Notes: generated by a model not told the origin, from the sequence alone. A stretch of DNA of 64,000 nt from Nanobdellota archaeon (GCA_051819665.1 JBNJDG010000001.1:4369-68368), one strand, 5' to 3'. Counted from the first letter of the stretch, positions 1-64,000 are shown. Numbers and translations: made by a program.

Positions 1-398
1 CGGATCTATTAGCCATAACAGGATGAAGGGGAAGAAAGGAAATATAAAAACGTTACTGAGCAGATATTGCCAGAATCTGGGCCCTTCAGCCATTACCCTG
101 AGACTCATCAGTCTCTGTCCCGGCGTCTGTGAGAACTTCCATTCAAGGATCGTGAAATAAAGTACGATGAGAAGTGAAGCGATAAACATCATTGTAGAGA
201 GCTGATTCACCAGTCCGGGGCTTGACCGGAGGGTTTCTGTCAGTTCAGATATGCTGCCTTCACCTACTGTGTTCCTGATTATGGGCTGGAAAGCACTGAG
301 GACGACAAAATCGACGATTATAAAATCTATGATGAAAGCTATGGCTCTCCTCAATAAGAAAAATGCTCCTAGAATCTTTTCGTTGGGATTATTGGATC
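1..398 (-). CDS. RDD-family membrane protein, partial (C-terminus cut by window edge); start codon uncertain (possible TTG near 398, or internal ATG)
   Basis: Minus-strand frame open from the window edge to about 398. It translates to ...RRAIAFIIDFIIV...SQTPGQRLMSLRVMAEGPRF..., which resembles the RDD-domain signature (R..A..iD and GxxxGkRllglRvv) with hydrophobic segments. The stretch lies below the ORF-track length filter. Confidence 0.4.
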
Positions 399-646
399 TC
401 AACCTTTTTCCCTACCGCCTGGCCGGGCATGCCTTTCTCGAAAACAACTCTCACTGCCCCGCTGTTGCCGTGGGAAGCTCTTACTTCTCCATTTAGCTCT
501 TTCCCTGCTTCAGTCTTGTAGACTGTCTTCTTTCCCAGGAGTTTCTCTGCTTTCTCTTTGGTGTCAACATCTTTCACAGTAACTACCATGTGGCTGTCCT
601 TCTGATGATGTCTTCCCATCCTGAAATTGGTGATTGTTCCTTCCAT
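389..646 (-). CDS. rpl35ae: 50S ribosomal protein L35Ae
   Basis: 85-aa product; motifs KKTVYKTEAGK...HGNSGAVRVVFEKGMPGQAVGKKVEI are typical of archaeal/eukaryotic L35Ae. Confidence 0.8.
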   Translation of the reverse strand: MEGTITNFRMGRHHQKDSHMVVTVKDVDTKEKAEKLLGKKTVYKTEAGKELNGEVRASHGNSGAVRVVFEKGMPGQAVGKKVEIQ

Positions 647-740
647 AGAGAGCTTGGGATTCTCATATCATTTAAAAATGTTTCTGTTGCTCTCCAGATT
701 ATGGAAATATTTATAAAATCTTTACCTCCTATATTATAAT

Positions 741-920
741 ATGGCAGTCAGGGAAGTGACCGGTGATAATTATCAATATGAGTTTACCTGCAAGAGATGC
801 GGTTCGCATTCTTTCAAGGTAGTCAGTGCCAGCCAGCATAAGTTCGGCGGTGCCGGTGTAGAACCTACCAAGGTAAGGGTATGCACCCAATGCGGATATG
901 GTGAGGATGAGAGTGATTAG
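741..920 (+). CDS. small C4 zinc-ribbon protein (59 aa), function unknown
   Basis: ATG at 741, stop 918-920. The product is MAVREVTGDNYQYEFTCKRCGSHSFKVVSASQHKFGGAGVEPTKVRVCTQCGYGEDESD, with CxxC...CxxC spacing. A TATA-like aaatatttataaaatc lies about 30 nt upstream. It falls below the 60-aa ORF-track cutoff. Confidence 0.4.
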   Translation: MAVREVTGDNYQYEFTCKRCGSHSFKVVSASQHKFGGAGVEPTKVRVCTQCGYGEDESD

Positions 921-927
921 CCTGGTC

Positions 928-1290
928 TCAAAATAATCTTTCCTGTTTCTCTTTCATCTGAGGGGATTCTCTCTTTATCCATCTCATTATTATGTCTTTC
1001 AGATAGTTCATGTCTTTCTCATCAAGCTTCTTTCCTTTAGGGATCTTATGCCATTTTTCGATGCATTTCCTGCAGCATGTAGCGGTAGCATGCTGGGCTG
1101 TGAAGACAGGATGGCCTTTCCATGGTGTTTGCTTCCCGTCATTCGCGGGTCTTTCTCTTATGTTCTTATCAAGGAATTCATAAGCGTGCTTCTCTATGAT
1201 CCCAAGGCCCTTCTTTTTTATATAGCTGGTGTCTTCCAGCCGGAATGAGCCCCTGAATCCTGACTTACCGAGTCTTTCCAGTATGTCCAT
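928..1290 (-). CDS. DUF4186-family protein
   Basis: 120 aa with the TATCCRKCIEKWH cysteine motif and the overall pattern that I recall for DUF4186. Confidence 0.45.
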   Translation of the reverse strand: MDILERLGKSGFRGSFRLEDTSYIKKKGLGIIEKHAYEFLDKNIRERPANDGKQTPWKGHPVFTAQHATATCCRKCIEKWHKIPKGKKLDEKDMNYLKDIIMRWIKRESPQMKEKQERLF

Positions 1291-1461
1291 GAATACGGGG
1301 GAGAGCCAGAGGAATATTAATCTATTGTCCGGGAAAGCGATAATCCAAAATATTTATAAATGCCTGTCCTTTCCCTAAGCCAGACCTATGATTGATGATG
1401 ACATCAGAATGGTGTCTGAATGAGGTGCTAATTTTCTGCACGCTCATTGGAGGTAATTAGA

Positions 1462-1803
1462 ATGGCTGAAGAAGTATCAAAAGAAACGATGGAAGCGGCC
1501 CTTGAGGCTGTAGAACTTGCAAAATCATCAGGAAAGCTGAAGAAAGGGACCAACGAAGTCACAAAATCGATTGAGAAGCAGAGGGCAAAGCTTGTCCTTG
1601 TGGCTAATGACGTTAACCCACCAGAAGTTGTAATGCATCTGCCACTCCTTGCTAAGGAGAAAGGTATACCCTGTGTAACAGCAGCATCCAAAGAGGAGCT
1701 CGGCGTTGCAGCAGGTCTTGGAGTAGGAGCAGGAAGCATAGCGATTGTTGAAGAAGGAGACGCAAAAGACAAGGTTAAACAGGTTGCGGAAAACCTTAAG
1801 TGA
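1462..1803 (+). CDS. rpl7ae: 50S ribosomal protein L7Ae (also a box C/D and H/ACA sRNP / RNase P protein)
   Basis: MAEEVSKE...GKLKKGTNEVTKSIEKQRAKLVLVANDVNP...IPCVTAASKEELGVAAG matches archaeal L7Ae. A GGAGGT Shine-Dalgarno lies 7 nt before the ATG at 1462, and an AAATATTTATAAATG TATA box lies upstream. The ORF-track start at 1447 is an upstream TTG. Confidence 0.9.
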   Translation: MAEEVSKETMEAALEAVELAKSSGKLKKGTNEVTKSIEKQRAKLVLVANDVNPPEVVMHLPLLAKEKGIPCVTAASKEELGVAAGLGVGAGSIAIVEEGDAKDKVKQVAENLK

Positions 1804-1808
1804 TCAGA

Positions 1809-2066
1809 ATGGCAAAGGACAATAACAATTCAAAATCAGTCTCTTTTTCGGATGCAGTCCCTGCAAGCGTTGAAGAGGTATTGGAGAAGGCCGGGACCCA
1901 GGGGTCAGTGACCCTTGTAAGGTGCAAGGTCCTTGAAGGCAGGGATAAGAATAAGATCCTCAGGAGGAACGTCAGAGGCCCTGTCCAGATAGGTGACACC
2001 CTTATGCTCAGAGAGACTGAGATCGAAGCCAAGCAGATGAAGCGTGGCGGAAGAGGTAAGGCTTAA
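1809..2066 (+). CDS. rps28e: 30S ribosomal protein S28e
   Basis: ...VTLVRCKVLEGRDKNKILRRNVRGPVQIGDTLMLRETEIEAK is the S28e signature; ATG at 1809 begins right after the L7Ae stop. Confidence 0.85.
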   Translation: MAKDNNNSKSVSFSDAVPASVEEVLEKAGTQGSVTLVRCKVLEGRDKNKILRRNVRGPVQIGDTLMLRETEIEAKQMKRGGRGKA

Positions 2067-2067
2067 A

Positions 2068-2253
2068 ATGAAATGCAGCTTCTGTAGTAAGGAAATATCA
2101 CCGGGTAAAGGCAAGATGTTCGTTAAGAAGGACGGTAAGGTCCTTTATTTTGACAGCAGGAAATGTGAGAAGAACATGCTTGAGCTGAAGAGAAAGGCAA
2201 GAACCACTAAATGGACCGAAGAGCACAAGAGGATAAAGGAGGAGGCAAAATGA
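2068..2253 (+). CDS. rpl24e: 50S ribosomal protein L24e
   Basis: MKCSFCSKEISPGKGKMFVKKDGKVLYFDSRKCEKNMLELKRKARTTKWT is the classic L24e zinc-ribbon sequence; ATG at 2068. Confidence 0.85.
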   Translation: MKCSFCSKEISPGKGKMFVKKDGKVLYFDSRKCEKNMLELKRKARTTKWTEEHKRIKEEAK

Positions 2254-2720
2254 AGATAGAGAGGACCCTTATAATAATAAAGCCCGATGCTCTTAACAGA
2301 TCCCTTGTTGGGAAGGTCATAAGCAGGATCGAACAGAAAGGTCTGAAGATAATGGGGCTTAAGATGGCCCGTCTTGACGAGAAGACTCTGGATGAGCACT
2401 ATTCGCATCTTTCTGATAAGCCTTTCTTCAAAAGGCTCAAGGAATTCATGATGCACTCCCCTTCTATACTGTTAGCAGTGGAGGGGCTTGATGCAGTAAG
2501 AGTGGTAAGGCAGCTTGCGGGAGAGACCCATGGTGCCAAGGCTATGCCGGGTACTGTAAGAGGGGACTTTTCTATGAGCACCCAGTCTAATGTAATCCAT
2601 GCATCAGAATCAAAAGAAGTAGCAGAGGATGAGATTAAGAGATTTTTCAACGAAGATGAACTTTTTGTGTATGAGAGGGTCGATTTCGAGCTCTTATATG
2701 CGGATGACGAGAGAAGGTGA
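2250..2720 (+). CDS. ndk: nucleoside diphosphate kinase
   Basis: MKIERTLIIIKPDALNRSLVGKVISRIEQKGLKI...NVIHASES are NDK motifs. The start overlaps the L24e stop (atga). The rpl7ae-rps28e-rpl24e-ndk order is a conserved archaeal cluster. Confidence 0.9.
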   Translation: MKIERTLIIIKPDALNRSLVGKVISRIEQKGLKIMGLKMARLDEKTLDEHYSHLSDKPFFKRLKEFMMHSPSILLAVEGLDAVRVVRQLAGETHGAKAMPGTVRGDFSMSTQSNVIHASESKEVAEDEIKRFFNEDELFVYERVDFELLYADDERR

Positions 2721-2726
2721 TTATAA

Positions 2727-4904
2727 ATGGCAAAGATGGTAGAAAGGGTAACTACAACGATGAAGAACCCTAAGAACATAAGGAATATAGCTATCTGTGC
2801 ACATATCGATCACGGTAAGACCACTTTCTCGGATAATCTGCTTGCAGGCGCCGGCATGATGTCTTCAGACCTTGCAGGGGATGCCAGGCAGCTTGATTTT
2901 CACGATGATGAGCAGGAGAGAGGGATTACTATTGATTCAGCAGCTGTATCGATGGTGCATAAGTACAAGGATGAAGATTATCTGATCAACCTGATTGATA
3001 CACCGGGGCATGTTGATTTCGGTGGTGACGTCACGAGAGCTATGAGGGCTGTTGACGGAACCATTGTGGTTGCCTGTGCGGTAGAGGGTGTTATGCCCCA
3101 GACAGAGACTGTTCTCAAGCAGGCTCTGAGGGAGAGGGTAAAACCCATCCTTTTCATCAACAAGGTTGACAGGCTCATTAAAGAACTTCAGCTCTCACCT
3201 GAACAGATGCAGGCAAAGTTCGTGAAGATCATCAACCAGGTGAACAAGATGATCGATGACCTTTCGCCTAAGGAGCTGAAAGGTAAATGGAACGTGAAGG
3301 TGGAGGATGGAACTGTATGTTTCGGTTCTGCTTTCCATAACTGGGGTATGTCCATGCCCTATATGAAAGAGAATGAAGTGAATTTCAAGGATATCTACGA
3401 TGCTTATGAGCCGGGAGGAGACTATAATGAGCTCGCTAAGAAAGCGCCTGTTCATGAGGTCGTCCTTAACGCGGTAATCGCTCATCTGCCGAATCCGGTG
3501 GATGCACAGCAGTACAGGATCCCCAAGATCTGGCACGGTGATTCCGAGAGTGAATTCGGGAAATCCCTTGCCAAGGCAGATCCTAACGGGCCTGTAGCTT
3601 TCGTGATGACCAAGATCGTCGTTGATCCGCAGGCAGGTGAAGTAGCTGCAGGCAGATTGTTCTCCGGAACCATCAAGAAGGGCCAGAGGGTCCATCTGAA
3701 TGTCGGTAAACAGGATTCGAGGATCCAGCAGGTATTCGTATATAACGGAGAGAAGAGAGAGATAGTGGATAACGTACCTGCCGGGAACATAATCGGGATT
3801 GTGGGTCCGAAAGCTTATCCCGGAGAGACGATAACAGAGGAGAAACAGGAACCTTTCGAGGCTATAACCCATATCTTCGACCCTGTCGTAACAAAGGCGA
3901 TCGAGGCCAAGAATCCGGCAGATCTCCCGAAGCTCGTTGAAGTGCTTCAGCAGGTAAGCAAGGAAGATCCGTCTATAAAGGTAGAGATCAATGAAGAGAC
4001 GGGCGAGCATCTCCTTAGCGGTATGGGAGAGCTTCATCTGGAAGTCCTTGAGAATAGGATCCTCCAGGAGAAGAATGTGCAGGTACAGAGTTCGCCTCCT
4101 ATCGTGGTCTACAGGGAGGCCATAGAATCCAGCACGCCTTCGCCTTTCGAGGGGAAATCGCCGAATAAGCATAACAAGCTTTATTTCGTTGTCGAGCCTC
4201 TCCCAAAAGAGATAATGGATGCTATAAAATCCGGAGAACTTTATGAGGGAAGGGTCAAGAAGAAAGACCTTGAACTCAGGGACAAGCTTGTCTCTCTTGG
4301 GATGGATACAAAAGAGGCAGACAAGGTCAAGGATATTCATAATGGTAACATCTTCGTCGAGAAGACAAGAGGAGAGGTCCATATTGGAGAGATCATCGAG
4401 ATGGTCCTCGATATGTTCGAGGATGTCATGAATTCAGCACCTCTTGCAGGTGAACCGGGACTTGGCATGAAAGTGAGCCTTGTCGACACGAAGCTTCACG
4501 AGGATGCTATCCACAGAGGTCCTGCTCAGCTATATCCGGCTGTGAGAGAAGGTATAAGGGGAGCTATAAAACAGGCGAAGCCAAAGCTCCTTGAGCCTGT
4601 GCAGACCTTGAGATTCGAGGCGCCTGAAGAGCATATGGGTGAGATATCCAAGCTCATCTCCAACAAGAGAGGACAGCTCCTTGATATGCAGCAGGAAGGC
4701 AAACTTACAGTAGTGAGAGGAAAACTCCCTGTGGCAGAGATGTTCGGCCTTACAAGTGAATTGAGGTCAGCCACCGGCGGAAGAGGTTCAAGTTCATTGG
4801 TGGACCAGATCTTTGAGAAGCTTCCGGAAGAGCTGCAGGAAAAAGTGATTTCCAGGATAAGGAACAGGAAAGGCATGAAACAGGAGGATGAGGAATCTGA
4901 GTGA
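2727..4904 (+). CDS. fusA: translation elongation factor 2 (aEF-2)
   Basis: 725 aa. It carries the G-domain motifs AHIDHGKTT, DTPGHVDF and NKVDR, and the diphthamide-region motif HEDAIHRGPAQ. Confidence 0.95.
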   Translation: MAKMVERVTTTMKNPKNIRNIAICAHIDHGKTTFSDNLLAGAGMMSSDLAGDARQLDFHDDEQERGITIDSAAVSMVHKYKDEDYLINLIDTPGHVDFGGDVTRAMRAVDGTIVVACAVEGVMPQTETVLKQALRERVKPILFINKVDRLIKELQLSPEQMQAKFVKIINQVNKMIDDLSPKELKGKWNVKVEDGTVCFGSAFHNWGMSMPYMKENEVNFKDIYDAYEPGGDYNELAKKAPVHEVVLNAVIAHLPNPVDAQQYRIPKIWHGDSESEFGKSLAKADPNGPVAFVMTKIVVDPQAGEVAAGRLFSGTIKKGQRVHLNVGKQDSRIQQVFVYNGEKREIVDNVPAGNIIGIVGPKAYPGETITEEKQEPFEAITHIFDPVVTKAIEAKNPADLPKLVEVLQQVSKEDPSIKVEINEETGEHLLSGMGELHLEVLENRILQEKNVQVQSSPPIVVYREAIESSTPSPFEGKSPNKHNKLYFVVEPLPKEIMDAIKSGELYEGRVKKKDLELRDKLVSLGMDTKEADKVKDIHNGNIFVEKTRGEVHIGEIIEMVLDMFEDVMNSAPLAGEPGLGMKVSLVDTKLHEDAIHRGPAQLYPAVREGIRGAIKQAKPKLLEPVQTLRFEAPEEHMGEISKLISNKRGQLLDMQQEGKLTVVRGKLPVAEMFGLTSELRSATGGRGSSSLVDQIFEKLPEELQEKVISRIRNRKGMKQEDEESE

Positions 4905-5002
4905 GTCTTTCCGGGTTCCGCGGTTGTGATTTCAAATCATAACCTTTAAATATAAAAACAAAATCCCAGAGGTAACCTATTGGGATATAAGGAGGGGTCA
5001 TA

Positions 5003-6295
5003 ATGGCTAAGGAAAAAGAACACATGAATTTGGTTTTCATTGGACATGTCGATCATGGTAAATCCACAACAGTTGGAAGGATTATGTTCGACACTGGGTC
5101 AATAGACGAACAGACAATGAGGAGACTGAAGGATAAGGCAGCAGAACTTGGCAAGAGCGGATTCGAGTTCGCTTTCGCAATGGACGGCCTTAAGGAAGAG
5201 AGAGAAAGAGGAGTCACGATCGACCTTGCACACAAGAGGTTCGAGACTGACAAATACAATTTCACAATAATCGATGCACCTGGTCACAAGGATTTCGTGA
5301 AGAACATGATCACAGGTACATCCCAGGCTGATGCAGCAGTTCTTGTTGTTGCGGCTAATGACGGAGTTAACGCACAGACTCTGGAGCACCTGAGACTTTC
5401 CAAGGTCTTCGGTGTGAATCAGATGATCGTCGCGGTTAACAAGATGGACATCTCAGGGGTAGAATTCTCTGAAGACAGGTACAACAAAGTTGTAGAGGAT
5501 GTCAAGAAACACGCTGCGCCTGCAGGATGGAATGTTGAGAAGCAGGTCAGGTTTGTGCCTGTAGCTGCTCTGACAGGAGATAATGTAGTTAAAAAGTCAG
5601 ACAACATGTCCTGGTGGAGCGGAGGCACTCTGCTTGAGGAGCTTAACAAGTTCGAGCCTGTCCAGAGACCTACTGACCTTCCACTGAGGCTGCCGATCCA
5701 GGATGTTTATAACATCACAGGAATCGGTGTAGTACCTGTTGGTAAGGTTGAGACAGGTGTGATCAAGGTGAATGATAAGATCACAGTAGTTCCGGGCAGG
5801 GACGGAAAAGGCGCTTCCGGTCAGGTAAAGACCATCGAGATGCATCATTCCCAGCACAACCAGGCAGGTCCTGGAGACAATATCGGTTTCAACGTAAGAG
5901 GGATCGGTAAGAAGGACATTGCCAGAGGAGATGTACTCGGACATTCAGACAATGTGCCGACCGTGGCTACAGAGTTTACAGCTCAGCTGGTTGTACTCAA
6001 CCATCCGAGTGTTGTGACTGTAGGTTATACACCTGTATTCCATGTCCATACAGCACAGGTGGCATGCCAGATCACGGAGATCCAGAAGAAGCTTAACCCG
6101 GCTAACGGCCAGGTTCTCGAAGAGAATCCTGACTTCGTCAAGAACGGCGATGCAGCTATAGTTAAGGTTAAGCCGACGACTCCACTGGTGATCGAGACAC
6201 AGAAAGAGATCCCGCAGATGTCAAGGTTTGCAGTAAGGGACTCAGGTGCTACAGTCGGTGCAGGTATGTGTATCGACCTACAGAAGAAGGAGTAA
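5003..6295 (+). CDS. tuf: translation elongation factor 1-alpha (aEF-1alpha)
   Basis: 430 aa; [21 protein letters not shown] motifs; AAGGAGGGG Shine-Dalgarno upstream. Confidence 0.95.
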
Positions 6296-6330
6296 TTCCT
6301 TCTTTTTTTTAATTTGTAAGGGTAGAGAAA

Positions 6331-6642
6331 ATGCAGAAAGCAAGAATAAAACTAGCAAGCACGGATATTGGTAAAGTAAACAAGGTCACTCAGGAGATTA
6401 GAGATATAGCTGATAAGACAGGAGTGGAGATGAGGGGACCTGTTCCTCTGCCCACAAAGAAGTTAAGGATTACCACAAGGAAATCCCCTGACGGGGAGGG
6501 TAAAGCTTCATGGGAAAGGTACGAGATGAGGGTTCACAAAAGGCTTATCGACCTGGGTGTTGATGAGAGGGCCCTTAGGCTGGTAATGAGAGTACCTATA
6601 CCTGAAGGCCTTAACATCGAGATCGAGATGGTTGAGGCTTAA
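6331..6642 (+). CDS. rps10: 30S ribosomal protein S10
   Basis: 103 aa; [10 protein letters not shown]...[23 protein letters not shown]...RVHKRLIDL is typical S10. It follows aEF2-EF1a as in the archaeal str-like cluster. Confidence 0.9.
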
Positions 6643-7208
6643 AAGGGCGTTCCCTTTTTCCTTTGTTCTTTAAGCGCTTCTACATACCAATCGAATTCAT
6701 CAAGGAATTTTTCTATTCTCTTCTCATAAGCGGTTTCTATAGCATTACCTTTCTCATCAAAACTGTCCTGTACTTCAGACATGGGGAATATGCTTGAAAT
6801 AGTAGGACAGCCGAGTTCCGCCAGGAGGGCTCTCAGATGTACAGCTGCTCTGACCCCTCCGAAAGACCCTGCCGAATAAGAGGCTATCGCACTCGGTTTG
6901 AACATATACTCCTTCTGGAAATGATCGAGCAGGTTCTTTAATGCAGGAGGAATGCTGTGGTTGTATTCTCCGCTCACTATCATGAAACCATCAGACTCAT
7001 CCAGGATTTTCCCTATCTTTTCTATATCCTCTGGTGCTTTCTCAAATTCCTTGTACATCCTGTCAAGGAAAGGTATATCGTATTCTTTCGGATCGATCAG
7101 AGTGGCTTCATGACCTCTTTCTTTTACTTCATTCCTGATGAACCTTGCGGCCTTTATGCCTTGTCTTTCCTCTCTTACAGAACCATAGATAATAGATATT
7201 TTTGCCAT
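6639..7208 (-). CDS. NADPH-dependent FMN reductase family flavoprotein (flavodoxin-like fold)
   Basis: [17 protein letters not shown]... has the Rossmann-like start and ...[17 protein letters not shown] motif that I recall for the FMN_red (SsuE/ArsH-like) family. The internal ATG at 7208 is preferred over the ORF-track start at 7310. Confidence 0.55.
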
Positions 7209-7297
7209 TATACGAATCACTCCAAGGGGGTTGAAGTATTGGAGATATTTAAAGTTTATAGAAGATACTCTTTTATTAAGAAAAAGAAAGGGATAGC

Positions 7298-9871
7298 TCA
7301 GTCTCCGCATCCCTTCACTAATTTTCCGTTCTCGAACTTCACTTTACAGGCGCCTCCTCCGCCGCCTGAATCATCCTTTTCCACTTCCCCTTTATCATCT
7401 CTGGACTCTTCAACATCATAACCTTTTTTCATGGCGTGGAAAGGCGTAGTGAGGGTATTGTCTACCATGAATACATCGTCTCCTTTCATGATCCTCTCTT
7501 CACCACCCTCCTTGACCCTGAATAATTTGTCCTTATTCTCCTGGAACTCTGACATCTCTTTTGCGACGCTCAGGATCGGATACCTGCTGCCGTCCCTGTA
7601 TATGGTGACTCCTTTGAGGCCGTTCTTCCAGGATCTGAGGTATACATCCGATATGGTCTCTGGTTCTATGCTTTCGGGAAGGTTTATGGTGGAGGATATG
7701 CTGTGGTCGATGTAACCCTGGCAGGTCCCCTGCATCCTTACCCTGTTCTCGGGTTTGATGAAATGGGATGTCCTGAAGAAATGTTCGGGAAGCATATCTT
7801 TCAGATCATCGGTGTTCTTGGCATCCTTCGCCTTCTCATTTAGGCCTTTCTCGTCCAGATAAGCCTGGACAGTGGAATGGAATACCTTGAATTTCTTATT
7901 GCCGAAGCTTTCTGATCTTCTCTCGTAGAAAAGGGAGAATATGGGTTCTATTCCTCCAGAGACTCCGATGTAATTCTTTTTCTCTCCCTTATACCCGAGG
8001 ACGATATTGGATATCGAGCCAGTCGGTGCGATGGATGTAAGAGCTACATTCCTCAGCCCGTTCTCCTTTATCTTCTCCTTTACTTCTTCAGATAGCACTT
8101 CTTTGAAGAACTTTCCTCTGCTGTATTTATCGAAATCCCAGATGGGGACGGGACCCTTTTCACCTGCAAGCTCTGCGGAAGCTTCATAACAGGTGTTCGT
8201 GATGGTGTTCGTCACCTTCTCTACCATCTTCAGGCCTTCTTCTTCATCATAACCAATGCCCATCTGATTGAGCATATCTGCTATGCCCATAACACCTATT
8301 CCCAGCCTCCTTGTTTCTTTCGCAGCCTTCCTCTGTTTCTCGAGTGGATTCAGTGCAACGTTCCATGTTATGACATTATCGAGCATCCTTACGACATTCT
8401 TCGTAGTGTCTTTCAGGCTTTCCCAGTCGATCTCTGCTTCATCACTATAGCCTTTCTTCACAAACCTCGAGAGGTTCAAAGAGCCGAGGTTGCATGCGCC
8501 TCCGTCTTCAAGCGGCACTTCTCCGCATGGATTTGTGGAAGAGATCCTTTTCCCTATATAGTTTGAAGGCGAATACTTGCTCATCGTGTCCCAGAATATA
8601 AGACCTGGTTCTGCAGTAGAGTAATTCCCTGAGACAAAAGCTTCCCATATATCTTTCGCGTTGATTATCTTCCTTACATCATGAGTGTTCTTTGATCCAT
8701 AATAGGTCATGAACTCTCCTGTGTAGTGGATCGCATAATCGTATTCTCCTCCTTCTACAAGATAATCTCCGTAGATGTCCCTCTTCTCTGTATCCTTGAG
8801 GTCCTCTTCACTTATGTTCTTGCCCAGATATTCGTTGAGTTCATCGATATTCCTGAACTCTTTTACTATCTCATAATTCTCTACATCCTTCGAGGGGAGC
8901 TTGTATGAATAATCAGTATCCTTGTCCTGGGGTTTGTTGTATATCCTTTCCTTGTCATGTTTCTTATAGAGGAGGATCGAGCCTTCTTCGTGCTCTTTGG
9001 TCTCTTCAACGGCCTTCATGAACTCATCGCTGACTTTCAGGCTGATGTTGGCGAACCTGACCTGTGTGTTCTCCCTGACCTGTTTTTCTATCTCCTGAAG
9101 GCTTTCCTTATCGAACTTTCCTGACCATTCGCATTGCTGGACTACCTGCTTGGTCGCCCAGTTGGAATTCTGTTTCACTTTGATGAATTCCATCACATCA
9201 GGATGTTTAACATCAATGGTGATCATGAGGGCTCCTCTTCTGCCTGATTGGCCAATAAGGCCCGTAGTCAGGGAATAGAGTTCCATGAAAGAGACAGCGC
9301 CTGTTGATTTATCTGCAGCATTGTGGACGACCGAATCTTTCGGCCTTAATTTTGATATATCGAGGCCTATGCCTCCACCGTATGAATATGTCCTTGCACA
9401 GTCATAGGCGGCATTGTATATGGATTCTATGTTATCATCACCGATCACAGTGACGAAACAGTTTGCCAGGGTCTTCAATCTGAATAGATCGCCGGCTCCT
9501 GCGATGACCCTGCCGCCTGGCATGAAATAGCCTTGATAAAGCATATTATAGAAATTCTCTGCGTTCTCTCTCTGTTTGTTCTTCTCCTCTACCGATGCGA
9601 GAGAGGCTGCAATCCTCGTGAACACATCCTCCGGCCTGTCTTCGATGACTTCTCCGTTGAGATCCTTGAGGTAGTATTTCTGTTGGTAGATGTTCTGGGC
9701 AAGCTCATTACCGTTGAGATAATCCTCATGAAGGGACAAACTTCCTTTCTCCTGTTTTTCCTTAAGCTTATAGAACAATTCCTTATATGAGGTCAGGAAT
9801 TCCTGATTTACTTTGTTGTGGTGTTTTGTCTTAAATTCAAACATTTCTTTAAGTTTATTCTCCTTGTCCAT
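7298..9871 (-). CDS. nrdJ: adenosylcobalamin-dependent (class II) ribonucleoside-diphosphate/triphosphate reductase
   Basis: About 857 aa. The active-site region STNPCGEVPLEDGGACNLGSLNLSRFV is conserved. The tail ends in a C-terminal Cys pair (GGGGACKVKFENGKLVKGCGD). The ATG at 9871 (MDKENKLKE) is preferred because the ORF-track extension to 9925 would run into the palindromic operator-like sites. Confidence 0.85.
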   Translation of the reverse strand: MDKENKLKEMFEFKTKHHNKVNQEFLTSYKELFYKLKEKQEKGSLSLHEDYLNGNELAQNIYQQKYYLKDLNGEVIEDRPEDVFTRIAASLASVEEKNKQRENAENFYNMLYQGYFMPGGRVIAGAGDLFRLKTLANCFVTVIGDDNIESIYNAAYDCARTYSYGGGIGLDISKLRPKDSVVHNAADKSTGAVSFMELYSLTTGLIGQSGRRGALMITIDVKHPDVMEFIKVKQNSNWATKQVVQQCEWSGKFDKESLQEIEKQVRENTQVRFANISLKVSDEFMKAVEETKEHEEGSILLYKKHDKERIYNKPQDKDTDYSYKLPSKDVENYEIVKEFRNIDELNEYLGKNISEEDLKDTEKRDIYGDYLVEGGEYDYAIHYTGEFMTYYGSKNTHDVRKIINAKDIWEAFVSGNYSTAEPGLIFWDTMSKYSPSNYIGKRISSTNPCGEVPLEDGGACNLGSLNLSRFVKKGYSDEAEIDWESLKDTTKNVVRMLDNVITWNVALNPLEKQRKAAKETRRLGIGVMGIADMLNQMGIGYDEEEGLKMVEKVTNTITNTCYEASAELAGEKGPVPIWDFDKYSRGKFFKEVLSEEVKEKIKENGLRNVALTSIAPTGSISNIVLGYKGEKKNYIGVSGGIEPIFSLFYERRSESFGNKKFKVFHSTVQAYLDEKGLNEKAKDAKNTDDLKDMLPEHFFRTSHFIKPENRVRMQGTCQGYIDHSISSTINLPESIEPETISDVYLRSWKNGLKGVTIYRDGSRYPILSVAKEMSEFQENKDKLFRVKEGGEERIMKGDDVFMVDNTLTTPFHAMKKGYDVEESRDDKGEVEKDDSGGGGGACKVKFENGKLVKGCGD

Positions 9872-9921
9872 AGCTACACCCACCTTATTGTCATCATTTC
9901 GAGACGAAAAAAACCATAAGA

Positions 9922-9969
9922 ACACAATATGTTGTGTTTATAGTCATGTAACAATACAATATGTTGTAT
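9922..9969 (-). promoter_or_regulatory. two NrdR-box-like 16-bp palindromes (ACACAATATGTTGTGT at 9922-9937; ATACAATATGTTGTAT at 9954-9969) flanking a TATA-like element in the nrdJ promoter
   Basis: Both sites share the identical 12-mer ACAATATGTTGT. They match the bacterial NrdR-box consensus I remember (acaCwAtATaTwGtgt). Their centres are exactly 32 bp apart, and they sit 51-98 bp upstream of the nrdJ ATG. Confidence 0.45.
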
Positions 9970-10102
9970 AGGTTATTGTCTTAATCATCCATTTATTTAA
10001 GTCTTTTTATCCTGAATCCTATATGTTATTTTCTGGCGGTCATCGAGGAAAAAACTTTATAAAGGATTCCTATAGCCCAGACCAGGTAATACATACATTC
10101 AT

Positions 10103-10186
10103 GCCGTGGTCGCATAATCTGGTATTGCGCGAGACTGGAAATCTCGTTTCCTTCGGGATGTCCCGGTTCAAATCCGGGCCACGGCG
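10103..10186 (+). tRNA. tRNA-Ser (anticodon GGA), 84 nt, long variable arm, CCA not encoded
   Basis: The acceptor stem GCCGTGG/CCACGGC pairs 7/7. The anticodon stem CGAGA/TCTCG carries the loop CTGGAAA. The T-arm is CCCGG-TTCAAAT-CCGGG, with a 14-nt variable arm and a G discriminator. A TATA-like CTTTATAAAGG lies about 45 nt upstream. Confidence 0.85.
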
Positions 10187-10392
10187 TCTGTCCCATTATG
10201 CTACCTTGTGTAGCATTATCGTACCTGGGTTGATATAGGGCAAGGCCCTTATGTGGGAATCCGGGCCACGGCGTCTTAAATTTCTTAAAAAGGAGTGGGC
10301 TTGACTGAACGAAGTGAAGGAAACCCACCTTGCATTCCAAATTTGGGAAATAATTTGCGGGCCACGGCGTCTTAAATTTCTTAAAAAGAGAA
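10172..10392 (+). repeat. three direct copies of the tRNA-Ser 3' end (att-site-like scars)
   Basis: The native 3' end AATCCGGGCCACGGCGTCT lies at 10172-10190. The same 19-mer recurs at about 10259-10277, and GGGCCACGGCGTCT recurs again at about 10361-10374. The two displaced copies share an identical 30-mer GGGCCACGGCGTCTTAAATTTCTTAAAAAG. Confidence 0.5.
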
Positions 10393-10411
10393 TTTGTTCA
10401 TTCCTGTGTCT

Positions 10412-10966
10412 TCAGATCACAAACTGTATCAAAGCACATATCCCAGCAGTCGCCAGAGTGAAGATTATCATCTTGAGACTGCTCATGAACAGGTTCTCCT
10501 TCGAATGTTTTCCCGTATAAACACCCAGGTATGCTGCCATTATAGTCACAAGAGCAACAGAGCCGTAGATGGCTATGCTGGTATCCATGAAGAAGAAAGG
10601 CAGGATGGGCAGAACTCCGCCGACGAGACTGAAAGCTCCGTCAAGAGCCCCTCCCTTGATTATATCCTTGTTGATCGCTTTTTCTCTCTTTGTCCCTTTC
10701 AGGGATTTGAGCATCTTCTTCTCGATCTTGTCCAGTTTCTGATACTGGCTTGTCTTCTCTGCAGTGAATGCTGCTAATATGTTCGAGAATCCGTTCGCTA
10801 CAGCACCTGAAAAGCCTGCAGAGAGTATTATCTGCAGATTGTTAGAAAGCGAGGCACCTATAACAACTCCTAATGAGGAAAGGGCCCCGTCAACAAGGCC
10901 CCTGATCATAAGTCTTATCATCTTAATCCTGTGGGATCTTTGCTTCTTCCACGAACTCGTCTCCAC
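10412..10966 (-). CDS. VIT1/CCC1-family (COG1814, DUF125-like) membrane protein
   Basis: 184 aa; GLVDGALSSLGVVIG and multiple TM segments as in VIT-family Fe/Mn transporter-like proteins. Confidence 0.45.
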   Translation of the reverse strand: METSSWKKQRSHRIKMIRLMIRGLVDGALSSLGVVIGASLSNNLQIILSAGFSGAVANGFSNILAAFTAEKTSQYQKLDKIEKKMLKSLKGTKREKAINKDIIKGGALDGAFSLVGGVLPILPFFFMDTSIAIYGSVALVTIMAAYLGVYTGKHSKENLFMSSLKMIIFTLATAGICALIQFVI

Positions 10967-11210
10967 ATGCTACTTTATCTATACTGTGGATCGTTGCACT
11001 GTTCTTCTCGATGACTTCCCTTAGTTTAGTGAGATTGATGTCATCTCCTTTGATAGTGATCTTGATGCTCTCTACATCCCTGTCGACTTCCATGACGGTA
11101 ATGTTTGTTCCTTTCACTCCTTCCAGATCGCTTATCTCTTTTGCCATCTCTGTAACTGAAGGATTGTATGGTTTGAGGACGTCCAAAACCAAGTATCTTA
11201 TTACGCTCAT
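10923..11210 (-). CDS. DUF211 (COG1888) family protein
   Basis: 95 aa; RYLVLDVLKP...EVDRDVESIKITIKGDDIN...IHSIDKV pattern of DUF211; overlaps the downstream VIT-like gene by 44 nt. I recall these two gene families being adjacent in other archaea. Confidence 0.5.
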   Translation of the reverse strand: MSVIRYLVLDVLKPYNPSVTEMAKEISDLEGVKGTNITVMEVDRDVESIKITIKGDDINLTKLREVIEKNSATIHSIDKVACGDEFVEEAKIPQD

Positions 11211-11241
11211 TTGATCACCTATTTTAATGGCAGACGGTCCT

Positions 11242-11781
11242 TTATTTAAAACTTTCTTCGATAAAGCTCTTCAGTTTAAGAAGGGCTTTTCCTCTATGCC
11301 CTATTTTATTCTTGAGCTCGATCTCCATCTCTGAGAAAGTATTCTCATAACCTTCTGGAACGAAAATAAGGTCGAAGCCGAATCCGTTATCCTTTCTGGG
11401 CCTGACTATCTTCCCGTTGACTTCTCCCCTGAAGATCCTTATATCATCTTTCGAGAGGGCTAAAGCGACAGTACATCCCGCTCTTGCCTCATATCCTTCG
11501 AAATGGTCTGCCAGCTTCTCCACGCCTGCTTTCTCGAGGAACTCTTTGATGTAAGGGCCGGGAAGATAATCCCAGTCTTTTATGCCGAAATCCACATCCT
11601 CCACCATGCAGGGCTTCTGCAGGATCTTATAGGATTCTTTCGCTTTATGTCTTGCGATATCTTCAGGTTCTCCCTGTATCTCGGGAACACCTTTGATATC
11701 TTCCCTTTCAATATCACCAAAGAATTCCCTGACCTCCTCAAGTTTTTTCTCATTGCCTGTTACGAATATCAGGTTTTTCAT
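11242..11781 (-). CDS. non-canonical purine NTP pyrophosphatase (Ham1/ITPase/RdgB family)
   Basis: MKNLIFVTGNEKKLEEV...FGFDLIFVPEGYENTFSEM matches the Ham1 family. Confidence 0.8.
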   Translation of the reverse strand: MKNLIFVTGNEKKLEEVREFFGDIEREDIKGVPEIQGEPEDIARHKAKESYKILQKPCMVEDVDFGIKDWDYLPGPYIKEFLEKAGVEKLADHFEGYEARAGCTVALALSKDDIRIFRGEVNGKIVRPRKDNGFGFDLIFVPEGYENTFSEMEIELKNKIGHRGKALLKLKSFIEESFK

Positions 11782-11967
11782 ATTATTGGAAAACAATAGT
11801 TAATGGATTAAAAAGTTTTCGAAATGTTTTTATAAACCAATATAGGAATTTATGACATAAAATTTATATATTTCCTATTAAAAAACGAAAGTTTTAAATA
11901 TTATTAACGCCTCCTTTTTATAAAATTATTGTATTTATCACTATATTACGAATAGGGGGTTGGCTTT

Positions 11968-12897
11968 ATGGTATCAGGATATGTTAAGAAGTGCCCTGAA
12001 TGCGGGGGTATAAATCTTTTCTGGAATAAGGATAAGGGAGAGGTCATCTGTAAGGACTGCGGTCTTGTTGTTGAAGAGAAGATGATCGATTACAGCCAGG
12101 AATGGCGTGAGTTTGATTCTGAATCAAGTGAGAAGAGGAGAAGATCCGGTGCGCCGATGACTTATACACAGTATGATCAGGGTCTCGGCACAGAAGTGGG
12201 CAGGAAGGCCGATATATATCAGCTGGGCAACAGGGAGAGGAACAAGTTCTTCAGGCTCAGGAAATGGCAGTACAGGATATCCACAGCTATAGAGAGGAAC
12301 CTTAAGCTTGCTCTCGCTGAACTGAAAAGAGTGAGTTCTTACCTGAAACTTCCCAAGACCGTTGAAGAGGAGGCAGCCAGGATATACACGCTTGCCGTCC
12401 AGAGGGGCCTTGTAAGGGGAAGAAGCATGGAATCAGTTGTTGCCGGAGCACTATATGCTGCATGCAGAAGGCATGATGTCCCGAGGACTCTTGATGAGCT
12501 AAGCGAGAGCGGAGGCATTGAGAAGAAAGAGATAGGAAGGACCTATAGGTTCGTAACGAGGGAATTGGGTATAACGATCCTTCCCAGCAATCCTGCAGAT
12601 TACATCCCGAGATTCTCATCCTCACTAAAGCTTAGTGCAGAGACACAGTCTAAGAGCATTGAGATCCTGCAGAAGGCTCAGAAATCCGAGCTCACTTCCG
12701 GCAGAGGTCCTACAGGTATAGCTGCGGCTGCCCTTTATGTGAGTGCTCTCATCAATGGTGAGAAGAGGACTCAGAGGGAGGTTGCTGATGTTGCCGGCGT
12801 CACCGAGGTTACGATCAGGAACAGGTACAAAGAGCTGCTTGAGGATCTTGAGCTCGAGAAAGAGATAAAGAAATCGAAGAAAAAGAAGAAGAAATGA
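11968..12897 (+). CDS. tfb: transcription initiation factor IIB (TFB)
   Basis: N-terminal zinc ribbon CPECGGINLFWNKDKGEVICKDCG plus two cyclin-fold repeats. A long AT-rich upstream region has a TATA element. The C-terminus carries an unusual SKKKKKK tail. Confidence 0.9.
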   Translation: MVSGYVKKCPECGGINLFWNKDKGEVICKDCGLVVEEKMIDYSQEWREFDSESSEKRRRSGAPMTYTQYDQGLGTEVGRKADIYQLGNRERNKFFRLRKWQYRISTAIERNLKLALAELKRVSSYLKLPKTVEEEAARIYTLAVQRGLVRGRSMESVVAGALYAACRRHDVPRTLDELSESGGIEKKEIGRTYRFVTRELGITILPSNPADYIPRFSSSLKLSAETQSKSIEILQKAQKSELTSGRGPTGIAAAALYVSALINGEKRTQREVADVAGVTEVTIRNRYKELLEDLELEKEIKKSKKKKKK

Positions 12898-12898
12898 T

Positions 12899-13717
12899 TC
12901 ATCTCTCTTTCTCTAAAATCCTTTTTTTCTCATCAGAATTATCATAACTACCCTTATATCCTCCTATGCTGCCGTCTTCTTTTATGATCCTGTGACAAGG
13001 CACAAGGGGAAAGGGATTCTTCTTCAGTGCCTGTCCGACTGAAATAGCCGAACTTCCTGTTCTTTCAGCTATCTCTTTGTAACTGCTAGTTGTTCCTTTC
13101 TTCACCCTGCTGCATTCTATGAAAACTTTGTTCCTGAATTCCGTCGTCTCCAGAGCTGTAAGGATATTATCGATGAGATCCTTATCCTTCATATACCTTC
13201 TGGCAAGGTCTCTCATGAATCCTGTCTCCAGGAAAATACCCTTTTTCTCAAGTAAAGGTTTTATATTCCTGCTCAGGAGGAACTGTATGAACTGGTTTAT
13301 GTTCTTGGGTCTCTGACTATGGTTGCATCTCTCGAAATCTATCATCCTCGCTTCTTTGCTGATGATGATATGCTTCACTGGATGATGCATCTCCTCCTTG
13401 TTTATGCCGAGCCTGTCCATCCTATAGAGCTTCAGGAGAACCTCCCTGAGGATCTTTATGGTCCTCTTCCTGCCTGCTCCTTCAAGGAATTCACCTATGA
13501 GCTCTCCCTTTATGTATTCCTCAATGAGGTGATCCTCGCCTGCCTCATACAGCTGAGGGCCTATGCCGTGCTTGTTGAGCTTCCTGAGAAAATCTGCCTC
13601 GATCTTCAGCCTGGAGACCGCTTTGCTGTCCCTGTTCCTGACCTTCATGACAGCCTTCTTTCCCTTATATCCTGTCAGGTATACAACTCCTCTCTTTCCC
13701 TTGGCTAGGTATTCCAT
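12899..13717 (-). CDS. fusion protein: N-terminal Bud32/RIO-like small kinase-fold domain + C-terminal methylated-DNA-protein-cysteine methyltransferase (Ogt/MGMT) DNA-binding/active-site domain
   Basis: The N-terminal ~190 aa have a glycine loop GKRGVVY, a candidate VAIK-type lysine (AVMKV), a hinge LIEEYIKG and a DFG-like IDFE. The C-terminal ~85 aa have the Ogt helix-turn-helix and the PCHRII acceptor-cysteine motif (TSSYKEIAERTGSSAISVGQALKKNPFPLVPCHRII...GSIGGY). Confidence 0.6.
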   Translation of the reverse strand: MEYLAKGKRGVVYLTGYKGKKAVMKVRNRDSKAVSRLKIEADFLRKLNKHGIGPQLYEAGEDHLIEEYIKGELIGEFLEGAGRKRTIKILREVLLKLYRMDRLGINKEEMHHPVKHIIISKEARMIDFERCNHSQRPKNINQFIQFLLSRNIKPLLEKKGIFLETGFMRDLARRYMKDKDLIDNILTALETTEFRNKVFIECSRVKKGTTSSYKEIAERTGSSAISVGQALKKNPFPLVPCHRIIKEDGSIGGYKGSYDNSDEKKRILEKER

Positions 13718-14217
13718 ATCTTATACACATACAGCTCTTCGAAATCGAGTTTCATCGAGTCTAATTGTTCATGATCATAACCGTTCTCTTTAAGTATACT
13801 ATCTATCTTCTCCCTGCCGGTGAGGGAACTGAAAAGGAAGAGTATGATCCCTTTATCCTCAAGATGCTCTCTGGCTTCCCTCAGGAACCTTTCTGAAAGC
13901 TCCCATCCTTCTTTTCCTCCGTCAAGGGCTTTATCCTTCATATAGGGGTCTTCCGGAAGATATGGCGGATTGAATATTATCGTGTCGAATTTCTCTTTTA
14001 TCTCAGAGAAGAGATCCGACTCTACACTTTTCAATCCTTCTTTCCTGCATCTTTCCACAGCCTCAGGGTCAAGGTCTGCACAGAGGACTTCTTTCGCTCT
14101 TTCAGCGGATTTTGCCTGGATCCCTGTCCCTGAGCCCATGTCAAGCACTTTTCCGGATGCATAAGCATTTACGTTCCTCGCAAGCAGATCGCTGTCCTCC
14201 CTCGGTTCATATATCAT
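13705..14217 (-). CDS. class I SAM-dependent methyltransferase with NPPY motif (HemK/Mtq2-like release-factor glutamine N5-methyltransferase family)
   Basis: VLDMGSGTGI (motif I) and IIFNPPYLPEDP (NPPY). The size of about 170 aa is typical of archaeal Mtq2. The internal start MIYEPRED at 14217 is preferred. Confidence 0.6.
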   Translation of the reverse strand: MIYEPREDSDLLARNVNAYASGKVLDMGSGTGIQAKSAERAKEVLCADLDPEAVERCRKEGLKSVESDLFSEIKEKFDTIIFNPPYLPEDPYMKDKALDGGKEGWELSERFLREAREHLEDKGIILFLFSSLTGREKIDSILKENGYDHEQLDSMKLDFEELYVYKIWNT

Positions 14218-14630
14218 GGATATGTGTTTTATAGAAATATTTATATACTTTTCCGGACACACTCAATTTACATTGGAGAAACAGAGTATACTCTCCCTTG
14301 AGGATTTCCAGCAGTACATCAGGAAGCTTCCTCCTGACAAGCCCTGTTATTTCAGGATAGAGAGGGGAGTTCCGTTATGCGGTTCTGATTACAGATGTCC
14401 TTATAAGGGCGAGGATAGTTATCCTTACAGGGGCAGCAAGAAGAGAGAGTGCAGGAGGCAGACAATGCTAGAGCATAAGAGATTAATGGGTGAGAAGTGA
14501 TGATTTTTTCGATAGCTTATCTTATAACAAATTATATGAGCGGGGCAGTGCTGTCAACAGCTATACTCGTATTGTTCATAATAGCGGACCTGGCTTTCAT
14601 GGAAGCTGCAGAAACTTATCTGGAAGGCCG

Positions 14631-15080
14631 TTAGATACCCTGCATATATTCTTTTATCCTCGAGATTATATCGGGGAGGAGGTATTTCATTATCTTCTCC
14701 TGGAAGATCTCTGATAAGCTCATGAACTCGCTTATCCTGTACTTGTTCTTTATCTTCTCCACGAAGAACATATCCCTGAGTCTCTTGAGCTGTCTCCTTA
14801 TGTTCGAAGAGGCTATCCCTTTCATGGCGAGGTTTTTCTTCTCTCTCTCCTTAATGACCTTCTCCCTTATGTCCTCTGAACCGAGCATAAGCCTTTTTTC
14901 CGAAGCATCGATGAGAACCTTCAGCACATCAACTATTATATCCCTTGAATCTCCCGGCTGTAGAAGGCCGAGGCTGAGGCAGAATTTCCTTATCCTTGCT
15001 CTCCTGTCTTTAGAGTCATCCTTCTCGTATTTGCGGAAAGTCAGTTCATAGAGCGGAGTGTCTATTGATGTATTGGCCAT
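14631..15080 (-). CDS. hypothetical protein, possible winged-helix DNA-binding protein
   Basis: 149 aa with no strong family match by eye; segments resemble HTH/wing (SSNIRRQLKRLRDMFFVEK). Confidence 0.3.
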   Translation of the reverse strand: MANTSIDTPLYELTFRKYEKDDSKDRRARIRKFCLSLGLLQPGDSRDIIVDVLKVLIDASEKRLMLGSEDIREKVIKEREKKNLAMKGIASSNIRRQLKRLRDMFFVEKIKNKYRISEFMSLSEIFQEKIMKYLLPDIISRIKEYMQGI

Positions 15081-15188
15081 GATAGAAAGTTATTGGTTTT
15101 GATAATTTATAAATCTCATCCGTTGATGTCTAGTGTCCAGTGGTCTTATTGGATAAATTTATATATGAAAAAAGGAGCATTCTTCTCT

Positions 15189-15419
15189 ATGGGCCAGAAA
15201 TTCAATGTTGACGGTGACTGCTGGGAATGCGGCGAGATCACCCAGAGGGTCTGTGACGGATGCGGGAGGTTCATCTGTGATGATCATACTTATTCGATGA
15301 AATGTAAGGGAGAAGGATTAACTGTCTATGAAGTCTGCAAAGAATGTAAGAAGAAAGGGAAAGTGAAAAATCCGAAGGAAAATAGGATCAGGCGCCGTCA
15401 TGGACTTGTTGACACTTGA
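15189..15419 (+). CDS. small Cys-rich zinc-finger protein (about 76 aa)
   Basis: MGQKFNVDGDCWECGEITQRVCDGCGRFICDDH...CKGEG...CKECKKKGK preceded by AAAAAGGAG; overlaps the 3' end of ileS on the opposite strand. Confidence 0.3.
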   Translation: MGQKFNVDGDCWECGEITQRVCDGCGRFICDDHTYSMKCKGEGLTVYEVCKECKKKGKVKNPKENRIRRRHGLVDT

Positions 15420-18400
15420 TTTTCACTTTCTCTCCCTTGATATTGAATTCTTTCTCTCCTTCTCCGAAGTGGAGCTCGTCTGCACCGACCTTTTCTTTTA
15501 ACAATTCTTCATTCTCCTGAAGGTAAGCTTTAAGTTTTTCACTGCTCTCGATAGAAAGCTGTATACGGTCTGTCTTGTTAAGGCCCATCTCTTTCCTCAC
15601 AATCTGGACCCTTCTCATTACCTCTCTGGTATAACCTTCTGATTCAAGGTCCTTGTCCATCTCTTTGTTGATGTAGACCATACCCTTGTTTATCTCGCCT
15701 TCAGAATACTTATCCGGAGTGTTCTGATGTATGGTGAAGTGAGACCTGTCTAAGGAGATATCCTGTCCGTCTACCTTCAGCTTCACTGCATCCTCCTCGT
15801 TGAGTTTCTCTATTATCCTCGATTCGGTGGCAAGCCTGGCCATGATCTGGGGAACGAGGTTCTCGAAGTCTTCCCTTATCTTCTTGTAGTTGGGCTTGGC
15901 TTTCTTCTCAAAGCCTGCATCTTCAACTATCTTTACATCTCTTGCATTGACCTGTTTCTTGATCAGCTCTTTCCTCTTCTCCACTGCGTTCCTGTAGGTC
16001 TCGCTGGCACTCTCGATCATGACCTCTCTCACGGGCCATCTTACGCCCAGCTGGGCTTTCTCCCTCGCATAAAGGAGAGCCTGCGTAACTTCATCAGAGA
16101 TCCTGAACTCTTCCTCGAGGTTTTCATCTATCTTCTCCTCATCGTAAGAAGGCCAGTCATAAAGGCTAATACTTTCTTTCTCAAGCCCGAATTCTTCCTT
16201 CATGTTGAGGTAGATCTGCTCTGTCATGAACGGAGCTACAGGGGAGAACATCTTCAGTGTTTCCATAAGGACCCTGTATATTGTCCCTATGACAGTCCTG
16301 TCGTTAGATCTCTCCCTGACTTTCTGGATATATCCTCTGCTAAGTTCCAGGAAGAGCTCTTCCACTCTCCATGGTGCTTCATTGATCCTGTAGTCCTCGA
16401 AGCATTCGGTGCATCTCTTTATGCTCGAATTCAGCTTAGAGATTATGTATCTCTCTTCCACACCCGGATTGTTTATCTCCACATCCTTCGGATTGATTTT
16501 GTTCGTCCTTGACAGGTCGATAAGGTAATTGTGGAGGTTCCAGAGTATACCGAGGTTCTTGTGCTTCACCTTCACTTCATTGAAATTGTAGTTTATGTCA
16601 AGTCCCGGATTGGTGCCTCCGATCATGAAGTACCTCAATGTATCTGCACTGAATTTCTCGATGACCTCGTAAGGTGAGATCACATTACCGAGGCTCTTTG
16701 ACATCTTCCTCCCTTCTGCATCCTGCACAAAACCGTGCATGTAGACATTCTCGAACGGCTTCTCTTCCATGCCCAGCATAGATGCCACCATCAGGAGATT
16801 GAACCATCCTCTGATCTGGTCTTTTCCCTCCAGGATGAAGTCAGCCGGGAACATCTTCCTGAAAGTCTCCTGGTCTGCCGGGAAATTAAGGCAGTTCCAG
16901 CTCGCTGTTCCTGCATCGACCCAGACATCAAGCACATCGGGTATCCTTTTGTAGGTCTTACCGTCTTTCTCGATAGGGGTCTCGTCGACCCAGGGTATAT
17001 GAAGGTCCTCAAGCTTTTTCCCTGTAAGATCCTCGTATTCCTTCCTTGATCCTATAACTATTATGTCTCCGTCATCAGCTCTCCATATGGGTAGAGGGGT
17101 ACCCCAGTATCTCTGTTTGGATATGGAATTATCTCTAAGGTTCTCTAACCATGAATTGAAAGCATTATAAGCGGCTTCGGGAACCCACTTGATCTCGTTG
17201 TTCTCCTTGATCATCTTATCCTTAAGGTCTTCCACCTTGAAGAACCACTGCTTCGTAGCCCTGAAGACTACGGGTTCATGGCTCCTCTGCCCGAATGGAT
17301 AATCATGTTCCACTTCAGTGCTTTCTATCAGGGTTCCCTGATCCTTCATCAGCTCGATGAACTTGTCATTGTCCTTCCTGGCATGAAGTCCGGATAGCTT
17401 ACCCATATCTTCAGGGAATTTTCCGTTCTCCATGAGGTTATTCCAGGCGGGTATAGAATATTTATGTCCTATCTCGAAATCTTCAGGACCACAACCAGGG
17501 GCAGTGTGGACGAGACCTGTACCTGCATCCAGGGTCACGTATTCTTTGCTCAGAAGAACCGAATGTACATTCTGATGCTTCTCTTTGAGACTGTCATAAT
17601 GCTTTCCAAGATCCTTGTGGAAAGGATGCTCATATTCGAGACCTTCGAGTTCCTCCCCTTTGAACTCTTCTGTTGTCTCGAAATCCTTGTCTGCCACCAT
17701 CTTTATGACAGGTCCTGCCAGGCCTTTAGCGACGATCCACTTCTCGCCCCCAACATCAGCCTTGATATAATCAAGCTCCGGATTCACCATCACACCTAGG
17801 TTGTATGCTATCGTCCACGGTGTGGTCGTCCAGACTATTAGGTATTCGTTCTCTTTCCCTTTCACCTTGAACTTCAGGAATATGCTCTTGTCCTTAACTG
17901 TCTCGTATTCAAGCTCGTGCTTCGCTAATGCAGATTGGTGCACATAATCCCAGTGGATAGGTCTGTAATCCTCATAGAGCCTTCCTTTCTCATACGCTTT
18001 CTTTATCAGCCACCAGATACCTTCGATGTAATCCGGGCTTATGGATTGGTAAGCGTTATCGAAGTCCATCCAGACTCCCATTCTCCTGAAATCATCGTTC
18101 ATGATCTCCAGGTTCTCAACGGCCAGGTTCTTGCATTCTTTCATGAAATCTTTTACGCCGTATTTCTGGATATCCTCTTTCTGTTCGAGCTTCAGTTTCT
18201 CCTGTACCTTGTGTTCGATGGGAAGACCGTGCATATCATATCCTGCCCTGTCCCATACATTGAAACCTCTTGATCTCTTGAATCTCAGGACACAGTCTTT
18301 GAGGACCTTATTCCATGCTGTCCCGATGTGCACTTTCCCTGATGTATAAGGGGGACCGTCAAGAAAATAGAAATCCTTGTTGTTCTTGTTCTTCTCTCTG

Positions 18401-18489
18401 GCCTTCTGGAATATCTTATTGTTCTTCCAGTATTCGAGTATGTTATTTTCGACTTCATCCGGTTTGAATTTTTTCGTCATTTTTACCAC
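15388..18489 (-). CDS. ileS: isoleucyl-tRNA synthetase
   Basis: 1033 aa; class I HIGH-type motif PPYTSGKVHIGTAWN and KMSKSLGN; editing and anticodon-binding domains. Confidence 0.95.
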   Translation of the reverse strand: MVKMTKKFKPDEVENNILEYWKNNKIFQKAREKNKNNKDFYFLDGPPYTSGKVHIGTAWNKVLKDCVLRFKRSRGFNVWDRAGYDMHGLPIEHKVQEKLKLEQKEDIQKYGVKDFMKECKNLAVENLEIMNDDFRRMGVWMDFDNAYQSISPDYIEGIWWLIKKAYEKGRLYEDYRPIHWDYVHQSALAKHELEYETVKDKSIFLKFKVKGKENEYLIVWTTTPWTIAYNLGVMVNPELDYIKADVGGEKWIVAKGLAGPVIKMVADKDFETTEEFKGEELEGLEYEHPFHKDLGKHYDSLKEKHQNVHSVLLSKEYVTLDAGTGLVHTAPGCGPEDFEIGHKYSIPAWNNLMENGKFPEDMGKLSGLHARKDNDKFIELMKDQGTLIESTEVEHDYPFGQRSHEPVVFRATKQWFFKVEDLKDKMIKENNEIKWVPEAAYNAFNSWLENLRDNSISKQRYWGTPLPIWRADDGDIIVIGSRKEYEDLTGKKLEDLHIPWVDETPIEKDGKTYKRIPDVLDVWVDAGTASWNCLNFPADQETFRKMFPADFILEGKDQIRGWFNLLMVASMLGMEEKPFENVYMHGFVQDAEGRKMSKSLGNVISPYEVIEKFSADTLRYFMIGGTNPGLDINYNFNEVKVKHKNLGILWNLHNYLIDLSRTNKINPKDVEINNPGVEERYIISKLNSSIKRCTECFEDYRINEAPWRVEELFLELSRGYIQKVRERSNDRTVIGTIYRVLMETLKMFSPVAPFMTEQIYLNMKEEFGLEKESISLYDWPSYDEEKIDENLEEEFRISDEVTQALLYAREKAQLGVRWPVREVMIESASETYRNAVEKRKELIKKQVNARDVKIVEDAGFEKKAKPNYKKIREDFENLVPQIMARLATESRIIEKLNEEDAVKLKVDGQDISLDRSHFTIHQNTPDKYSEGEINKGMVYINKEMDKDLESEGYTREVMRRVQIVRKEMGLNKTDRIQLSIESSEKLKAYLQENEELLKEKVGADELHFGEGEKEFNIKGEKVKIKCQQVHDGA

Positions 18490-18683
18490 TAAGTTCTGTT
18501 GAGCATGGGCCCAGGATCTTGGGCTGATTCAGATAATAATAGAAATGCCGTTCCTGATAGAGCAGCTCCCAGTCATACCGATTAGTCCGGAAGCGTTATA
18601 TAAATAGTTTTGGGTGACCCTTATCAAAATATTTATATATCAGTTAATATCTTTGAGTAGTAAAGTATTTTGAGGTGGGTGTT

Positions 18684-19052
18684 ATGAAAAGATTATTGTT
18701 ATTCGTGGTTATGTTCATGATGGCGCTGGCTTCCGTTAGCGCACAGGTTACGGTTGACAGGGCACAGATAATCCCTGAAAAGGATGCTTTGAGGGCTAAT
18801 TTCGCTTACAGTTCTGATTCTGAGGACATGGGCAGGACCACTGTCAGTGTGATGATGTACGATTATCCTCTCAGGGCAACCCAGACTTTCAGTGAATTTG
18901 ACGATGAGATCAGGGGCAGTGTAACAGCAAGGCTCCCTTATGATATCGAACCAGGTCTTTATCCGGTGAGGATAGTTGCAAGCAATGATGATTTCAGGAG
19001 GGTAACTTTCAGGCACATCTATGTGGACGAAAGCCGGGTGGTCTGGAACTGA
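18684..19052 (+). CDS. hypothetical secreted protein (N-terminal signal peptide)
   Basis: MKRLLLFVVMFMMALASVSAQ signal-like N-terminus; GAGGTGGG Shine-Dalgarno 5 nt upstream of ATG 18684. Confidence 0.45.
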   Translation: MKRLLLFVVMFMMALASVSAQVTVDRAQIIPEKDALRANFAYSSDSEDMGRTTVSVMMYDYPLRATQTFSEFDDEIRGSVTARLPYDIEPGLYPVRIVASNDDFRRVTFRHIYVDESRVVWN

Positions 19053-19085
19053 ACCTTTTTATATATCTTTTTTTCACTATTTCTT

Positions 19086-20096
19086 ATGTACCAGCTTATA
19101 AGAGAAGGAAAGACTGAATCCTATGTGCCTGTAGAGAAGAAGGTATCGAAGAGACTGCCGGTCTTCTATAATCCTGTAATGAGATTCAACAGGGATATCT
19201 CAGTTTTCTTCGTTAAAAAACTACAACCTCAGCAGGTCTCTCTTCCTCTGGCCGGTACTGGTATTAGAGGCATAAGGTTCCTCAAGGAAACGGATCATGA
19301 CATGGCCGTTTATATGAACGATATATCTGAGGAGGCTGTAAAGCTTATCGGGAAGAACGCAGAGCATAATTCTGTATCGCATAATATTGTCCTCTCCAAT
19401 AAGGACGCTGATGAGTTCCTCCTTTCCATGCCGGGAGCGGATTATATTGATATCGATCCTTTCGGCTCACCTAATTTTTTCATTGATTCTGCAGTGAAGA
19501 GGCTTTCCAGGAATGGCTATCTTGCTGTTACGGCGACTGATACTTCGGCTTTATGCGGAACCCATAAGAGAGCATGCAGGAGGAAATATTGGGCAGACTC
19601 ACAGAATGATCATCAGATGCATGAGACAGGCTTGAGGATCCTGATAAGGAAAGTCCAGCTAGTAGCAGCGCAGTTTGATAAGGCCCTCTATCCTTTGATA
19701 TCCTATTCAAAGGATCATTATATGCGTGTCTTCTTCGTCTGCAGGAAGGGAAAGAAGAAGGTTGACGAGCTTCTGTGTGAACATGGTCCTCTCAATGGTC
19801 TCGGTCCTTTATGGCTCGGTACTCTCAACGATAAGAAACTTCTCCGTGATATCCTTGAAGACCTGCCTGAAGATTATCCGGACAGGAGATTCCTTGAACT
19901 TCTGGCTGAAGAATATGACACTCTTGGTATGAAAGACCTTCACATCCTGGCTAAGGAGAAGTCATTGTCCGAGCTTCCCAAGACAGATGAAGTGATCAGG
20001 AGGATAAAAGACAAAGGCTATAATGCCACAAGGACTCATCTTTCAAGGACTGCCATAAAGACTGACATGGAAGATCTGAGTGAAGTCCTTTATTGA
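19086..20096 (+). CDS. trm1: tRNA (guanine26-N2)-dimethyltransferase
   Basis: PVFYNPVMRFNRDISV..., DPFGSP and AVTATDTSALCG motifs of Trm1. Confidence 0.85.
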   Translation: MYQLIREGKTESYVPVEKKVSKRLPVFYNPVMRFNRDISVFFVKKLQPQQVSLPLAGTGIRGIRFLKETDHDMAVYMNDISEEAVKLIGKNAEHNSVSHNIVLSNKDADEFLLSMPGADYIDIDPFGSPNFFIDSAVKRLSRNGYLAVTATDTSALCGTHKRACRRKYWADSQNDHQMHETGLRILIRKVQLVAAQFDKALYPLISYSKDHYMRVFFVCRKGKKKVDELLCEHGPLNGLGPLWLGTLNDKKLLRDILEDLPEDYPDRRFLELLAEEYDTLGMKDLHILAKEKSLSELPKTDEVIRRIKDKGYNATRTHLSRTAIKTDMEDLSEVLY

Positions 20097-21067
20097 TTAT
20101 CCTTTTTTTTCCTGCTGCTTCTCTTTTTCTTAGTTTTCTTGCTGACCTTTTTCCTGAGCTTTTCATTCTCTTTCTCAAGCTCTTCCTGTTTAAGGATCTC
20201 ATTAACAGTATTTTCCTTGAAATCCTCAAGGTCCTTCACTCTTTCATTGAGCTCTTTCTTTGACTCTTCAAGCTCTTCGGTCCTTTTCTTCACTTTGTCC
20301 TCAAGCTCTTTACTGTATTTCTTTAGTTCTTTTTTCTGGGAGTCCAGTACCTCCCTCATCTGGTTGAAAGATGATGCAAGGTTCCCCAGCTCATCATTCG
20401 ATTTTATGTTTATCTGTTTCGTGAGCTTCCCCTCCTTATACAGTGCCAGACCCTTATTCAGCCTTTTGATGGGTCTTAAGACCAATCTGTTCGAAAAGAA
20501 TAGTATGAGGGCTGTCGAGAGGAGTGCGAATATGATCGTCCAGGCGGAGGTTTTCCATATGATTTTCCATATCCTTTCCTGAAGGTTCTCATAAGAGAAA
20601 TAATAGACTAGGGTATAATCATGCCTTCCCCAATCCTCTACATATGGTGAGATGACCCTGAAATATTCCTGCCCGTTAATCATCACATTTGATGTCTGTT
20701 TTTTGAGTTTCTTCAGTTTATCCTTTTCGGGAGGATCTATCTCTTTGTACTCATAAACGCTATGGTTATAGCTGTCGAATAATAACTCGCCATTGATTCT
20801 GAACAATTGGATCCTTTCCAGATCCTCTTCCATTTCGATTATCTCCTGTGTTTTTTCTACGAACTTGAGGAATCCGGAATCCTTGTAGAGCTTATAATCT
20901 TCGATTATATGCGATTTTGAGAGACTGGCCAGCGAACGGCCATCGTCTCTAAGGTCTTCTCTTGCATCTTCGATATTCTGTGTTATGAGCATATATGCTT
21001 CTACAAAAGAGACCAAAAAGAGGATGACCAAGATGGCCGAGATTATCTTAGTATTAAGGCTTGTCAT
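20090..21067 (-). CDS. membrane protein with extracytoplasmic domain, HAMP domain and C-terminal K/E-rich coiled coil (no recognizable output domain)
   Basis: An N-terminal TM segment is followed by a second TM and then the HAMP-like LRPIKRLNKGLALYKEGKLTKQINIKSNDELGNLASSFNQMREVL. A heptad-rich tail ends the protein. Confidence 0.5.
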   Translation of the reverse strand: MTSLNTKIISAILVILFLVSFVEAYMLITQNIEDAREDLRDDGRSLASLSKSHIIEDYKLYKDSGFLKFVEKTQEIIEMEEDLERIQLFRINGELLFDSYNHSVYEYKEIDPPEKDKLKKLKKQTSNVMINGQEYFRVISPYVEDWGRHDYTLVYYFSYENLQERIWKIIWKTSAWTIIFALLSTALILFFSNRLVLRPIKRLNKGLALYKEGKLTKQINIKSNDELGNLASSFNQMREVLDSQKKELKKYSKELEDKVKKRTEELEESKKELNERVKDLEDFKENTVNEILKQEELEKENEKLRKKVSKKTKKKRSSRKKKDNQ

Positions 21068-22580
21068 AACTGATTGTCTCCAGATCTAGTTTTGTATCTG
21101 CCCTTGGTCTCCAAGTCAGATCCTCGGATACTGCATAGGTGAGGCTCTGCCTGTGTAGCGGGATCCATGCTACATCGTCCATGGCTATCCTGAAACCTTC
21201 CTGCAGAAGGTCTTTCCTTTCAGAAGTATCAAGGATCCTGGAACTCTCTCCTGTTATCTCATCCACTCTCTCGTTTGAATAGTAACCGAGGTTATAGTTC
21301 CCCTCTCCTTCTGTCTTATTCACAGTAGTAAGGAGGTAATCAAAAACTTCTCCTCCATCTCCCGTTGTTGGCACCCAACCAAGAAGGTAGAAGTCAGACT
21401 CCCTTGCGAGTATCTTCTCAAAGAATTCTGACTTGGGCTTTGCGTTAGCTTTTACATCTATACCTATCTCGCCTAACTGTTCACTTACTCTTTTGCATAT
21501 CTCTTCATCTTTTACATACCTGTTGTCCGGACAGTCAAGAGTTATGTTGAAACCGTCTTCGTATCCTGCCTCTTTAAGCAATTCTCTGGCTTTTTCCTTA
21601 TCATGTTCTAGTCTTTCGATCTCCGGATTGTATCCGAGGATCTCAGGCGAGACGAACTGGGTGGCCGGTTCTGCAAGGCCTTTCATCACTTCTTCTATTA
21701 TCTCCTGTTCGTCGATAGCATGATACATGGCTTTTCTTACCTTGAGCTCGGCAGTCGGGCCCTCCCTGAAATTTGTGCCGAGGAATATGACCCTGCTTGT
21801 AGGCTTGGAGACCATATTGATCTCTTCTTTCAGTTCCTCATATTGGTCAGGGGGTATGAATTCTGCCAGGTCGATTTTCCCTGCCCTGAAAGCGTTTATC
21901 CTGTCCTTTGCTTCAGGGATTATCCTCATTATAGCAGTCTCTATATCTGCATTCTTACCCCAATAATCTTCGAACCTCTCTAAGATTACATTTTTCTCTT
22001 CCTCGTATTTCTTCAGCTTGTAAGGACCTGTACCTACGGGCCATCTGTCCAGTCTTTCATGGTCTTTCGGGACGATGAATACATCTGCAAGCTTGTGAAG
22101 GAGTACTGGTGTAGGGTCTTTGGTCTTTATGTCTATAGTATAATTGTCTACTATCTCTACTTTCTTAATGGGTGAAACAAGGTTTTTCAGAGCATTGTCC
22201 TTATCTTCCATTATAAAATCGAAGGTGTATTTGACATCCTCTGCGGTCATCTTTTCACCATTATGGAATCTGACTCCTTTTCTTAGATTGAATCTCCATG
22301 TGAGCTTATCGGGATTGGACCAGTATTCCGCAAGACTAGGTTTGATCTTGAATTTATGGTCGAACTGTACTAGAGAATCGAATATGTTCTTGTTCACATT
22401 CAGTGTTGCAGTCTCATAAGCCTGCATGTTCGGATGGAAACCCACCATATCGGCCTTCATCCCTAGTGTTACTGTATTGATCTGAACATTATCATCAATC
22501 TTTTCTTTTGGATCCTCTTCTGTTGGCGTACATCCGAGAACGAGAGCCAATACTAGCACAGTGAAGATTATTCTTTTCAT
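21054..22580 (-). CDS. ABC transporter substrate-binding protein, family 5 (oligopeptide/dipeptide/nickel type), lipoprotein-like signal
   Basis: 508 aa; signal with Cys (LVLGC); SBP_bac_5-like motifs (VRFHNGEKMTAEDVKYTFD). No permease or ATPase genes are adjacent. Confidence 0.75.
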   Translation of the reverse strand: MKRIIFTVLVLALVLGCTPTEEDPKEKIDDNVQINTVTLGMKADMVGFHPNMQAYETATLNVNKNIFDSLVQFDHKFKIKPSLAEYWSNPDKLTWRFNLRKGVRFHNGEKMTAEDVKYTFDFIMEDKDNALKNLVSPIKKVEIVDNYTIDIKTKDPTPVLLHKLADVFIVPKDHERLDRWPVGTGPYKLKKYEEEKNVILERFEDYWGKNADIETAIMRIIPEAKDRINAFRAGKIDLAEFIPPDQYEELKEEINMVSKPTSRVIFLGTNFREGPTAELKVRKAMYHAIDEQEIIEEVMKGLAEPATQFVSPEILGYNPEIERLEHDKEKARELLKEAGYEDGFNITLDCPDNRYVKDEEICKRVSEQLGEIGIDVKANAKPKSEFFEKILARESDFYLLGWVPTTGDGGEVFDYLLTTVNKTEGEGNYNLGYYSNERVDEITGESSRILDTSERKDLLQEGFRIAMDDVAWIPLHRQSLTYAVSEDLTWRPRADTKLDLETISYDKP

Positions 22581-22668
22581 AGATTATTACCTCTTTTTTA
22601 ATATCTTATTGAGATTTTGCGAAGAATTAATACTTAAAGTTTACTGTTATAAAATAAAATTAAAAGAA

Positions 22669-22947
22669 TTATTGGACTGCTCTTCTTACATCCGTAACTT
22701 CTACAGAGCTTATCTCTTCAAGGCTCTTCAGGTCTTCCTCAAGAGGGTCTGTAGCTCCTTTCTCTTCGTCCATGACAAAGGTTATATTTATCGCTTTCAG
22801 ACCGAAAGCTACAGGCTGGATATTCTTCCTGATCTCGGTCTCTCCTGCGAATTCCTTCACCTTACCCTCTATCTTCTCCTGTGCGGATTCCATGTCCACT
22901 TCAGGCGACTCAGGCATAACTTTCATAGAAACTATCGCTTTTGCCAT
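22669..22947 (-). CDS. translation elongation factor 1-beta (aEF-1beta)
   Basis: MAKAIVSMKVMPESPEVDMESAQEKI...AFGLKAINITFVMDEEKG...SVEVTDVRR matches archaeal EF1B. Confidence 0.8.
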   Translation of the reverse strand: MAKAIVSMKVMPESPEVDMESAQEKIEGKVKEFAGETEIRKNIQPVAFGLKAINITFVMDEEKGATDPLEEDLKSLEEISSVEVTDVRRAVQ

Positions 22948-22956
22948 TCTTATCCC

Positions 22957-23133
22957 TCAGTTCGGTCCCTCAAAACCACATTTCGGGCAATTGTATTTCA
23001 TTGCCAACTCTCTGGCTCTCTTTGACCTTACTATCTCGTACTCTCCGCATTTCGGGCACATGAACCTTGCAGTCCCGCCCATGTTCGTTATGTTTGTGTG
23101 TGTTGATGAACATTCCATTCTTGATACCTCCAT
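22957..23133 (-). CDS. small Zn-ribbon protein (COG2888-like), 58 aa, below ORF-track cutoff
   Basis: MEVSRMECSSTHTNITNMGGTARFMCPKCGEYEIVRSKRARELAMKYNCPKCGFEGPN. It lies immediately upstream of and co-directional with aEF-1beta, an arrangement I recall in other archaea. Confidence 0.5.
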   Translation of the reverse strand: MEVSRMECSSTHTNITNMGGTARFMCPKCGEYEIVRSKRARELAMKYNCPKCGFEGPN

Positions 23134-23283
23134 CTCCTATGGGCTTTCTGGCTCATTTAAAAATATTGCGTTTTAGTGATAAGGGAAACCGATGACCTGG
23201 CTTAAAAAGACCAGTTTTTTCCTGATGTGACTCTAAAGGAATTACTTAATTTTTTAAATAAATCATATTCTTTATATTCTCAT

Positions 23284-24732
23284 ATGGATGAGGATATTTC
23301 CAGTCTGCCCGAACCCCCTAAGCCGAGGAAAGGATTCCTTAAGAGGATTTTCGGGAAGGATCAGGCTTCTGAAGAGATTAAAGAGGTCAAAGCTCCTTCT
23401 GAGAAGACCGAAGGTTTTACCATTCCTGAGGATGAGGAGAAGAGAAACGCACACAAAAGGGAGTTCGAGAAGATAGCCACTGAAAGGAGGAAGCTTGATT
23501 ATGAGGTGAGGGAAAGGAGTACCCAGGTCAGGCAGAGAGAGAAGGAAGTGGCTGAAATGGAGAAGGACCTTGAAGAGAAGGAAAAAAACCTAAATAGCGA
23601 ACAGGAGAAGGTAAAGAAGGAAAAGGAAACTATTGAGGAGAAGAAGAGGGTTCTTGATGAGAGGGAGAGGAGCCTTAACGAGAGAGAAAAGATAGTCAGT
23701 TATCAGGAGAAGGATTATAATAAGGATATAGATTCTTTAGAGAAGAGGAAGAAGGAGCTCTCGAAGGAGGTTGATAATCTCCTTGATAAGAAGGAAGGCG
23801 CTAAACAGGAGCTTTCCCTCATGAATAAGAGGCTTGAGGAGACCAGAGAGGAATATGGGTCTATGATAGAGACCCTGAAGAATAATGAGAAGCTTCTTGC
23901 TAAGAGAGAGGAAGAGATCCTTGCCTCGGTCAATAGGCTTGAGAATGATAAGAAAGCCCTTGAAGAGAGGGAAGATGAGATACTTAAGACTCTCAATAAG
24001 CTTGAGAAGGACAAGAAGCTCCTCGATTCCAAGGAAGGGGAGATAGTCTCCAGGCTTAAATCCCTTCAGGGAGAGGAAGATAGGATAGAGAAGAAGAAGG
24101 AGAAGGCAGAGAAGGAGATAAAGGAGAAAAAAGATAAGGTGAAACAGGAAGAGAAGGACAAGAAGAAAGAAATGAAGGACTGGGAGAAAACCTTGTCGAA
24201 GAAAGAGAAGGAAGTGGAGAAGAGGGAGAAGAAGGTTAAGGAAGCGAAGGAGCTGAAGACCAGCAAGAAGAGGCTGAAGGATTCTTATGATAAGCTTTTC
24301 AGGGAATATAAGGAACTGAAGAAGAAATTCCTGAAAGGCAAGAGCCTGGAGGCTAAACAGAAAGAGCTTGAGAAAGTAAGGAAGGACCTCATGAAGAAGG
24401 AGAAGATCCTTTATTCTACTGATGAAACTTTGAAAGAGAAGAAACATGTCATTGACGAGCTCGAATATGATAATTTCAATATAAAACATCCTGATAAGCA
24501 AGTCTCCCTGACGAAGCCGAAGGATGATAACATAATCAAGGACAGGGATATCTTTGAGCTCATCAGGAGCACTAAGGACCTTCTGAATAAGGAAGAGATA
24601 AGCAAGGCGAAAGAGAACCTGAAGACCATTAAGCAGCTCTATGAGGATCTTCAGCTTGATAAGGATAAGAAGAGGAAAGTATATTACGATATCCTCGATA
24701 TAGAGAACGGCATCGAGATAGCAGAATTATGA
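23284..24732 (+). CDS. large K/E-rich coiled-coil protein with internal 21-residue tandem repeats
   Basis: About 480 aa of heptad-like sequence. Examples are KLLAKREEEILASVNRLENDK, KALEEREDEILKTLNKLEKDK and KLLDSKEGEIVSRLKSLQGEE. The ATG at 23284 is preferred over the GTG at 23227. Confidence 0.55.
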   Translation: MDEDISSLPEPPKPRKGFLKRIFGKDQASEEIKEVKAPSEKTEGFTIPEDEEKRNAHKREFEKIATERRKLDYEVRERSTQVRQREKEVAEMEKDLEEKEKNLNSEQEKVKKEKETIEEKKRVLDERERSLNEREKIVSYQEKDYNKDIDSLEKRKKELSKEVDNLLDKKEGAKQELSLMNKRLEETREEYGSMIETLKNNEKLLAKREEEILASVNRLENDKKALEEREDEILKTLNKLEKDKKLLDSKEGEIVSRLKSLQGEEDRIEKKKEKAEKEIKEKKDKVKQEEKDKKKEMKDWEKTLSKKEKEVEKREKKVKEAKELKTSKKRLKDSYDKLFREYKELKKKFLKGKSLEAKQKELEKVRKDLMKKEKILYSTDETLKEKKHVIDELEYDNFNIKHPDKQVSLTKPKDDNIIKDRDIFELIRSTKDLLNKEEISKAKENLKTIKQLYEDLQLDKDKKRKVYYDILDIENGIEIAEL

Positions 24733-24762
24733 TCATTTCTTTGAATATTATCTGATATTTTT

Positions 24763-25776
24763 TTATTTGAAGATTATATTCTTCGTCAGGTCTTTATCGA
24801 GGAACTTTTTACAGACTTCGATGCCTGCCTTCATATGGTCTGTCATCCTTCCTGTCTTAATCTCTCCCCCATAAAGTCCCAGCAGAGGGATCAGATTGTC
24901 AGTAAGGTGCTCATCAGCACAGATTCCGCTGTCTATGCTCTTTAGGAGCTTCCTGGCTGCCTCCTGTCCTGGAGAGTAAGGGTCTTTCTCATAAAGTTCA
25001 TCACCGCCCAGCCTTATCGGCCTTCTTCTTTCGATCTCATCCTCTCTCATGGTCAGGGTTGCCCAGAGCACAATTCCACCACCTGTTGATTCAGATCTGG
25101 AGGTTCTCGTGTCTATCCTGACAGGGCAGTCGTATTTCCTCAACAGACTTTTTGCTGACTGGGCGGACTTCTCATTCACATCGAGATCGGAGGAGGAGTT
25201 GGCTATGCCTTTTATGTGGACGAGTTTTCCCTGGCTTGAGAGCTCTATGCCCTTATCCTCGTCATTCCCTTTTACCTTGATCTCAACTTCCCCTCCTCCT
25301 TTCGGGAAGTAACCCCTTTTCCTGAGCTTCACCTCTATATCAGCATAGATCCTGTAGAAAGGGAGTACGACATTATCAAGATAATCGAAGGGCATGCTCC
25401 ATTTCACATCTGTACCTCCCCTTATACTGAGCCTGACCCTGTCCTTCTCCCTTATGAGCGCAGGGAGGAGTGCCTGGAGAAGAAGAGTCACAGAGCCCGC
25501 TGTGCCTATGTCGATATTGAGGCTCTTTCTTTTCAGTTTTCCCGGGATGAACCTTAGATTCTGTGAACCCAGATGGTCCCCTTCAGTCTTTGCCGAGAAA
25601 AGCTCTTTTGCGGCTTTTATGGCCTTGAGATGCTGTGCTTTCAGTCCGGGCTTAGGCCTTTTGGCCCTTATATTGGTCATATCAAAGGCCTTCCCTGTGC
25701 TCAGTGATAAGGCGATACTCATACGGAGCATCTGTCCTCCACCTTCACTTCCGTCAATCTCAAGGGGCCCTATCAT
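24763..25776 (-). CDS. rtcA: RNA 3'-terminal phosphate cyclase
   Basis: IDGSEGGGQMLRMSIALSLSTGKAFDMTNIRAKRPKPGLKAQH is the RtcA N-terminal signature; 337 aa. Confidence 0.85.
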   Translation of the reverse strand: MIGPLEIDGSEGGGQMLRMSIALSLSTGKAFDMTNIRAKRPKPGLKAQHLKAIKAAKELFSAKTEGDHLGSQNLRFIPGKLKRKSLNIDIGTAGSVTLLLQALLPALIREKDRVRLSIRGGTDVKWSMPFDYLDNVVLPFYRIYADIEVKLRKRGYFPKGGGEVEIKVKGNDEDKGIELSSQGKLVHIKGIANSSSDLDVNEKSAQSAKSLLRKYDCPVRIDTRTSRSESTGGGIVLWATLTMREDEIERRRPIRLGGDELYEKDPYSPGQEAARKLLKSIDSGICADEHLTDNLIPLLGLYGGEIKTGRMTDHMKAGIEVCKKFLDKDLTKNIIFK

Positions 25777-26513
25777 TTCAGTCTGAAATACACTCTCCTG
25801 TTGTTTTTTCCCTTATTATCCGCTTTGATTATCTCTATCTCACCTATCTCTTCAGTATTCTTAACATGCGTTCCTCCATCTGCCTGTTTATCGATATCTC
25901 CTATCTCTACGATCCTAAGCTCTTTCACTGAAGGAGGAAGCGCGCCTGCAAGTTTTACCATGCCGGGGATCTTCATGGCCTCTTCCCTGTCGAGGAAGTA
26001 TGTCTTAACATCAATATTCCTGTTTATTATCTCATTGGCTTTCTCTGCATATTCGTCTATCCTGTTCCTGTCAAAATCCTCGAGGCTGAAATCTACCCTG
26101 CTCTTCTCCAGATCAAGTTGATTGCCTGTTATCTTCGCACCTGCTTCGTTATGGAAAACTGCGCTGAGGATATGGGAGGCTGTATGAGCCCTCATCAGCT
26201 TGTACCTTCTCTCCCAATCGATGATGCCTTTTACATTCTTACCTTCACTGAGGCCTTCCTTATCTACTTCATGACTTATCTCCCCGTCGAATTTCCCGGT
26301 AAAGACGACTTTGTATTCATTCCCCTCTTCATCTATGATCTTCCCGGTGTCGAAAGGCTGTCCTCCGCTTTTTGGGTAGAAGGCTGTTTCCTCAAGGACA
26401 ATATATTTACCATCCGCTTTCTTGACTTTTGTATTGAATTCCTTCAGATATGAATCTTCCATGTATAGTGCTTTCATGATTTTCACCTCTATGTTTTTAT
26501 TCTCTTGTTTCAT
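25773..26513 (-). CDS. alaX: alanyl-tRNA editing protein AlaX-M type (tRNA_SAD, misacylated tRNA(Ala) deacylase)
   Basis: HTASHIL ... GGTHV zinc-binding HxxxH/CxxxH-type motifs and size (246 aa). Confidence 0.7.
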   Translation of the reverse strand: MKQENKNIEVKIMKALYMEDSYLKEFNTKVKKADGKYIVLEETAFYPKSGGQPFDTGKIIDEEGNEYKVVFTGKFDGEISHEVDKEGLSEGKNVKGIIDWERRYKLMRAHTASHILSAVFHNEAGAKITGNQLDLEKSRVDFSLEDFDRNRIDEYAEKANEIINRNIDVKTYFLDREEAMKIPGMVKLAGALPPSVKELRIVEIGDIDKQADGGTHVKNTEEIGEIEIIKADNKGKNNRRVYFRLK

Positions 26514-27538
26514 TCAGACGCCCAGAGACCCCCCCTGTATACGAAAGTCTTTACCTTCTTGTCCTGGCCGGGCTCTTTCAGTATCTGCGGGTTCTGGATC
26601 TGTTCGCTCTGATAACTCTCGGGATTGAGGGCTTCTATATTGGGTCTTATTGTGGTGATAGGGCTCTCTTTCGGTTCTTTCTCGATGGTCTCAATCTCCT
26701 TGTCCTTTGCATGGAACTTGACCTGTTTATCATAAACAAGATCATGTCCTATGATGTTGTTCTCCCTTAACCTCACTACCCTGTAAAGCCTGTCTCCTGT
26801 CTTTATGACGCTCCCTGTGTCATATTCGGGAAGCCTGATCAGGGCATTGACCCTGTAGATATCCTTGCTCCTCAGATGATCCCTTGAGAATACCTGCTCG
26901 TTGATCTTTATCTCTCCTCCGAATCTCTCGTGGAGCCTCCTCACTATGTCCTTTATATGTTTCTGGGAAGTGATGAGAGCATCAGCACCATCTTTAGTCC
27001 TCTTGAGGCTCGTCATGAAAACACTCCTCTTTGATTCAGATTTCATGATCTCCCTCAGGTATTCTATGCACTTCTCCGTCTTATCCTTCTCTTTACTCCT
27101 TATCTGTAGAGTGCCTTCAAAGTAGTCCGTATCCTGTTTGGAACATTTCTCGCAAGTGATGAACCTGATCGTTGAGGGGATCTCATACTCCTCATCAAGT
27201 TCGGAGCCTTCTTTAGTCTTACCCCTCAGGAAAAGGTAGACCGGAAAGCCTGCTTTATTACCTTGTTTAGGGGCATGTTGTGGAAGTTCGAATTCAAGTT
27301 CCAGAGAAGCATCTATGTCCTTGCTGAGCTTTATCCTTTTCCTGATGATTCTCTCGATCTCTTTCTTGGTATCTCCCTTATAGACCCTCCCTCTTTCATG
27401 GATATCTCCGCAGGACTGGCATATGGTGATCTCTTCAGGAGTATATTCGAACAGCTCAGTATTATCAGCAGAGCATTCTTTACACAGGCCGTCATAAAGT
27501 TCTTCTGTCTTTTTACCACACTTTGGGCAGAATCTCAT
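26510..27538 (-). CDS. NMD3-family protein (archaeal homologue of 60S export adaptor)
   Basis: N-terminal Cys clusters CPKCG...LCKEC...CQSCG and a length of about 340 aa as in the NMD3 N-terminal domain. Confidence 0.55.
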   Translation of the reverse strand: MRFCPKCGKKTEELYDGLCKECSADNTELFEYTPEEITICQSCGDIHERGRVYKGDTKKEIERIIRKRIKLSKDIDASLELEFELPQHAPKQGNKAGFPVYLFLRGKTKEGSELDEEYEIPSTIRFITCEKCSKQDTDYFEGTLQIRSKEKDKTEKCIEYLREIMKSESKRSVFMTSLKRTKDGADALITSQKHIKDIVRRLHERFGGEIKINEQVFSRDHLRSKDIYRVNALIRLPEYDTGSVIKTGDRLYRVVRLRENNIIGHDLVYDKQVKFHAKDKEIETIEKEPKESPITTIRPNIEALNPESYQSEQIQNPQILKEPGQDKKVKTFVYRGGLWASE

Positions 27539-27642
27539 GGCAGGGGTGTAATGAGCTATTGTTTATAAATGTTTTCTGCGCGTATCATACTGGAGAACCC
27601 TGCTAACACAATCCTAAAACCAAAGATTTATTAATAATCATT

Positions 27643-28323
27643 TTGATTGCGCTTCTTATGCCTAAGGAGAAAAGGGGCAGGAAGGCCCGGAGGATAGCCA
27701 GAGAGGTGTGGGATTTCATCTGGAATGATGATTCCCCTGCCAGCTGGATAGTGAATATAGTATTAGCTTACCTGCTGATAAAATTCATAGTCTATCCGGG
27801 CCTCGGGATGCTCCTCAGCACGGATTTTCCTGTAGTTGCCGTGGTTTCCGGAAGCATGTATCATGGTTTTGCAGATGCAGGCCATTATGGGGAGATGTGC
27901 GGAGAATTTTATCCGCCGGATATGGAAGAGACTTATGATACCTGGTGGGATAACTGTGGTTCGTTTTATGAGGCTAAGAACATAACAAAAGAGGAATTCA
28001 GGGACTTTCCGATGCATAATGGTTTCAGTAAAGGTGATATAATAGTCATTAAGGGATCTCCGCCTGATGAAGTGGAGGTTGGTGACATAATCGTCTTCAG
28101 GGGCAATAAATCATACCCTATAATCCACAGGGTAGTGGATACTGAGAATCGGAGCGGAAAGTTCTTATACCAGACAAAGGGTGATCATAACGAACGCTCT
28201 GATCCTGAATTCGAGAAAGGGATAACATATGATAAAATTATAGGAGAAGCTTATTTCAGAATACCTTATCTGGGATACTTAAAGATCTGGGCTGCTGAAT
28301 TGTGGTTCAGTATAGTGGGGTGA
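27643..28323 (+). CDS. signal peptidase I, archaeal/ER type (S26B)
   Basis: AVVSGSMYHGF (catalytic Ser box) and TKGDHN (His box) with N-terminal TM anchor. Confidence 0.75.
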   Translation: MIALLMPKEKRGRKARRIAREVWDFIWNDDSPASWIVNIVLAYLLIKFIVYPGLGMLLSTDFPVVAVVSGSMYHGFADAGHYGEMCGEFYPPDMEETYDTWWDNCGSFYEAKNITKEEFRDFPMHNGFSKGDIIVIKGSPPDEVEVGDIIVFRGNKSYPIIHRVVDTENRSGKFLYQTKGDHNERSDPEFEKGITYDKIIGEAYFRIPYLGYLKIWAAELWFSIVG

Positions 28324-28327
28324 AATC

Positions 28328-28648
28328 ATGTTGTTTTGTAAGAAATGCGGTTCGGTGATGATGCCGAAGAAGAAGAAGGACAAGAAAGTCATGGTCTGTA
28401 CGTCCTGTGGTCATGAAGAGAAATCTGCTGAAGAATCAAAGCTTAAGGAGGTTGTTGAGCACAAGGATGAGGTAGAAGTAGTTGGTAATGAAGCTGAAGA
28501 GACCATGTCCAAAGTGGAAGAGGAATGTCCTAAATGCGGTAATAATGAGGCATACTATTGGCTCCTTCAGACAAGGGCAGGTGATGAGGGAGAGACAAAG
28601 TTCTACAAGTGCACGAAATGCAAACATACCTGGAGAGAGTATGACTGA
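28328..28648 (+). CDS. tfs: transcription factor S (TFS; RNA polymerase subunit M-like cleavage factor)
   Basis: An N-terminal zinc ribbon CKKCGSVMMP...CTSCGH is paired with a C-terminal TFIIS-type ribbon carrying the acidic tip (QTRAGDEGETKFYKCTKCKHTWRE). Confidence 0.7.
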   Translation: MLFCKKCGSVMMPKKKKDKKVMVCTSCGHEEKSAEESKLKEVVEHKDEVEVVGNEAEETMSKVEEECPKCGNNEAYYWLLQTRAGDEGETKFYKCTKCKHTWREYD

Positions 28649-28688
28649 GTGATATCTCGTATTTTTTCATTGGAATAGGAAATATTGG

Positions 28689-30038
28689 TTATACCGGTTT
28701 GGGGTCATATATGTGGATCGCTTTCCCCGCAACTCGTTCTGCGGCTTCAGCAAGGCTTTCCGGCATTGTAGGGTGCGCATGTACTGTTTCTGAAAGTTCC
28801 TTCAATGTAACGCCGTGCTCTATGGCGAGGGTCGCTTCTGCTATCATATCTGATGCATTTGGTCCTACGCAGAGGACACCAAGGATTTCCTCGTTCCTGC
28901 TTATGATCTTGACGAAACCTTTTGTGCCATTAAGTGTCATCGCTCTTCCGGATACTGAAAGGGGCAACCTCGTTACCTTTATGTCCTCTTTATCCTCTGC
29001 CTCTTTTTCGCTAATCCCTACGGAAGCTATCTCAGGATCACTGAACACAGTGAAAGGGATAAGCTCTTTCCTTCCCTTATCATTACCTGAGATGTTCTCG
29101 GCGACCATCTTCCCTTCCATACTGGCCTTGTGAGCGAGCATGGGTCCTCCTGCTGCATCTCCTATCGCATATATGTCCTTACCTGCTCTGCATCTGTCGT
29201 CAACCTTCACGAATCCTTTGTCCAGACTGACATCAGTATTCTCAAGCCCCAGGTCTGTATTGGGTTTTCTCCCTACAGCCACAAGGATCTTCTCTGCTTC
29301 AATGGTCTTCTCTTCGCCTTCTTCTTCTATATTTACGTTCACTCTTTCGTCTTTCCCTGTGAAGCCTTTTGCCTTAGAGTTCAGATGTGTTATGATATTC
29401 CCTGTATTCAGTTTCTTGACAGCTTCCTGGTCCACACCGGGTAGTAGCTTATCTGTCATCTCAACTATATGGACCTTGCTCCCGAGCTTGTCAAAAACAG
29501 TCCCGAGTTCAGTTCCTATATAGCCTCCTCCTATGATAACAAGGCTCTCAGGTATGCTTTTCATGGAAAGTGCATCCGATGAGGACATGACCTTGTCTTC
29601 AGAAAAAGGGAAACCGGGGATCTCCACCGGGGAAGAGCCGGTAGCGATAATTGCCTTGTCAAAAGCTATCTTCTCATCGTTCACACTAATCTCTTTATTG
29701 TTAAGGAAGCTTGCCTTACCCTCGATGATCCTTATCCCGTTCTTCTTACAGAGAAAACGGACACCCATGTTAAGTCTCTTAACAATATTGTCCTTCCATG
29801 AGACCATCCTGGAAGGATCGAAAGAGTAGTCCTTTATATCTATACCCATCTTTGAGAATTCTTCAAAGCTCCCTAATACTCCGGCAGCATGTATGATCGC
29901 CTTAGTGGGGATACATCCCCTGTTGAGGCATACTCCTCCAACTTCTTCCTTTTCAATCAGAGTGACTTCATTCCCCAGCTGTGCAGCTCTTATAGCGACC
30001 GTATAACCGCCGGGACCGCCTCCGATGACCACAATCAT
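28689..30038 (-). CDS. lpd: dihydrolipoamide dehydrogenase-like FAD/NAD(P) disulfide oxidoreductase
   Basis: MIVVIGGGPGGY (FAD fold), redox disulfide GGVCLNRGCIPTK, C-terminal HAHPTMPE His-Glu dyad; the start overlaps the ferredoxin stop (atga). Confidence 0.8.
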   Translation of the reverse strand: MIVVIGGGPGGYTVAIRAAQLGNEVTLIEKEEVGGVCLNRGCIPTKAIIHAAGVLGSFEEFSKMGIDIKDYSFDPSRMVSWKDNIVKRLNMGVRFLCKKNGIRIIEGKASFLNNKEISVNDEKIAFDKAIIATGSSPVEIPGFPFSEDKVMSSSDALSMKSIPESLVIIGGGYIGTELGTVFDKLGSKVHIVEMTDKLLPGVDQEAVKKLNTGNIITHLNSKAKGFTGKDERVNVNIEEEGEEKTIEAEKILVAVGRKPNTDLGLENTDVSLDKGFVKVDDRCRAGKDIYAIGDAAGGPMLAHKASMEGKMVAENISGNDKGRKELIPFTVFSDPEIASVGISEKEAEDKEDIKVTRLPLSVSGRAMTLNGTKGFVKIISRNEEILGVLCVGPNASDMIAEATLAIEHGVTLKELSETVHAHPTMPESLAEAAERVAGKAIHIYDPKPV

Positions 30039-30199
30039 TCTGAAATTGCACCCTGAGGACAAGCTTCTTTGCATGCCCCGCAATCAATGCATTTATCCTG
30101 GTCTATCACAGCTACATCATCTTTCATGGTAATGGCTTCGACAGGGCATTTTTCCACACATGCACCGCATCCTATACATTTATCGCTGTCAACTTTCAT
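30035..30199 (-). CDS. 2x[4Fe-4S] ferredoxin
   Basis: CIGCGACVEKCP and CIDCGACKEACP motifs; 54-64 aa depending on start. Confidence 0.8.
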   Translation of the reverse strand: MKVDSDKCIGCGACVEKCPVEAITMKDDVAVIDQDKCIDCGACKEACPQGAISE

Positions 30200-33100
30200 T
30201 TTTGATATCCTCCAGTCTCCTTTTGGCATCTTTCTCTGCCTTATCGAATAACTTTTTGGCCCTTTCAGGAGCCTTTATTGTGAGGGATTTGTACCTTCTC
30301 TCTTTCATCAGGAAATCCTTGAAAGACTTCTTCGGTTCAGGGCTTTCCCATACTAACGGGTCTTTCCCCTCTTTCTCGAGATCCGGATTATATCTGTAGA
30401 GAGGCCAATAACCCGACTCGACAGCTTCCTTCTCCTCGTCTATACTGTGTCCCATATCACAACCATGGGCTATGCATGGCGCATAAGCAATTATTATCGA
30501 GGGCCCGTCATAATTCTCAGCCTCTACCAGTGCTTTCAACAGCTGCTGTTTGTTTGCACCCATGGCGACTGATGCGATATAGACATTGCCATATGACATC
30601 ATCATCAATCCCATGTTCTTTTTAGGGGTCTCTTTACCGGCTGAGGCGAACTTGGCACTTGCTCCCAGAGGCGTGGCCTTGGAAGCTTGTCCTCCTGTGT
30701 TTGAGTATACTTCTGTGTCAAGCACGAGAACATTTATGTTTTTGCCCTGGGCAAGTACATGATCGAGGCCTCCATAGCCGATATCGTAGGCCCATCCGTC
30801 TCCACCTACAGCCCATATGCTCTTGTTCATCAAGTAATCTTTCATCTCATCTATCTTCTTCAATACTGGCTCGCTTTCTCCGTATACGCATTCAAGTGCT
30901 TCCGGGAGGTTCTTCTTCACTTCAGCAGCAGCGTTCCTGGCCTCGTCATCTGTCTTGTCCCAGACCTTGAGCATGTTCTCTATTGCTTTTGAAAGATCAT
31001 CTGTAGTGCCTGTCTCCAGCAGTTTCTCCAGATACATCTTCAATTGTCCCCTCATCTGGTTTACTGCAAGCCGGAAACCCAGTCCGTATTCTGCATTGTC
31101 CTCGAATAAAGAGTTGGCCCAGGCGGGTCCTTTGCCTTCCTTATCCTGGCAATAAGGGATCGTGGGGAACATTCCTCCCCATATGGATGAACATCCTGTA
31201 GCATTCGCTATTATCATCCTGTCTCCGAAGAGTTGTGTCACTGTCTTTATGTAAGGTGTCTCGCCGCATCCTGCACAGGCGCCCGGAAATTCGAACATCG
31301 GTTGTTTGAATTGTGTATTCTTAAGGGTATGTTCTTTGGTGCCCTCTGTAACATTTTCAGGAAGCTTATCAAAGAATTCCTGTCTTTTATCCTCGCCGTC
31401 TTCCCTTGCTTTCTCGACAGGCCTCATCTCAAGTGCATTCACCGGACAGGCATTGACACATAGACCACATTCCACACAATCTTCAGGATAACACTGGACC
31501 CTGAAATCAAGCTCTTTATTGCTCTTTGATTGGATGGTCATGAAACCCTCAGGAGCACCCCTGAGATCTTCTTTCTTTATCTGTTTCATCCTTATCGCGG
31601 TATGCGGGCAGACCATTGAACAGAAACCGCACTGGATACATTTATCCGGTTTCCACTCAGGTACATTCTTGGTTGCTCCTCTCTTCTCAAGTTTTGTGGT
31701 CGAGAGCGGGACACTTCCGTCAAGCGTCATCTTAGAGACCGGGATACTATCCCCTTCAAAGAGCATGGATGGTTTGACTATATCTTTTGCGAACTTGTCT
31801 GCATCCTCAGGTACCATCTCCTTTACGGGAGCGGATTCCTCTCCAGTATCTGTCCTGGCCTTCTCGACTGCTTCTAAAGCCAAATCGACGCATTTCCAGT
31901 TCTTCTCGACGATCTCCTTGCCCTTCAGCCTGAATTGTTTCTCTATGAACTCTTTTATGTAACCGACCGCCTTATCTATAGGGATTATGTTGGTCAGCTT
32001 GAAGAAAGCCACTTGCATCACAGTATTTATCCGGTTCCCCAGGCCTGCTTTCTCGGCTATGCTGAAAGCGTCTATAACATAGAACTTTATGTTCTTCGCT
32101 CTTATAGTCTCCTGCATCTCTTTAGTGAGATGCTTGAATGCCTCATCCTTCGAATGCTTGGTATTCATGAGGAAGATGCCGTTCTCTTTCAGCCCTCTGA
32201 GCAGGTCGTATTTGCCGATGTAAGATGGTTTATGGAGGGCGATGAAATCAAGTTTTGTAGGCTTGTATGTGGATCTTATATTATCATCACTTATCCTGAG
32301 ATAGGACCTTGTAGTGCCTCCTGATTTCTTGGCATCATAAGAGAAGTATGCCTGGACTTCCTTATCGGTATTCTCACCGATTATCTTTATAGCATTCTTG
32401 TTGGCGCTCACAGTCCCGTCAGAGCCGTAACCCCAGAACTGGCACCTGTATACGCTCTCTGGTTCTGTATCTATCTCTTCCTTGATGGGGATTGAAAGGT
32501 TCGTCACATCATCATTGATGCCGACTGTGAAACCGTTGAAACCATTCTCAAGATGGTCGTATACTGCCTTTACCATCGATGGTGTGAATTCTTTAGAAGA
32601 GAGCCCGTACCTTCCTCCCAGGATCTCTATGTCCCTGCCTTTGAGAGCTGAAACAACGTCGAGGTATAATGGCTCTCCGGGACTTCCCGGTTCTTTTGTC
32701 CTGTCAAGTACAGCAACCTTCTTTACGGATCCGGGTATCTTATCGATGAAGTCTTCTGCGGAGAAAGGACGGTACAATTTCACCTTTATCGCACCAACTT
32801 TCTCTCCTCTTCCGTTCAGGTATCTAACAGTCTCATCTATAGTATCGGTGGATGAACCCATGGCCACGATGAGCTTCTCTGCATCCTCAGCTCCTGTGTA
32901 TTCGAAAGGTTCATATTTCCTGCCTGTTTTCTCATAGAACAGGTCCATATATTTCCTGACTATCTTCGGTGCTTCGAGATAATACTTGTTAACGGTCTCC
33001 CTTCCCTGGAAGTAGATCTCAGGTCCTTCCGCTCCTACCTTTGCATAGGGCTTTTCAGGTCGCAGGGCATGCTCTTTGAAATTCCTTACGGAATCCATGT

Positions 33101-33683
33101 TGACCATCTCCTTCAGCGTGTCATATTCTATAAGGTCTATCTTCTGTATCTCATGGGAAGTCCTGAAACCGTCGAAGAAATGGAGGAAAGGTATCCCTGA
33201 TTCGATTGAAGCCAGGTGGGCTATTGCAGCCATGTCCTGTGATTCCTGGACATTAGAGGAAGAGAGCATCCCGAATCCGGTGGACCTTGCAGCCATCACA
33301 TCCGAATGATCCGCATAGATGGATAATGCCTGTGCTGCCAGGCTTCTTGCAGCTATATGGAAAACGCCCGGGAGCATCTCTCCCGCTATCTTGTACATGT
33401 TAGGGAGCATGAGCAGAAGGCCCTGTGAATTCGTGAAAGTGGAAGTAAGTGCTCCTGCGCTCAATGAACCATGCACAGATCCTGAAGCTCCTGCTTCGGA
33501 CTGCATCTCCTGCACAGAAACTTTCTGTTCAAAGATGTTCTTCCTGTCTTTTGCTGACCATGTGTCCACAAGTTCACCCATGGGTGAAGCGGGGGTTATA
33601 GGGAATATCGCAGCGACCTCAGATAAAGCATATGCTACATGAGCTGCTGCTGTATTACCGTCAAAAGTAGCTTTTTTTACCAT
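30189..33683 (-). CDS. nifJ: pyruvate:ferredoxin (flavodoxin) oxidoreductase, single-polypeptide NifJ/PFOR type
   Basis: 1164 aa. The N-terminus MVKKATFDGNTAAAHVAYALSEVAAIFPITPASPMGE closely matches bacterial PFOR. Internal ferredoxin-like Cys clusters (CIQCGFCSMVCP, CVECGLCVNACP) and a TPP-binding region are present. Confidence 0.9.
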   Translation of the reverse strand: MVKKATFDGNTAAAHVAYALSEVAAIFPITPASPMGELVDTWSAKDRKNIFEQKVSVQEMQSEAGASGSVHGSLSAGALTSTFTNSQGLLLMLPNMYKIAGEMLPGVFHIAARSLAAQALSIYADHSDVMAARSTGFGMLSSSNVQESQDMAAIAHLASIESGIPFLHFFDGFRTSHEIQKIDLIEYDTLKEMVNMDSVRNFKEHALRPEKPYAKVGAEGPEIYFQGRETVNKYYLEAPKIVRKYMDLFYEKTGRKYEPFEYTGAEDAEKLIVAMGSSTDTIDETVRYLNGRGEKVGAIKVKLYRPFSAEDFIDKIPGSVKKVAVLDRTKEPGSPGEPLYLDVVSALKGRDIEILGGRYGLSSKEFTPSMVKAVYDHLENGFNGFTVGINDDVTNLSIPIKEEIDTEPESVYRCQFWGYGSDGTVSANKNAIKIIGENTDKEVQAYFSYDAKKSGGTTRSYLRISDDNIRSTYKPTKLDFIALHKPSYIGKYDLLRGLKENGIFLMNTKHSKDEAFKHLTKEMQETIRAKNIKFYVIDAFSIAEKAGLGNRINTVMQVAFFKLTNIIPIDKAVGYIKEFIEKQFRLKGKEIVEKNWKCVDLALEAVEKARTDTGEESAPVKEMVPEDADKFAKDIVKPSMLFEGDSIPVSKMTLDGSVPLSTTKLEKRGATKNVPEWKPDKCIQCGFCSMVCPHTAIRMKQIKKEDLRGAPEGFMTIQSKSNKELDFRVQCYPEDCVECGLCVNACPVNALEMRPVEKAREDGEDKRQEFFDKLPENVTEGTKEHTLKNTQFKQPMFEFPGACAGCGETPYIKTVTQLFGDRMIIANATGCSSIWGGMFPTIPYCQDKEGKGPAWANSLFEDNAEYGLGFRLAVNQMRGQLKMYLEKLLETGTTDDLSKAIENMLKVWDKTDDEARNAAAEVKKNLPEALECVYGESEPVLKKIDEMKDYLMNKSIWAVGGDGWAYDIGYGGLDHVLAQGKNINVLVLDTEVYSNTGGQASKATPLGASAKFASAGKETPKKNMGLMMMSYGNVYIASVAMGANKQQLLKALVEAENYDGPSIIIAYAPCIAHGCDMGHSIDEEKEAVESGYWPLYRYNPDLEKEGKDPLVWESPEPKKSFKDFLMKERRYKSLTIKAPERAKKLFDKAEKDAKRRLEDIKNES

Positions 33684-33722
33684 ATTATACCTCTTTTTTG
33701 TTATGCGGCGTCAATTTGGTTT

Positions 33723-34547
33723 TTATATTTTTCGTTGTTGTGATTTTTTCCTCTCATCCGTTATTATATTTCTCGGACAAGCGCTGACACATTTTCCGCA
33801 TTGTATGCATTTATCATAATCTATGACAGCCAGATTCTCCTTCACATGTATGGCATCTGCAGGACATGCCTTCTCACATGCTCTGCATGCTATGCATCCG
33901 ACCCTGCAAGTTTTTGTGACATCTCCTGCCTTATCCTTTGAAGAACATAGTACATGTATCTTCTTATTCCCGGGCACAAGTTCGAATAAACCTTTTGGAC
34001 ATGCTTTGACACATTCACCGCATGCAACGCATTTTTCTTTATCAACAACCGGCAGGCCGTTCTTGTCCAGGCTTAAGGCTCCGAACCTGCAGGCATCCAC
34101 ACAGTCCCCATACCCGAGGCATCCATATGGGCAGGATTTCGGTCCTCCCTGAAGCATTGACGCAGCCTTACAACTCCTGATCCCTTCATATTCAAACCTT
34201 CTGTCCGTCTCTCTGTCTCCTCCTGCACATTTCAATACTGCTACACGATCTTCCTTTTCACTCTTCCCGCCTCCTTTTCCGGTAATCTTTGATATTTTCT
34301 TTTTCACTTCTTCCTGGCCTGGTACACAAAGGTCAGCGGGTACTTTCTCGTTTTTCACCACTGCTTCTGCATATCCTCTGCATCCGCTATACCCGCATGC
34401 CCCGCAGTCAAGATGGGGGAGAATATCCAGGACCTTTTTCACTTCCGGATCCTCCCTTACACTGAACCTCTTAGAGGCGAAAGCCAGGAAGATCCCGAAT
34501 ACAAGTCCGAGTCCGCCGAGGACGATTATCGATTCAAGTATCATCAT
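33723..34547 (-). CDS. rnfB: Rnf complex subunit B (polyferredoxin type)
   Basis: N-terminal TM helix, CGACGYSGCRGYAEA motif, followed by several 4Fe-4S Cys clusters. Confidence 0.85.
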   Translation of the reverse strand: MMILESIIVLGGLGLVFGIFLAFASKRFSVREDPEVKKVLDILPHLDCGACGYSGCRGYAEAVVKNEKVPADLCVPGQEEVKKKISKITGKGGGKSEKEDRVAVLKCAGGDRETDRRFEYEGIRSCKAASMLQGGPKSCPYGCLGYGDCVDACRFGALSLDKNGLPVVDKEKCVACGECVKACPKGLFELVPGNKKIHVLCSSKDKAGDVTKTCRVGCIACRACEKACPADAIHVKENLAVIDYDKCIQCGKCVSACPRNIITDERKKSQQRKI

Positions 34548-35122
34548 ATCATTCCTGAAAAGGCTAAAAATGACAACGACATAAGGGCTGCGACAATGAA
34601 GGAGATAGGCATCCCCTCGAAAGCCTTTGGCACATCATTGAGTTCAAGCCTTTCTCTTATCCCTGACATTAGCATGAGTGCGAGGAGAAATCCTAAGCCT
34701 GCAGAGAACCCATAGACTGAGGTATGGAGGAAAGAATATTCCTTCTGGACATTCAGGAGGGCAACTCCCATCACTGCACAATTGGTGGTTATTAGTGGTA
34801 GGTATATCCCGAGCGTCCTGTAAAGTGCGGGGTTCACTTTCCGCAGGAAGATCTCGACGAATTGCACTAAGCTCGCAATAACTAGTATGAATACGATTAT
34901 CTTCAGGTATTCAAGTCCCAAAGGGAGCAGTACTATATTATACATCACCCAGGTAACTATCGATGCGAGTGTCATCACGAAAATCACTGCAAGACCCATT
35001 CCCAGAGCAGGTTTCGTCTTTTTCGATACGCCGAAGAAAGGGCAAAGCCCTAAAAACTTAGCTAATATGAAATTATTCACAAAGATGGCTCCCAGCATAA
35101 TGGATATGATCTCCTGAGTCAT
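34544..35122 (-). CDS. rnfA: Rnf complex subunit A
   Basis: NNFILAKFLGLCPFFGVS signature; 6-TM; 4-nt overlaps with neighbours. Confidence 0.85.
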   Translation of the reverse strand: MTQEIISIMLGAIFVNNFILAKFLGLCPFFGVSKKTKPALGMGLAVIFVMTLASIVTWVMYNIVLLPLGLEYLKIIVFILVIASLVQFVEIFLRKVNPALYRTLGIYLPLITTNCAVMGVALLNVQKEYSFLHTSVYGFSAGLGFLLALMLMSGIRERLELNDVPKAFEGMPISFIVAALMSLSFLAFSGMI

Positions 35123-35736
35123 TCTGTGGCCTCCTTCTTATTGCTTATATGCTTGAACAACCCCATCAACAGGCCCATGGTAAGAAGAGCTCCCGGAGGG
35201 AGTATGAAGATCATCGCTGGTTCCATGGGTATAGTGAAGAGTGTCATGTTGAATATCTCCAGGCTTCCTGTACCGAGGATCTCTCTGATTCCGCCTATAA
35301 GGAGGAGCGAGAATGTAAAGCCGATACCCATCCCTGCTGCATCAAGTATGGACTTGAAAGGCCTGTTCCTGGAGGCGAAAGCTTCGACCCTCCCCATGAT
35401 TATGCAGTTCGATACGATAAGAGGAACGTATATGCCCAGTGCTTCATTCAGGGAAGGGAAATATGCCTGCATAACAAGACTGACGATTGTTACGAATGAA
35501 GCTATGATCACTATGAAGACGGGGATCCTTACCCTTTTCGGGATAATGTTCCTGATGAATGATATTATTGTGCTCGAAAGGATAAGCACGAATGTTGCTG
35601 CCACGCCCATACCTATCGAATTATTAAGGCTCGTGGACACAGCGAGGAAAGGACATAGTCCCAGAACAAGGCAGAACACGGGATTCTTCCTGAATATCCC
35701 CTTTACAAGTTCCTGGAAATCACTCTTCTGTTCCAT
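35119..35736 (-). CDS. rnfE: Rnf complex subunit E
   Basis: LVLGLCPFLAVSTSLNNSIGMG signature. Confidence 0.85.
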   Translation of the reverse strand: MEQKSDFQELVKGIFRKNPVFCLVLGLCPFLAVSTSLNNSIGMGVAATFVLILSSTIISFIRNIIPKRVRIPVFIVIIASFVTIVSLVMQAYFPSLNEALGIYVPLIVSNCIIMGRVEAFASRNRPFKSILDAAGMGIGFTFSLLLIGGIREILGTGSLEIFNMTLFTIPMEPAMIFILPPGALLTMGLLMGLFKHISNKKEATE

Positions 35737-36223
35737 TCAATGCCTCCCTTACTCCTTCGGTCACTGCGGATGATGAGATTGTGGCTCCTGTGACAGCATC
35801 TATGCTTCCTCCTTCCTCTCTGAGCTTTATGTTTTTTCCCATTTTATTCTCGAATTGTTTAAGGAAGGTCCTGTTCTCTATCTTGGTTCCTAAACCGGGT
35901 GTCTCCTCCTGGTTGAGGACGTCCACTCCTGTCACCTTATTATCTTTGTCTATACCTACAATGAGCTCTATCTCTGATGAATATCCCTGGCTTTTCACCC
36001 TGACCACTTTTCCTATGGGCTCATCATCGAGGTAAGCTTCATAATGATCTCCTTTCTTCTCGAAATCATCTGCGTTCATAACCCTCTCCAGTGATCTGTC
36101 GAGCTTATCCTTCTGCCTCTCTTCAATCTTTTCAGAGGTGATATCTTTTGTGAGGCCGAGGGCACCGGCAGCTATTATGGTGACGATCATGAGTACAAGT
36201 CCTGTCCTTATTACCTCGTTCAT
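35720..36223 (-). CDS. rnfG: Rnf complex subunit G (FMN-binding)
   Basis: N-terminal TM anchor; FMN-attachment motif SIDAVTGATISS. Confidence 0.8.
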   Translation of the reverse strand: MNEVIRTGLVLMIVTIIAAGALGLTKDITSEKIEERQKDKLDRSLERVMNADDFEKKGDHYEAYLDDEPIGKVVRVKSQGYSSEIELIVGIDKDNKVTGVDVLNQEETPGLGTKIENRTFLKQFENKMGKNIKLREEGGSIDAVTGATISSSAVTEGVREALNGTEE

Positions 36224-37146
36224 TGTTTTGCACCGAAGGGTCTTCTTTTGGTGAATCTGTCTATAAGGGGCACTACCATGTTCATGAAGAGAATGGAGAA
36301 CATGACACCTTCAGGATACCCTGAGAATAGTCTCAGTATGATTGTCAGGGAACCGCATCCTGCTCCGAATATGAGCCTTCCTCTGGGAGTTATAGGGCTG
36401 GTGACATAATCAGTCGCCATGAAGAACGCGCCGATGAGAAGTCCTCCTGCAAGGATATGGAAGACAGGGTCCTGTCCCAGTATCAAGGAAAAGACGGCTG
36501 CTGTCCCGATGAAACCGAATGGGATCCGCCAGTCTATTATCCCCTTATAAAGGAGGAATGCACCGCCGATGAGTATTGCTATGGCTGATGTCTCCCCTAT
36601 GCATCCGCCGATATTGCCTATCAGGAGATTTTCGTAAGCTGCTTTTCCCCCTCCCTGTTTCAACATCCCGAGAGGTGTAGCGCCTGTGATGCCGTCAGGT
36701 GATACCCATTCGGTCATAATGCCTGACCAGGAGATCACAAGGAAAGCCCTTCCCACAAGGGCAGGGTTGAATATGTTCTGTCCCAGTCCCCCGAATACAT
36801 GTTTTCCAATGGATATAGAGACAATCGCTCCTATGAAGGGTATCCACCAGGGCACAGTCGGTGACAGTACGAGGGCCAGCAGAAGGCCCGTGAGTACAGC
36901 CGAACCATCTTGGATCGTGACTTTCTTACCTGCTAGTTTCTGTATCGTGAACTCGGTCAGTACAGCAGTCACTATCGAGACCGAGATTATTTTCACTGCG
37001 CTCATCCCGAAGAAGTATACAGATGCGAAAACAACAGGCAGAAGGGCCAGTACGACATACCACATTATGCTCCTTACGTTCTCTTTGCCCTTCATGTGAG
37101 GGTTATCGGAGATTACGGTCTTTCCTTCGTCCTTATTGTTTGTCAT
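36220..37146 (-). CDS. rnfD: Rnf complex subunit D
   Basis: NqrB/RnfD-like polytopic protein; FNPALVGRAF and DGITGATPL (flavinylation Thr) motifs. Confidence 0.85.
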   Translation of the reverse strand: MTNNKDEGKTVISDNPHMKGKENVRSIMWYVVLALLPVVFASVYFFGMSAVKIISVSIVTAVLTEFTIQKLAGKKVTIQDGSAVLTGLLLALVLSPTVPWWIPFIGAIVSISIGKHVFGGLGQNIFNPALVGRAFLVISWSGIMTEWVSPDGITGATPLGMLKQGGGKAAYENLLIGNIGGCIGETSAIAILIGGAFLLYKGIIDWRIPFGFIGTAAVFSLILGQDPVFHILAGGLLIGAFFMATDYVTSPITPRGRLIFGAGCGSLTIILRLFSGYPEGVMFSILFMNMVVPLIDRFTKRRPFGAKQ

Positions 37147-38434
37147 TTTCTGATATCTTCTCTTTAGTGAATCTCATCCATTGAACCAGGGGTATTTTGC
37201 TCGGGCAGACATATGAGCAGACCCCGCAGTTGTTGCAGTCCATCGCATGATAATCTTTCGCTTCCTCATATTTCCCTTTCCTTGCATTATGGATTATTGT
37301 TGTGGGCATGAGCCTCATGGGACAGGCCTCTATGCATCTTCCACATCTTATGCATTTCCTCTCTTCCTCTTGTGGAAGTCCATCCTGCGCCAGCAGACCG
37401 GAAGCACATTTTATTACGGGGAAATCATCGTCGGGCAGGGCATGTCCCATCATGGGTCCTCCGAAGATTATCTTGGCAGGATTGTCTGAATATCCTCCGC
37501 AGTATCTTATCACTTCCTTTGCAGGAGTGCCTATCCTGACCAGGAGATTCTTCGGTTCTTTTACGGCACCTGTTACAGTTACGATCCTCTCAATTAAGGG
37601 CTTGCCTTCATAAACTGCTTCGTATATAGCTTTAACTGTCTGGACATTCTGGACCACGCAACCGACATCGTGCGGCAGGCCTTTCCTGTTGGGTACTTCT
37701 CTTCCCGTAACCGAATATATTATGTTCTTCTCCGAACCTTGCGGATATCTTGTGCTTAAAGGCAGAATCTCTATGTTCTCCTTTCCTGACTTTTCCGTCA
37801 GGTTTGAGATGGCATCCTTCTTATCCTTCTCTATCGCGATGAAACTTCTCTCAGGCTCCAGGATCTTCTGCATGATCCTCAGGCCTTTTATGATCTTCTC
37901 TCCATGTTCAACCATCGTCCTGTGGTCTGAAGTTAGGTAAGGTTCGCATTCGGCACCATTGAGAATTATCGTGTCTATCTTCTTCCCTTCAGGCGGTGAC
38001 ATCTTAACATGAGTGGGGAATGATGCTCCACCCAGGCCGACTATTCCTGCATCCCTTATTATCTGTATTAGCTCTTTCTTCGTCAGCTTCTCCGGATCCT
38101 GCCTTCCGTTTATAGGTTTACCTTTCCTGTCTTTCCCGTCTGACCTTATCACTATGGTTTCTCCCTTGCCCGTAACAGGGTGATGCCTCTCTTCAACAGC
38201 CTCGACAGTTCCGGAGACGGGGGAATGGACAGGCGAGGTGACAGTCTTATCAGAATCAGCGATCTTCTCTCCGAGTTTTACCCTGTCACCTTTTTTTACC
38301 CTAGCTTTGCAGGGACATCCTATATGCTGGTTGAGGGGCAGGCTCACCATCTCAGGAGGGGGCATGACCTCTGTATTTCTATTTTTCGTGAGTTTATTCT
38401 GTTCTACACGGATCCCGCCAAAAAAGGATTTCAT
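37133..38434 (-). CDS. rnfC: Rnf complex subunit C
   Basis: GLGGASFPTHVKM (NADH/FMN-binding) and two 4Fe-4S motifs CIRCGRCIEACP / CNNCGVCSYVCP. Confidence 0.85.
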   Translation of the reverse strand: MKSFFGGIRVEQNKLTKNRNTEVMPPPEMVSLPLNQHIGCPCKARVKKGDRVKLGEKIADSDKTVTSPVHSPVSGTVEAVEERHHPVTGKGETIVIRSDGKDRKGKPINGRQDPEKLTKKELIQIIRDAGIVGLGGASFPTHVKMSPPEGKKIDTIILNGAECEPYLTSDHRTMVEHGEKIIKGLRIMQKILEPERSFIAIEKDKKDAISNLTEKSGKENIEILPLSTRYPQGSEKNIIYSVTGREVPNRKGLPHDVGCVVQNVQTVKAIYEAVYEGKPLIERIVTVTGAVKEPKNLLVRIGTPAKEVIRYCGGYSDNPAKIIFGGPMMGHALPDDDFPVIKCASGLLAQDGLPQEEERKCIRCGRCIEACPMRLMPTTIIHNARKGKYEEAKDYHAMDCNNCGVCSYVCPSKIPLVQWMRFTKEKISENDKQ

Positions 38435-38497
38435 AGATTAGAATCCTTGAATACCCATATAAAAAACTTTTTATATTCTTATTTCTCTATAAGGAAT
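38435..38497. promoter_or_regulatory. 63-bp divergent rnfC / apbE promoter region with near-palindromic double TATA (ATATAAAAAACTTTTTATAT)
   Basis: Symmetric A/T-rich element centred between the two divergent ATGs at 38434 and 38498. Confidence 0.4.
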
Positions 38498-39466
38498 ATG
38501 AGATATATCTATCTGTTTGCGGTTGTCTTTCTCCTTTTACTGGGTTGTTCTGCGACAGAGAAGACGGAAGAGACCAGGGAGCTTATGGGTACCGAGGTCA
38601 CTATCACTGTATACAGCGACAAGGGTGATTCAGATGCGGCTTCTTCTATAGATGATGCTTTCAACAGGATGGAAAGCCTGGAAGCTAAGCTCAGTGGGAC
38701 GGATAATAGCTCTGAAGTCTCCAGGCTCAATGAAAAAAAGACTGTGAGAGCTGGTGAGGACCTCCTTTATGTCATTAACCGGTCCTTGCGTTACAGCGAG
38801 CTTTCCGAAGGAGCTTTCGACATAACAGTACAACCTATACTGGACCTTTACAGCCACACTTTCAGCGAACTTGACAGGCCGCCCAATGCTTCTGAGATAA
38901 ATGAGACCCTGGAATATGTGGATTATCATGATATTTCTCTCGAAGGAGGGGATATAACTCTTGAGGAGAATATGAAGATAACTCTCGGTGGGATAGCTAA
39001 AGGTTATATAATCGATGAGGGTATTTCGGTGCTTAAGAGGGAAGGGATACGACATGCGCTGGTGAACGCAGGGGGTGACATAAGGGCAATAGGAGATAAG
39101 GGTTCTGATGACTGGCATATAGCTTTGAGGAATCCGGATGACAGTGATGATTATATTACCAGGCTGGATGTTGATAACAAGTCTGTAGCTACTTCCGGAA
39201 ATTATGAGAGATATTTTGATAAGGATAAGGAATACCATCATATCATAAACCCTAATACAGGTTATTCTTCAGATGGGATGATCTCTGTTACCATAATAAC
39301 TGATAAGGCGATTGATGCGGATGCTTTGTCAACCGTAGTCTTTGTCCTGGGCAGTGAGGAAGGTATGAGTATGGTAGAGGGCATTGGCGATGTTGAAGCC
39401 CTTATCATAAATGAGGACAGGGAAATTTTCAGGAGCACGGGTTTTGGGAGGTTCACTTCTGAGTAA
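38498..39466 (+). CDS. apbE: FAD:protein FMN transferase (ApbE family) lipoprotein
   Basis: It has a signal plus lipobox-like LLLLGCSAT. ApbE-family motifs are present (GGIAKGY, ...ATSGNYERYF, ...DALSTVVFVLG). It is divergent from the rnf operon, whose RnfG and RnfD are flavinylated by ApbE in characterized systems. Confidence 0.8.
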   Translation: MRYIYLFAVVFLLLLGCSATEKTEETRELMGTEVTITVYSDKGDSDAASSIDDAFNRMESLEAKLSGTDNSSEVSRLNEKKTVRAGEDLLYVINRSLRYSELSEGAFDITVQPILDLYSHTFSELDRPPNASEINETLEYVDYHDISLEGGDITLEENMKITLGGIAKGYIIDEGISVLKREGIRHALVNAGGDIRAIGDKGSDDWHIALRNPDDSDDYITRLDVDNKSVATSGNYERYFDKDKEYHHIINPNTGYSSDGMISVTIITDKAIDADALSTVVFVLGSEEGMSMVEGIGDVEALIINEDREIFRSTGFGRFTSE

Positions 39467-39508
39467 CATTAGTAACTTTTAAATCCAACCTAATATGTCT
39501 TATCGGGC

Positions 39509-39715
39509 ATGACCATAGAAAAACTACAGGATGCAAAAAAACAGGTTATTGATTCTATAAAGGCAATACTTCAGGATCTCCAGGAGCAGAAAAAGGCGCT
39601 TGATGAGAAGGAGGAAAGCCTTAAAGAGTACGAAAAGAAGCTCCAGCAGAAAGAGAAGGATATAGAACAGGAGATGGAGAGTTTCTCTAATGAAGTGAAG
39701 AATCTTATCGGTTAG
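39509..39715 (+). CDS. small coiled-coil protein, hypothetical
   Basis: 68 aa, heptad-rich K/E/Q sequence; no family recognized. Confidence 0.3.
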   Translation: MTIEKLQDAKKQVIDSIKAILQDLQEQKKALDEKEESLKEYEKKLQQKEKDIEQEMESFSNEVKNLIG

Positions 39716-41946
39716 TTCTTTAACATCTCTCCTATTATGGTGCTTGCTATAGCATTGAAGATTATCATCACCAGGAGAGATATGGCAATGTAGAGTGCTG
39801 TCGATTTCACAAGGTTCTTCCCGAGCTCGTGCTCTTCATTGAGCTTATCCGAGCCGTGCTCGATACTGTTGGAGATGACGGTCAGCAGGTATGTTATCTG
39901 GATCACATATATCCCTACTATGATCTGTGAATAGTAAGTGGGGATACCGTCTCCGAATATATTAAGCAGGCCTTCCATGCCGCCCATTCCGCCTCCGCCC
40001 CCTGCGGCACCTTCTCCGCTTGTCAGTTGTGACATCTGGCTCTTGAGCCTTGAGAGGATGTAAGTCACCATCGAGGTTATGCCTATCACTATTCCGGAGA
40101 TCGCCGGTGTCATGAAGGATATCTGGGATTTCATCGAGCCGATTATGTCTCCCATAAGGTCTTTCAGCCTTTCATTGACCCTGTGGATCTCTTTTACGTA
40201 TCTTGCTATGTTAAGCAGTGCCTGTGCAGCAACCTGGGGCCCTTTCTTGATGCTTTCCACGAGGACTTTCATCGAACTCTTTATCAGGTTTGAGGGGTAG
40301 TTCTTTATAGCTCCCACTTTCGGATCGAATATGGCCTGCTTGATGGTCATACCAAGTCTTCTTACATTTGTGGTGGCGATGTTGAAGAAATTGCCTGTGA
40401 CTGTGCCTTTCATGACCTGGGCGACTTTGGTGATGGCTATCTCTCCGGGCAGGCCATCTCCAAGGCGGTTCCCGAGCTGGAACAGGGATGAACCGAACTG
40501 GGATTCTATCTTTTTAGAGTCTTCCCTTATCTTCATAAGCTTTCTCGATTTTAGCCTGAAGTAAAGGCCGAGACTCACTCCTATCGTAAGAGGCAGGAAC
40601 AGGCTGAATATCGCGGCCCCGAGACCATAAGGCCCTATGTATTCATCAGAGTTCCCCGAAGAAGGCTTTTTGTAACCAAGGAACTGGAAGGTCGCTTGAT
40701 CGTATTTTTCATCATCATAGTGCATCACCTTTATGCCTTCCTCCTGGAGATTGACTATATCGATATCGGTGACTGCGTGCATGAATATGGGGAAGAGGCT
40801 TAACATCAGGCCTATGATGCCTATTATTGTCGCAAGAACTACTGGCGAAAGGCTTATGTTCTGCCCTCCCAGTTTGAAATTGACCTTTTTGTATTTATCA
40901 TACTTTCCGCTCGACATGTCTGTATCTCCGTAACCGGTAGGCCTGCTGGCCAGGATGTTCTTCCCGTAATAATACACTATTAGCGGCAGGGCTATGTTGT
41001 AGAAGAAAGCAATGTAGATTGCCAGTTTGTTGGGTGGCAGATCCTCACTCGTCATGAAACTTGCAAGTAGAGGAAGCATCACAAGGCCCAGTATCGGGAG
41101 GATAACTCCCAGCATGTGAAGGGTTGTAACAGGGGAATGCAGATTATGTGCATAATGGAGCATCTTCTCATATGTCTGTTCGAGGATCACGTCGAGGGAT
41201 TTATCAAGCAGGTTTATTCTCCTGTCTTCAGAAGATTCTGCAAGAGAGGATTCTATAAGGTGCATAGCTTCCACGAATTCGTTGTTCCATTTCTTCCAGA
41301 ATTCAAGATAATCGTCCATCGATTCCTTGATCGTGTTGAACTTCTCCGTTTCCACATCCCAGATGACCTTTCTCATGTCCAGTGCCAGAGGCCCTGTGAG
41401 GTGATCCGAAGCGAAGATGAGTGCATTCTCAAGGTTGCTTGTGTGTCTCATATATGTGACCACATAAAATACTGAGAGCACCATCTCATTGCTTGCCTTG
41501 AGCCTCCAGTTGTTTGCCAGAAAACTTGGTAATTTGTTCATCAGCCCGTATACTGCAGCTCCTGCGATCATTGAGACGAATATCCCGAAGGTACCTATAT
41601 CTATGCCGATTATGGGGGGGATTATGACGCTCAGAACGAGACCTGCAAGTACAAGCGCTAAAGGGGCGAGTATCGCTACGCTCTTAAGGCCGGCAGGAGT
41701 GGCATTCAGGTGGCATGTGTTTATAGATTCCCGGAGATCTTTCGCTTCTTTTTCATCCGGTTTTATGTTCAGTATTTTCTCGCTCAGGTTAGCGAAATAT
41801 TCGTAACGGGAGAGATGGTTGGGGAGGATCTCCTTCCTGAATTGTTTATATTCTCTGTTCATCACTGTAGGGGTGGGCTGTGGATTATCTCCGAGTTCCT
41901 CTTTCAGCTTATCCATATACTTGTTCTTCAGGTCATCAGCTGACAT
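39712..41946 (-). CDS. type IV pilus/archaellum-type assembly platform membrane protein (FlaJ/TadC/PilC-like), unusually long (744 aa)
   Basis: Two repeated units, each a cytoplasmic helical domain followed by TM triplets (T2SSF-like). It lies directly downstream of the secretion ATPase, with the stop and start adjacent. Confidence 0.6.
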   Translation of the reverse strand: MSADDLKNKYMDKLKEELGDNPQPTPTVMNREYKQFRKEILPNHLSRYEYFANLSEKILNIKPDEKEAKDLRESINTCHLNATPAGLKSVAILAPLALVLAGLVLSVIIPPIIGIDIGTFGIFVSMIAGAAVYGLMNKLPSFLANNWRLKASNEMVLSVFYVVTYMRHTSNLENALIFASDHLTGPLALDMRKVIWDVETEKFNTIKESMDDYLEFWKKWNNEFVEAMHLIESSLAESSEDRRINLLDKSLDVILEQTYEKMLHYAHNLHSPVTTLHMLGVILPILGLVMLPLLASFMTSEDLPPNKLAIYIAFFYNIALPLIVYYYGKNILASRPTGYGDTDMSSGKYDKYKKVNFKLGGQNISLSPVVLATIIGIIGLMLSLFPIFMHAVTDIDIVNLQEEGIKVMHYDDEKYDQATFQFLGYKKPSSGNSDEYIGPYGLGAAIFSLFLPLTIGVSLGLYFRLKSRKLMKIREDSKKIESQFGSSLFQLGNRLGDGLPGEIAITKVAQVMKGTVTGNFFNIATTNVRRLGMTIKQAIFDPKVGAIKNYPSNLIKSSMKVLVESIKKGPQVAAQALLNIARYVKEIHRVNERLKDLMGDIIGSMKSQISFMTPAISGIVIGITSMVTYILSRLKSQMSQLTSGEGAAGGGGGMGGMEGLLNIFGDGIPTYYSQIIVGIYVIQITYLLTVISNSIEHGSDKLNEEHELGKNLVKSTALYIAISLLVMIIFNAIASTIIGEMLKN

Positions 41947-44199
41947 CTATCCACCTCTTTTTTTGACCTCTTCAAAAAACCACTCTTCCCATCTCCTGTA
42001 TATCTCATCCTGATCCATCCAGCCTTTGTCATTGGATACTTCTTCACTTATATTGTGGAACATATCATTGCATTTTATCACGAAAGGTGCTTCGAGCATG
42101 TCATCATCCTTGTTCTTGATGGCTGTCTCTGCAATCTTCCCTTTGATCTTCCCCCTTAATTCTATATTGTTCCAGACAGCATCCCAGTTACCGGCGAATT
42201 CTTTTATGTTCCCTGCTATTGATTTCAATATCTCGGATTCTCCGTTTATTATAGCATCTGTCGGCTCTACCTTATCTGTTTTGGAGTTGTATTTCATCAG
42301 GTCCACGAAACCGTTCTCCCTTGATGGGTCTTCACTCCAGTCTTTCCTCACTTCAGTGATCTGGGTTATCCTCCTGTGCTTGTGAAGCCCGTCTGCAGAC
42401 TTTATGGGGGTGGCGATTATTATGATGTCCGTCGCCTTGAAAGAGGTGGTTGGTACACCGATATCATTCACGACCCTGTCGAAGATACCGTATGGGCTGT
42501 CGCCGTGGATCGTGCCTGCTACAACATTTGCAGAAGCGCCCACTCTCATGGCTTCATAAAGTGCCTTTGCTTCTTTACTCCTTACCTCTCCGACAATGAG
42601 TGAAGAATCACCTAGTCTCAGGGTGGCCCTTATTCCGTCGCTTGCATCCATTTCAGAAGAGCCTTTCTGCAATGCGGAAGCGACTTTCATCGGCTGTATA
42701 TTGAAACCGAGCTTTCTCATCTCCTCTCCCGGAAGCTCCCTCGTGTCTTCTACAGTTATTATCCTGTATCTTCTCATTATCTCGACCAGGAGAGAGGTAA
42801 GGAAACTTGATTTTCCGCTTGACCTTGTACCTGCGACGAGCATGGTCTTGGTCCCGTCAATGAGAAAGCTCAATAATCCTGCGGCTATGGGTGAGATCAT
42901 GTTGAATTTGATGAACAGGGGCAAAGTCCATGGTTTGCTCCTGTGTCTTCGGAAGGAGAAAGCCAGGCCTGTCGGGTCAAGCGGAGGACCAATGAGTGAT
43001 ATCCTTGTGGATGCACCGGGAAGGTCAAGTTCAGTATCGAGAAGGGGGTTAGCTTCATCCAGGGGTCTTCCCGAAATCATCCTCAGCTTGGATGCCCAGC
43101 TTTCCGCTTCCGTCCTGGTAGGTATGATGTTTGTCTTACAGTCATCATAATCTCCGTGTACAATGAAGATCGGGACCTGTCCTAGCGGGCTGTTGACGGA
43201 GATATCCTGCACTTTCTCGTCCTGGAGGAGAACTTCCACAAGGCCGAATCCGACGGTGTACCTGACCAGGATGCCTGTAAGGTGTTCCACCTCTTTTTTC
43301 AATAGCCTTATCCCTTTGTATTGTGAAAGCTCCTGGATCAGATCTTTGCCCACATCGAAGAAGATCTTCCTCATCCTCTGCGGGTTGACGAATTCCTCTT
43401 TACTTGGTTTATGCTCGGACATGATCTTCCTTGCATTATCCAGCAGCTCGTACTTCTCCTCATCAAGTTTGAACTCGGGGGGCATCATATGGTAGATGTA
43501 CTGCACGGAGTCCGGTAACTTGAAGATGGTCACTTCGACCTCTCCGGAGACGGTGTAGCTGTCGAGTTCCTCTCCGTTTTCCGGATATGAGGCCATTAAT
43601 TTGGTGAACATGAAATCCGGCTTGATGACAGGGTGGAAGATTCTCCTGTAGATCTCCCTTGAGCCAGCTTCATGGCCTGCCAGATAAGGTTTTGCTACAC
43701 TGACCAGTCTTGTATTGTCAAGTTGTTCGATCACATAAGTAAGAAGGGAGACATATTTGTTGATGGAGTTGAGAGCACGCTGGTTGTTGGTGTTCTCTTT
43801 ATTCATGTTCTCTCTTCTCAATATCCTCGTTAACTCGGAATAAGCACCCAGTGGATCGTTCTTGAGGGTATGGTAAAGAAGTTTCTTGATCTCTGTATAA
43901 AGCTCTTCTGAACTGTTCAGATGATAATAGCTTAAGGTATTCTTGTCCTTTACTATATTTGTGAAGACAGATCCTATCTCATGGAGGAGCATGGTCTGGC
44001 TGTAATCATATTCGTAATCTCTTTTATCATACAATAATATCTTTGTGGTGTCCCTGTTTTCTATCAGTTGATCTATCACAGTGGACATGCACAAAGCAGA
44101 ATCTTCAATGGATGGTGGAACTCCTGCTAATTCGCAATTCACCCTGAGAATGACTTCTTCTCCCTCTCTGATTACTGTGAACTTATCTTCTTCTTCCAT
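41947..44199 (-). CDS. type II/IV secretion system ATPase (FlaI/PilB/GspE family), 750 aa with N-terminal extension
   Basis: Walker A (VAGTRSSGKSSFLTSLLVEI) is present, followed by ITVEDTRELP. Asp-box/His-box-like regions are present. The N-terminal ~250 aa have no recognized domain. Confidence 0.8.
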   Translation of the reverse strand: MEEEDKFTVIREGEEVILRVNCELAGVPPSIEDSALCMSTVIDQLIENRDTTKILLYDKRDYEYDYSQTMLLHEIGSVFTNIVKDKNTLSYYHLNSSEELYTEIKKLLYHTLKNDPLGAYSELTRILRRENMNKENTNNQRALNSINKYVSLLTYVIEQLDNTRLVSVAKPYLAGHEAGSREIYRRIFHPVIKPDFMFTKLMASYPENGEELDSYTVSGEVEVTIFKLPDSVQYIYHMMPPEFKLDEEKYELLDNARKIMSEHKPSKEEFVNPQRMRKIFFDVGKDLIQELSQYKGIRLLKKEVEHLTGILVRYTVGFGLVEVLLQDEKVQDISVNSPLGQVPIFIVHGDYDDCKTNIIPTRTEAESWASKLRMISGRPLDEANPLLDTELDLPGASTRISLIGPPLDPTGLAFSFRRHRSKPWTLPLFIKFNMISPIAAGLLSFLIDGTKTMLVAGTRSSGKSSFLTSLLVEIMRRYRIITVEDTRELPGEEMRKLGFNIQPMKVASALQKGSSEMDASDGIRATLRLGDSSLIVGEVRSKEAKALYEAMRVGASANVVAGTIHGDSPYGIFDRVVNDIGVPTTSFKATDIIIIATPIKSADGLHKHRRITQITEVRKDWSEDPSRENGFVDLMKYNSKTDKVEPTDAIINGESEILKSIAGNIKEFAGNWDAVWNNIELRGKIKGKIAETAIKNKDDDMLEAPFVIKCNDMFHNISEEVSNDKGWMDQDEIYRRWEEWFFEEVKKRGG

Positions 44200-44320
44200 T
44201 TTCTACCTCTTTTTTCAATGAATCATTCACATATTCGCTGATCGTCATGTCTTTCATGACACAAATATACTTGAGTTTCTTATGTTTTTCCTCGTCGATC
44301 TCTATGTTTATTCTTCCCAT
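44183..44320 (-). CDS. ribbon-helix-helix (CopG-like) small DNA-binding protein, copy 2 (45 aa)
   Basis: MGRINIEIDEEKHKKLKYICVMKDMTISEYVNDSLKKEV has the RHH beta-strand + two-helix pattern. It overlaps the ATPase start. It is below the ORF-track cutoff. Confidence 0.5.
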   Translation of the reverse strand: MGRINIEIDEEKHKKLKYICVMKDMTISEYVNDSLKKEVENGRRR

Positions 44321-44451
44321 TCTTTCTCTTTTTTTAATCTTTTCTCGATTATGCTGTTAATGTATTCTGTCATAGTCTTGCCATTAATCGCAGAATGAGC
44401 TTTGATCTTCCTGTGTATGGAATCATCGATCTCGATGTTTATTCTTGGCAT
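44308..44451 (-). CDS. ribbon-helix-helix (CopG-like) small DNA-binding protein, copy 1 (47 aa)
   Basis: MPRINIEIDDSIHRKIKAHSAINGKTMTEYINSIIEKRL; tandem paralogue of the next gene; below the ORF-track cutoff. Confidence 0.5.
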   Translation of the reverse strand: MPRINIEIDDSIHRKIKAHSAINGKTMTEYINSIIEKRLKKEKEWEE

Positions 44452-44628
44452 TTTAAAAAATGGTCCCTGGTCAGTCTGTTGGGGGGTTTTAGAATGAATC
44501 CAGGGACCGTTGATTATTTAACTTATTTAGTTAAGTTAATTAAGTTAGTTAATTTATATAAGTTTTTCGCTTTTCACTCACAAAGAACAACATAACATTA
44601 TTATAACAAACCTTATTTTTCTGATAAT

Positions 44629-45129
44629 ATGGTGGGAGATTCCGTAAGCGGGCAGCAGGAGCAGCAGAATCAACAGACTCAGGGGGGTAACGGTGCTCAG
44701 CAGAAGCAGTCGGGAAGCAAGACGATAACCTTCGGAGCCCCGAAAAAGCCCAAAGGGCCTTCTCCGGAAGTCAAGAAATTGACTTCTGAAGTGGGTGAAG
44801 TCGGCAGGAAGGTGAGGATACTTGAGGAGAGGTATTCGAACATAAGGAGGAAATCCCAGCTTACAGAGCATAACATGCTCACTATTCAGAAGAACCTCAA
44901 TAAAGAAGTGAAACAGGTAAACAATGAGATAAAGGAGGTCCAGAAGACAGCCAAGGAGCTGAAGGAGAAGATGGACCAGATCCTGAGGGAGATAAATAAT
45001 TTTGCCAGTTCGGATGAAGTCAAGGCCCTTGATGCCTATGTCAATTTTTGGAATCCTGTCGAGTTTATGACGAGGAAGGAAGCTGAAAAGCTTGTGAGGG
45101 ACATCATTGAGGAGAATAGAAAGATTTAA
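44629..45129 (+). CDS. hypothetical protein: Q/G-rich low-complexity N-terminus + coiled-coil C-terminal half
   Basis: 166 aa; QQEQQNQQTQGGNGAQQKQ then heptad-like region; TATA AATTTATATAAG upstream. Confidence 0.45.
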   Translation: MVGDSVSGQQEQQNQQTQGGNGAQQKQSGSKTITFGAPKKPKGPSPEVKKLTSEVGEVGRKVRILEERYSNIRRKSQLTEHNMLTIQKNLNKEVKQVNNEIKEVQKTAKELKEKMDQILREINNFASSDEVKALDAYVNFWNPVEFMTRKEAEKLVRDIIEENRKI

Positions 45130-45295
45130 AAATTACTTTAAGAAATAAAAAAGTAGGTGAATAAAAATAGCTCTCATATCTTTCGGAAAGAAAAAGGATG
45201 ATAAGAATAAGGATTCTTCATCCGGCCAGGGTCAGGGTGAACAGCCTCAGGCTCCTTCACAGGGTCAGGGCCCGCCGACAGAGTATGTTCTTTCT

Positions 45296-45958
45296 ATGCA
45301 GCAGAATGGCATGACCAATTATCAGATAGTTGAATATCTCCAGAGACAGGGCTATCAGCAGAATGAGATTTATGAGGCCATGAATCAGGCTTCAGTAAAG
45401 GGCAGTGTAGAGAATCCACAGGGTGAGCAGATGGCTTCACCTCAATATGCGGAGGATCAGGGTGCTTATGGAGCTCCTCCTGGCGGTCAGCCGGCACCTC
45501 CCGGCGGGCAAGCCCCTCCTGGCGGACAGGCTCCCGGTGGACAAGCTCCCGGACAGATGCCGCCGGATATGAACGGTGGAGTATCCAAGGAGGAGATCGA
45601 GAAGATAGCCGAATCTATCATCGAGGAGAAATGGAACCAGATAACCAAACAGTTCACCCAGCTTTCCGACTGGCGTGAAAAATCGGAAGAGAGGCTTACC
45701 AGGATAGAACAGCAGTTCCAGGATCTCAAGAAGAATTTTGATTCCCTTCATGACTCTCTTCTCGGGAAGGTGAATGAGTATGATCAGAATATCGTTCATC
45801 TCGGGAGTGAGATAAAGGCGATGGAGAAGGTATTCCAGAAGATCCTCCCCTCACTGACTGAGAACGTGAGTGAATTATCCAAGATTACCAAGAATATGAA
45901 AGGGGAAAAGGATAAGGATAAAAATCAGGGGAATACTGGCAGTCAGGATTACAGCTAA
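45296..45958 (+). CDS. hypothetical protein with small N-terminal domain, (P)PGGQA pentapeptide repeats and C-terminal coiled coil; N-terminus possibly longer (see findings)
   Basis: 220 aa; PPGGQPAPPGGQAPPGGQAPGGQAPG repeat; coiled-coil from about residue 100. Confidence 0.45.
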   Translation: MQQNGMTNYQIVEYLQRQGYQQNEIYEAMNQASVKGSVENPQGEQMASPQYAEDQGAYGAPPGGQPAPPGGQAPPGGQAPGGQAPGQMPPDMNGGVSKEEIEKIAESIIEEKWNQITKQFTQLSDWREKSEERLTRIEQQFQDLKKNFDSLHDSLLGKVNEYDQNIVHLGSEIKAMEKVFQKILPSLTENVSELSKITKNMKGEKDKDKNQGNTGSQDYS

Positions 45959-45989
45959 ATTTATATATTAGGCACTTTCTCTAGGCTTT

Positions 45990-46664
45990 ATGGTTAAGTT
46001 CGTTTTCGGGCCGGAATGGTTTTTCGGGATAGATTCGGTACTGGATATTTTCTCGGTCTTAGTGGCACTGGTGATAGCTTTCTATTCTTACCGTTTCTAC
46101 AGGCTTGCGGGGAAGAGGAATTACAAATTCTTCGCGCTCGCTTTCACTTTGTTCTCCCTCGCTTTCCTGTCTAAGGTACTCACCAACTCGGTTATATATA
46201 ATGGATTCCTTGAGACACTTGATCTCGGGATGATAAGCCTGTTCGGCTATGTGATAACGATGAAGGAGTTCTTTTATATCGGGGGTTATCTGGGTTACAG
46301 GCTCCTTCTCCTTCTGGGGCTTGCAGGCATATACATGGTCTCTTATAAGAAAACCAGTGAGATGGATATAGGTCTCCTTTTTTATCTGTTCTTCGTCGTC
46401 TGTATACTCAGTCATTACCAGTTCATATTCTTCCACATTACAGCTCTGATACTCCTCGGCTTTATCAATTATTTTTATTTCGGGAATTATTTCAGCAAGA
46501 GAAAACTTACGACCCTGCTTATTGCAGTATCCTTCATGCTCATGTTCGTAAGCCATGCTCTTTTCATCCTGACCCATTTTTCGCCACTCTATTACGTAGT
46601 GGGTGAGGTTGTCCATGTAATCTCCTTCATCCTTTTGATGGGAGTGATGATCGTGATAAGATGA
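45990..46664 (+). CDS. polytopic integral membrane protein (about 7 TM), hypothetical
   Basis: 224 aa, almost entirely hydrophobic helices; 4-nt overlap with downstream wHTH gene. Confidence 0.5.
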   Translation: MVKFVFGPEWFFGIDSVLDIFSVLVALVIAFYSYRFYRLAGKRNYKFFALAFTLFSLAFLSKVLTNSVIYNGFLETLDLGMISLFGYVITMKEFFYIGGYLGYRLLLLLGLAGIYMVSYKKTSEMDIGLLFYLFFVVCILSHYQFIFFHITALILLGFINYFYFGNYFSKRKLTTLLIAVSFMLMFVSHALFILTHFSPLYYVVGEVVHVISFILLMGVMIVIR

Positions 46665-46933
46665 CCAAGAGAAGATCAAGGATGGATATTGTATATGATA
46701 TGCTTAGCTCGATCCAGAAGAAGGATAACCGGATCAAGCCTACTCATCTCATGTATAAGTCTAACCTTTCTCATAAGCTTATGAACAGGTATCTTGACGA
46801 CCTTGTAAGGAATGAGATGGTCGAGGAGATCGAGGACAAGGGAAATAGATATCTTATCCTCAAGGACAAGGGTTTTGAGTTCATCACCCAATTCAGGAAG
46901 ATGAAAGAATTCGCCGATTCCTTTGGGTTATGA
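46661..46933 (+). CDS. winged-helix DNA-binding protein (COG3432-like predicted transcriptional regulator)
   Basis: MDIVYDMLSSIQKK...IKPTHLMYKSNLSHKLMNRYLDDLVRNEMVEEIEDKGNRYLILKDKGFEFI pattern of small archaeal wHTH regulators. Confidence 0.5.
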   Translation: MTKRRSRMDIVYDMLSSIQKKDNRIKPTHLMYKSNLSHKLMNRYLDDLVRNEMVEEIEDKGNRYLILKDKGFEFITQFRKMKEFADSFGL

Positions 46934-46943
46934 TTGATCAGCT

Positions 46944-47549
46944 TTATTGTTCTGTCCTTGTGAGCTGTGTTATTGCCAGGACAGAGATTATCATGATGAG
47001 TATGAATCCCAGCATCCTGGGGTGATATATGCTCGACTTTACGTTCTTATCGAAATCTTCTGTGTCTGTCTCCGGTGTTGATTCCGGCGAGGAATCCCCT
47101 GTTCCGGCATTACCCGGCTCATTAGAGAACTTGTATTGTGTTGTGTTCTCTGTAGCTTCAAGCTCCTGCTGTCCGTATACGTCAGCTATTGAACTCACAA
47201 GTATGATGAGTCCTAAGATTGCGACGGTCCAACCGATTATCTTCTTATTCTGGAGCTTATCGATTATCATCGAATCGCTGGCTCCGAGTGATTTGTATGT
47301 TATCACCAGAAGGAGCATGAAAATCCCCAGCATGATAAGCCAGGGAATCATGTTCATTATCACCTGGCTCATGCCTTCAGACATCATGATGATTATTCCT
47401 ATCACGAGAGCTATTATGGCATTTATGCTCTTGTTCTCACCTGTGATCTTGGTCTTGGTGAGAAGCCCGTAGACGATAGCAAAAACTATGAGCAGGATAA
47501 AAATAGGGGTTAACCCTTCCAAAAAGCCGAGGTCTAAAAAGCTTGCCAT
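46944..47549 (-). CDS. membrane protein, paralogue 3 of a tandem triplet (shared FxxLGxxDVxLPFLLxFxIxYAxLxKTKxxG motif), with acidic S/T/E-rich loop
   Basis: LDLGFLEGLTPIFILLIVFAIVYGLLTKTKITGENKS shared N-terminal block; 4 predicted TM. Confidence 0.5.
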   Translation of the reverse strand: MASFLDLGFLEGLTPIFILLIVFAIVYGLLTKTKITGENKSINAIIALVIGIIIMMSEGMSQVIMNMIPWLIMLGIFMLLLVITYKSLGASDSMIIDKLQNKKIIGWTVAILGLIILVSSIADVYGQQELEATENTTQYKFSNEPGNAGTGDSSPESTPETDTEDFDKNVKSSIYHPRMLGFILIMIISVLAITQLTRTEQ

Positions 47550-47550
47550 T

Positions 47551-48129
47551 TTACTCTTTCTTGAACATATTTGATAGTCCTTTCACGAAACCGTCTCCTT
47601 TGGACTGTCCTTCATCTTTGGTTACGAACCATAGCACTAGGCCGAATACCAATACCATCACCAGTACGGCCATGGTGTCTGTGCCGAATATACCTTCAAG
47701 CCATGACCATCCTTCCCACCAGTTTGCAGATGCACCGAAGATATAGAACACTGCCAGCACAGAAAGCAGGACAATCGTTCCGGTTACAGTATTTCCCTGT
47801 ACCCAGTCTGATTCTGCTCCCCATAGTCCTACCAGTAGCAGGACCATTATGATAGCAACAACCACTATGGATACCGTGGGGAGAGCGTTATGGAGTATCT
47901 CTATCGGGTCATAGCCCATCGGATAATTCCCTGTTACATGGGGGATTACGGTGGCCATGGCCATTACGAAAGCGAGAATGATGTTGTAGCTTTTCTTCTC
48001 TCCGAGAATCTTCGTCTTCTGGAAAACTGCATAGACTATAGTGAAAATCAAGAGAAACGGAAGAAGCACGTCCGAAAAACCCCAGTTTTCCAGGGCCATG
48101 AAAAAGTCTCTCCAGTTGTAATATGTCAT
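47551..48129 (-). CDS. membrane protein, paralogue 2 of tandem triplet
   Basis: ENWGFSDVLLPFLLIFTIVYAVFQKTKILGEKKS shared block; W-rich extracytoplasmic loop. Confidence 0.5.
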   Translation of the reverse strand: MTYYNWRDFFMALENWGFSDVLLPFLLIFTIVYAVFQKTKILGEKKSYNIILAFVMAMATVIPHVTGNYPMGYDPIEILHNALPTVSIVVVAIIMVLLLVGLWGAESDWVQGNTVTGTIVLLSVLAVFYIFGASANWWEGWSWLEGIFGTDTMAVLVMVLVFGLVLWFVTKDEGQSKGDGFVKGLSNMFKKE

Positions 48130-48141
48130 TTTTTATCCTCC

Positions 48142-48723
48142 TCATTTATTTGAATTGTTTTTGTTCCCTGAACTATCATTGGTGATGTAACCTATGATCC
48201 CGAGAGTGATGAGCACCATCACGATTGATCCTACAGCGTTGCCGGTCCAGTGGTCGACCAGCCAGTACCAGGCTGTTTCCAGCCAATTACTATCTCCACC
48301 TGCAGTCGGTATAGCGTAAAGCGTTATCAATACAATTGATATGAAGGCAATTACCATGAAAGTGACTCTCCATTTGCCTTCGAGTATCACATCTTCTCCT
48401 TCCCTGAAGAATGTTCCTATCAATACAAGGAACATCACTATCATTATAAGGACAAGCACTATATTTGCCAGTGCCTGATTGATCGTCTGTACAAGCTGTT
48501 TGGACGCTATGACGAGGAAGCCTGCCACGAAAGCTACCATCGCGTTGATGTTCTTCCTCGTTACCTGCTGGTCGCCTTCTCCTATCGTGCCGAAGACTTT
48601 CGTTTTCTCGAGGATAGCATACATTATTGAGAATACAAGCAGGAAAGGGAGTATAACATCATAAACACCCAGTTTCCCGAAAAATGTAATAATACCTCTG
48701 AGCATTGATTCTTCGGCCATCAC
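48142..48723 (-). CDS. membrane protein, paralogue 1 of tandem triplet
   Basis: GKLGVYDVILPFLLVFSIMYAILEKTKVFGTIGEG shared block; similar topology and W-rich loop. Confidence 0.5.
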   Translation of the reverse strand: MMAEESMLRGIITFFGKLGVYDVILPFLLVFSIMYAILEKTKVFGTIGEGDQQVTRKNINAMVAFVAGFLVIASKQLVQTINQALANIVLVLIMIVMFLVLIGTFFREGEDVILEGKWRVTFMVIAFISIVLITLYAIPTAGGDSNWLETAWYWLVDHWTGNAVGSIVMVLITLGIIGYITNDSSGNKNNSNK

Positions 48724-48801
48724 TATAGATTTCTCTTTAAAATCTTTATAAATTTTTCTATTTTAGAAAGTCTTATAAATCACTTCTGAGTCCAAGGATA
48801 T

Positions 48802-49365
48802 ATGCCTAAGGATGAACTTTTTTCAAGATTAAGGGAACAGTATGATAAGGATGAGGAAGACAGGGAATATCTCATCAGGAAGAGCAGGGAAATCGTCAGG
48901 TTGTCTAAGACCATAATCTCTTCTTTACATTCGGGCGAGCTTCCGCATGAGAAGATAGAGAACATAAGGTCCCTTATAGGTGAGATCACCAATAAATACG
49001 ATGGGACTAAGCATTATTACTCTGGATCTTTCAAGGTGGCTGTTCAGGAGTATTATGAGGCTCTTATCTATTATTATTTCGAGAAGGATAATGGTCTTTT
49101 AGGTCCTGATGATAACCTTGATTATGAGTTCTATCTCCTCGGTCTATGTGATGTATCAGGGGAGCTTGTAAGGAGAGCCCTCAAAGAGGGTATAGACGGG
49201 AATTTCGACAGGATAAAATCTATATATGATTTCGTTTCCTCGATCTATGAAGAGCTTTCCAAGTTCGGTTTCAGGTCGAATGAGTTGAGGAAAGGTACAG
49301 ACAGGATAAGATGGGACCTGAAGAAACTTGAAGAGATGATGTTCCAGGTCAGGATGAACAGGTGA
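48802..49365 (+). CDS. translin-family protein (archaeal translin/TRAX-like nucleic-acid-binding protein)
   Basis: 187 aa helical protein with the translin box YLLGLCDVSGELVRRAL. Confidence 0.6.
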   Translation: MPKDELFSRLREQYDKDEEDREYLIRKSREIVRLSKTIISSLHSGELPHEKIENIRSLIGEITNKYDGTKHYYSGSFKVAVQEYYEALIYYYFEKDNGLLGPDDNLDYEFYLLGLCDVSGELVRRALKEGIDGNFDRIKSIYDFVSSIYEELSKFGFRSNELRKGTDRIRWDLKKLEEMMFQVRMNR

Positions 49366-49371
49366 ATTTTT

Positions 49372-49938
49372 ATGAGAAAGGCAGCAGATTTTATACATGA
49401 GACAGGACAGCTCAAGAGAGTGAAGAGGACCGGCTGGTGGATGGCAGGGATAGACAATCCCGAATCAGTAGCCGACCATTCTTTCAGGGCAGGTGTAATC
49501 GCTTATGTGCTTGGGAAGAAGGAAGGAATCGAACCTGAGAAGGCTGGTTTCATGGCTTTGATCAATGATCTACAGGAGGCCAGGCTTAATGATCTCCATA
49601 AGGTCGGCCATAAGTATATTGATTTCAAGAAAGCAGAGGCTTCGGCTATAAGGGATCAGCTTCTTGGTATTGGGGATACCGGGAAAGATATGCTCGAGTC
49701 TTTTGAGCAGTTCCATAATGACGGTTCTAAAGAAGGGGTTGTCGCCAAGGATGCGGATCTTCTTGAATGTGCTTTCCAGGCGAGAGAGTATATGCATTTC
49801 GGCTATCCTGATCTGCAGGGATGGATAGATAATGTGGCCTCGCATCTCAAGACGGAGAGTGCCAGAGAGCTTCTTGACGGGATGAAGAATACTGATCCTT
49901 CGCAATGGTGGCAGGGCCTTAAGAAGACAGAAAGATGA
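49372..49938 (+). CDS. HD-domain phosphohydrolase (YfbR/HDDC2-like 5'-deoxynucleotidase family)
   Basis: ESVADHSF (H..HD), LINDLQEARLNDL, KDADLLE metal-ligand motifs. Confidence 0.65.
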   Translation: MRKAADFIHETGQLKRVKRTGWWMAGIDNPESVADHSFRAGVIAYVLGKKEGIEPEKAGFMALINDLQEARLNDLHKVGHKYIDFKKAEASAIRDQLLGIGDTGKDMLESFEQFHNDGSKEGVVAKDADLLECAFQAREYMHFGYPDLQGWIDNVASHLKTESARELLDGMKNTDPSQWWQGLKKTER

Positions 49939-49944
49939 GTTCAT

Positions 49945-50856
49945 TTGGTATTCGGTTATTTCAATCTAAGGGATGTTGAATCTGTATTGGTTGTTACTGA
50001 TAAACATAAGTATGATATAGCTGCCGGGATTGTCTCTGAGATTGAGGGAACTAATGAGGTCCTTCTCATACAGATACCTACAGGGAAAAAGCATGGTGAA
50101 GAACCTCCTGCTAAGGTAGCTGAGATGATGAAGAAGTTTGATGTTGTTGTTGCCCCAACTACTAAGTCACTTTCTCATACAAGAGCGAGGCGTGAGGCAA
50201 CTGATGCTGGTGTGAGGATGGCTACCATGCCCGGCATAACAAAGGATATCTTTGAAAGGGCATTGAAAGAGGACCCTTCCATGAAGGAGCTTACCATTAA
50301 ACTGAAGAAAGAACTGGACAAGGCTTCTGAAGTCAGGGTCAAGACCGAAGCCGGAACGGATATAAGGTTCTCTCTTAGGGGAAGGAAAGCTGTAAGCGAT
50401 TATGGTGATCTTACAGAACCCGGAAGTTTTGATAATCTCCCTTCAGGTGAGGCTTTCATAGCACCTTTAGAGGACTCGCTTGAAGGCAGGATGGTCGTTG
50501 ACGCATCTTTCGGGACAGGCATTCTCAGGAGTCCTGTTTCAGTAAAATTCAGTAAAGGTATAGCAGTGGATTTTGAAGGTGAAGGATCTTCCTCTATAAG
50601 ACAGCAGTTCGAGGGACACGGGGACAAGGGATTTACGGTGGCTGAATTCGGCATAGGTACGAACACCCATGCAGCTATATCAGGAAATACTCTTGAGGAT
50701 GAGAAGGTCAAGGGTACTTGTCATATTGCTCTCGGGAATAACATGGCTTTCGGCGGGATGAATGATGTTCCTGTGCATGTGGATGGTATAATGGAGGATC
50801 CTACAATAGAATTGGATGGAAAGGTTATAATGGAAAGAGGAAAGTTTTTAATATGA
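49945..50856 (+). CDS. aminopeptidase, M29/AmpS-like (thermophilic metalloprotease family)
   Basis: The C-terminal motifs GTCHIALGNN and VPVHVDGIM resemble M29 aminopeptidase metal sites. At 303 aa it is shorter than typical. Confidence 0.45.
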   Translation: MVFGYFNLRDVESVLVVTDKHKYDIAAGIVSEIEGTNEVLLIQIPTGKKHGEEPPAKVAEMMKKFDVVVAPTTKSLSHTRARREATDAGVRMATMPGITKDIFERALKEDPSMKELTIKLKKELDKASEVRVKTEAGTDIRFSLRGRKAVSDYGDLTEPGSFDNLPSGEAFIAPLEDSLEGRMVVDASFGTGILRSPVSVKFSKGIAVDFEGEGSSSIRQQFEGHGDKGFTVAEFGIGTNTHAAISGNTLEDEKVKGTCHIALGNNMAFGGMNDVPVHVDGIMEDPTIELDGKVIMERGKFLI

Positions 50857-50885
50857 ATTTAACTTCTTGACTTTGAGGTGGTTAT

Positions 50886-51521
50886 ATGATAGAAAATATA
50901 GAATGGCTGGGGCATGCATCTTTCAGGATCTTCTCTGATCAGTTGATATACGTTGATCCATGGAAAGTGAATCCCCAGGAGAAGGCAGACATCATTCTAA
51001 TAACTCACCCTCATCATGATCATTGCAGTCCGGAGGATGTAAAGAAGATACTGAAGGAGAATACAGTTATTGTTACAGTTGCGGATGCCGCAGAAAAATT
51101 ACAGGACATAAGTGCAGAGATATCTGTGATAGAGCCCGGTAAGAAGATCGATATAGACGGCGTAGATATAAGAGCAATACATGCTTATAACAGGAAGCTT
51201 GACTATCACCCTCGTAAGAATGGCTGGGTAGGTTTTCTTATAGATATGCTTGGGGACAGGATCTATTTTGCAGGCGATACTGATCATATAAAGGAGATGA
51301 AAGATCTCGAGGATGTCAGCATAGCTGTTCTTCCCATCGGCGGCACTTATACGATGGGTGTTGGGCAGGCAGTAGAAGCGGCTCTTGATATCCAGCCGAA
51401 ACAGGTCATACCTATGCATTATGGGGACATCGTAGGAGGAGAGTCTTTTGCTGAGGATTTCAGGGCTGCATTGAGAGAAAGAGACCCATCGATAGAGGTT
51501 TACATTAAGGGGGCGGATTGA
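50886..51521 (+). CDS. metallo-beta-lactamase-fold hydrolase (UPF0173-like)
   Basis: ILITHPHHDHCSPED (HxHxDH), later His/Asp ligands (AGDTDH..., PMHYGD). Confidence 0.7.
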   Translation: MIENIEWLGHASFRIFSDQLIYVDPWKVNPQEKADIILITHPHHDHCSPEDVKKILKENTVIVTVADAAEKLQDISAEISVIEPGKKIDIDGVDIRAIHAYNRKLDYHPRKNGWVGFLIDMLGDRIYFAGDTDHIKEMKDLEDVSIAVLPIGGTYTMGVGQAVEAALDIQPKQVIPMHYGDIVGGESFAEDFRAALRERDPSIEVYIKGAD

Positions 51522-51522
51522 A

Positions 51523-53199
51523 GTGAGGACACACACATGCGGAGAGCTGAGGAAAGATGATAAAGGCAAGGAAGTTACAATATCAGGATGGGTGAATAAG
51601 GTAAGAGAACACGGGAACCTATCCTTTGTAGATATAAGGGACCGTTACGGAATAACCCAGGTGACAGCGGATAAGATCGATGTTACAAGGGAATCTGTAG
51701 TGAAAGTCACTGGCCAGGTCGTCGAGAAGCCTGAGCCTAATAAGGAACTCGCTACTGGTGATATTGAGATAAAGGCGACAGATATCAAAGTATTAAGTAA
51801 GGCTAAGCCTTTGCCTTTGGATCTTAATAATACTGAGACAACTGAGGAGACACGGTTGAAGTATAGATACCTTGACTTAAGGTCCCGTAAGATGCAGGAT
51901 AACCTTAAGCTGAGGCATAAGACTACGATGTCCGTCAGGAATTACCTTGATAAGCTTGATTTTCTCGAGCTGGAGACACCTGTCCTTGGTAAGAGCACGC
52001 CGGAAGGTGCGAGGGATTATCTTGTGCCGAGCAGGGTGAACAGGGGTAAATTTTTCGCTCTCCCCCAGAGTCCCCAGGTGTATAAGCAGCTGTTCCAGGT
52101 TGCTGGTCTTGACAGGTATTTCCAGATAGTCAAATGTTTCAGGGATGAGGATCTTCGTGCAGACAGGCAGCCTGAATTCACGCAGATCGATATGGAGATG
52201 AGCTTCGTGGATGAGGGGGATGTATTCTCTGTGGTTGAAGGTATGGTGAAGCATATCTGGAAGGATGTTCTCGGTAAGGATCTGAATACACCTTTCAGGA
52301 GGATAACTTATGATGAGGCCATGCTCAGGTATGGAAGTGATAAGCCGGACCTCCGTTTTGGTCTGGAGATACAGGATCTTACTGAGTGGGCAAAAGGAAC
52401 TGATTTCAAGGTTTTCAATCAGGCTCCGTGTGTAAGGGCAATAAAGGTGAACAGTGATTTCTCCAGGAAAAATATAGACAAGCTTACTGATGTAGTGAAG
52501 GTTTATGGTGCCAAAGGGCTTGCATGGTTCAAGAAGGAGAACGGCGAGCTTTCAGGAGGTATATCGAAGTTCATAAAAGAAGAGCCTTTTGAGATGGAAG
52601 ACGGGGATCATGTTTTCTTCGTCGCTGATAAGGAGAATGTCGTCGCTGAAAGTCTCGGTGCCCTTCGGCTTGAGCTTGGGAAGAGGCTGGATTTGGTGAG
52701 GGATGAATGGAATTTCTGCTGGGTCACCGATTTCCCTATGCTTGAATGGAGCGAAGAGGACGGGAAATATGAGGCTATGCATCATCCGTTCACCAGTCCC
52801 AGGTTGAAGGACAGGGAATATCTCAAGGAGGCTCCTGAGAAAGCTAAAGCGAGGGCATATGATCTCACTCTCAACGGAGTAGAGCTCGGAGGCGGGAGCA
52901 TAAGGATCCATGACCGTGAGCTTCAACAGGAAGTGTTTGATGCTCTCGGGATCTCTAAGGAAGACCAGGAGAAGAAGTTTGGCTTCATGCTCGGCGCTTT
53001 CGATTACGGTGCTCCTCCGCATGGTGGCATTGCGTTTGGTTTTGACAGGATGGTCATGCTGCTCACTGGTATGGATAATATCAGGGAAGTCATCGCTTTC
53101 CCGAAGAACAAGGAAGCACAGGACCTGATGCTTGACGCTCCCTCGGACGTGTCGAAAGAGCAGTTGGATGAGCTTGGGATAAAGTCTGAGAATAACTAA
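51523..53199 (+). CDS. aspS: aspartyl-tRNA synthetase, bacterial type (with GAD insertion domain)
   Basis: 558 aa. KCFRDEDLRADRQPEFTQIDMEMSF and YGSDKPDLRFG...VYGAKGLAWFK closely follow bacterial AspRS, as in E. coli. The class II motif 3 GGGSIRIHD is present. Confidence 0.9.
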   Translation: MRTHTCGELRKDDKGKEVTISGWVNKVREHGNLSFVDIRDRYGITQVTADKIDVTRESVVKVTGQVVEKPEPNKELATGDIEIKATDIKVLSKAKPLPLDLNNTETTEETRLKYRYLDLRSRKMQDNLKLRHKTTMSVRNYLDKLDFLELETPVLGKSTPEGARDYLVPSRVNRGKFFALPQSPQVYKQLFQVAGLDRYFQIVKCFRDEDLRADRQPEFTQIDMEMSFVDEGDVFSVVEGMVKHIWKDVLGKDLNTPFRRITYDEAMLRYGSDKPDLRFGLEIQDLTEWAKGTDFKVFNQAPCVRAIKVNSDFSRKNIDKLTDVVKVYGAKGLAWFKKENGELSGGISKFIKEEPFEMEDGDHVFFVADKENVVAESLGALRLELGKRLDLVRDEWNFCWVTDFPMLEWSEEDGKYEAMHHPFTSPRLKDREYLKEAPEKAKARAYDLTLNGVELGGGSIRIHDRELQQEVFDALGISKEDQEKKFGFMLGAFDYGAPPHGGIAFGFDRMVMLLTGMDNIREVIAFPKNKEAQDLMLDAPSDVSKEQLDELGIKSENN

Positions 53200-53780
53200 A
53201 TTTCCTTTTTCATTTCCCTTAATTCTCTTTCCAGTTGTTCTTTATTCCGGAAGAGGATAGTCCTGAAACCGAGCTTTCCTGCAACCTCGATGTTCTCTTC
53301 CTTATCATCGATGAAGACGAACTCTGAAGCCTTCGCGTCAAGATCATCAAGCAAATACCTGAAGATCTCCTCATGAGGCTTCCTGAGCTTGATCTCGCAC
53401 GAGAAATACGTCCCTTTGAACCCGGACAGGAAATCGCCGAAATTCTCCTTTATATACTTTAGATGTATGCGGTTATTATTACTGAGGATGTAGAGCTCAT
53501 CATCAAGCCTCTTTGCAAAATCCATCATGTCATGATCAGGGATTATGGAGTTCAGAAACAGTTCCCTGAGCTTCTCTTCTCCAAGCTGAAGCCCATATTT
53601 CTCCTTGATCTTCTTATAGAAATCCTGAAAACTGATAAGATCCGAGTTCATATCATAGAGCAGAGGTCCGATGAAGTCAAGGCTTGTCTTAACACCTGTC
53701 TCATCTTTTATATTGTCAATGAAATTCCTGCCTTCCCTGCCTTTGGTGAAGATTCCTCCCCAGTCAAATATGAGCTTCAT
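53196..53780 (-). CDS. HAD-superfamily hydrolase (subfamily IA-like)
   Basis: Motif I LIFDWGGIF (DxG variant as in phosphonatase-type HADs), LSNN, KLRKP, FVFIDDKEEN motif IV. Confidence 0.55.
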   Translation of the reverse strand: MKLIFDWGGIFTKGREGRNFIDNIKDETGVKTSLDFIGPLLYDMNSDLISFQDFYKKIKEKYGLQLGEEKLRELFLNSIIPDHDMMDFAKRLDDELYILSNNNRIHLKYIKENFGDFLSGFKGTYFSCEIKLRKPHEEIFRYLLDDLDAKASEFVFIDDKEENIEVAGKLGFRTILFRNKEQLERELREMKKEI

Positions 53781-53833
53781 AGGCCTTTCAAATAAATAAT
53801 ATTATAAATAAGTTCTTATGAACAATACCTACA

Positions 53834-54550
53834 ATGACAATTATAAACCAATCAGTAGCGATACTGTGTGACGGAAACAATATTGAGAGGAGCATCCAGG
53901 AATCGAGGAGCTCCAACACTATGCTGAATTTCGACACCGTGATACCGAGGCTGTTGAATGGAAGAGGACTGAACAGGCTCATCTATTTCAGGGAAGGGAA
54001 GAACATATCGAAAAAGCTCGCTGAGAGGCTACATAACAATTATTACGGTTCTGTAGTTCCCTGCCATAAGTCTGCAGACATCCCTCTTTCCATAAAGGCT
54101 ACCCAGCTTGCATCAAAGGTGGATACTATTATAATACTTTCTGGAGACTCAGATTATGTCGACCTTGTGAGCCATCTGAAATCTGAAGGTGTCAGGGTAG
54201 AGATAGCAGCAGTGAAGAAGACTACCTCGAGGCTCCTTACCGGAGAAGCGGACTATTTCCACCCGATTGTTGATGAGGATCTTTTTGTCTTCAATTCTAA
54301 TGGCGGGCCTGGAGGGGATTCCCAGAAGAGCAACGGGCCTTCCAAGAAACCTCCCAAGAAAGATGATGCTAAAGGGGACAAGACCGACAGCTCTAAACCG
54401 AAGAAAAACACCGCCAAACCAACAGAGAAAAAGAAGCCTGCTTCAAAGAAAAGTACGAGCTCTTCCAGTGATAAGTCCTCCGAATCAGGTAGCGGCGAGG
54501 ATAACGGCGGCTTTGTCGGCTCGATGAAGAAGATCTTCGGGAAGAAATAG
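53834..54550 (+). CDS. NYN/LabA-like (PIN-related) nuclease-domain protein with K/P/S-rich disordered C-terminal tail
   Basis: VAILCDGNN..., DTIIILSGDSDYVDLV, and a tail of about 80 aa rich in K, P, S, D (KKPPKKDDAKGDKTDSSKPKK...). Confidence 0.55.
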   Translation: MTIINQSVAILCDGNNIERSIQESRSSNTMLNFDTVIPRLLNGRGLNRLIYFREGKNISKKLAERLHNNYYGSVVPCHKSADIPLSIKATQLASKVDTIIILSGDSDYVDLVSHLKSEGVRVEIAAVKKTTSRLLTGEADYFHPIVDEDLFVFNSNGGPGGDSQKSNGPSKKPPKKDDAKGDKTDSSKPKKNTAKPTEKKKPASKKSTSSSSDKSSESGSGEDNGGFVGSMKKIFGKK

Positions 54551-54558
54551 TCTCTTCC

Positions 54559-55005
54559 TCAGACCTCATCAAGCACGATCATCGATTTGGTGCTCTCAAT
54601 ACCGGAGATGTTCCTCAGTTTTTTCAGGATGAGCTCGTTTAGTTCATCCACATCTTTTACTCCTATTCTTATTATTATATCATAGTCTCCTGTAACTATG
54701 CTTATGTCCTCGACACAGCTTATTCTCTTTATCTTCTTCGCAAGATCCTTCTGGGTTATCTTCTTCTCTTTCAGGTAATTGCTGTCCACTCTTATCAGGA
54801 TAAAAGCGAAGATGTTCTTACCTATCTTCTTCTTGTTGATGATGACAGTGTAGCCTTCTATGACCTTACCTTTCTCCAGTCTTTTTATCCTGTTATGTAC
54901 AGTCGTGATAGGGATTAAAGTCTTCTTAGCGATTTTCTGTGTAGATAGGCTGCTGTCCTTCACGAGCATCTCCAGGATCTTATGATCCTTATCGTCAAGT
55001 TCCAT
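54559..55005 (-). CDS. Lrp/AsnC-family transcriptional regulator
   Basis: MELDDKDHKILEMLVKDSSLSTQKIAKKTLIPITTVHNRIKRLEKGKVIEGYT HTH_AsnC-type plus RAM domain; divergent from the asnA-like gene. Confidence 0.8.
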   Translation of the reverse strand: MELDDKDHKILEMLVKDSSLSTQKIAKKTLIPITTVHNRIKRLEKGKVIEGYTVIINKKKIGKNIFAFILIRVDSNYLKEKKITQKDLAKKIKRISCVEDISIVTGDYDIIIRIGVKDVDELNELILKKLRNISGIESTKSMIVLDEV

Positions 55006-55223
55006 ATTGAATATGTGTTCCATTTTAATTAATAAATTTGTCGATTTATGCAAAATTTTCCACATGAAAAAGAATATTTTTATTAATAAAATATGTTTAC
55101 ATCTTTTCCATGATACAGTCAAAGAAAGATAAACTGCTTCATTTCAACCGATTCAATCGCTAGTTCTGTTCATATCCTCAATATAAAGTCGCATTACAAT
55201 ATCATTTAATAGATTGATTAAGG

Positions 55224-56126
55224 GTGATTCAGATGAAAGAATCAAGATTAAGGATAATGGGTAAAGTATTCAGGTATACGGTGGATTTTTTCCACGAGAG
55301 AGGTTTTATACAGTTGATGCCAGTGATGCTCGGCAAGTCAGTGGATCCTTTGGGGCCGGATCCTTCTAGTTCGGTAGTTAAGATACCGGAGGTGGATTAT
55401 CAGGGGGATAAGCTGAGTCTTATGACTTCCATGATACTTCACAAGCAGATCGCTTTAAGGAGATTGGAGAAGATCTTCATCATGAGCCCAAACATAAGGC
55501 TTGAAAGTCCTGGCAGGAAGGACAGCGGTAAGCATCTCTTCGAGTTTACACAGGCTGACTTTGAGATCAGGGATGCAGAGATGGAAGAGGTATTCGGCCT
55601 TTTAGAGGAATATTTTGCCGGCCTCTCAAAGTACCTGAGAGAGCATGCTTCTCAAGAGTTCGGGAAGCTCGGGATACCTGTGTTTGAGTTCAGGACGCCC
55701 TTCAGGAAAGTCCTTACGGAGGACCTGGAAAAGAAGTACGGCAAGGACTGGGAGCGGATAGCCTCGGAGGAAGCAACACAACCCTTCTGGGCAATCAGCC
55801 ATAAGAGGGAGTTCTACGAGAAAGAGGATCCTGAAAGTGAAGGCAGGTTCCTCAACTATGACCTCATCTATCCGAAAGGATTCTGCGAAGCCATCTCAGG
55901 AGGACAAAGGGAGCATGACCATGATAGGCTGCAGGAGAAGATAGAGAAATCAGGCCTTGATAAGAAGAGGTATGAGAGGTACCTGTCTTACGCAAAGCAG
56001 GGGCTTTATCCGTCAGCCGGCGCAGGTATAGGTATGGAGAGGCTTGTACGTTTCCTGACGCAAGCAGAGCATGCGGGAGATGTATCATTGTTCAGGAGAG
56101 TTCCGGGAGAGAGTGTGGAAATATGA
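55224..56126 (+). CDS. asnA: archaeal-type asparagine synthetase A (AsnRS-core paralogue, aspartate-ammonia ligase)
   Basis: 300 aa class II aaRS catalytic-core-like protein without anticodon-binding domain (…FEFTQADFE…, GGQREHDHDRL, GAGIGMERLVRFL motif 3-like), as in the Pyrococcus AsnA-type enzyme. Confidence 0.65.
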   Translation: MIQMKESRLRIMGKVFRYTVDFFHERGFIQLMPVMLGKSVDPLGPDPSSSVVKIPEVDYQGDKLSLMTSMILHKQIALRRLEKIFIMSPNIRLESPGRKDSGKHLFEFTQADFEIRDAEMEEVFGLLEEYFAGLSKYLREHASQEFGKLGIPVFEFRTPFRKVLTEDLEKKYGKDWERIASEEATQPFWAISHKREFYEKEDPESEGRFLNYDLIYPKGFCEAISGGQREHDHDRLQEKIEKSGLDKKRYERYLSYAKQGLYPSAGAGIGMERLVRFLTQAEHAGDVSLFRRVPGESVEI

Positions 56127-56166
56127 AGGCAAGTTTTAAATATGTCTACGATTCTTTCGCCGGGAG

Positions 56167-57462
56167 GTGCGGAAAATGGGATTTTTATCGATAAAAGAAG
56201 CAATGGAACAAGGAGAAGGCGAAGTCGCTCTCCGAGGGTGGATTTATCGTGAACGAGGCAGTAAGAAGCTGAAATTCATCGTATTGCGGGATAGTACACA
56301 GATCATCCAGTGCGTTGTCAATCGAAGTAGTATTGGTGAAGAGAAGTTCGGGGCTGCTGAAAAGCTGCAGATTGAAACCAGTATGAAAATTTGGGGTACG
56401 ATAAAACAGGATGAACGGGCCCCTACAGGGTTTGAAGTGCAGGTGTCTGATTTTGAAGTGGTCGGTGAATCGGATCAGTTCCCTATCAACAAGGACCAGA
56501 GTGTCGAACACTTGATGGATAATCGTCATCTCGCCCTTCGTACGAGACGCCTGACCGCTATTCTCAAGATAAGATCGACGATGCTGTTCGCATTCCACGA
56601 ATATCTCCACGACCTTGGTTATACGGAAGCGCAGGCGCCTACGTTCAACGCTTCGACAAGTGAAGGCGGGTCGAGCACGTTCAAAGTCGATTATTTCGGC
56701 GGTAAGGCTTTCCTGACACAGAGCTGGCAGTTTTATGCTGAGAACTTCATCCACGCGTTAGAGGATGTATATGCTCTCGCACCATCATTCCGTGCTGAAA
56801 AATCATCGACGAACAGGCATCTGACTGAATTCTGGCATCTTGAAGTCGAATCCGCGTGGAAGGGTATGACTGATATCCTGAGTGTTGCTGAAGGGTGCAC
56901 CATGCATGCTATCAAGAGAATCCTTGAGAAGCATGAGACTGAGCTAGAGACTCTTGGTGTGGATACGGGCCCTTGGAAAAAGATCGAAGCGCCGTTCCCG
57001 CGTATGACTTATGATAAGGCTATCAAGACCCTTCAGGATAAAGGTTTTGAGATTAAGTATGGAGAAGATTTCGGTGCTCCTGAGGAGAAGGAGCTTGCAA
57101 GACCTTACGGTGTTCCTATCGCTGTGACGAACTATCCACTTGAGATCCTCAAGTTCTACCATGGAGAGGATCCTGATAAGCCAGGGACAGGTATGAACTT
57201 CAACGTGCTCGCACCAGGTCTTGGTGAGATAATCGACGGATCGCAGCGAGAATCTGACTTGAAGAAGATCGAGGAACGTCTCGAGCAGGATGGTGTAGAC
57301 CTTGGTGATTCTGACTGGTATCTTGACTCCAGAAGGTATGGATCCGTGCCGCACGCCGGCTTTGGTCTCGGTACTGAGCGTGTCCTGCAATGGCTTCTCG
57401 GTCTCGATCACATCAGGGATGCATTGCCGTTTCCCCGGTTCATGAACCGTATCAGGCCTTAG
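56167..57462 (+). CDS. asnS: asparaginyl-tRNA synthetase
   Basis: 431 aa; N-terminal OB domain; PSFRAEKSSTNRHLTEFWHLEVE is the AsnRS-specific motif 2 region; GFGLGTERVLQWL motif 3. Codon usage (CGN Arg, TCG, ACG) differs from the neighbouring genes. Confidence 0.85.
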   Translation: MRKMGFLSIKEAMEQGEGEVALRGWIYRERGSKKLKFIVLRDSTQIIQCVVNRSSIGEEKFGAAEKLQIETSMKIWGTIKQDERAPTGFEVQVSDFEVVGESDQFPINKDQSVEHLMDNRHLALRTRRLTAILKIRSTMLFAFHEYLHDLGYTEAQAPTFNASTSEGGSSTFKVDYFGGKAFLTQSWQFYAENFIHALEDVYALAPSFRAEKSSTNRHLTEFWHLEVESAWKGMTDILSVAEGCTMHAIKRILEKHETELETLGVDTGPWKKIEAPFPRMTYDKAIKTLQDKGFEIKYGEDFGAPEEKELARPYGVPIAVTNYPLEILKFYHGEDPDKPGTGMNFNVLAPGLGEIIDGSQRESDLKKIEERLEQDGVDLGDSDWYLDSRRYGSVPHAGFGLGTERVLQWLLGLDHIRDALPFPRFMNRIRP

Positions 57463-57627
57463 AAAAAGCGCTTGATATTGATTTTTATTTGGTTTTTTTA
57501 TTGAAAGGCTGATTTTCAGAAAAGTATATAAATGAGCGAATCTGTAATGTTAATCTCGGAATGTCAGAAAAAACCAAGAACAGTCCGAGTATAATTCTGT
57601 TATTTGGTTCTATTGGGGGTAATAAGA

Positions 57628-58158
57628 ATGGGTGCTGAATTGATTGGGCCTAAGGAGTATGATGTGAATAAAAACATGAGCAGGTTTCTTGAGGATTATA
57701 CTATAAATAATTTTTCTATGGATCCTGATATCGGCTTTGGACTCAAGGGTGGCTATAAGGATTCTGAGGATAAGAACATGATCAAGGTCTATGACCTCTC
57801 TGATATGAAGAGCATAACCAAGAACAAGAACAGTAAAGCCGCTGAGCTCAGGGGTATCTCTTTCAGGCAGAATACAGGGAAAAATGAGAATAAGAAATAT
57901 TCATGTTTTGATGTTGATATAGGTGACCTTCTCCTGAGGATATTCATGGAGAATAATGGTGTTTCTGATGAGATCTTCAGGGAACCGAACCCGCAGACAA
58001 TAGATCTTGGATATAGTCTTGATTCGATATTCAAGGAGGATAAAGGAATCAGAGTGAATGTCTACGAGAGCCTTCCTTATAATGCCGAGACGAGGTGGTT
58101 CAAGTATAAGCTGGAGAATGATTATGGCATAAAGTTAGGTACGAGGGTTTTGGAATGA
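57628..58158 (+). CDS. hypothetical protein
   Basis: 176 aa from ATG 57628 (GGGGGT Shine-Dalgarno upstream); no recognizable family. Confidence 0.35.
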   Translation: MGAELIGPKEYDVNKNMSRFLEDYTINNFSMDPDIGFGLKGGYKDSEDKNMIKVYDLSDMKSITKNKNSKAAELRGISFRQNTGKNENKKYSCFDVDIGDLLLRIFMENNGVSDEIFREPNPQTIDLGYSLDSIFKEDKGIRVNVYESLPYNAETRWFKYKLENDYGIKLGTRVLE

Positions 58159-58242
58159 ACTTAAAAACCTCTTCTTTCTCCGGAATATGAAGGCAAATAT
58201 CCTGATCTTGAGACTATAAGGAGCATAAATGAACTGAACGAG

Positions 58243-59436
58243 CTACTCTTCTAGGATCTTATCCATTGTGTCGATGATCCTCTTCTCGAAATCATGTTTG
58301 TTCTCTCCTTCTTCTTTACCGATATCGAGGTTCTGTATGAGTTTTTTCGTCGTCTCAGTCTCATTGTCAAGGTCGACTGAAATCTGCCCAATATGCTCAT
58401 TGATGACCTCATCCTCAATCTCTTCCATAGATCCCTGCTTCACCTTGACCTCGTTGAGCTTCTCTGTAGAGACAGCAGTGGTATTCTTCATTATGAAATA
58501 AGCTCCTCTGCTGTAAGCATCATCGAAGATCTCCCTGAAATTTATCTCGGATAGCTTACCGATAAGCTGTCCTTTCATCCTTAAAGTGATTATCTTATCC
58601 TCTGTGTGAGAGAGTTTCTGCCTTAGTTCCCTGCTTACCTCATCGGGTTTCCTGTTCGCGCAATCTATCTTTATGCTCTCATGCCCTTTAGGTATGATCT
58701 CTTTCCTTCTTATATCTCCCTCATCATATATGTAATAGCTTCCCATGCCGAGCTCTTCAAGCTCTGTGAAATTGTTAGGGTAAGTTGGTCCGGGATAAAC
58801 AACGTTCCTGTAATCATCCATGTTCTCATGCCTTGTTATGTGGACATGTCCTCCTGCATAATAATCGAATCCTTTCGGTAATAATGATATGGGCGAGCCT
58901 TCGATCTTCTCGAGCCTCTTCGGCTTAAGTTCTGAGACAGTGGTGTGGAACAGGAAGATCTTGAAGCCTTCCTCTGTTTCCAGATTCTCCCTCTCAAGGG
59001 ATTCGTAATACTGCCTGTCGAGCATCCCTCTCTTCCCCAGCATGCCCGTTATCTTCGCTCCTGTAGGATTATCCTCTGTAAATTTGAGCTTGAGCTTATT
59101 ATCCTCCACTTCTCCCTTCACTACATTAGTGGCTAGCCCTGCTTCCTCTATTATATCGAGCATGGTCTTCCCACTCGGAGAGTAATCATGACTTCCCGCT
59201 ATAATATAAACCCTGATGCCTTTCCCGTTGAGATCCTTTAATCTCTTGATGGCAAGCCTCAGTGAATCGACATCCGGGAAAGATGTGTTGAAAAGATCTC
59301 CTGAAATGAGAAGGAAATCGACTTCCTGTTCTATGATCTCATCTATTACTGTATTGAAAGCCTGGTGGTTTATCTCCTTCATCCGTGGCTCTCTCCATCC
59401 TCCGAGATGACAGTCAGCAATATGTGCGAATCTCAT
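58243..59436 (-). CDS. mre11: DNA double-strand-break repair nuclease Mre11
   Basis: Calcineurin-like phosphoesterase motifs are present: [14 protein letters not shown] (D-x-H), ISGDLFN (GDxxD), IIAGSHDY (GNHD variant) and GGHVHITRH (GH-x-H). A 4-nt overlap links it with herA. Confidence 0.8.
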
Positions 59437-61004
59437 AGACCTACTCCTTCAAAGCTTTTCTTGTACTTCTCTTTATTGTGCCTGTTCTGGTAATCTTCTG
59501 CAAATTTCCTGAAATAGGGTATCTTGACCGGAGCCGCGAATTTCATGAAGTTAGAGCTTATAAGCGCCTCTCCTACATCAAGGGAAGCTATGGCCTTGCT
59601 GTCCTCACTAAGATCCTGTGATGCGGACTCTATGATCGCCTGCCTTTCCGATTGCATCTCTATACCAAGGATTATCTTCGTGTTCATGTTCGCGAGTATC
59701 TCCCTCGGTATGAGTGAAGGAAGTTGGGTAACAGCTGTAAGCCCGATGTTGAATTTCCTGCCTTCTCTTGCTATGCTCGAGAATATGTTCGGGCCTTTCT
59801 CAAGAACCTCCTTGCCTAATACTCTCGGTGCCTCTTCCAGGACTACAGAGATGACGGGCTTCTCTTCAAGGAGTCCTTTCATCTTGTAGTGTTTGTACTT
59901 CGAGAAGACTTCTCCTGTTATCATTGAACCTATAAGTATCTCTACAGCTCCTGAGAAATTGGAAGTGTCGATTATCACCGTTTTCCCTTTCTCAAGGTCA
60001 TTGCATATGTCCTCGATGGTGTTCTCTCCCGAAGAGAGCTGGAAAGCACCATTGCATATGAGCCGGTTGTTCTCGAAGCTGAGGTTCAGGAGGCTCAGCA
60101 TCCTCCTCTTAAGGACACCAAGAGTTCCTTCGTGAAAATTCTCTACCGGCTTTTCAAGTATTATGGACTCGATCCATTTTTCCCTGTATTTCTTATAATA
60201 GGCATGAAGGGCCTCTGATTGTGCTCTGCTCCATTCCACAGAGCCGTTGAAATGATGCGGTTTTATCTTCTCCAGGTTTATGGCGAGTGTCCTCTGTCCT
60301 GCGGGAACGTCTTTCGTTGTATAATAGACGGGCTTTTGAGGATGATCCTTCATGCCCAGGTCGTTTCTCCCGTAATACTCGTCATGGGGATCAAGTACCA
60401 ACATGCCGCAATAGTCCTTGTCCATGCTGTCCCATATCATACAGCTGAGGAGATTACTCTTCCCTCTTCCCGTAGTTGCCGGAATCAGGATGTGGTGAGA
60501 GAGCGCTTTCTCTCCATTGAGGTGCACGGGCAGATCCATCTCTTTCGATCCTGACCTCAGCTGTCCCACTGACAGAGGCTTTGCGGGTTTGGTTATGAAA
60601 TTCAGGTCCTCTTTCTTCACCTCTCTCACTTCAGAGAAAAAACCGGGCAGGTTCTTCGGGAGCCTTGCACCGAACTTGTCTATGGTCAGTATGCTTTTCA
60701 GTTTTGCAAGGGTGTATATCCTCAGGTGCTTGTCGAAAAGCTCTTCATTGTTCCCCTCTTCAAGGCTCATGCCCGAGATGAGCTCAATGTTCTGCTGGTT
60801 TATCTGGCTCCCGTAAACAAGGTCTTTCGCTTGTAGGAGAATCTTTTCCTGACCTCTCTCTGCAATAAGGAGCTCACCTATCTCGATATCCTCATCGGAT
60901 TTCTTCCTGACCAGTATCTCATTGAAGTCCCCGCTTATTATCTGCCCTTTCATATCTTTATCGTAATATGAACTAATATTTAAAGTTTTGAGATTTTGGT
61001 TCAT
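59433..61004 (-). CDS. herA: HerA-type bipolar DNA helicase (FtsK/HerA superfamily ATPase)
   Basis: Walker A ([16 protein letters not shown]) and Walker B ([11 protein letters not shown]) are present, and it is about 520 aa as in HerA. It is translationally coupled to mre11. Confidence 0.7.
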
Positions 61005-61181
61005 CTGATTTTGGCAATATTTTTATATTTGCTCTCCCCTTTTCCGTTGATATGGATGAGAAAAAGAAAGAAGCCCTGAAGAGGGCCAAAGAGGAAGAGA
61101 AGAAACATATAGAGAGCTTTGATGAGCTCAAGAGGGAAGAGGAGGAGTTTGAGGAAGAGAAAGAGGAACTGGATAAGACCC

Positions 61182-61916
61182 TCAGCGAATGAAATAATCA
61201 AGGGTCTTCTGATCCTTCTTTATCGATTCTTTAATATCTTTCTTCATCTCCTGCTGTTTTAGCAGCGCTTCGATGAACCTCTTTCTCGATTTCTTCCCGA
61301 GCACTCTGCTTTCCAGAACTTCTGCGAGTTTCTCGGGCCTGTTGAGGGTTGAGTTCCTTATTATGTTGATGAGGGCGGGTTCGAAGCTGTCCTTGGCAAG
61401 CACCCTTTTCGTCTCCTCCTGCTCTGTCAGTTCTTTCAGGAAACTCTCCCTCGTGTTGATGTTCAGTATTCCTCCTTCATCCATGAGTCCGGCGAGATTA
61501 TTCGGCTCGGAAAGCATTATGTATTTTATGATCTGAAGAGTCCTCAGTGTATTGTTCATGTAATTGTGTGTGTCAATCTTCCTGAATGCCTCATCAAGGA
61601 CGTCCTCGAGCCTTATCACTTCTATACCCGGGATGCTGAATGAGGCTGTTCTGCCTATGATCAGCACCTTCTTGTAATTACTGCTGTACTGCCTGACCTT
61701 CTTTTCCGCTCTGCTGAACCTCTTTTTGATCTCTTTCTTATCAGCATTTATTATCGAGCTCACGATCTCGACATGCCATACTTCTTTCCCTTTGGCAATG
61801 AAATCTATCGTATTCTTCCCGTCAGGGATATCCTTTATCGTGTAGAAACCTTTCCTGTTGAGCCAGAATTCCACTATGTCTTTCTCAGGACCCATAAGAC
61901 CACCTGATAAGGACAT
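61182..61916 (-). CDS. hypothetical protein with N-terminal Hjc-like restriction-endonuclease-fold domain and C-terminal helical domain
   Basis: The stretch GPEKDIVEFWLNRKGFYTIKDIPDGKNTIDFIAKGKEVWHVEIVSS follows the Hjc pattern GxxxEREL...GF.V.R....DIIA.K....IEVK. The terminal Lys position is Val. Confidence 0.3.
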   Translation of the reverse strand: MSLSGGLMGPEKDIVEFWLNRKGFYTIKDIPDGKNTIDFIAKGKEVWHVEIVSSIINADKKEIKKRFSRAEKKVRQYSSNYKKVLIIGRTASFSIPGIEVIRLEDVLDEAFRKIDTHNYMNNTLRTLQIIKYIMLSEPNNLAGLMDEGGILNINTRESFLKELTEQEETKRVLAKDSFEPALINIIRNSTLNRPEKLAEVLESRVLGKKSRKRFIEALLKQQEMKKDIKESIKKDQKTLDYFIR

Positions 61917-61952
61917 GTGGCTTTAAGTATATATTTCTTTCTGTTATAAGGC

Positions 61953-62669
61953 CTAATAAACCCTCATATCCTCTATCTTCTTAATCTCATCAATCTCTTC
62001 CTTGTTCACAGAACATCCGTTGAGTTTCACTCCCCATAATACGCCTTCAAGGAGCTTGTCCCTGAGATTCTCTATGACCATATGCTCAGAATTCTCTATA
62101 TACCTCTCTAAAAGACCCAGTTCATAAGCTACTGTGACAAGTTCGATGGATCTTATCACCTTCAGGTGCTTCACTTCCTCAAAGAATTTGTCTAAGTTAT
62201 CCTGATCCACGTGGATCTTGGTGTGGAGCCTCTTCCTCAGGGTCTCTCTGACATCCTTCGGGTCCTCGATGAGCTTTCTCGTTATCCTCTCATCTATTAC
62301 AATAGTGTCCACTTGATGATAAAGGGCTGTGGCTATGGCTTCCACCTCGCCATACTGGATGATTTTTATCCAATTCCCCTTCGCTTTGAAACATCGGTTG
62401 GCCAGATCAAGGAGGTAATGTGATTTTTTCTTTATGAAATCGTTCTCTATGACCTCAAAAGTACCTTGGGTTATGAGGGGCATTATCTGCAGAGCCTCGA
62501 GCTTGAATTTCTTCGTTCCGAGGGGCCTGTCTATAAGCTCTTTCTTGACCGCCCTTGGAATATAGAAAGTGCCTCTGAATTCTCTGTGGAGTGGCTCGAA
62601 GAGCCATATGAGGTTATTGAGGGCAAGGTTTATTATGGGTCCTGTGTCAAATATGATTGCTTTTTTCAT
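61953..62669 (-). CDS. PIN-like domain protein (238 aa)
   Basis: N-terminal AIIFDTGPIINLA (PIN motif I Asp), later EVEAIATAL and TIVIDER acidic residues; long C-terminal extension. Confidence 0.35.
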   Translation of the reverse strand: MKKAIIFDTGPIINLALNNLIWLFEPLHREFRGTFYIPRAVKKELIDRPLGTKKFKLEALQIMPLITQGTFEVIENDFIKKKSHYLLDLANRCFKAKGNWIKIIQYGEVEAIATALYHQVDTIVIDERITRKLIEDPKDVRETLRKRLHTKIHVDQDNLDKFFEEVKHLKVIRSIELVTVAYELGLLERYIENSEHMVIENLRDKLLEGVLWGVKLNGCSVNKEEIDEIKKIEDMRVY

Positions 62670-63214
62670 TTTATCCCGAAGATCTTCCTCGCGTGGTTTA
62701 TCCTTGATTTTATCCTCTCGTCCGTACCGAAACTGTCAGCTATATTGGTCTTCCCTATGTAAGCCATTAGCTCCCACTGTGAGAGGTTCATCAGCTCTGC
62801 AACCCTCGGGAGTGAGAGGCCGTTATAGAACAGTTTGCTTCCTTTCTTTATCTCCGCCTGATTGTATACATGGAGGATATACCTTCTAAGCTTTGTGTCT
62901 GCATTGCTTATCCTGTCGATTATGTCCTTTATGCATTCCCTGTATTTCTCGTACTGGTCGCTTTCAAGGTAAGTCTTCGCTTTTCTGAAAAGCGGGGAGA
63001 ATGATCTGTCTGTCTCTTCCTCATCATTTGCTAGAAGCTTCGAAAGGGAATATACGACGACTGCCAGTGTTATAGAGTCCTCATCCTGGAAGATCGAGGA
63101 ATTGTGATTTATTTGGTTGCTTATCCTCGAGAGCTCATGGACATCCTTATCGTTTATCGCTTCCCTCACCTTGGTAAGTATCTTAAGGATGTCCTTCTTT
63201 ATGATATTGTTCAT
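62666..63214 (-). CDS. hypothetical HTH protein (UPF0175-like C-terminal helix-turn-helix)
   Basis: C-terminal GLSLPRVAELMNLSQWELMAYIGK resembles UPF0175/antitoxin-type HTH; 4-nt overlap with downstream PIN-like gene. Confidence 0.3.
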   Translation of the reverse strand: MNNIIKKDILKILTKVREAINDKDVHELSRISNQINHNSSIFQDEDSITLAVVVYSLSKLLANDEEETDRSFSPLFRKAKTYLESDQYEKYRECIKDIIDRISNADTKLRRYILHVYNQAEIKKGSKLFYNGLSLPRVAELMNLSQWELMAYIGKTNIADSFGTDERIKSRINHARKIFGIK

Positions 63215-63311
63215 GATGAAAACTATTCACTGAAGTTTATATAAATCTTTCCTGACCACTTACTGGTGAATCAGAAACTTTAAAATATAGGTTTATAGAG
63301 TTCCAATTATA

Positions 63312-63572
63312 ATGAAAATCACGATAGATACTAAAGAGGATTCTGAAGGTGACATAAGGAAGGTGATCTTTCTGCTCAAGACACTTGTTGACGATAAGGA
63401 GCAGGGAACTGACGAAAACAAAGGTACAGAAACAGAGAAAGAGGAAGTGAAGAACAATTTCGCTTCCATGGGTTTCATGGGTTCCCAGTCACAACCGGCT
63501 CCTGATAATAGACAGAAAGAGGAGAAGGAAGAGGAGAAGAGCTCGAACGAGCCCAGGATAGTGACCTATTAA
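63312..63572 (+). CDS. hypothetical acidic protein (86 aa)
   Basis: ORF with E/K/D-rich composition; no domain recognized. Confidence 0.25.
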   Translation: MKITIDTKEDSEGDIRKVIFLLKTLVDDKEQGTDENKGTETEKEEVKNNFASMGFMGSQSQPAPDNRQKEEKEEEKSSNEPRIVTY

Positions 63573-63573
63573 A

Positions 63574-64000
63574 ATGTCGAAACCGAAATTCGAGGATATA
63601 GAAGGCCTTCTGGAAGAGGAGAGGAAAGAGGTAGGAAAGATTGGCCACAAAGTAGATGTGCTGAAGGAGCGTTTTGTTGATAAGACTCCTAATAAATTTT
63701 CTATGAGGGATGTGGCAAGATCTTTCTTCGGTGCTATGGTGGTGGCTTTCGGTTATGTCCTTAAAGGAGCTACTGTCAGTACAGCAGTACGTATGAGCCA
63801 GACTCATGTGCTGACTCTCATCTTTGCGAGCCTCTTCATACTAACACTGGAGATCCATTATTTCGGATGCAGGAAGATAAAGAACAAGAAGCAGAGGAAA
63901 CCTTTGCAGTTCATCCTGAAGAGACTACCGACATTCTACTTGGTCTCTCTTATAGTCTCCGCAGGGCTTGTATTCATATACGGGATAAATTACGATGCTT
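63574..64000 (+). CDS. hypothetical membrane protein, partial (runs off window end)
   Basis: ATG at 63574 is 1 nt after the previous stop; the frame stays open to 64000; hydrophobic segments (AMVVAFGYVL, LTLIFASLFILTL, FYLVSLIVSAGLVFIYG). Confidence 0.35.
   Translation, partial: MSKPKFEDIEGLLEEERKEVGKIGHKVDVLKERFVDKTPNKFSMRDVARSFFGAMVVAFGYVLKGATVSTAVRMSQTHVLTLIFASLFILTLEIHYFGCRKIKNKKQRKPLQFILKRLPTFYLVSLIVSAGLVFIYGINYDA

Follow-up and report, generated by a model that had tools for sequence, protein, structure and literature searches.

A probable RHH-autoregulated operon for a type IV filament-class motor in a Woesearchaeota genome

RESULTS AND DISCUSSION

Layout of the operon

The operon described here, found in a 64-kb stretch of DNA (hereafter named the window) from a Nanobdellota/Woesearchaeota MAG (DPANN archaeon), is, taken as a whole, best explained as a motor operon of the type IV filament class that is probably autoregulated by its own ribbon-helix-helix (RHH) proteins. 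It comprises four ORFs on the minus strand, all of which were confirmed: RHH1 (44308..44451, 47 aa) as the first gene, its paralogue RHH2 (44183..44320, 45 aa), a GspE/FlaI/TadA-type ATPase (41947..44199, 750 aa) and a polytopic membrane protein with a highly divergent GspF/PilC/TadC/FlaJ fold, here called the platform protein (39712..41946, 744 aa). Their coordinates and peptide sequences agreed with those given in a preliminary description of the same DNA, as did the overlap of the second RHH gene with the ATPase start.

RHH1 overlaps RHH2 by 13 nt and RHH2 overlaps the start of the ATPase gene by 17 nt, and relatives repeat both overlaps (13 nt, and 11 or 17 nt respectively). The gap between the ATPase and platform genes is zero in the window, with a median of 62 nt across 145 loci. 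From 44451 to 39712 on the minus strand, RHH1, RHH2, ATPase and platform would form one translationally coupled operon on a Woesearchaeota chromosome. The nearby genes for PFOR, Rnf, ApbE, AspRS and HerA indicate a chromosomal, non-mobile housekeeping context. The operon is an uncharacterised, lineage-wide variant of a known machine and not a one-off oddity.

The ATPase and its N-terminal domain

The T2SSE domain (Pfam PF00437) was matched at residues 416-596 of the ATPase with 53.8 bits against a cutoff of 24.9. Profile searches of the PDB matched afGspE (2OAP), CpaF and FlaI, all from query position 221 on; afGspE matched the NTD and CTD of the ATPase with an E value of 1e-32, the CpaF structures were second-best (7e-28), and the FlaI structures 4II7 and 4IHQ aligned over the ATPase core, so that residues ~215-660 correspond to a FlaI-like NTD and a catalytic CTD. 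Across 24 homologues, invariant columns were found in the Walker A motif (G457-K463; G457, T458, R459, G462 and K463), the Asp box (E484-E488; E484, D485, T486 and E488), the Walker B motif (G537-R540; G537, E538, V539 and R540) and the His box (T563-H565; T563, I564 and H565), and these catalytic motifs align with those of afGspE. Judged by its T2SSE score together with all four motifs, the ATPase is a member of the GspE/FlaI/TadA secretion ATPases.

In some pipeline annotations the pair is read as the archaellum motor FlaI/FlaJ (ArlI/ArlJ). Homologues are indeed named FlaI, and the top NCBIfam model was the FlaI equivalog NF058587; its score of 132.9 bits nevertheless lay below the equivalog cutoff of 550, no FlaH, FlaF, FlaG or archaellin genes (arlB, arlF, arlG, arlH), nor arlJ, were found in the locus or its relatives, and neither the N-terminal domain nor the sequence of the platform resembles FlaI or FlaJ, which together make this reading highly improbable.

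Because the FlaI model and the afGspE structure align only from about residue 215-221, the ATPase carries an N-terminal extension of ~200-215 aa, a family-specific domain of about 200 aa (residues 1-~215, nt ~43555-44199 on the minus strand). The preliminary description had put the part without a recognizable domain at ~250 aa; this extent was too long. Fold comparison against PDB libraries gave no specific match for the domain, whose structure was modelled with a pLDDT of 86.7. A search of 1.84 billion representative clusters returned the domain in only 387, at the N-terminal position in nearly all of the matches listed. CxxC-like cysteine columns, found in 16-50% of the 141 family members, are mostly lost in the window protein, whose N-domain is a degenerate version of a domain with CxxC pairs in some relatives. 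As a lineage-specific module, it would act in docking or regulation.

More than 6000 homologues of the pair were present in databases, with identities of 57-78% among those examined; the ATPases are 740-816 aa long and the platforms 716-773 aa. The length of the ATPase is therefore the norm for thousands of Woesearchaeota homologues, which are 60-78% identical to it: the two proteins are really oversized, as had been noted, but this is usual in a large family and no peculiarity of the locus. On the refuting test that the preliminary description had proposed, the N-terminus belongs to an existing same-length subfamily that databases label as T2SS/T4P ATPase or FlaI, with JGI/KEGG-style names reading 'archaeal flagellar protein FlaI'. 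Long ATPase homologues (1264-1783 aa) were considered as ATPase–platform fusions and rejected, being intein-containing alleles; inteins favour highly conserved, important proteins.

The platform protein

The platform protein contains nine hydrophobic segments, and residues 136-278 and 464-608 make up two soluble, helical domains, each about 145 aa long. The protein had no match in Pfam or NCBIfam, T2SSF (PF00482) included; only four of 28 homologues matched T2SSF, with a best E value of 0.04, and a PDB profile search found nothing. Since the sequence models gave no match, the assignment needed fold comparison, which revealed the GspF/PilC fold in the helical-bundle cytoplasmic domain. GspF proteins typically show an internal duplication; hhalign detected none between the halves of the platform. 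The gene adjoins that of the ATPase in 145 loci and is annotated 'hypothetical' in every genome. By its fold, its topology and its linkage to the ATPase, the platform is a GspF/PilC/TadC/FlaJ-type protein; the FlaJ/TadC-like character ascribed to it earlier is thus borne out by fold, but is not readable from sequence models.

The pair consequently falls, as had been proposed, within the type IV filament superfamily (T4P/Tad/archaellum); sequence places the ATPase there, and fold the platform. In a machine of the type IV filament class, the former would be the cytoplasmic motor and the latter, the polytopic protein, the platform in the inner membrane.

The RHH genes

RHH1 scored 31.3 bits with Pfam ParD (cutoff 27.3) and 23.2 bits with ParG, and both RHH1 and RHH2 lay above the ParG gathering threshold of 21.4 bits; there were further matches to Omega_Repress (weak) and to the TacA, FitA and RelB-like antitoxin RHH families. 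Among structures, ParG (1P94) and ParD (2AN7) align with RHH1 over their folded RHH parts. The two proteins share the N-terminal β-strand motif RINIEI and, over 37 aa, 43% of their residues (the earlier figure, ~45%, is close to this), and are genuine tandem paralogues co-transcribed with the ATPase. Each defines an orthologous group, RHH1 with the signature ...HKKAKINS...EKLKKEKxKWEE (orthologues in loci L081, L084, L086, L167, L168, L170, L005 and L007) and RHH2 with the signature ...HKKLK..C...EKNGR. The dN/dS values of 0.09-0.32 for RHH1 and 0.05-0.26 for RHH2 bear out the coding signature that the preliminary description had made a point to check in relatives, and on these sequence data RHH1 and RHH2 are real genes of the RHH superfamily, tandem paralogues under purifying selection. 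Nor do they lack annotation, since both appear at NCBI under the name 'plasmid partition protein ParG'.

The tandem pair (type 1) is confined to two groups, the subclade of the window and a second small clade, so that conservation of the pair with the ATPase was confirmed there but is not family-wide. Elsewhere, about 40% of loci have one RHH gene of another kind in this place (type 2) and about half have none, so RHH genes are an accessory part of the system. HMMs of both types matched small ORFs almost only directly upstream of the ATPase gene, with two exceptions in ~1 Mb, and no match away from this position was obtained in a further 80 loci. No meaningful alignment between the type-1 and type-2 profiles was returned by hhalign, and orthology of the two types cannot be shown for this reason. 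A metagenome scan with the single ATPase sequence gave 93 pattern matches, none of them a relative; when the scan was repeated with an alignment, one close relative only was recovered, and extra type-1 loci came from exact-protein look-ups. No description of this RHH–ATPase arrangement was found in the literature searched. A stand-alone RHH homologue was seen in one locus (L046), likewise without a toxin neighbour.

The ParG identity of the two ORFs was rejected, as there is no ParA-type (ParF) partner gene in the operon or among its neighbours and no N-terminal tail. The Pfam matches to ParD, TacA, FitA, RelB-like families and ParG could also mean that the ORFs are antitoxins, or remnants of toxin–antitoxin or plasmid-partition modules lying upstream by chance. 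This is exceedingly improbable and largely refuted: no toxin or ParA/ParF gene lies next to them, and in every type-1 locus RHH2 and then the ATPase follow, with the overlaps kept; the context is chromosomal and housekeeping, PADLOC gave no match and hence no support for a defence system, and the L046 homologue has no toxin neighbour; moreover, purifying selection acts on both genes, and the two orthologous groups are kept across several lineages. The antitoxin-like part of the preliminary proposal accordingly falls.

A further reading takes the RHH proteins mainly as partners of the ATPase (adaptors or modulators, as ParG is on ParF) and not mainly as transcription factors. The translational coupling implies co-production, ParG is among the best family and structure matches as well as being the NCBI name, and the N-terminal domain of the ATPase is unexplained. 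The flexible N-terminal tail of ParG stimulates ParF. The minimal RHH fold of the window proteins, however, begins at residue 2 and lacks such a tail, with the alignment to ParG beginning at ParG residue 35; the ATPase is of the GspE and not the ParA class, half of the family does without RHH proteins, and the promoter repeat arrays described below fit DNA binding. We therefore regard the partner reading as improbable.

Candidate operator and leader hairpin

A candidate operator (44520..44564, with no strand assigned) of four AACTTA/TAAGTT hexamers lies in the intergenic region common to the operon and the divergent gene at 44629; its extended unit is A-nn-TAACTTA-nn-TA with a roughly 9-bp periodicity. 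The array begins on a TATA-like box, TTATATAA at 44554-44561, and extends from there in the downstream direction. All nine type-1 promoters hold the AACTTA hexamer in 2-5 copies; the background average is 0.12 per 200 nt, and only 0.24% of 8054 background windows have at least three copies. The 64-kb window holds no other such cluster. A TAACTTA-type motif was found upstream in one of 88 RHH-less loci and one of 54 type-2 loci. The type-2 loci instead carry AATATATT (36/54) and TATAAAATAT (28/54), each of which occurs in 1/88 RHH-less loci. An RHH gene is therefore kept in this place independently in two sequence families, each type with a motif of its own. The AT-rich type-2 motif could be partly promoter (TATA) sequence; TAACTTA is, as a candidate RHH motif, new.

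A repeated promoter motif peculiar to each type supports the view that the RHH proteins are dedicated autoregulators, and not antitoxins; the cognate array in the window thereby backs, at the level of sequence, the earlier suggestion of dedicated regulators. RHH1 and RHH2 would bind the TAACTTA array over and after their own TATA box, as homodimers or as a heterodimer, and binding would autorepress the operon and possibly the divergent coiled-coil genes too.

Between this array and the first ATG lies a leader hairpin (44462..44508, minus strand; MFE -20.8 kcal/mol, z = -3.7) with the stem GGTCCCTGG/CCAGGGACC and a loop showing CCCCCAA; a T-run comes next and then the ATG of RHH1. Equivalent hairpins with other stems and an identical loop motif were present in L081, L086, L167, L168 and L170, and a weaker one in L084, so that the evidence comprises seven sequences from one subclade; none was seen in type-2 or RHH-less loci. 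Because RNAalifold on a MAFFT alignment of the leaders gave no consensus (the stems were not aligned), a covariance model built from three relatives matched the window site marginally (20 bits, E value 0.22) and missed L081, L084 and L167, and no Rfam family matched, the hairpin stays a lead. Speculatively, it may add a second, post-initiation control point.

Conserved neighbours and possible function

Two genes for soluble coiled-coil proteins are divergently transcribed on the plus strand (44629-45129, 166 aa; 45296-45958, 220 aa), with homologues in 117 and 86 of about 170 loci respectively. Against Pfam and the PDB both gave coiled-coil noise, to which profile searches with the 220-aa protein added a faint UBA-like match; it is their synteny that suggests a part in the system. 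Further upstream, three tandem paralogous genes encode a membrane trio of about 190-200 aa each (46944-47549, 47551-48129 and 48142-48723, minus strand). All three are present near the ATPase in 56 loci, their homologues are all named 'hypothetical', and they had no Pfam match. No coiled-coil or trio protein resembles a known T4P component.

As stated in the preliminary description, no pilin gene lies next to the pair: a regex scan of the 64-kb window found no ORF with a class-III signal peptide, and no prepilin peptidase was found there. When about 170 loci were scanned, nearly all matches were internal starts in trio or platform genes, and the sole genuine candidate was in L052, where a gene with a class-III signal peptide lies between those of the ATPase and the platform; an adjacent pilin-like gene is thus found in only one of 145 related loci. 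For these reasons the case for filament assembly comes from family membership. Most likely, the machine would build pilus-like filaments, with the pilin genes lying in another part of the genome.

Identities of 57-78% across the lineage are unusually high, and the conserved neighbours are not pilins; both could hint at something else than a classical pilus. The ATPase, platform, trio and coiled-coil proteins would then constitute a DPANN-specific membrane machine that assembles no pilus and has recruited a FlaI-like motor; it might serve in import or export, or in remodelling of the host cell–cell contact. Consistent with this, 144 of the 145 loci have no pilin beside the pair, identity is high across the lineage and some ATPase alleles carry inteins, the coiled-coil and trio genes are syntenic and unlike known T4P components, and the N-domain is unique; such a possibility has been raised for pilin-less archaeal ATPase/membrane pairs by Makarova et al. 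(PMC4858521). However, archaeal pilin genes are often unlinked from ATPase/TadC operons (PMC4858521), one relative does have a pilin-like gene inside the operon, strong expression of archaellin or pilin-type genes has been reported in Woesearchaeota (PMC11606122), and there is no positive evidence for any other substrate. On balance, we consider a non-pilus machine unlikely, although to be kept in mind. A wider version, in which the whole cluster (trio, two coiled-coil proteins, ATPase and platform) is an unrecognised DPANN envelope machine, e.g. a host contact or transfer structure, RHH-gated in some lineages and with an RNA leader too in the window's subclade, is rather doubtful. The reading that we prefer is thus still that of an RHH-autoregulated type IV filament-class motor.

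DPANN archaea depend on contact with other cells, and the question is how they attach and exchange material. The ATPase/platform pair is among the most conserved envelope-related gene pairs in Woesearchaeota, and the system has now become approachable, with a platform fold, a defined conserved gene set and two RHH families each with a promoter motif. The TAACTTA and AATATATT motifs allow operator assays and regulon searches, and two names, 'ParG' for the RHH proteins and 'FlaI' for the ATPase, can be put right as likely misannotations.

Comparison with known systems

As in the archaeal T4P pairs (PilB/PilC of Haloferax; AapE/AapF and UpsE/UpsF of Sulfolobales), a gene for a GspE/FlaI-class ATPase of the hexameric type is directly followed by one for a polytopic TadC/FlaJ-like platform. 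In contrast with these pairs and with afGspE (2OAP), the ATPase here has an extra ~200-aa N-domain without a structural relative, the platform is invisible to T2SSF models, and the neighbours are coiled-coil proteins and the trio instead of pilins. The best haloarchaeal, plasmid-borne relatives align over residues 296-669 only, with 35% identity. Extra, variable Cys-rich N-terminal domains have been described in an archaeal ATPase clade that includes nanoarchaea without cognate pilins (Makarova et al. 2016, PMC4858521). T4P subclade 4F (Makarova, Koonin and Albers 2016, PMC4858521) may be related: in the present family about 20-45% of the members have cysteine at CxxC-like positions of the N-domain, and coiled-coil genes are conserved neighbours. 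The window ATPase has lost most of these cysteines. Archaellum FlaI/FlaJ belong to the same superfamily; here, the N-domain is additional and the accessory archaellum genes are absent. Among the bacterial systems (Tad/Flp, GspE/GspF and PilB/PilC), the ATPase is like CpaF and the platform has the GspF/PilC fold. Unlike bacterial Tad, the present system is archaeal, a single large platform replaces TadB and TadC, and there are no genes for a secretin, TadZ or a Flp pilin.

The RHH genes resemble those of known autorepressors (CopG, omega repressor, ParG, Arc/Mnt and MetJ, and archaeal aCcr1 and SSV1 F55), which are likewise small with a repeat array at the promoter: at ~45 aa, they head their proposed target unit, and direct and inverted short repeats overlap the promoter. 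What sets them apart is that they are two tandem paralogues in a DPANN host, with a T4P-class motor operon as their proposed target.

Layout and setting of the locus

The four ORFs of the locus lie on the minus strand at exactly the positions given in the preliminary description: the ribbon-helix-helix (RHH) genes RHH1 (47 aa, 44308-44451) and RHH2 (45 aa, 44183-44320), the ATPase (750 aa, 41947-44199) and the platform membrane protein (744 aa, 39712-41946). RHH1 and RHH2 overlap by 13 nt, RHH2 runs into the ATPase start, as had been described, with an overlap of 17 nt, and the gap between the ATPase and platform genes is zero. At the other end, a 68-aa coiled-coil ORF (39509-39715, plus strand) is convergent with the platform gene and overlaps its 3' end by 4 nt; no homologue of this ORF was found in the related loci.

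The neighbouring genes are of a housekeeping kind (PFOR, a complete Rnf cluster, ApbE, AspRS and HerA), which marks this DNA, from a DPANN (Woesearchaeota-type) archaeon, as chromosomal. The stretch 30189-39466 holds the PFOR gene (1164 aa), the complete Rnf cluster and a likely ApbE gene. The Rnf cluster includes an RnfB-like Fe-S protein and two Rnf-Nqr membrane subunits, and by sequence we took the genes at 35720-38434 to be RnfG, RnfD and RnfC. Together, PFOR, Rnf and ApbE make a fairly rich energy-metabolism set for a DPANN genome.

The ATPase and its N-terminal domain

Residues 416-596 of the ATPase matched Pfam T2SSE above threshold, and the Walker A, Asp box, Walker B and His box motifs are invariant. 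The best NCBIfam models were FlaI (132.9 bits, far under its 550-bit equivalog cutoff) and TadA. A profile built from 24 homologues identified the structures of afGspE (2OAP, E 1e-32), CpaF and FlaI, all of which align with the ATPase only from approximately residue 221. Compared with FlaI-type enzymes, the ATPase is thus extended by its first 200-215 residues; an N-terminal extra part had been proposed and is present, but it is smaller than the ~250 residues claimed. Similarly, the enzyme is 'oversized' in comparison with FlaI-type enzymes, but this is not peculiar to the locus, as the length is normal for its family. More than 6000 database proteins matched the ATPase, and the best 120 of them were 722-816 aa long with 61-78% identity over 95-100% of the query, coming from Woesearchaeota or Nanoarchaeota bins or from evidently mislabelled ones. 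Some ATPase representatives of 1264-1783 aa were considered as fusions with the platform protein and rejected, since the extra length consists of one or two inteins; in P0370, P0386 and P0389 these carry LAGLIDADG homing-endonuclease domains and lie within the catalytic core.

When a library of 1.84 billion representatives was searched with a profile of the N-terminal domain alone (43555-44199, minus strand), only 387 clusters matched. The domain was N-terminal in nearly all of the matches listed, and the full-length ones were of the same ATPase-sized type. In relatives it carries up to three CxxC-like pairs (window positions 22/25, an insertion after 96, and 142/145), with cysteine at these positions in 16% to 50% of family members (n=141), which suggests, on sequence grounds, that the domain may bind metal in these proteins. 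The window copy has lost most of these cysteine residues, keeping only Cys22 and Cys37, and the insertion is missing.

The platform protein

Searches with the platform protein against Pfam and NCBIfam models gave no match, and a profile search of the PDB was empty. T2SSF matched only 4 of 28 platform homologues (E~0.04), and the named homologues are all 'hypothetical'. Hydropathy analysis revealed nine hydrophobic segments and two soluble domains of ~145 aa (136-278 and 464-608), the same segment and soluble-domain architecture as in the platform proteins GspF, PilC, TadC and FlaJ; a sequence duplication between the two halves was searched for and was undetectable. The platform gene stands after the ATPase in 66/80 loci from genomes and in 66/80 from metagenomes, with ~50% identity of the products and a median gap of 62 nt (n=145 loci). 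Thus the earlier assignment as a platform protein was correct, on the basis of fold and synteny rather than of membership in a sequence family.

The RHH genes and their distribution

RHH1 and RHH2 are 43% identical over 37 aa, close to the 'about 45%' first estimated. Both passed the Pfam gathering score of ParG and RHH1 also that of ParD, and RHH1 is alignable to the RHH domains of ParG (1P94) and ParD (2AN7). In the closest ATPase lineages (P0002-P0007, 73-79% identity) a tandem pair with identical overlaps is present, and independent pipelines annotated its members as genes. The upstream copies have in common HKKAKINS...EKLKKEKxKWEE and the downstream copies HKKLK..C...EKNGR; there are therefore two orthologous groups, and the duplication is older than these lineages. 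Nonsynonymous divergence is far below synonymous, with dN/dS of 0.05-0.32 where dS is unsaturated. This coding signature, together with the overlaps kept in relatives, bears out the two small ORFs, and the RHH pair is a pair of real genes.

Conservation of the pair with the ATPase holds for the closest ATPase lineages but not more widely, as the pair is absent from most of the 80 species-level genome loci, occurring only in L005 and L007. In a neighbour-joining tree of the ATPase, the loci with such a pair (type 1) form two small clades. Elsewhere, a single small ORF of different sequence (type 2; consensus MKKPISATIDEELIKWIEKEL.DKKKYRNKSHLIEIALELLKK) occupies the same position, with subthreshold matches to CopG-type RHH_1 and ParD_antitoxin; no alignment was obtained between the two types. 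Type 2 was found in 32/80 genome loci and, among the metagenome loci that were informative, in 29/74; L078 has one further copy, 1.3 kb upstream. Matches to the RHH HMMs lay nearly always directly 5' of the ATPase, with only two elsewhere (L046 and L078). Approximately half of the loci have no RHH gene, and there a divergent coiled-coil gene abuts the ATPase.

Promoter repeats and the probable role of the RHH pair

The 177 bp that separate RHH1 from the divergent gene starting at 44629 contain a TATA-like box (44554-44561) and four AACTTA/TAAGTT hexamers (44520-44564). Such hexamers, 2-5 copies in the 200 nt 5' of RHH1, were found in all nine independent type-1 loci, against a background of 0.12 per 200 nt and at least three copies in only 0.24% of windows (n=8054); in the 64-kb window, a cluster of this kind occurs only at the RHH1 promoter. 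The extended unit, A-nn-TAACTTA-nn-TA, has a periodicity of ~9 bp, and the array starts at the TATA box. Type-2 loci carry AATATATT (36/54) and TATAAAATAT (28/54), each found in only 1/88 RHH-less loci, with the motif at a median of -46 relative to the RHH start; AACTTA clusters were found in neither type-2 nor RHH-less loci. Thus each RHH family is accompanied by its own repeat motif, as dedicated autoregulators would be, unlike antitoxins or ParG-type partition proteins.

The RHH pair had been proposed to be either dedicated regulators or antitoxin-like modules. The motif associations favour the former, and the pair is probably regulatory; the antitoxin reading is very unlikely because a toxin gene is never adjacent. 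A role as ParG-type partition proteins is likewise unlikely, as both a ParA partner and an N-terminal tail are lacking. In NCBI the two ORFs (MGM5484299.1 and MGM5484298.1) are named 'plasmid partition protein ParG', probably a family-level misnomer given the lack of a ParF partner and of the tail, and the chromosomal operon context. RHH1 and RHH2 have the beta-strand motif RINIEI in common, most of their differences lying in the C-terminal tails; from their sequences, both would be expected to read the same half-site.

The leader hairpin

Between the repeat array and the RHH1 ATG lies a hairpin (44462-44508, minus strand) with the stem GGTCCCTGG/CCAGGGACC, CCCCCAA exposed in the loop and a following T-run. 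An equivalent stable hairpin is present in 7/7 loci of the window's subclade (z -2.6 to -4.95 in six of them); the stems differ in sequence, and the loop is CCCCCAA in six and CGCCAA in L084. Elsewhere the element was found in 0/42 type-2 and 2/105 RHH-less loci, and it is lacking in L005 and L007. The hairpin matched no Rfam family, and its statistical support is weak: RNAalifold on a sequence alignment gave no consensus structure, and a covariance model from three relatives scored the expected site in the window at a marginal 20 bits (E 0.22). We regard the hairpin as a lead towards a possible leader-based control step.

Neighbouring conserved genes and pilins

Synteny reaches past the segment first delimited. 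Homologues of the two coiled-coil genes transcribed divergently from the operon (plus strand, 44629-45129 and 45296-45958) were found in 117 and 86 of ~170 loci respectively; the 220-aa coiled-coil protein begins with a small UBA-like helical domain, followed by a Pro/Gln/Gly-rich linker and, at the C-terminus, a coiled coil that is conserved (…VGTEIKAMEKVFQKVLP…). Further on are three tandem paralogous genes for multi-pass membrane proteins of ~190-200 aa (46944-47549, 47551-48129 and 48142-48723, minus strand) with the N-terminal motif G[IL][YT]DV[VL]LPF[LI]L[VI]FT...K[TS]K.LG in common. This trio is complete near the ATPase in 56 related loci, and its homologues are all annotated hypothetical. 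Neither the coiled-coil pair nor the trio gave an informative Pfam or PDB match or database name.

As first noted, no pilin gene lies beside the ATPase and platform genes, and a regex scan found no class-III signal peptide in the window. Pilins are outside the conserved gene set: of the 145 loci, L052 alone has a typical pilin-like gene with such a signal peptide (2486-3301, plus strand; MRKAQIPQQLMTYIIAAVVAMIVLFLGY..., signal peptide MRKA|QIPQQLMTYIIAAVVAMIVLFLGY), which is inserted between the ATPase and platform genes. The label of the L052 contig, 'Armatimonadota bacterium', is probably a binning error. The main rival reading starts from the high conservation of a cluster without pilins and assigns it a role in the DPANN cell envelope other than in a pilus; we consider this unlikely and prefer a filament-class machine, whose motor and platform would assemble pilins encoded elsewhere.

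Interpretation

Taken together, our results are best explained by a translationally coupled operon in which two RHH autoregulators are encoded together with the motor and platform that form the core of a type IV filament-class machine, the latter being characteristic of Woesearchaeota. The analysis itself establishes that the genes are real, to which families and folds they belong, their synteny and the association of the RHH types with the motifs. RHH1 and RHH2 would bind the promoter repeat arrays and may thereby repress their own operon. In the literature searched, neither the RHH–ATPase arrangement nor its operators nor the assignment of the membrane protein as a platform was found described. 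Type IV pilus-like genes and pili have been reported for DPANN archaea generally, as has strong expression of archaellin-type genes for Woesearchaeota (PMC11606122, PMC6142677, PMC9938205).
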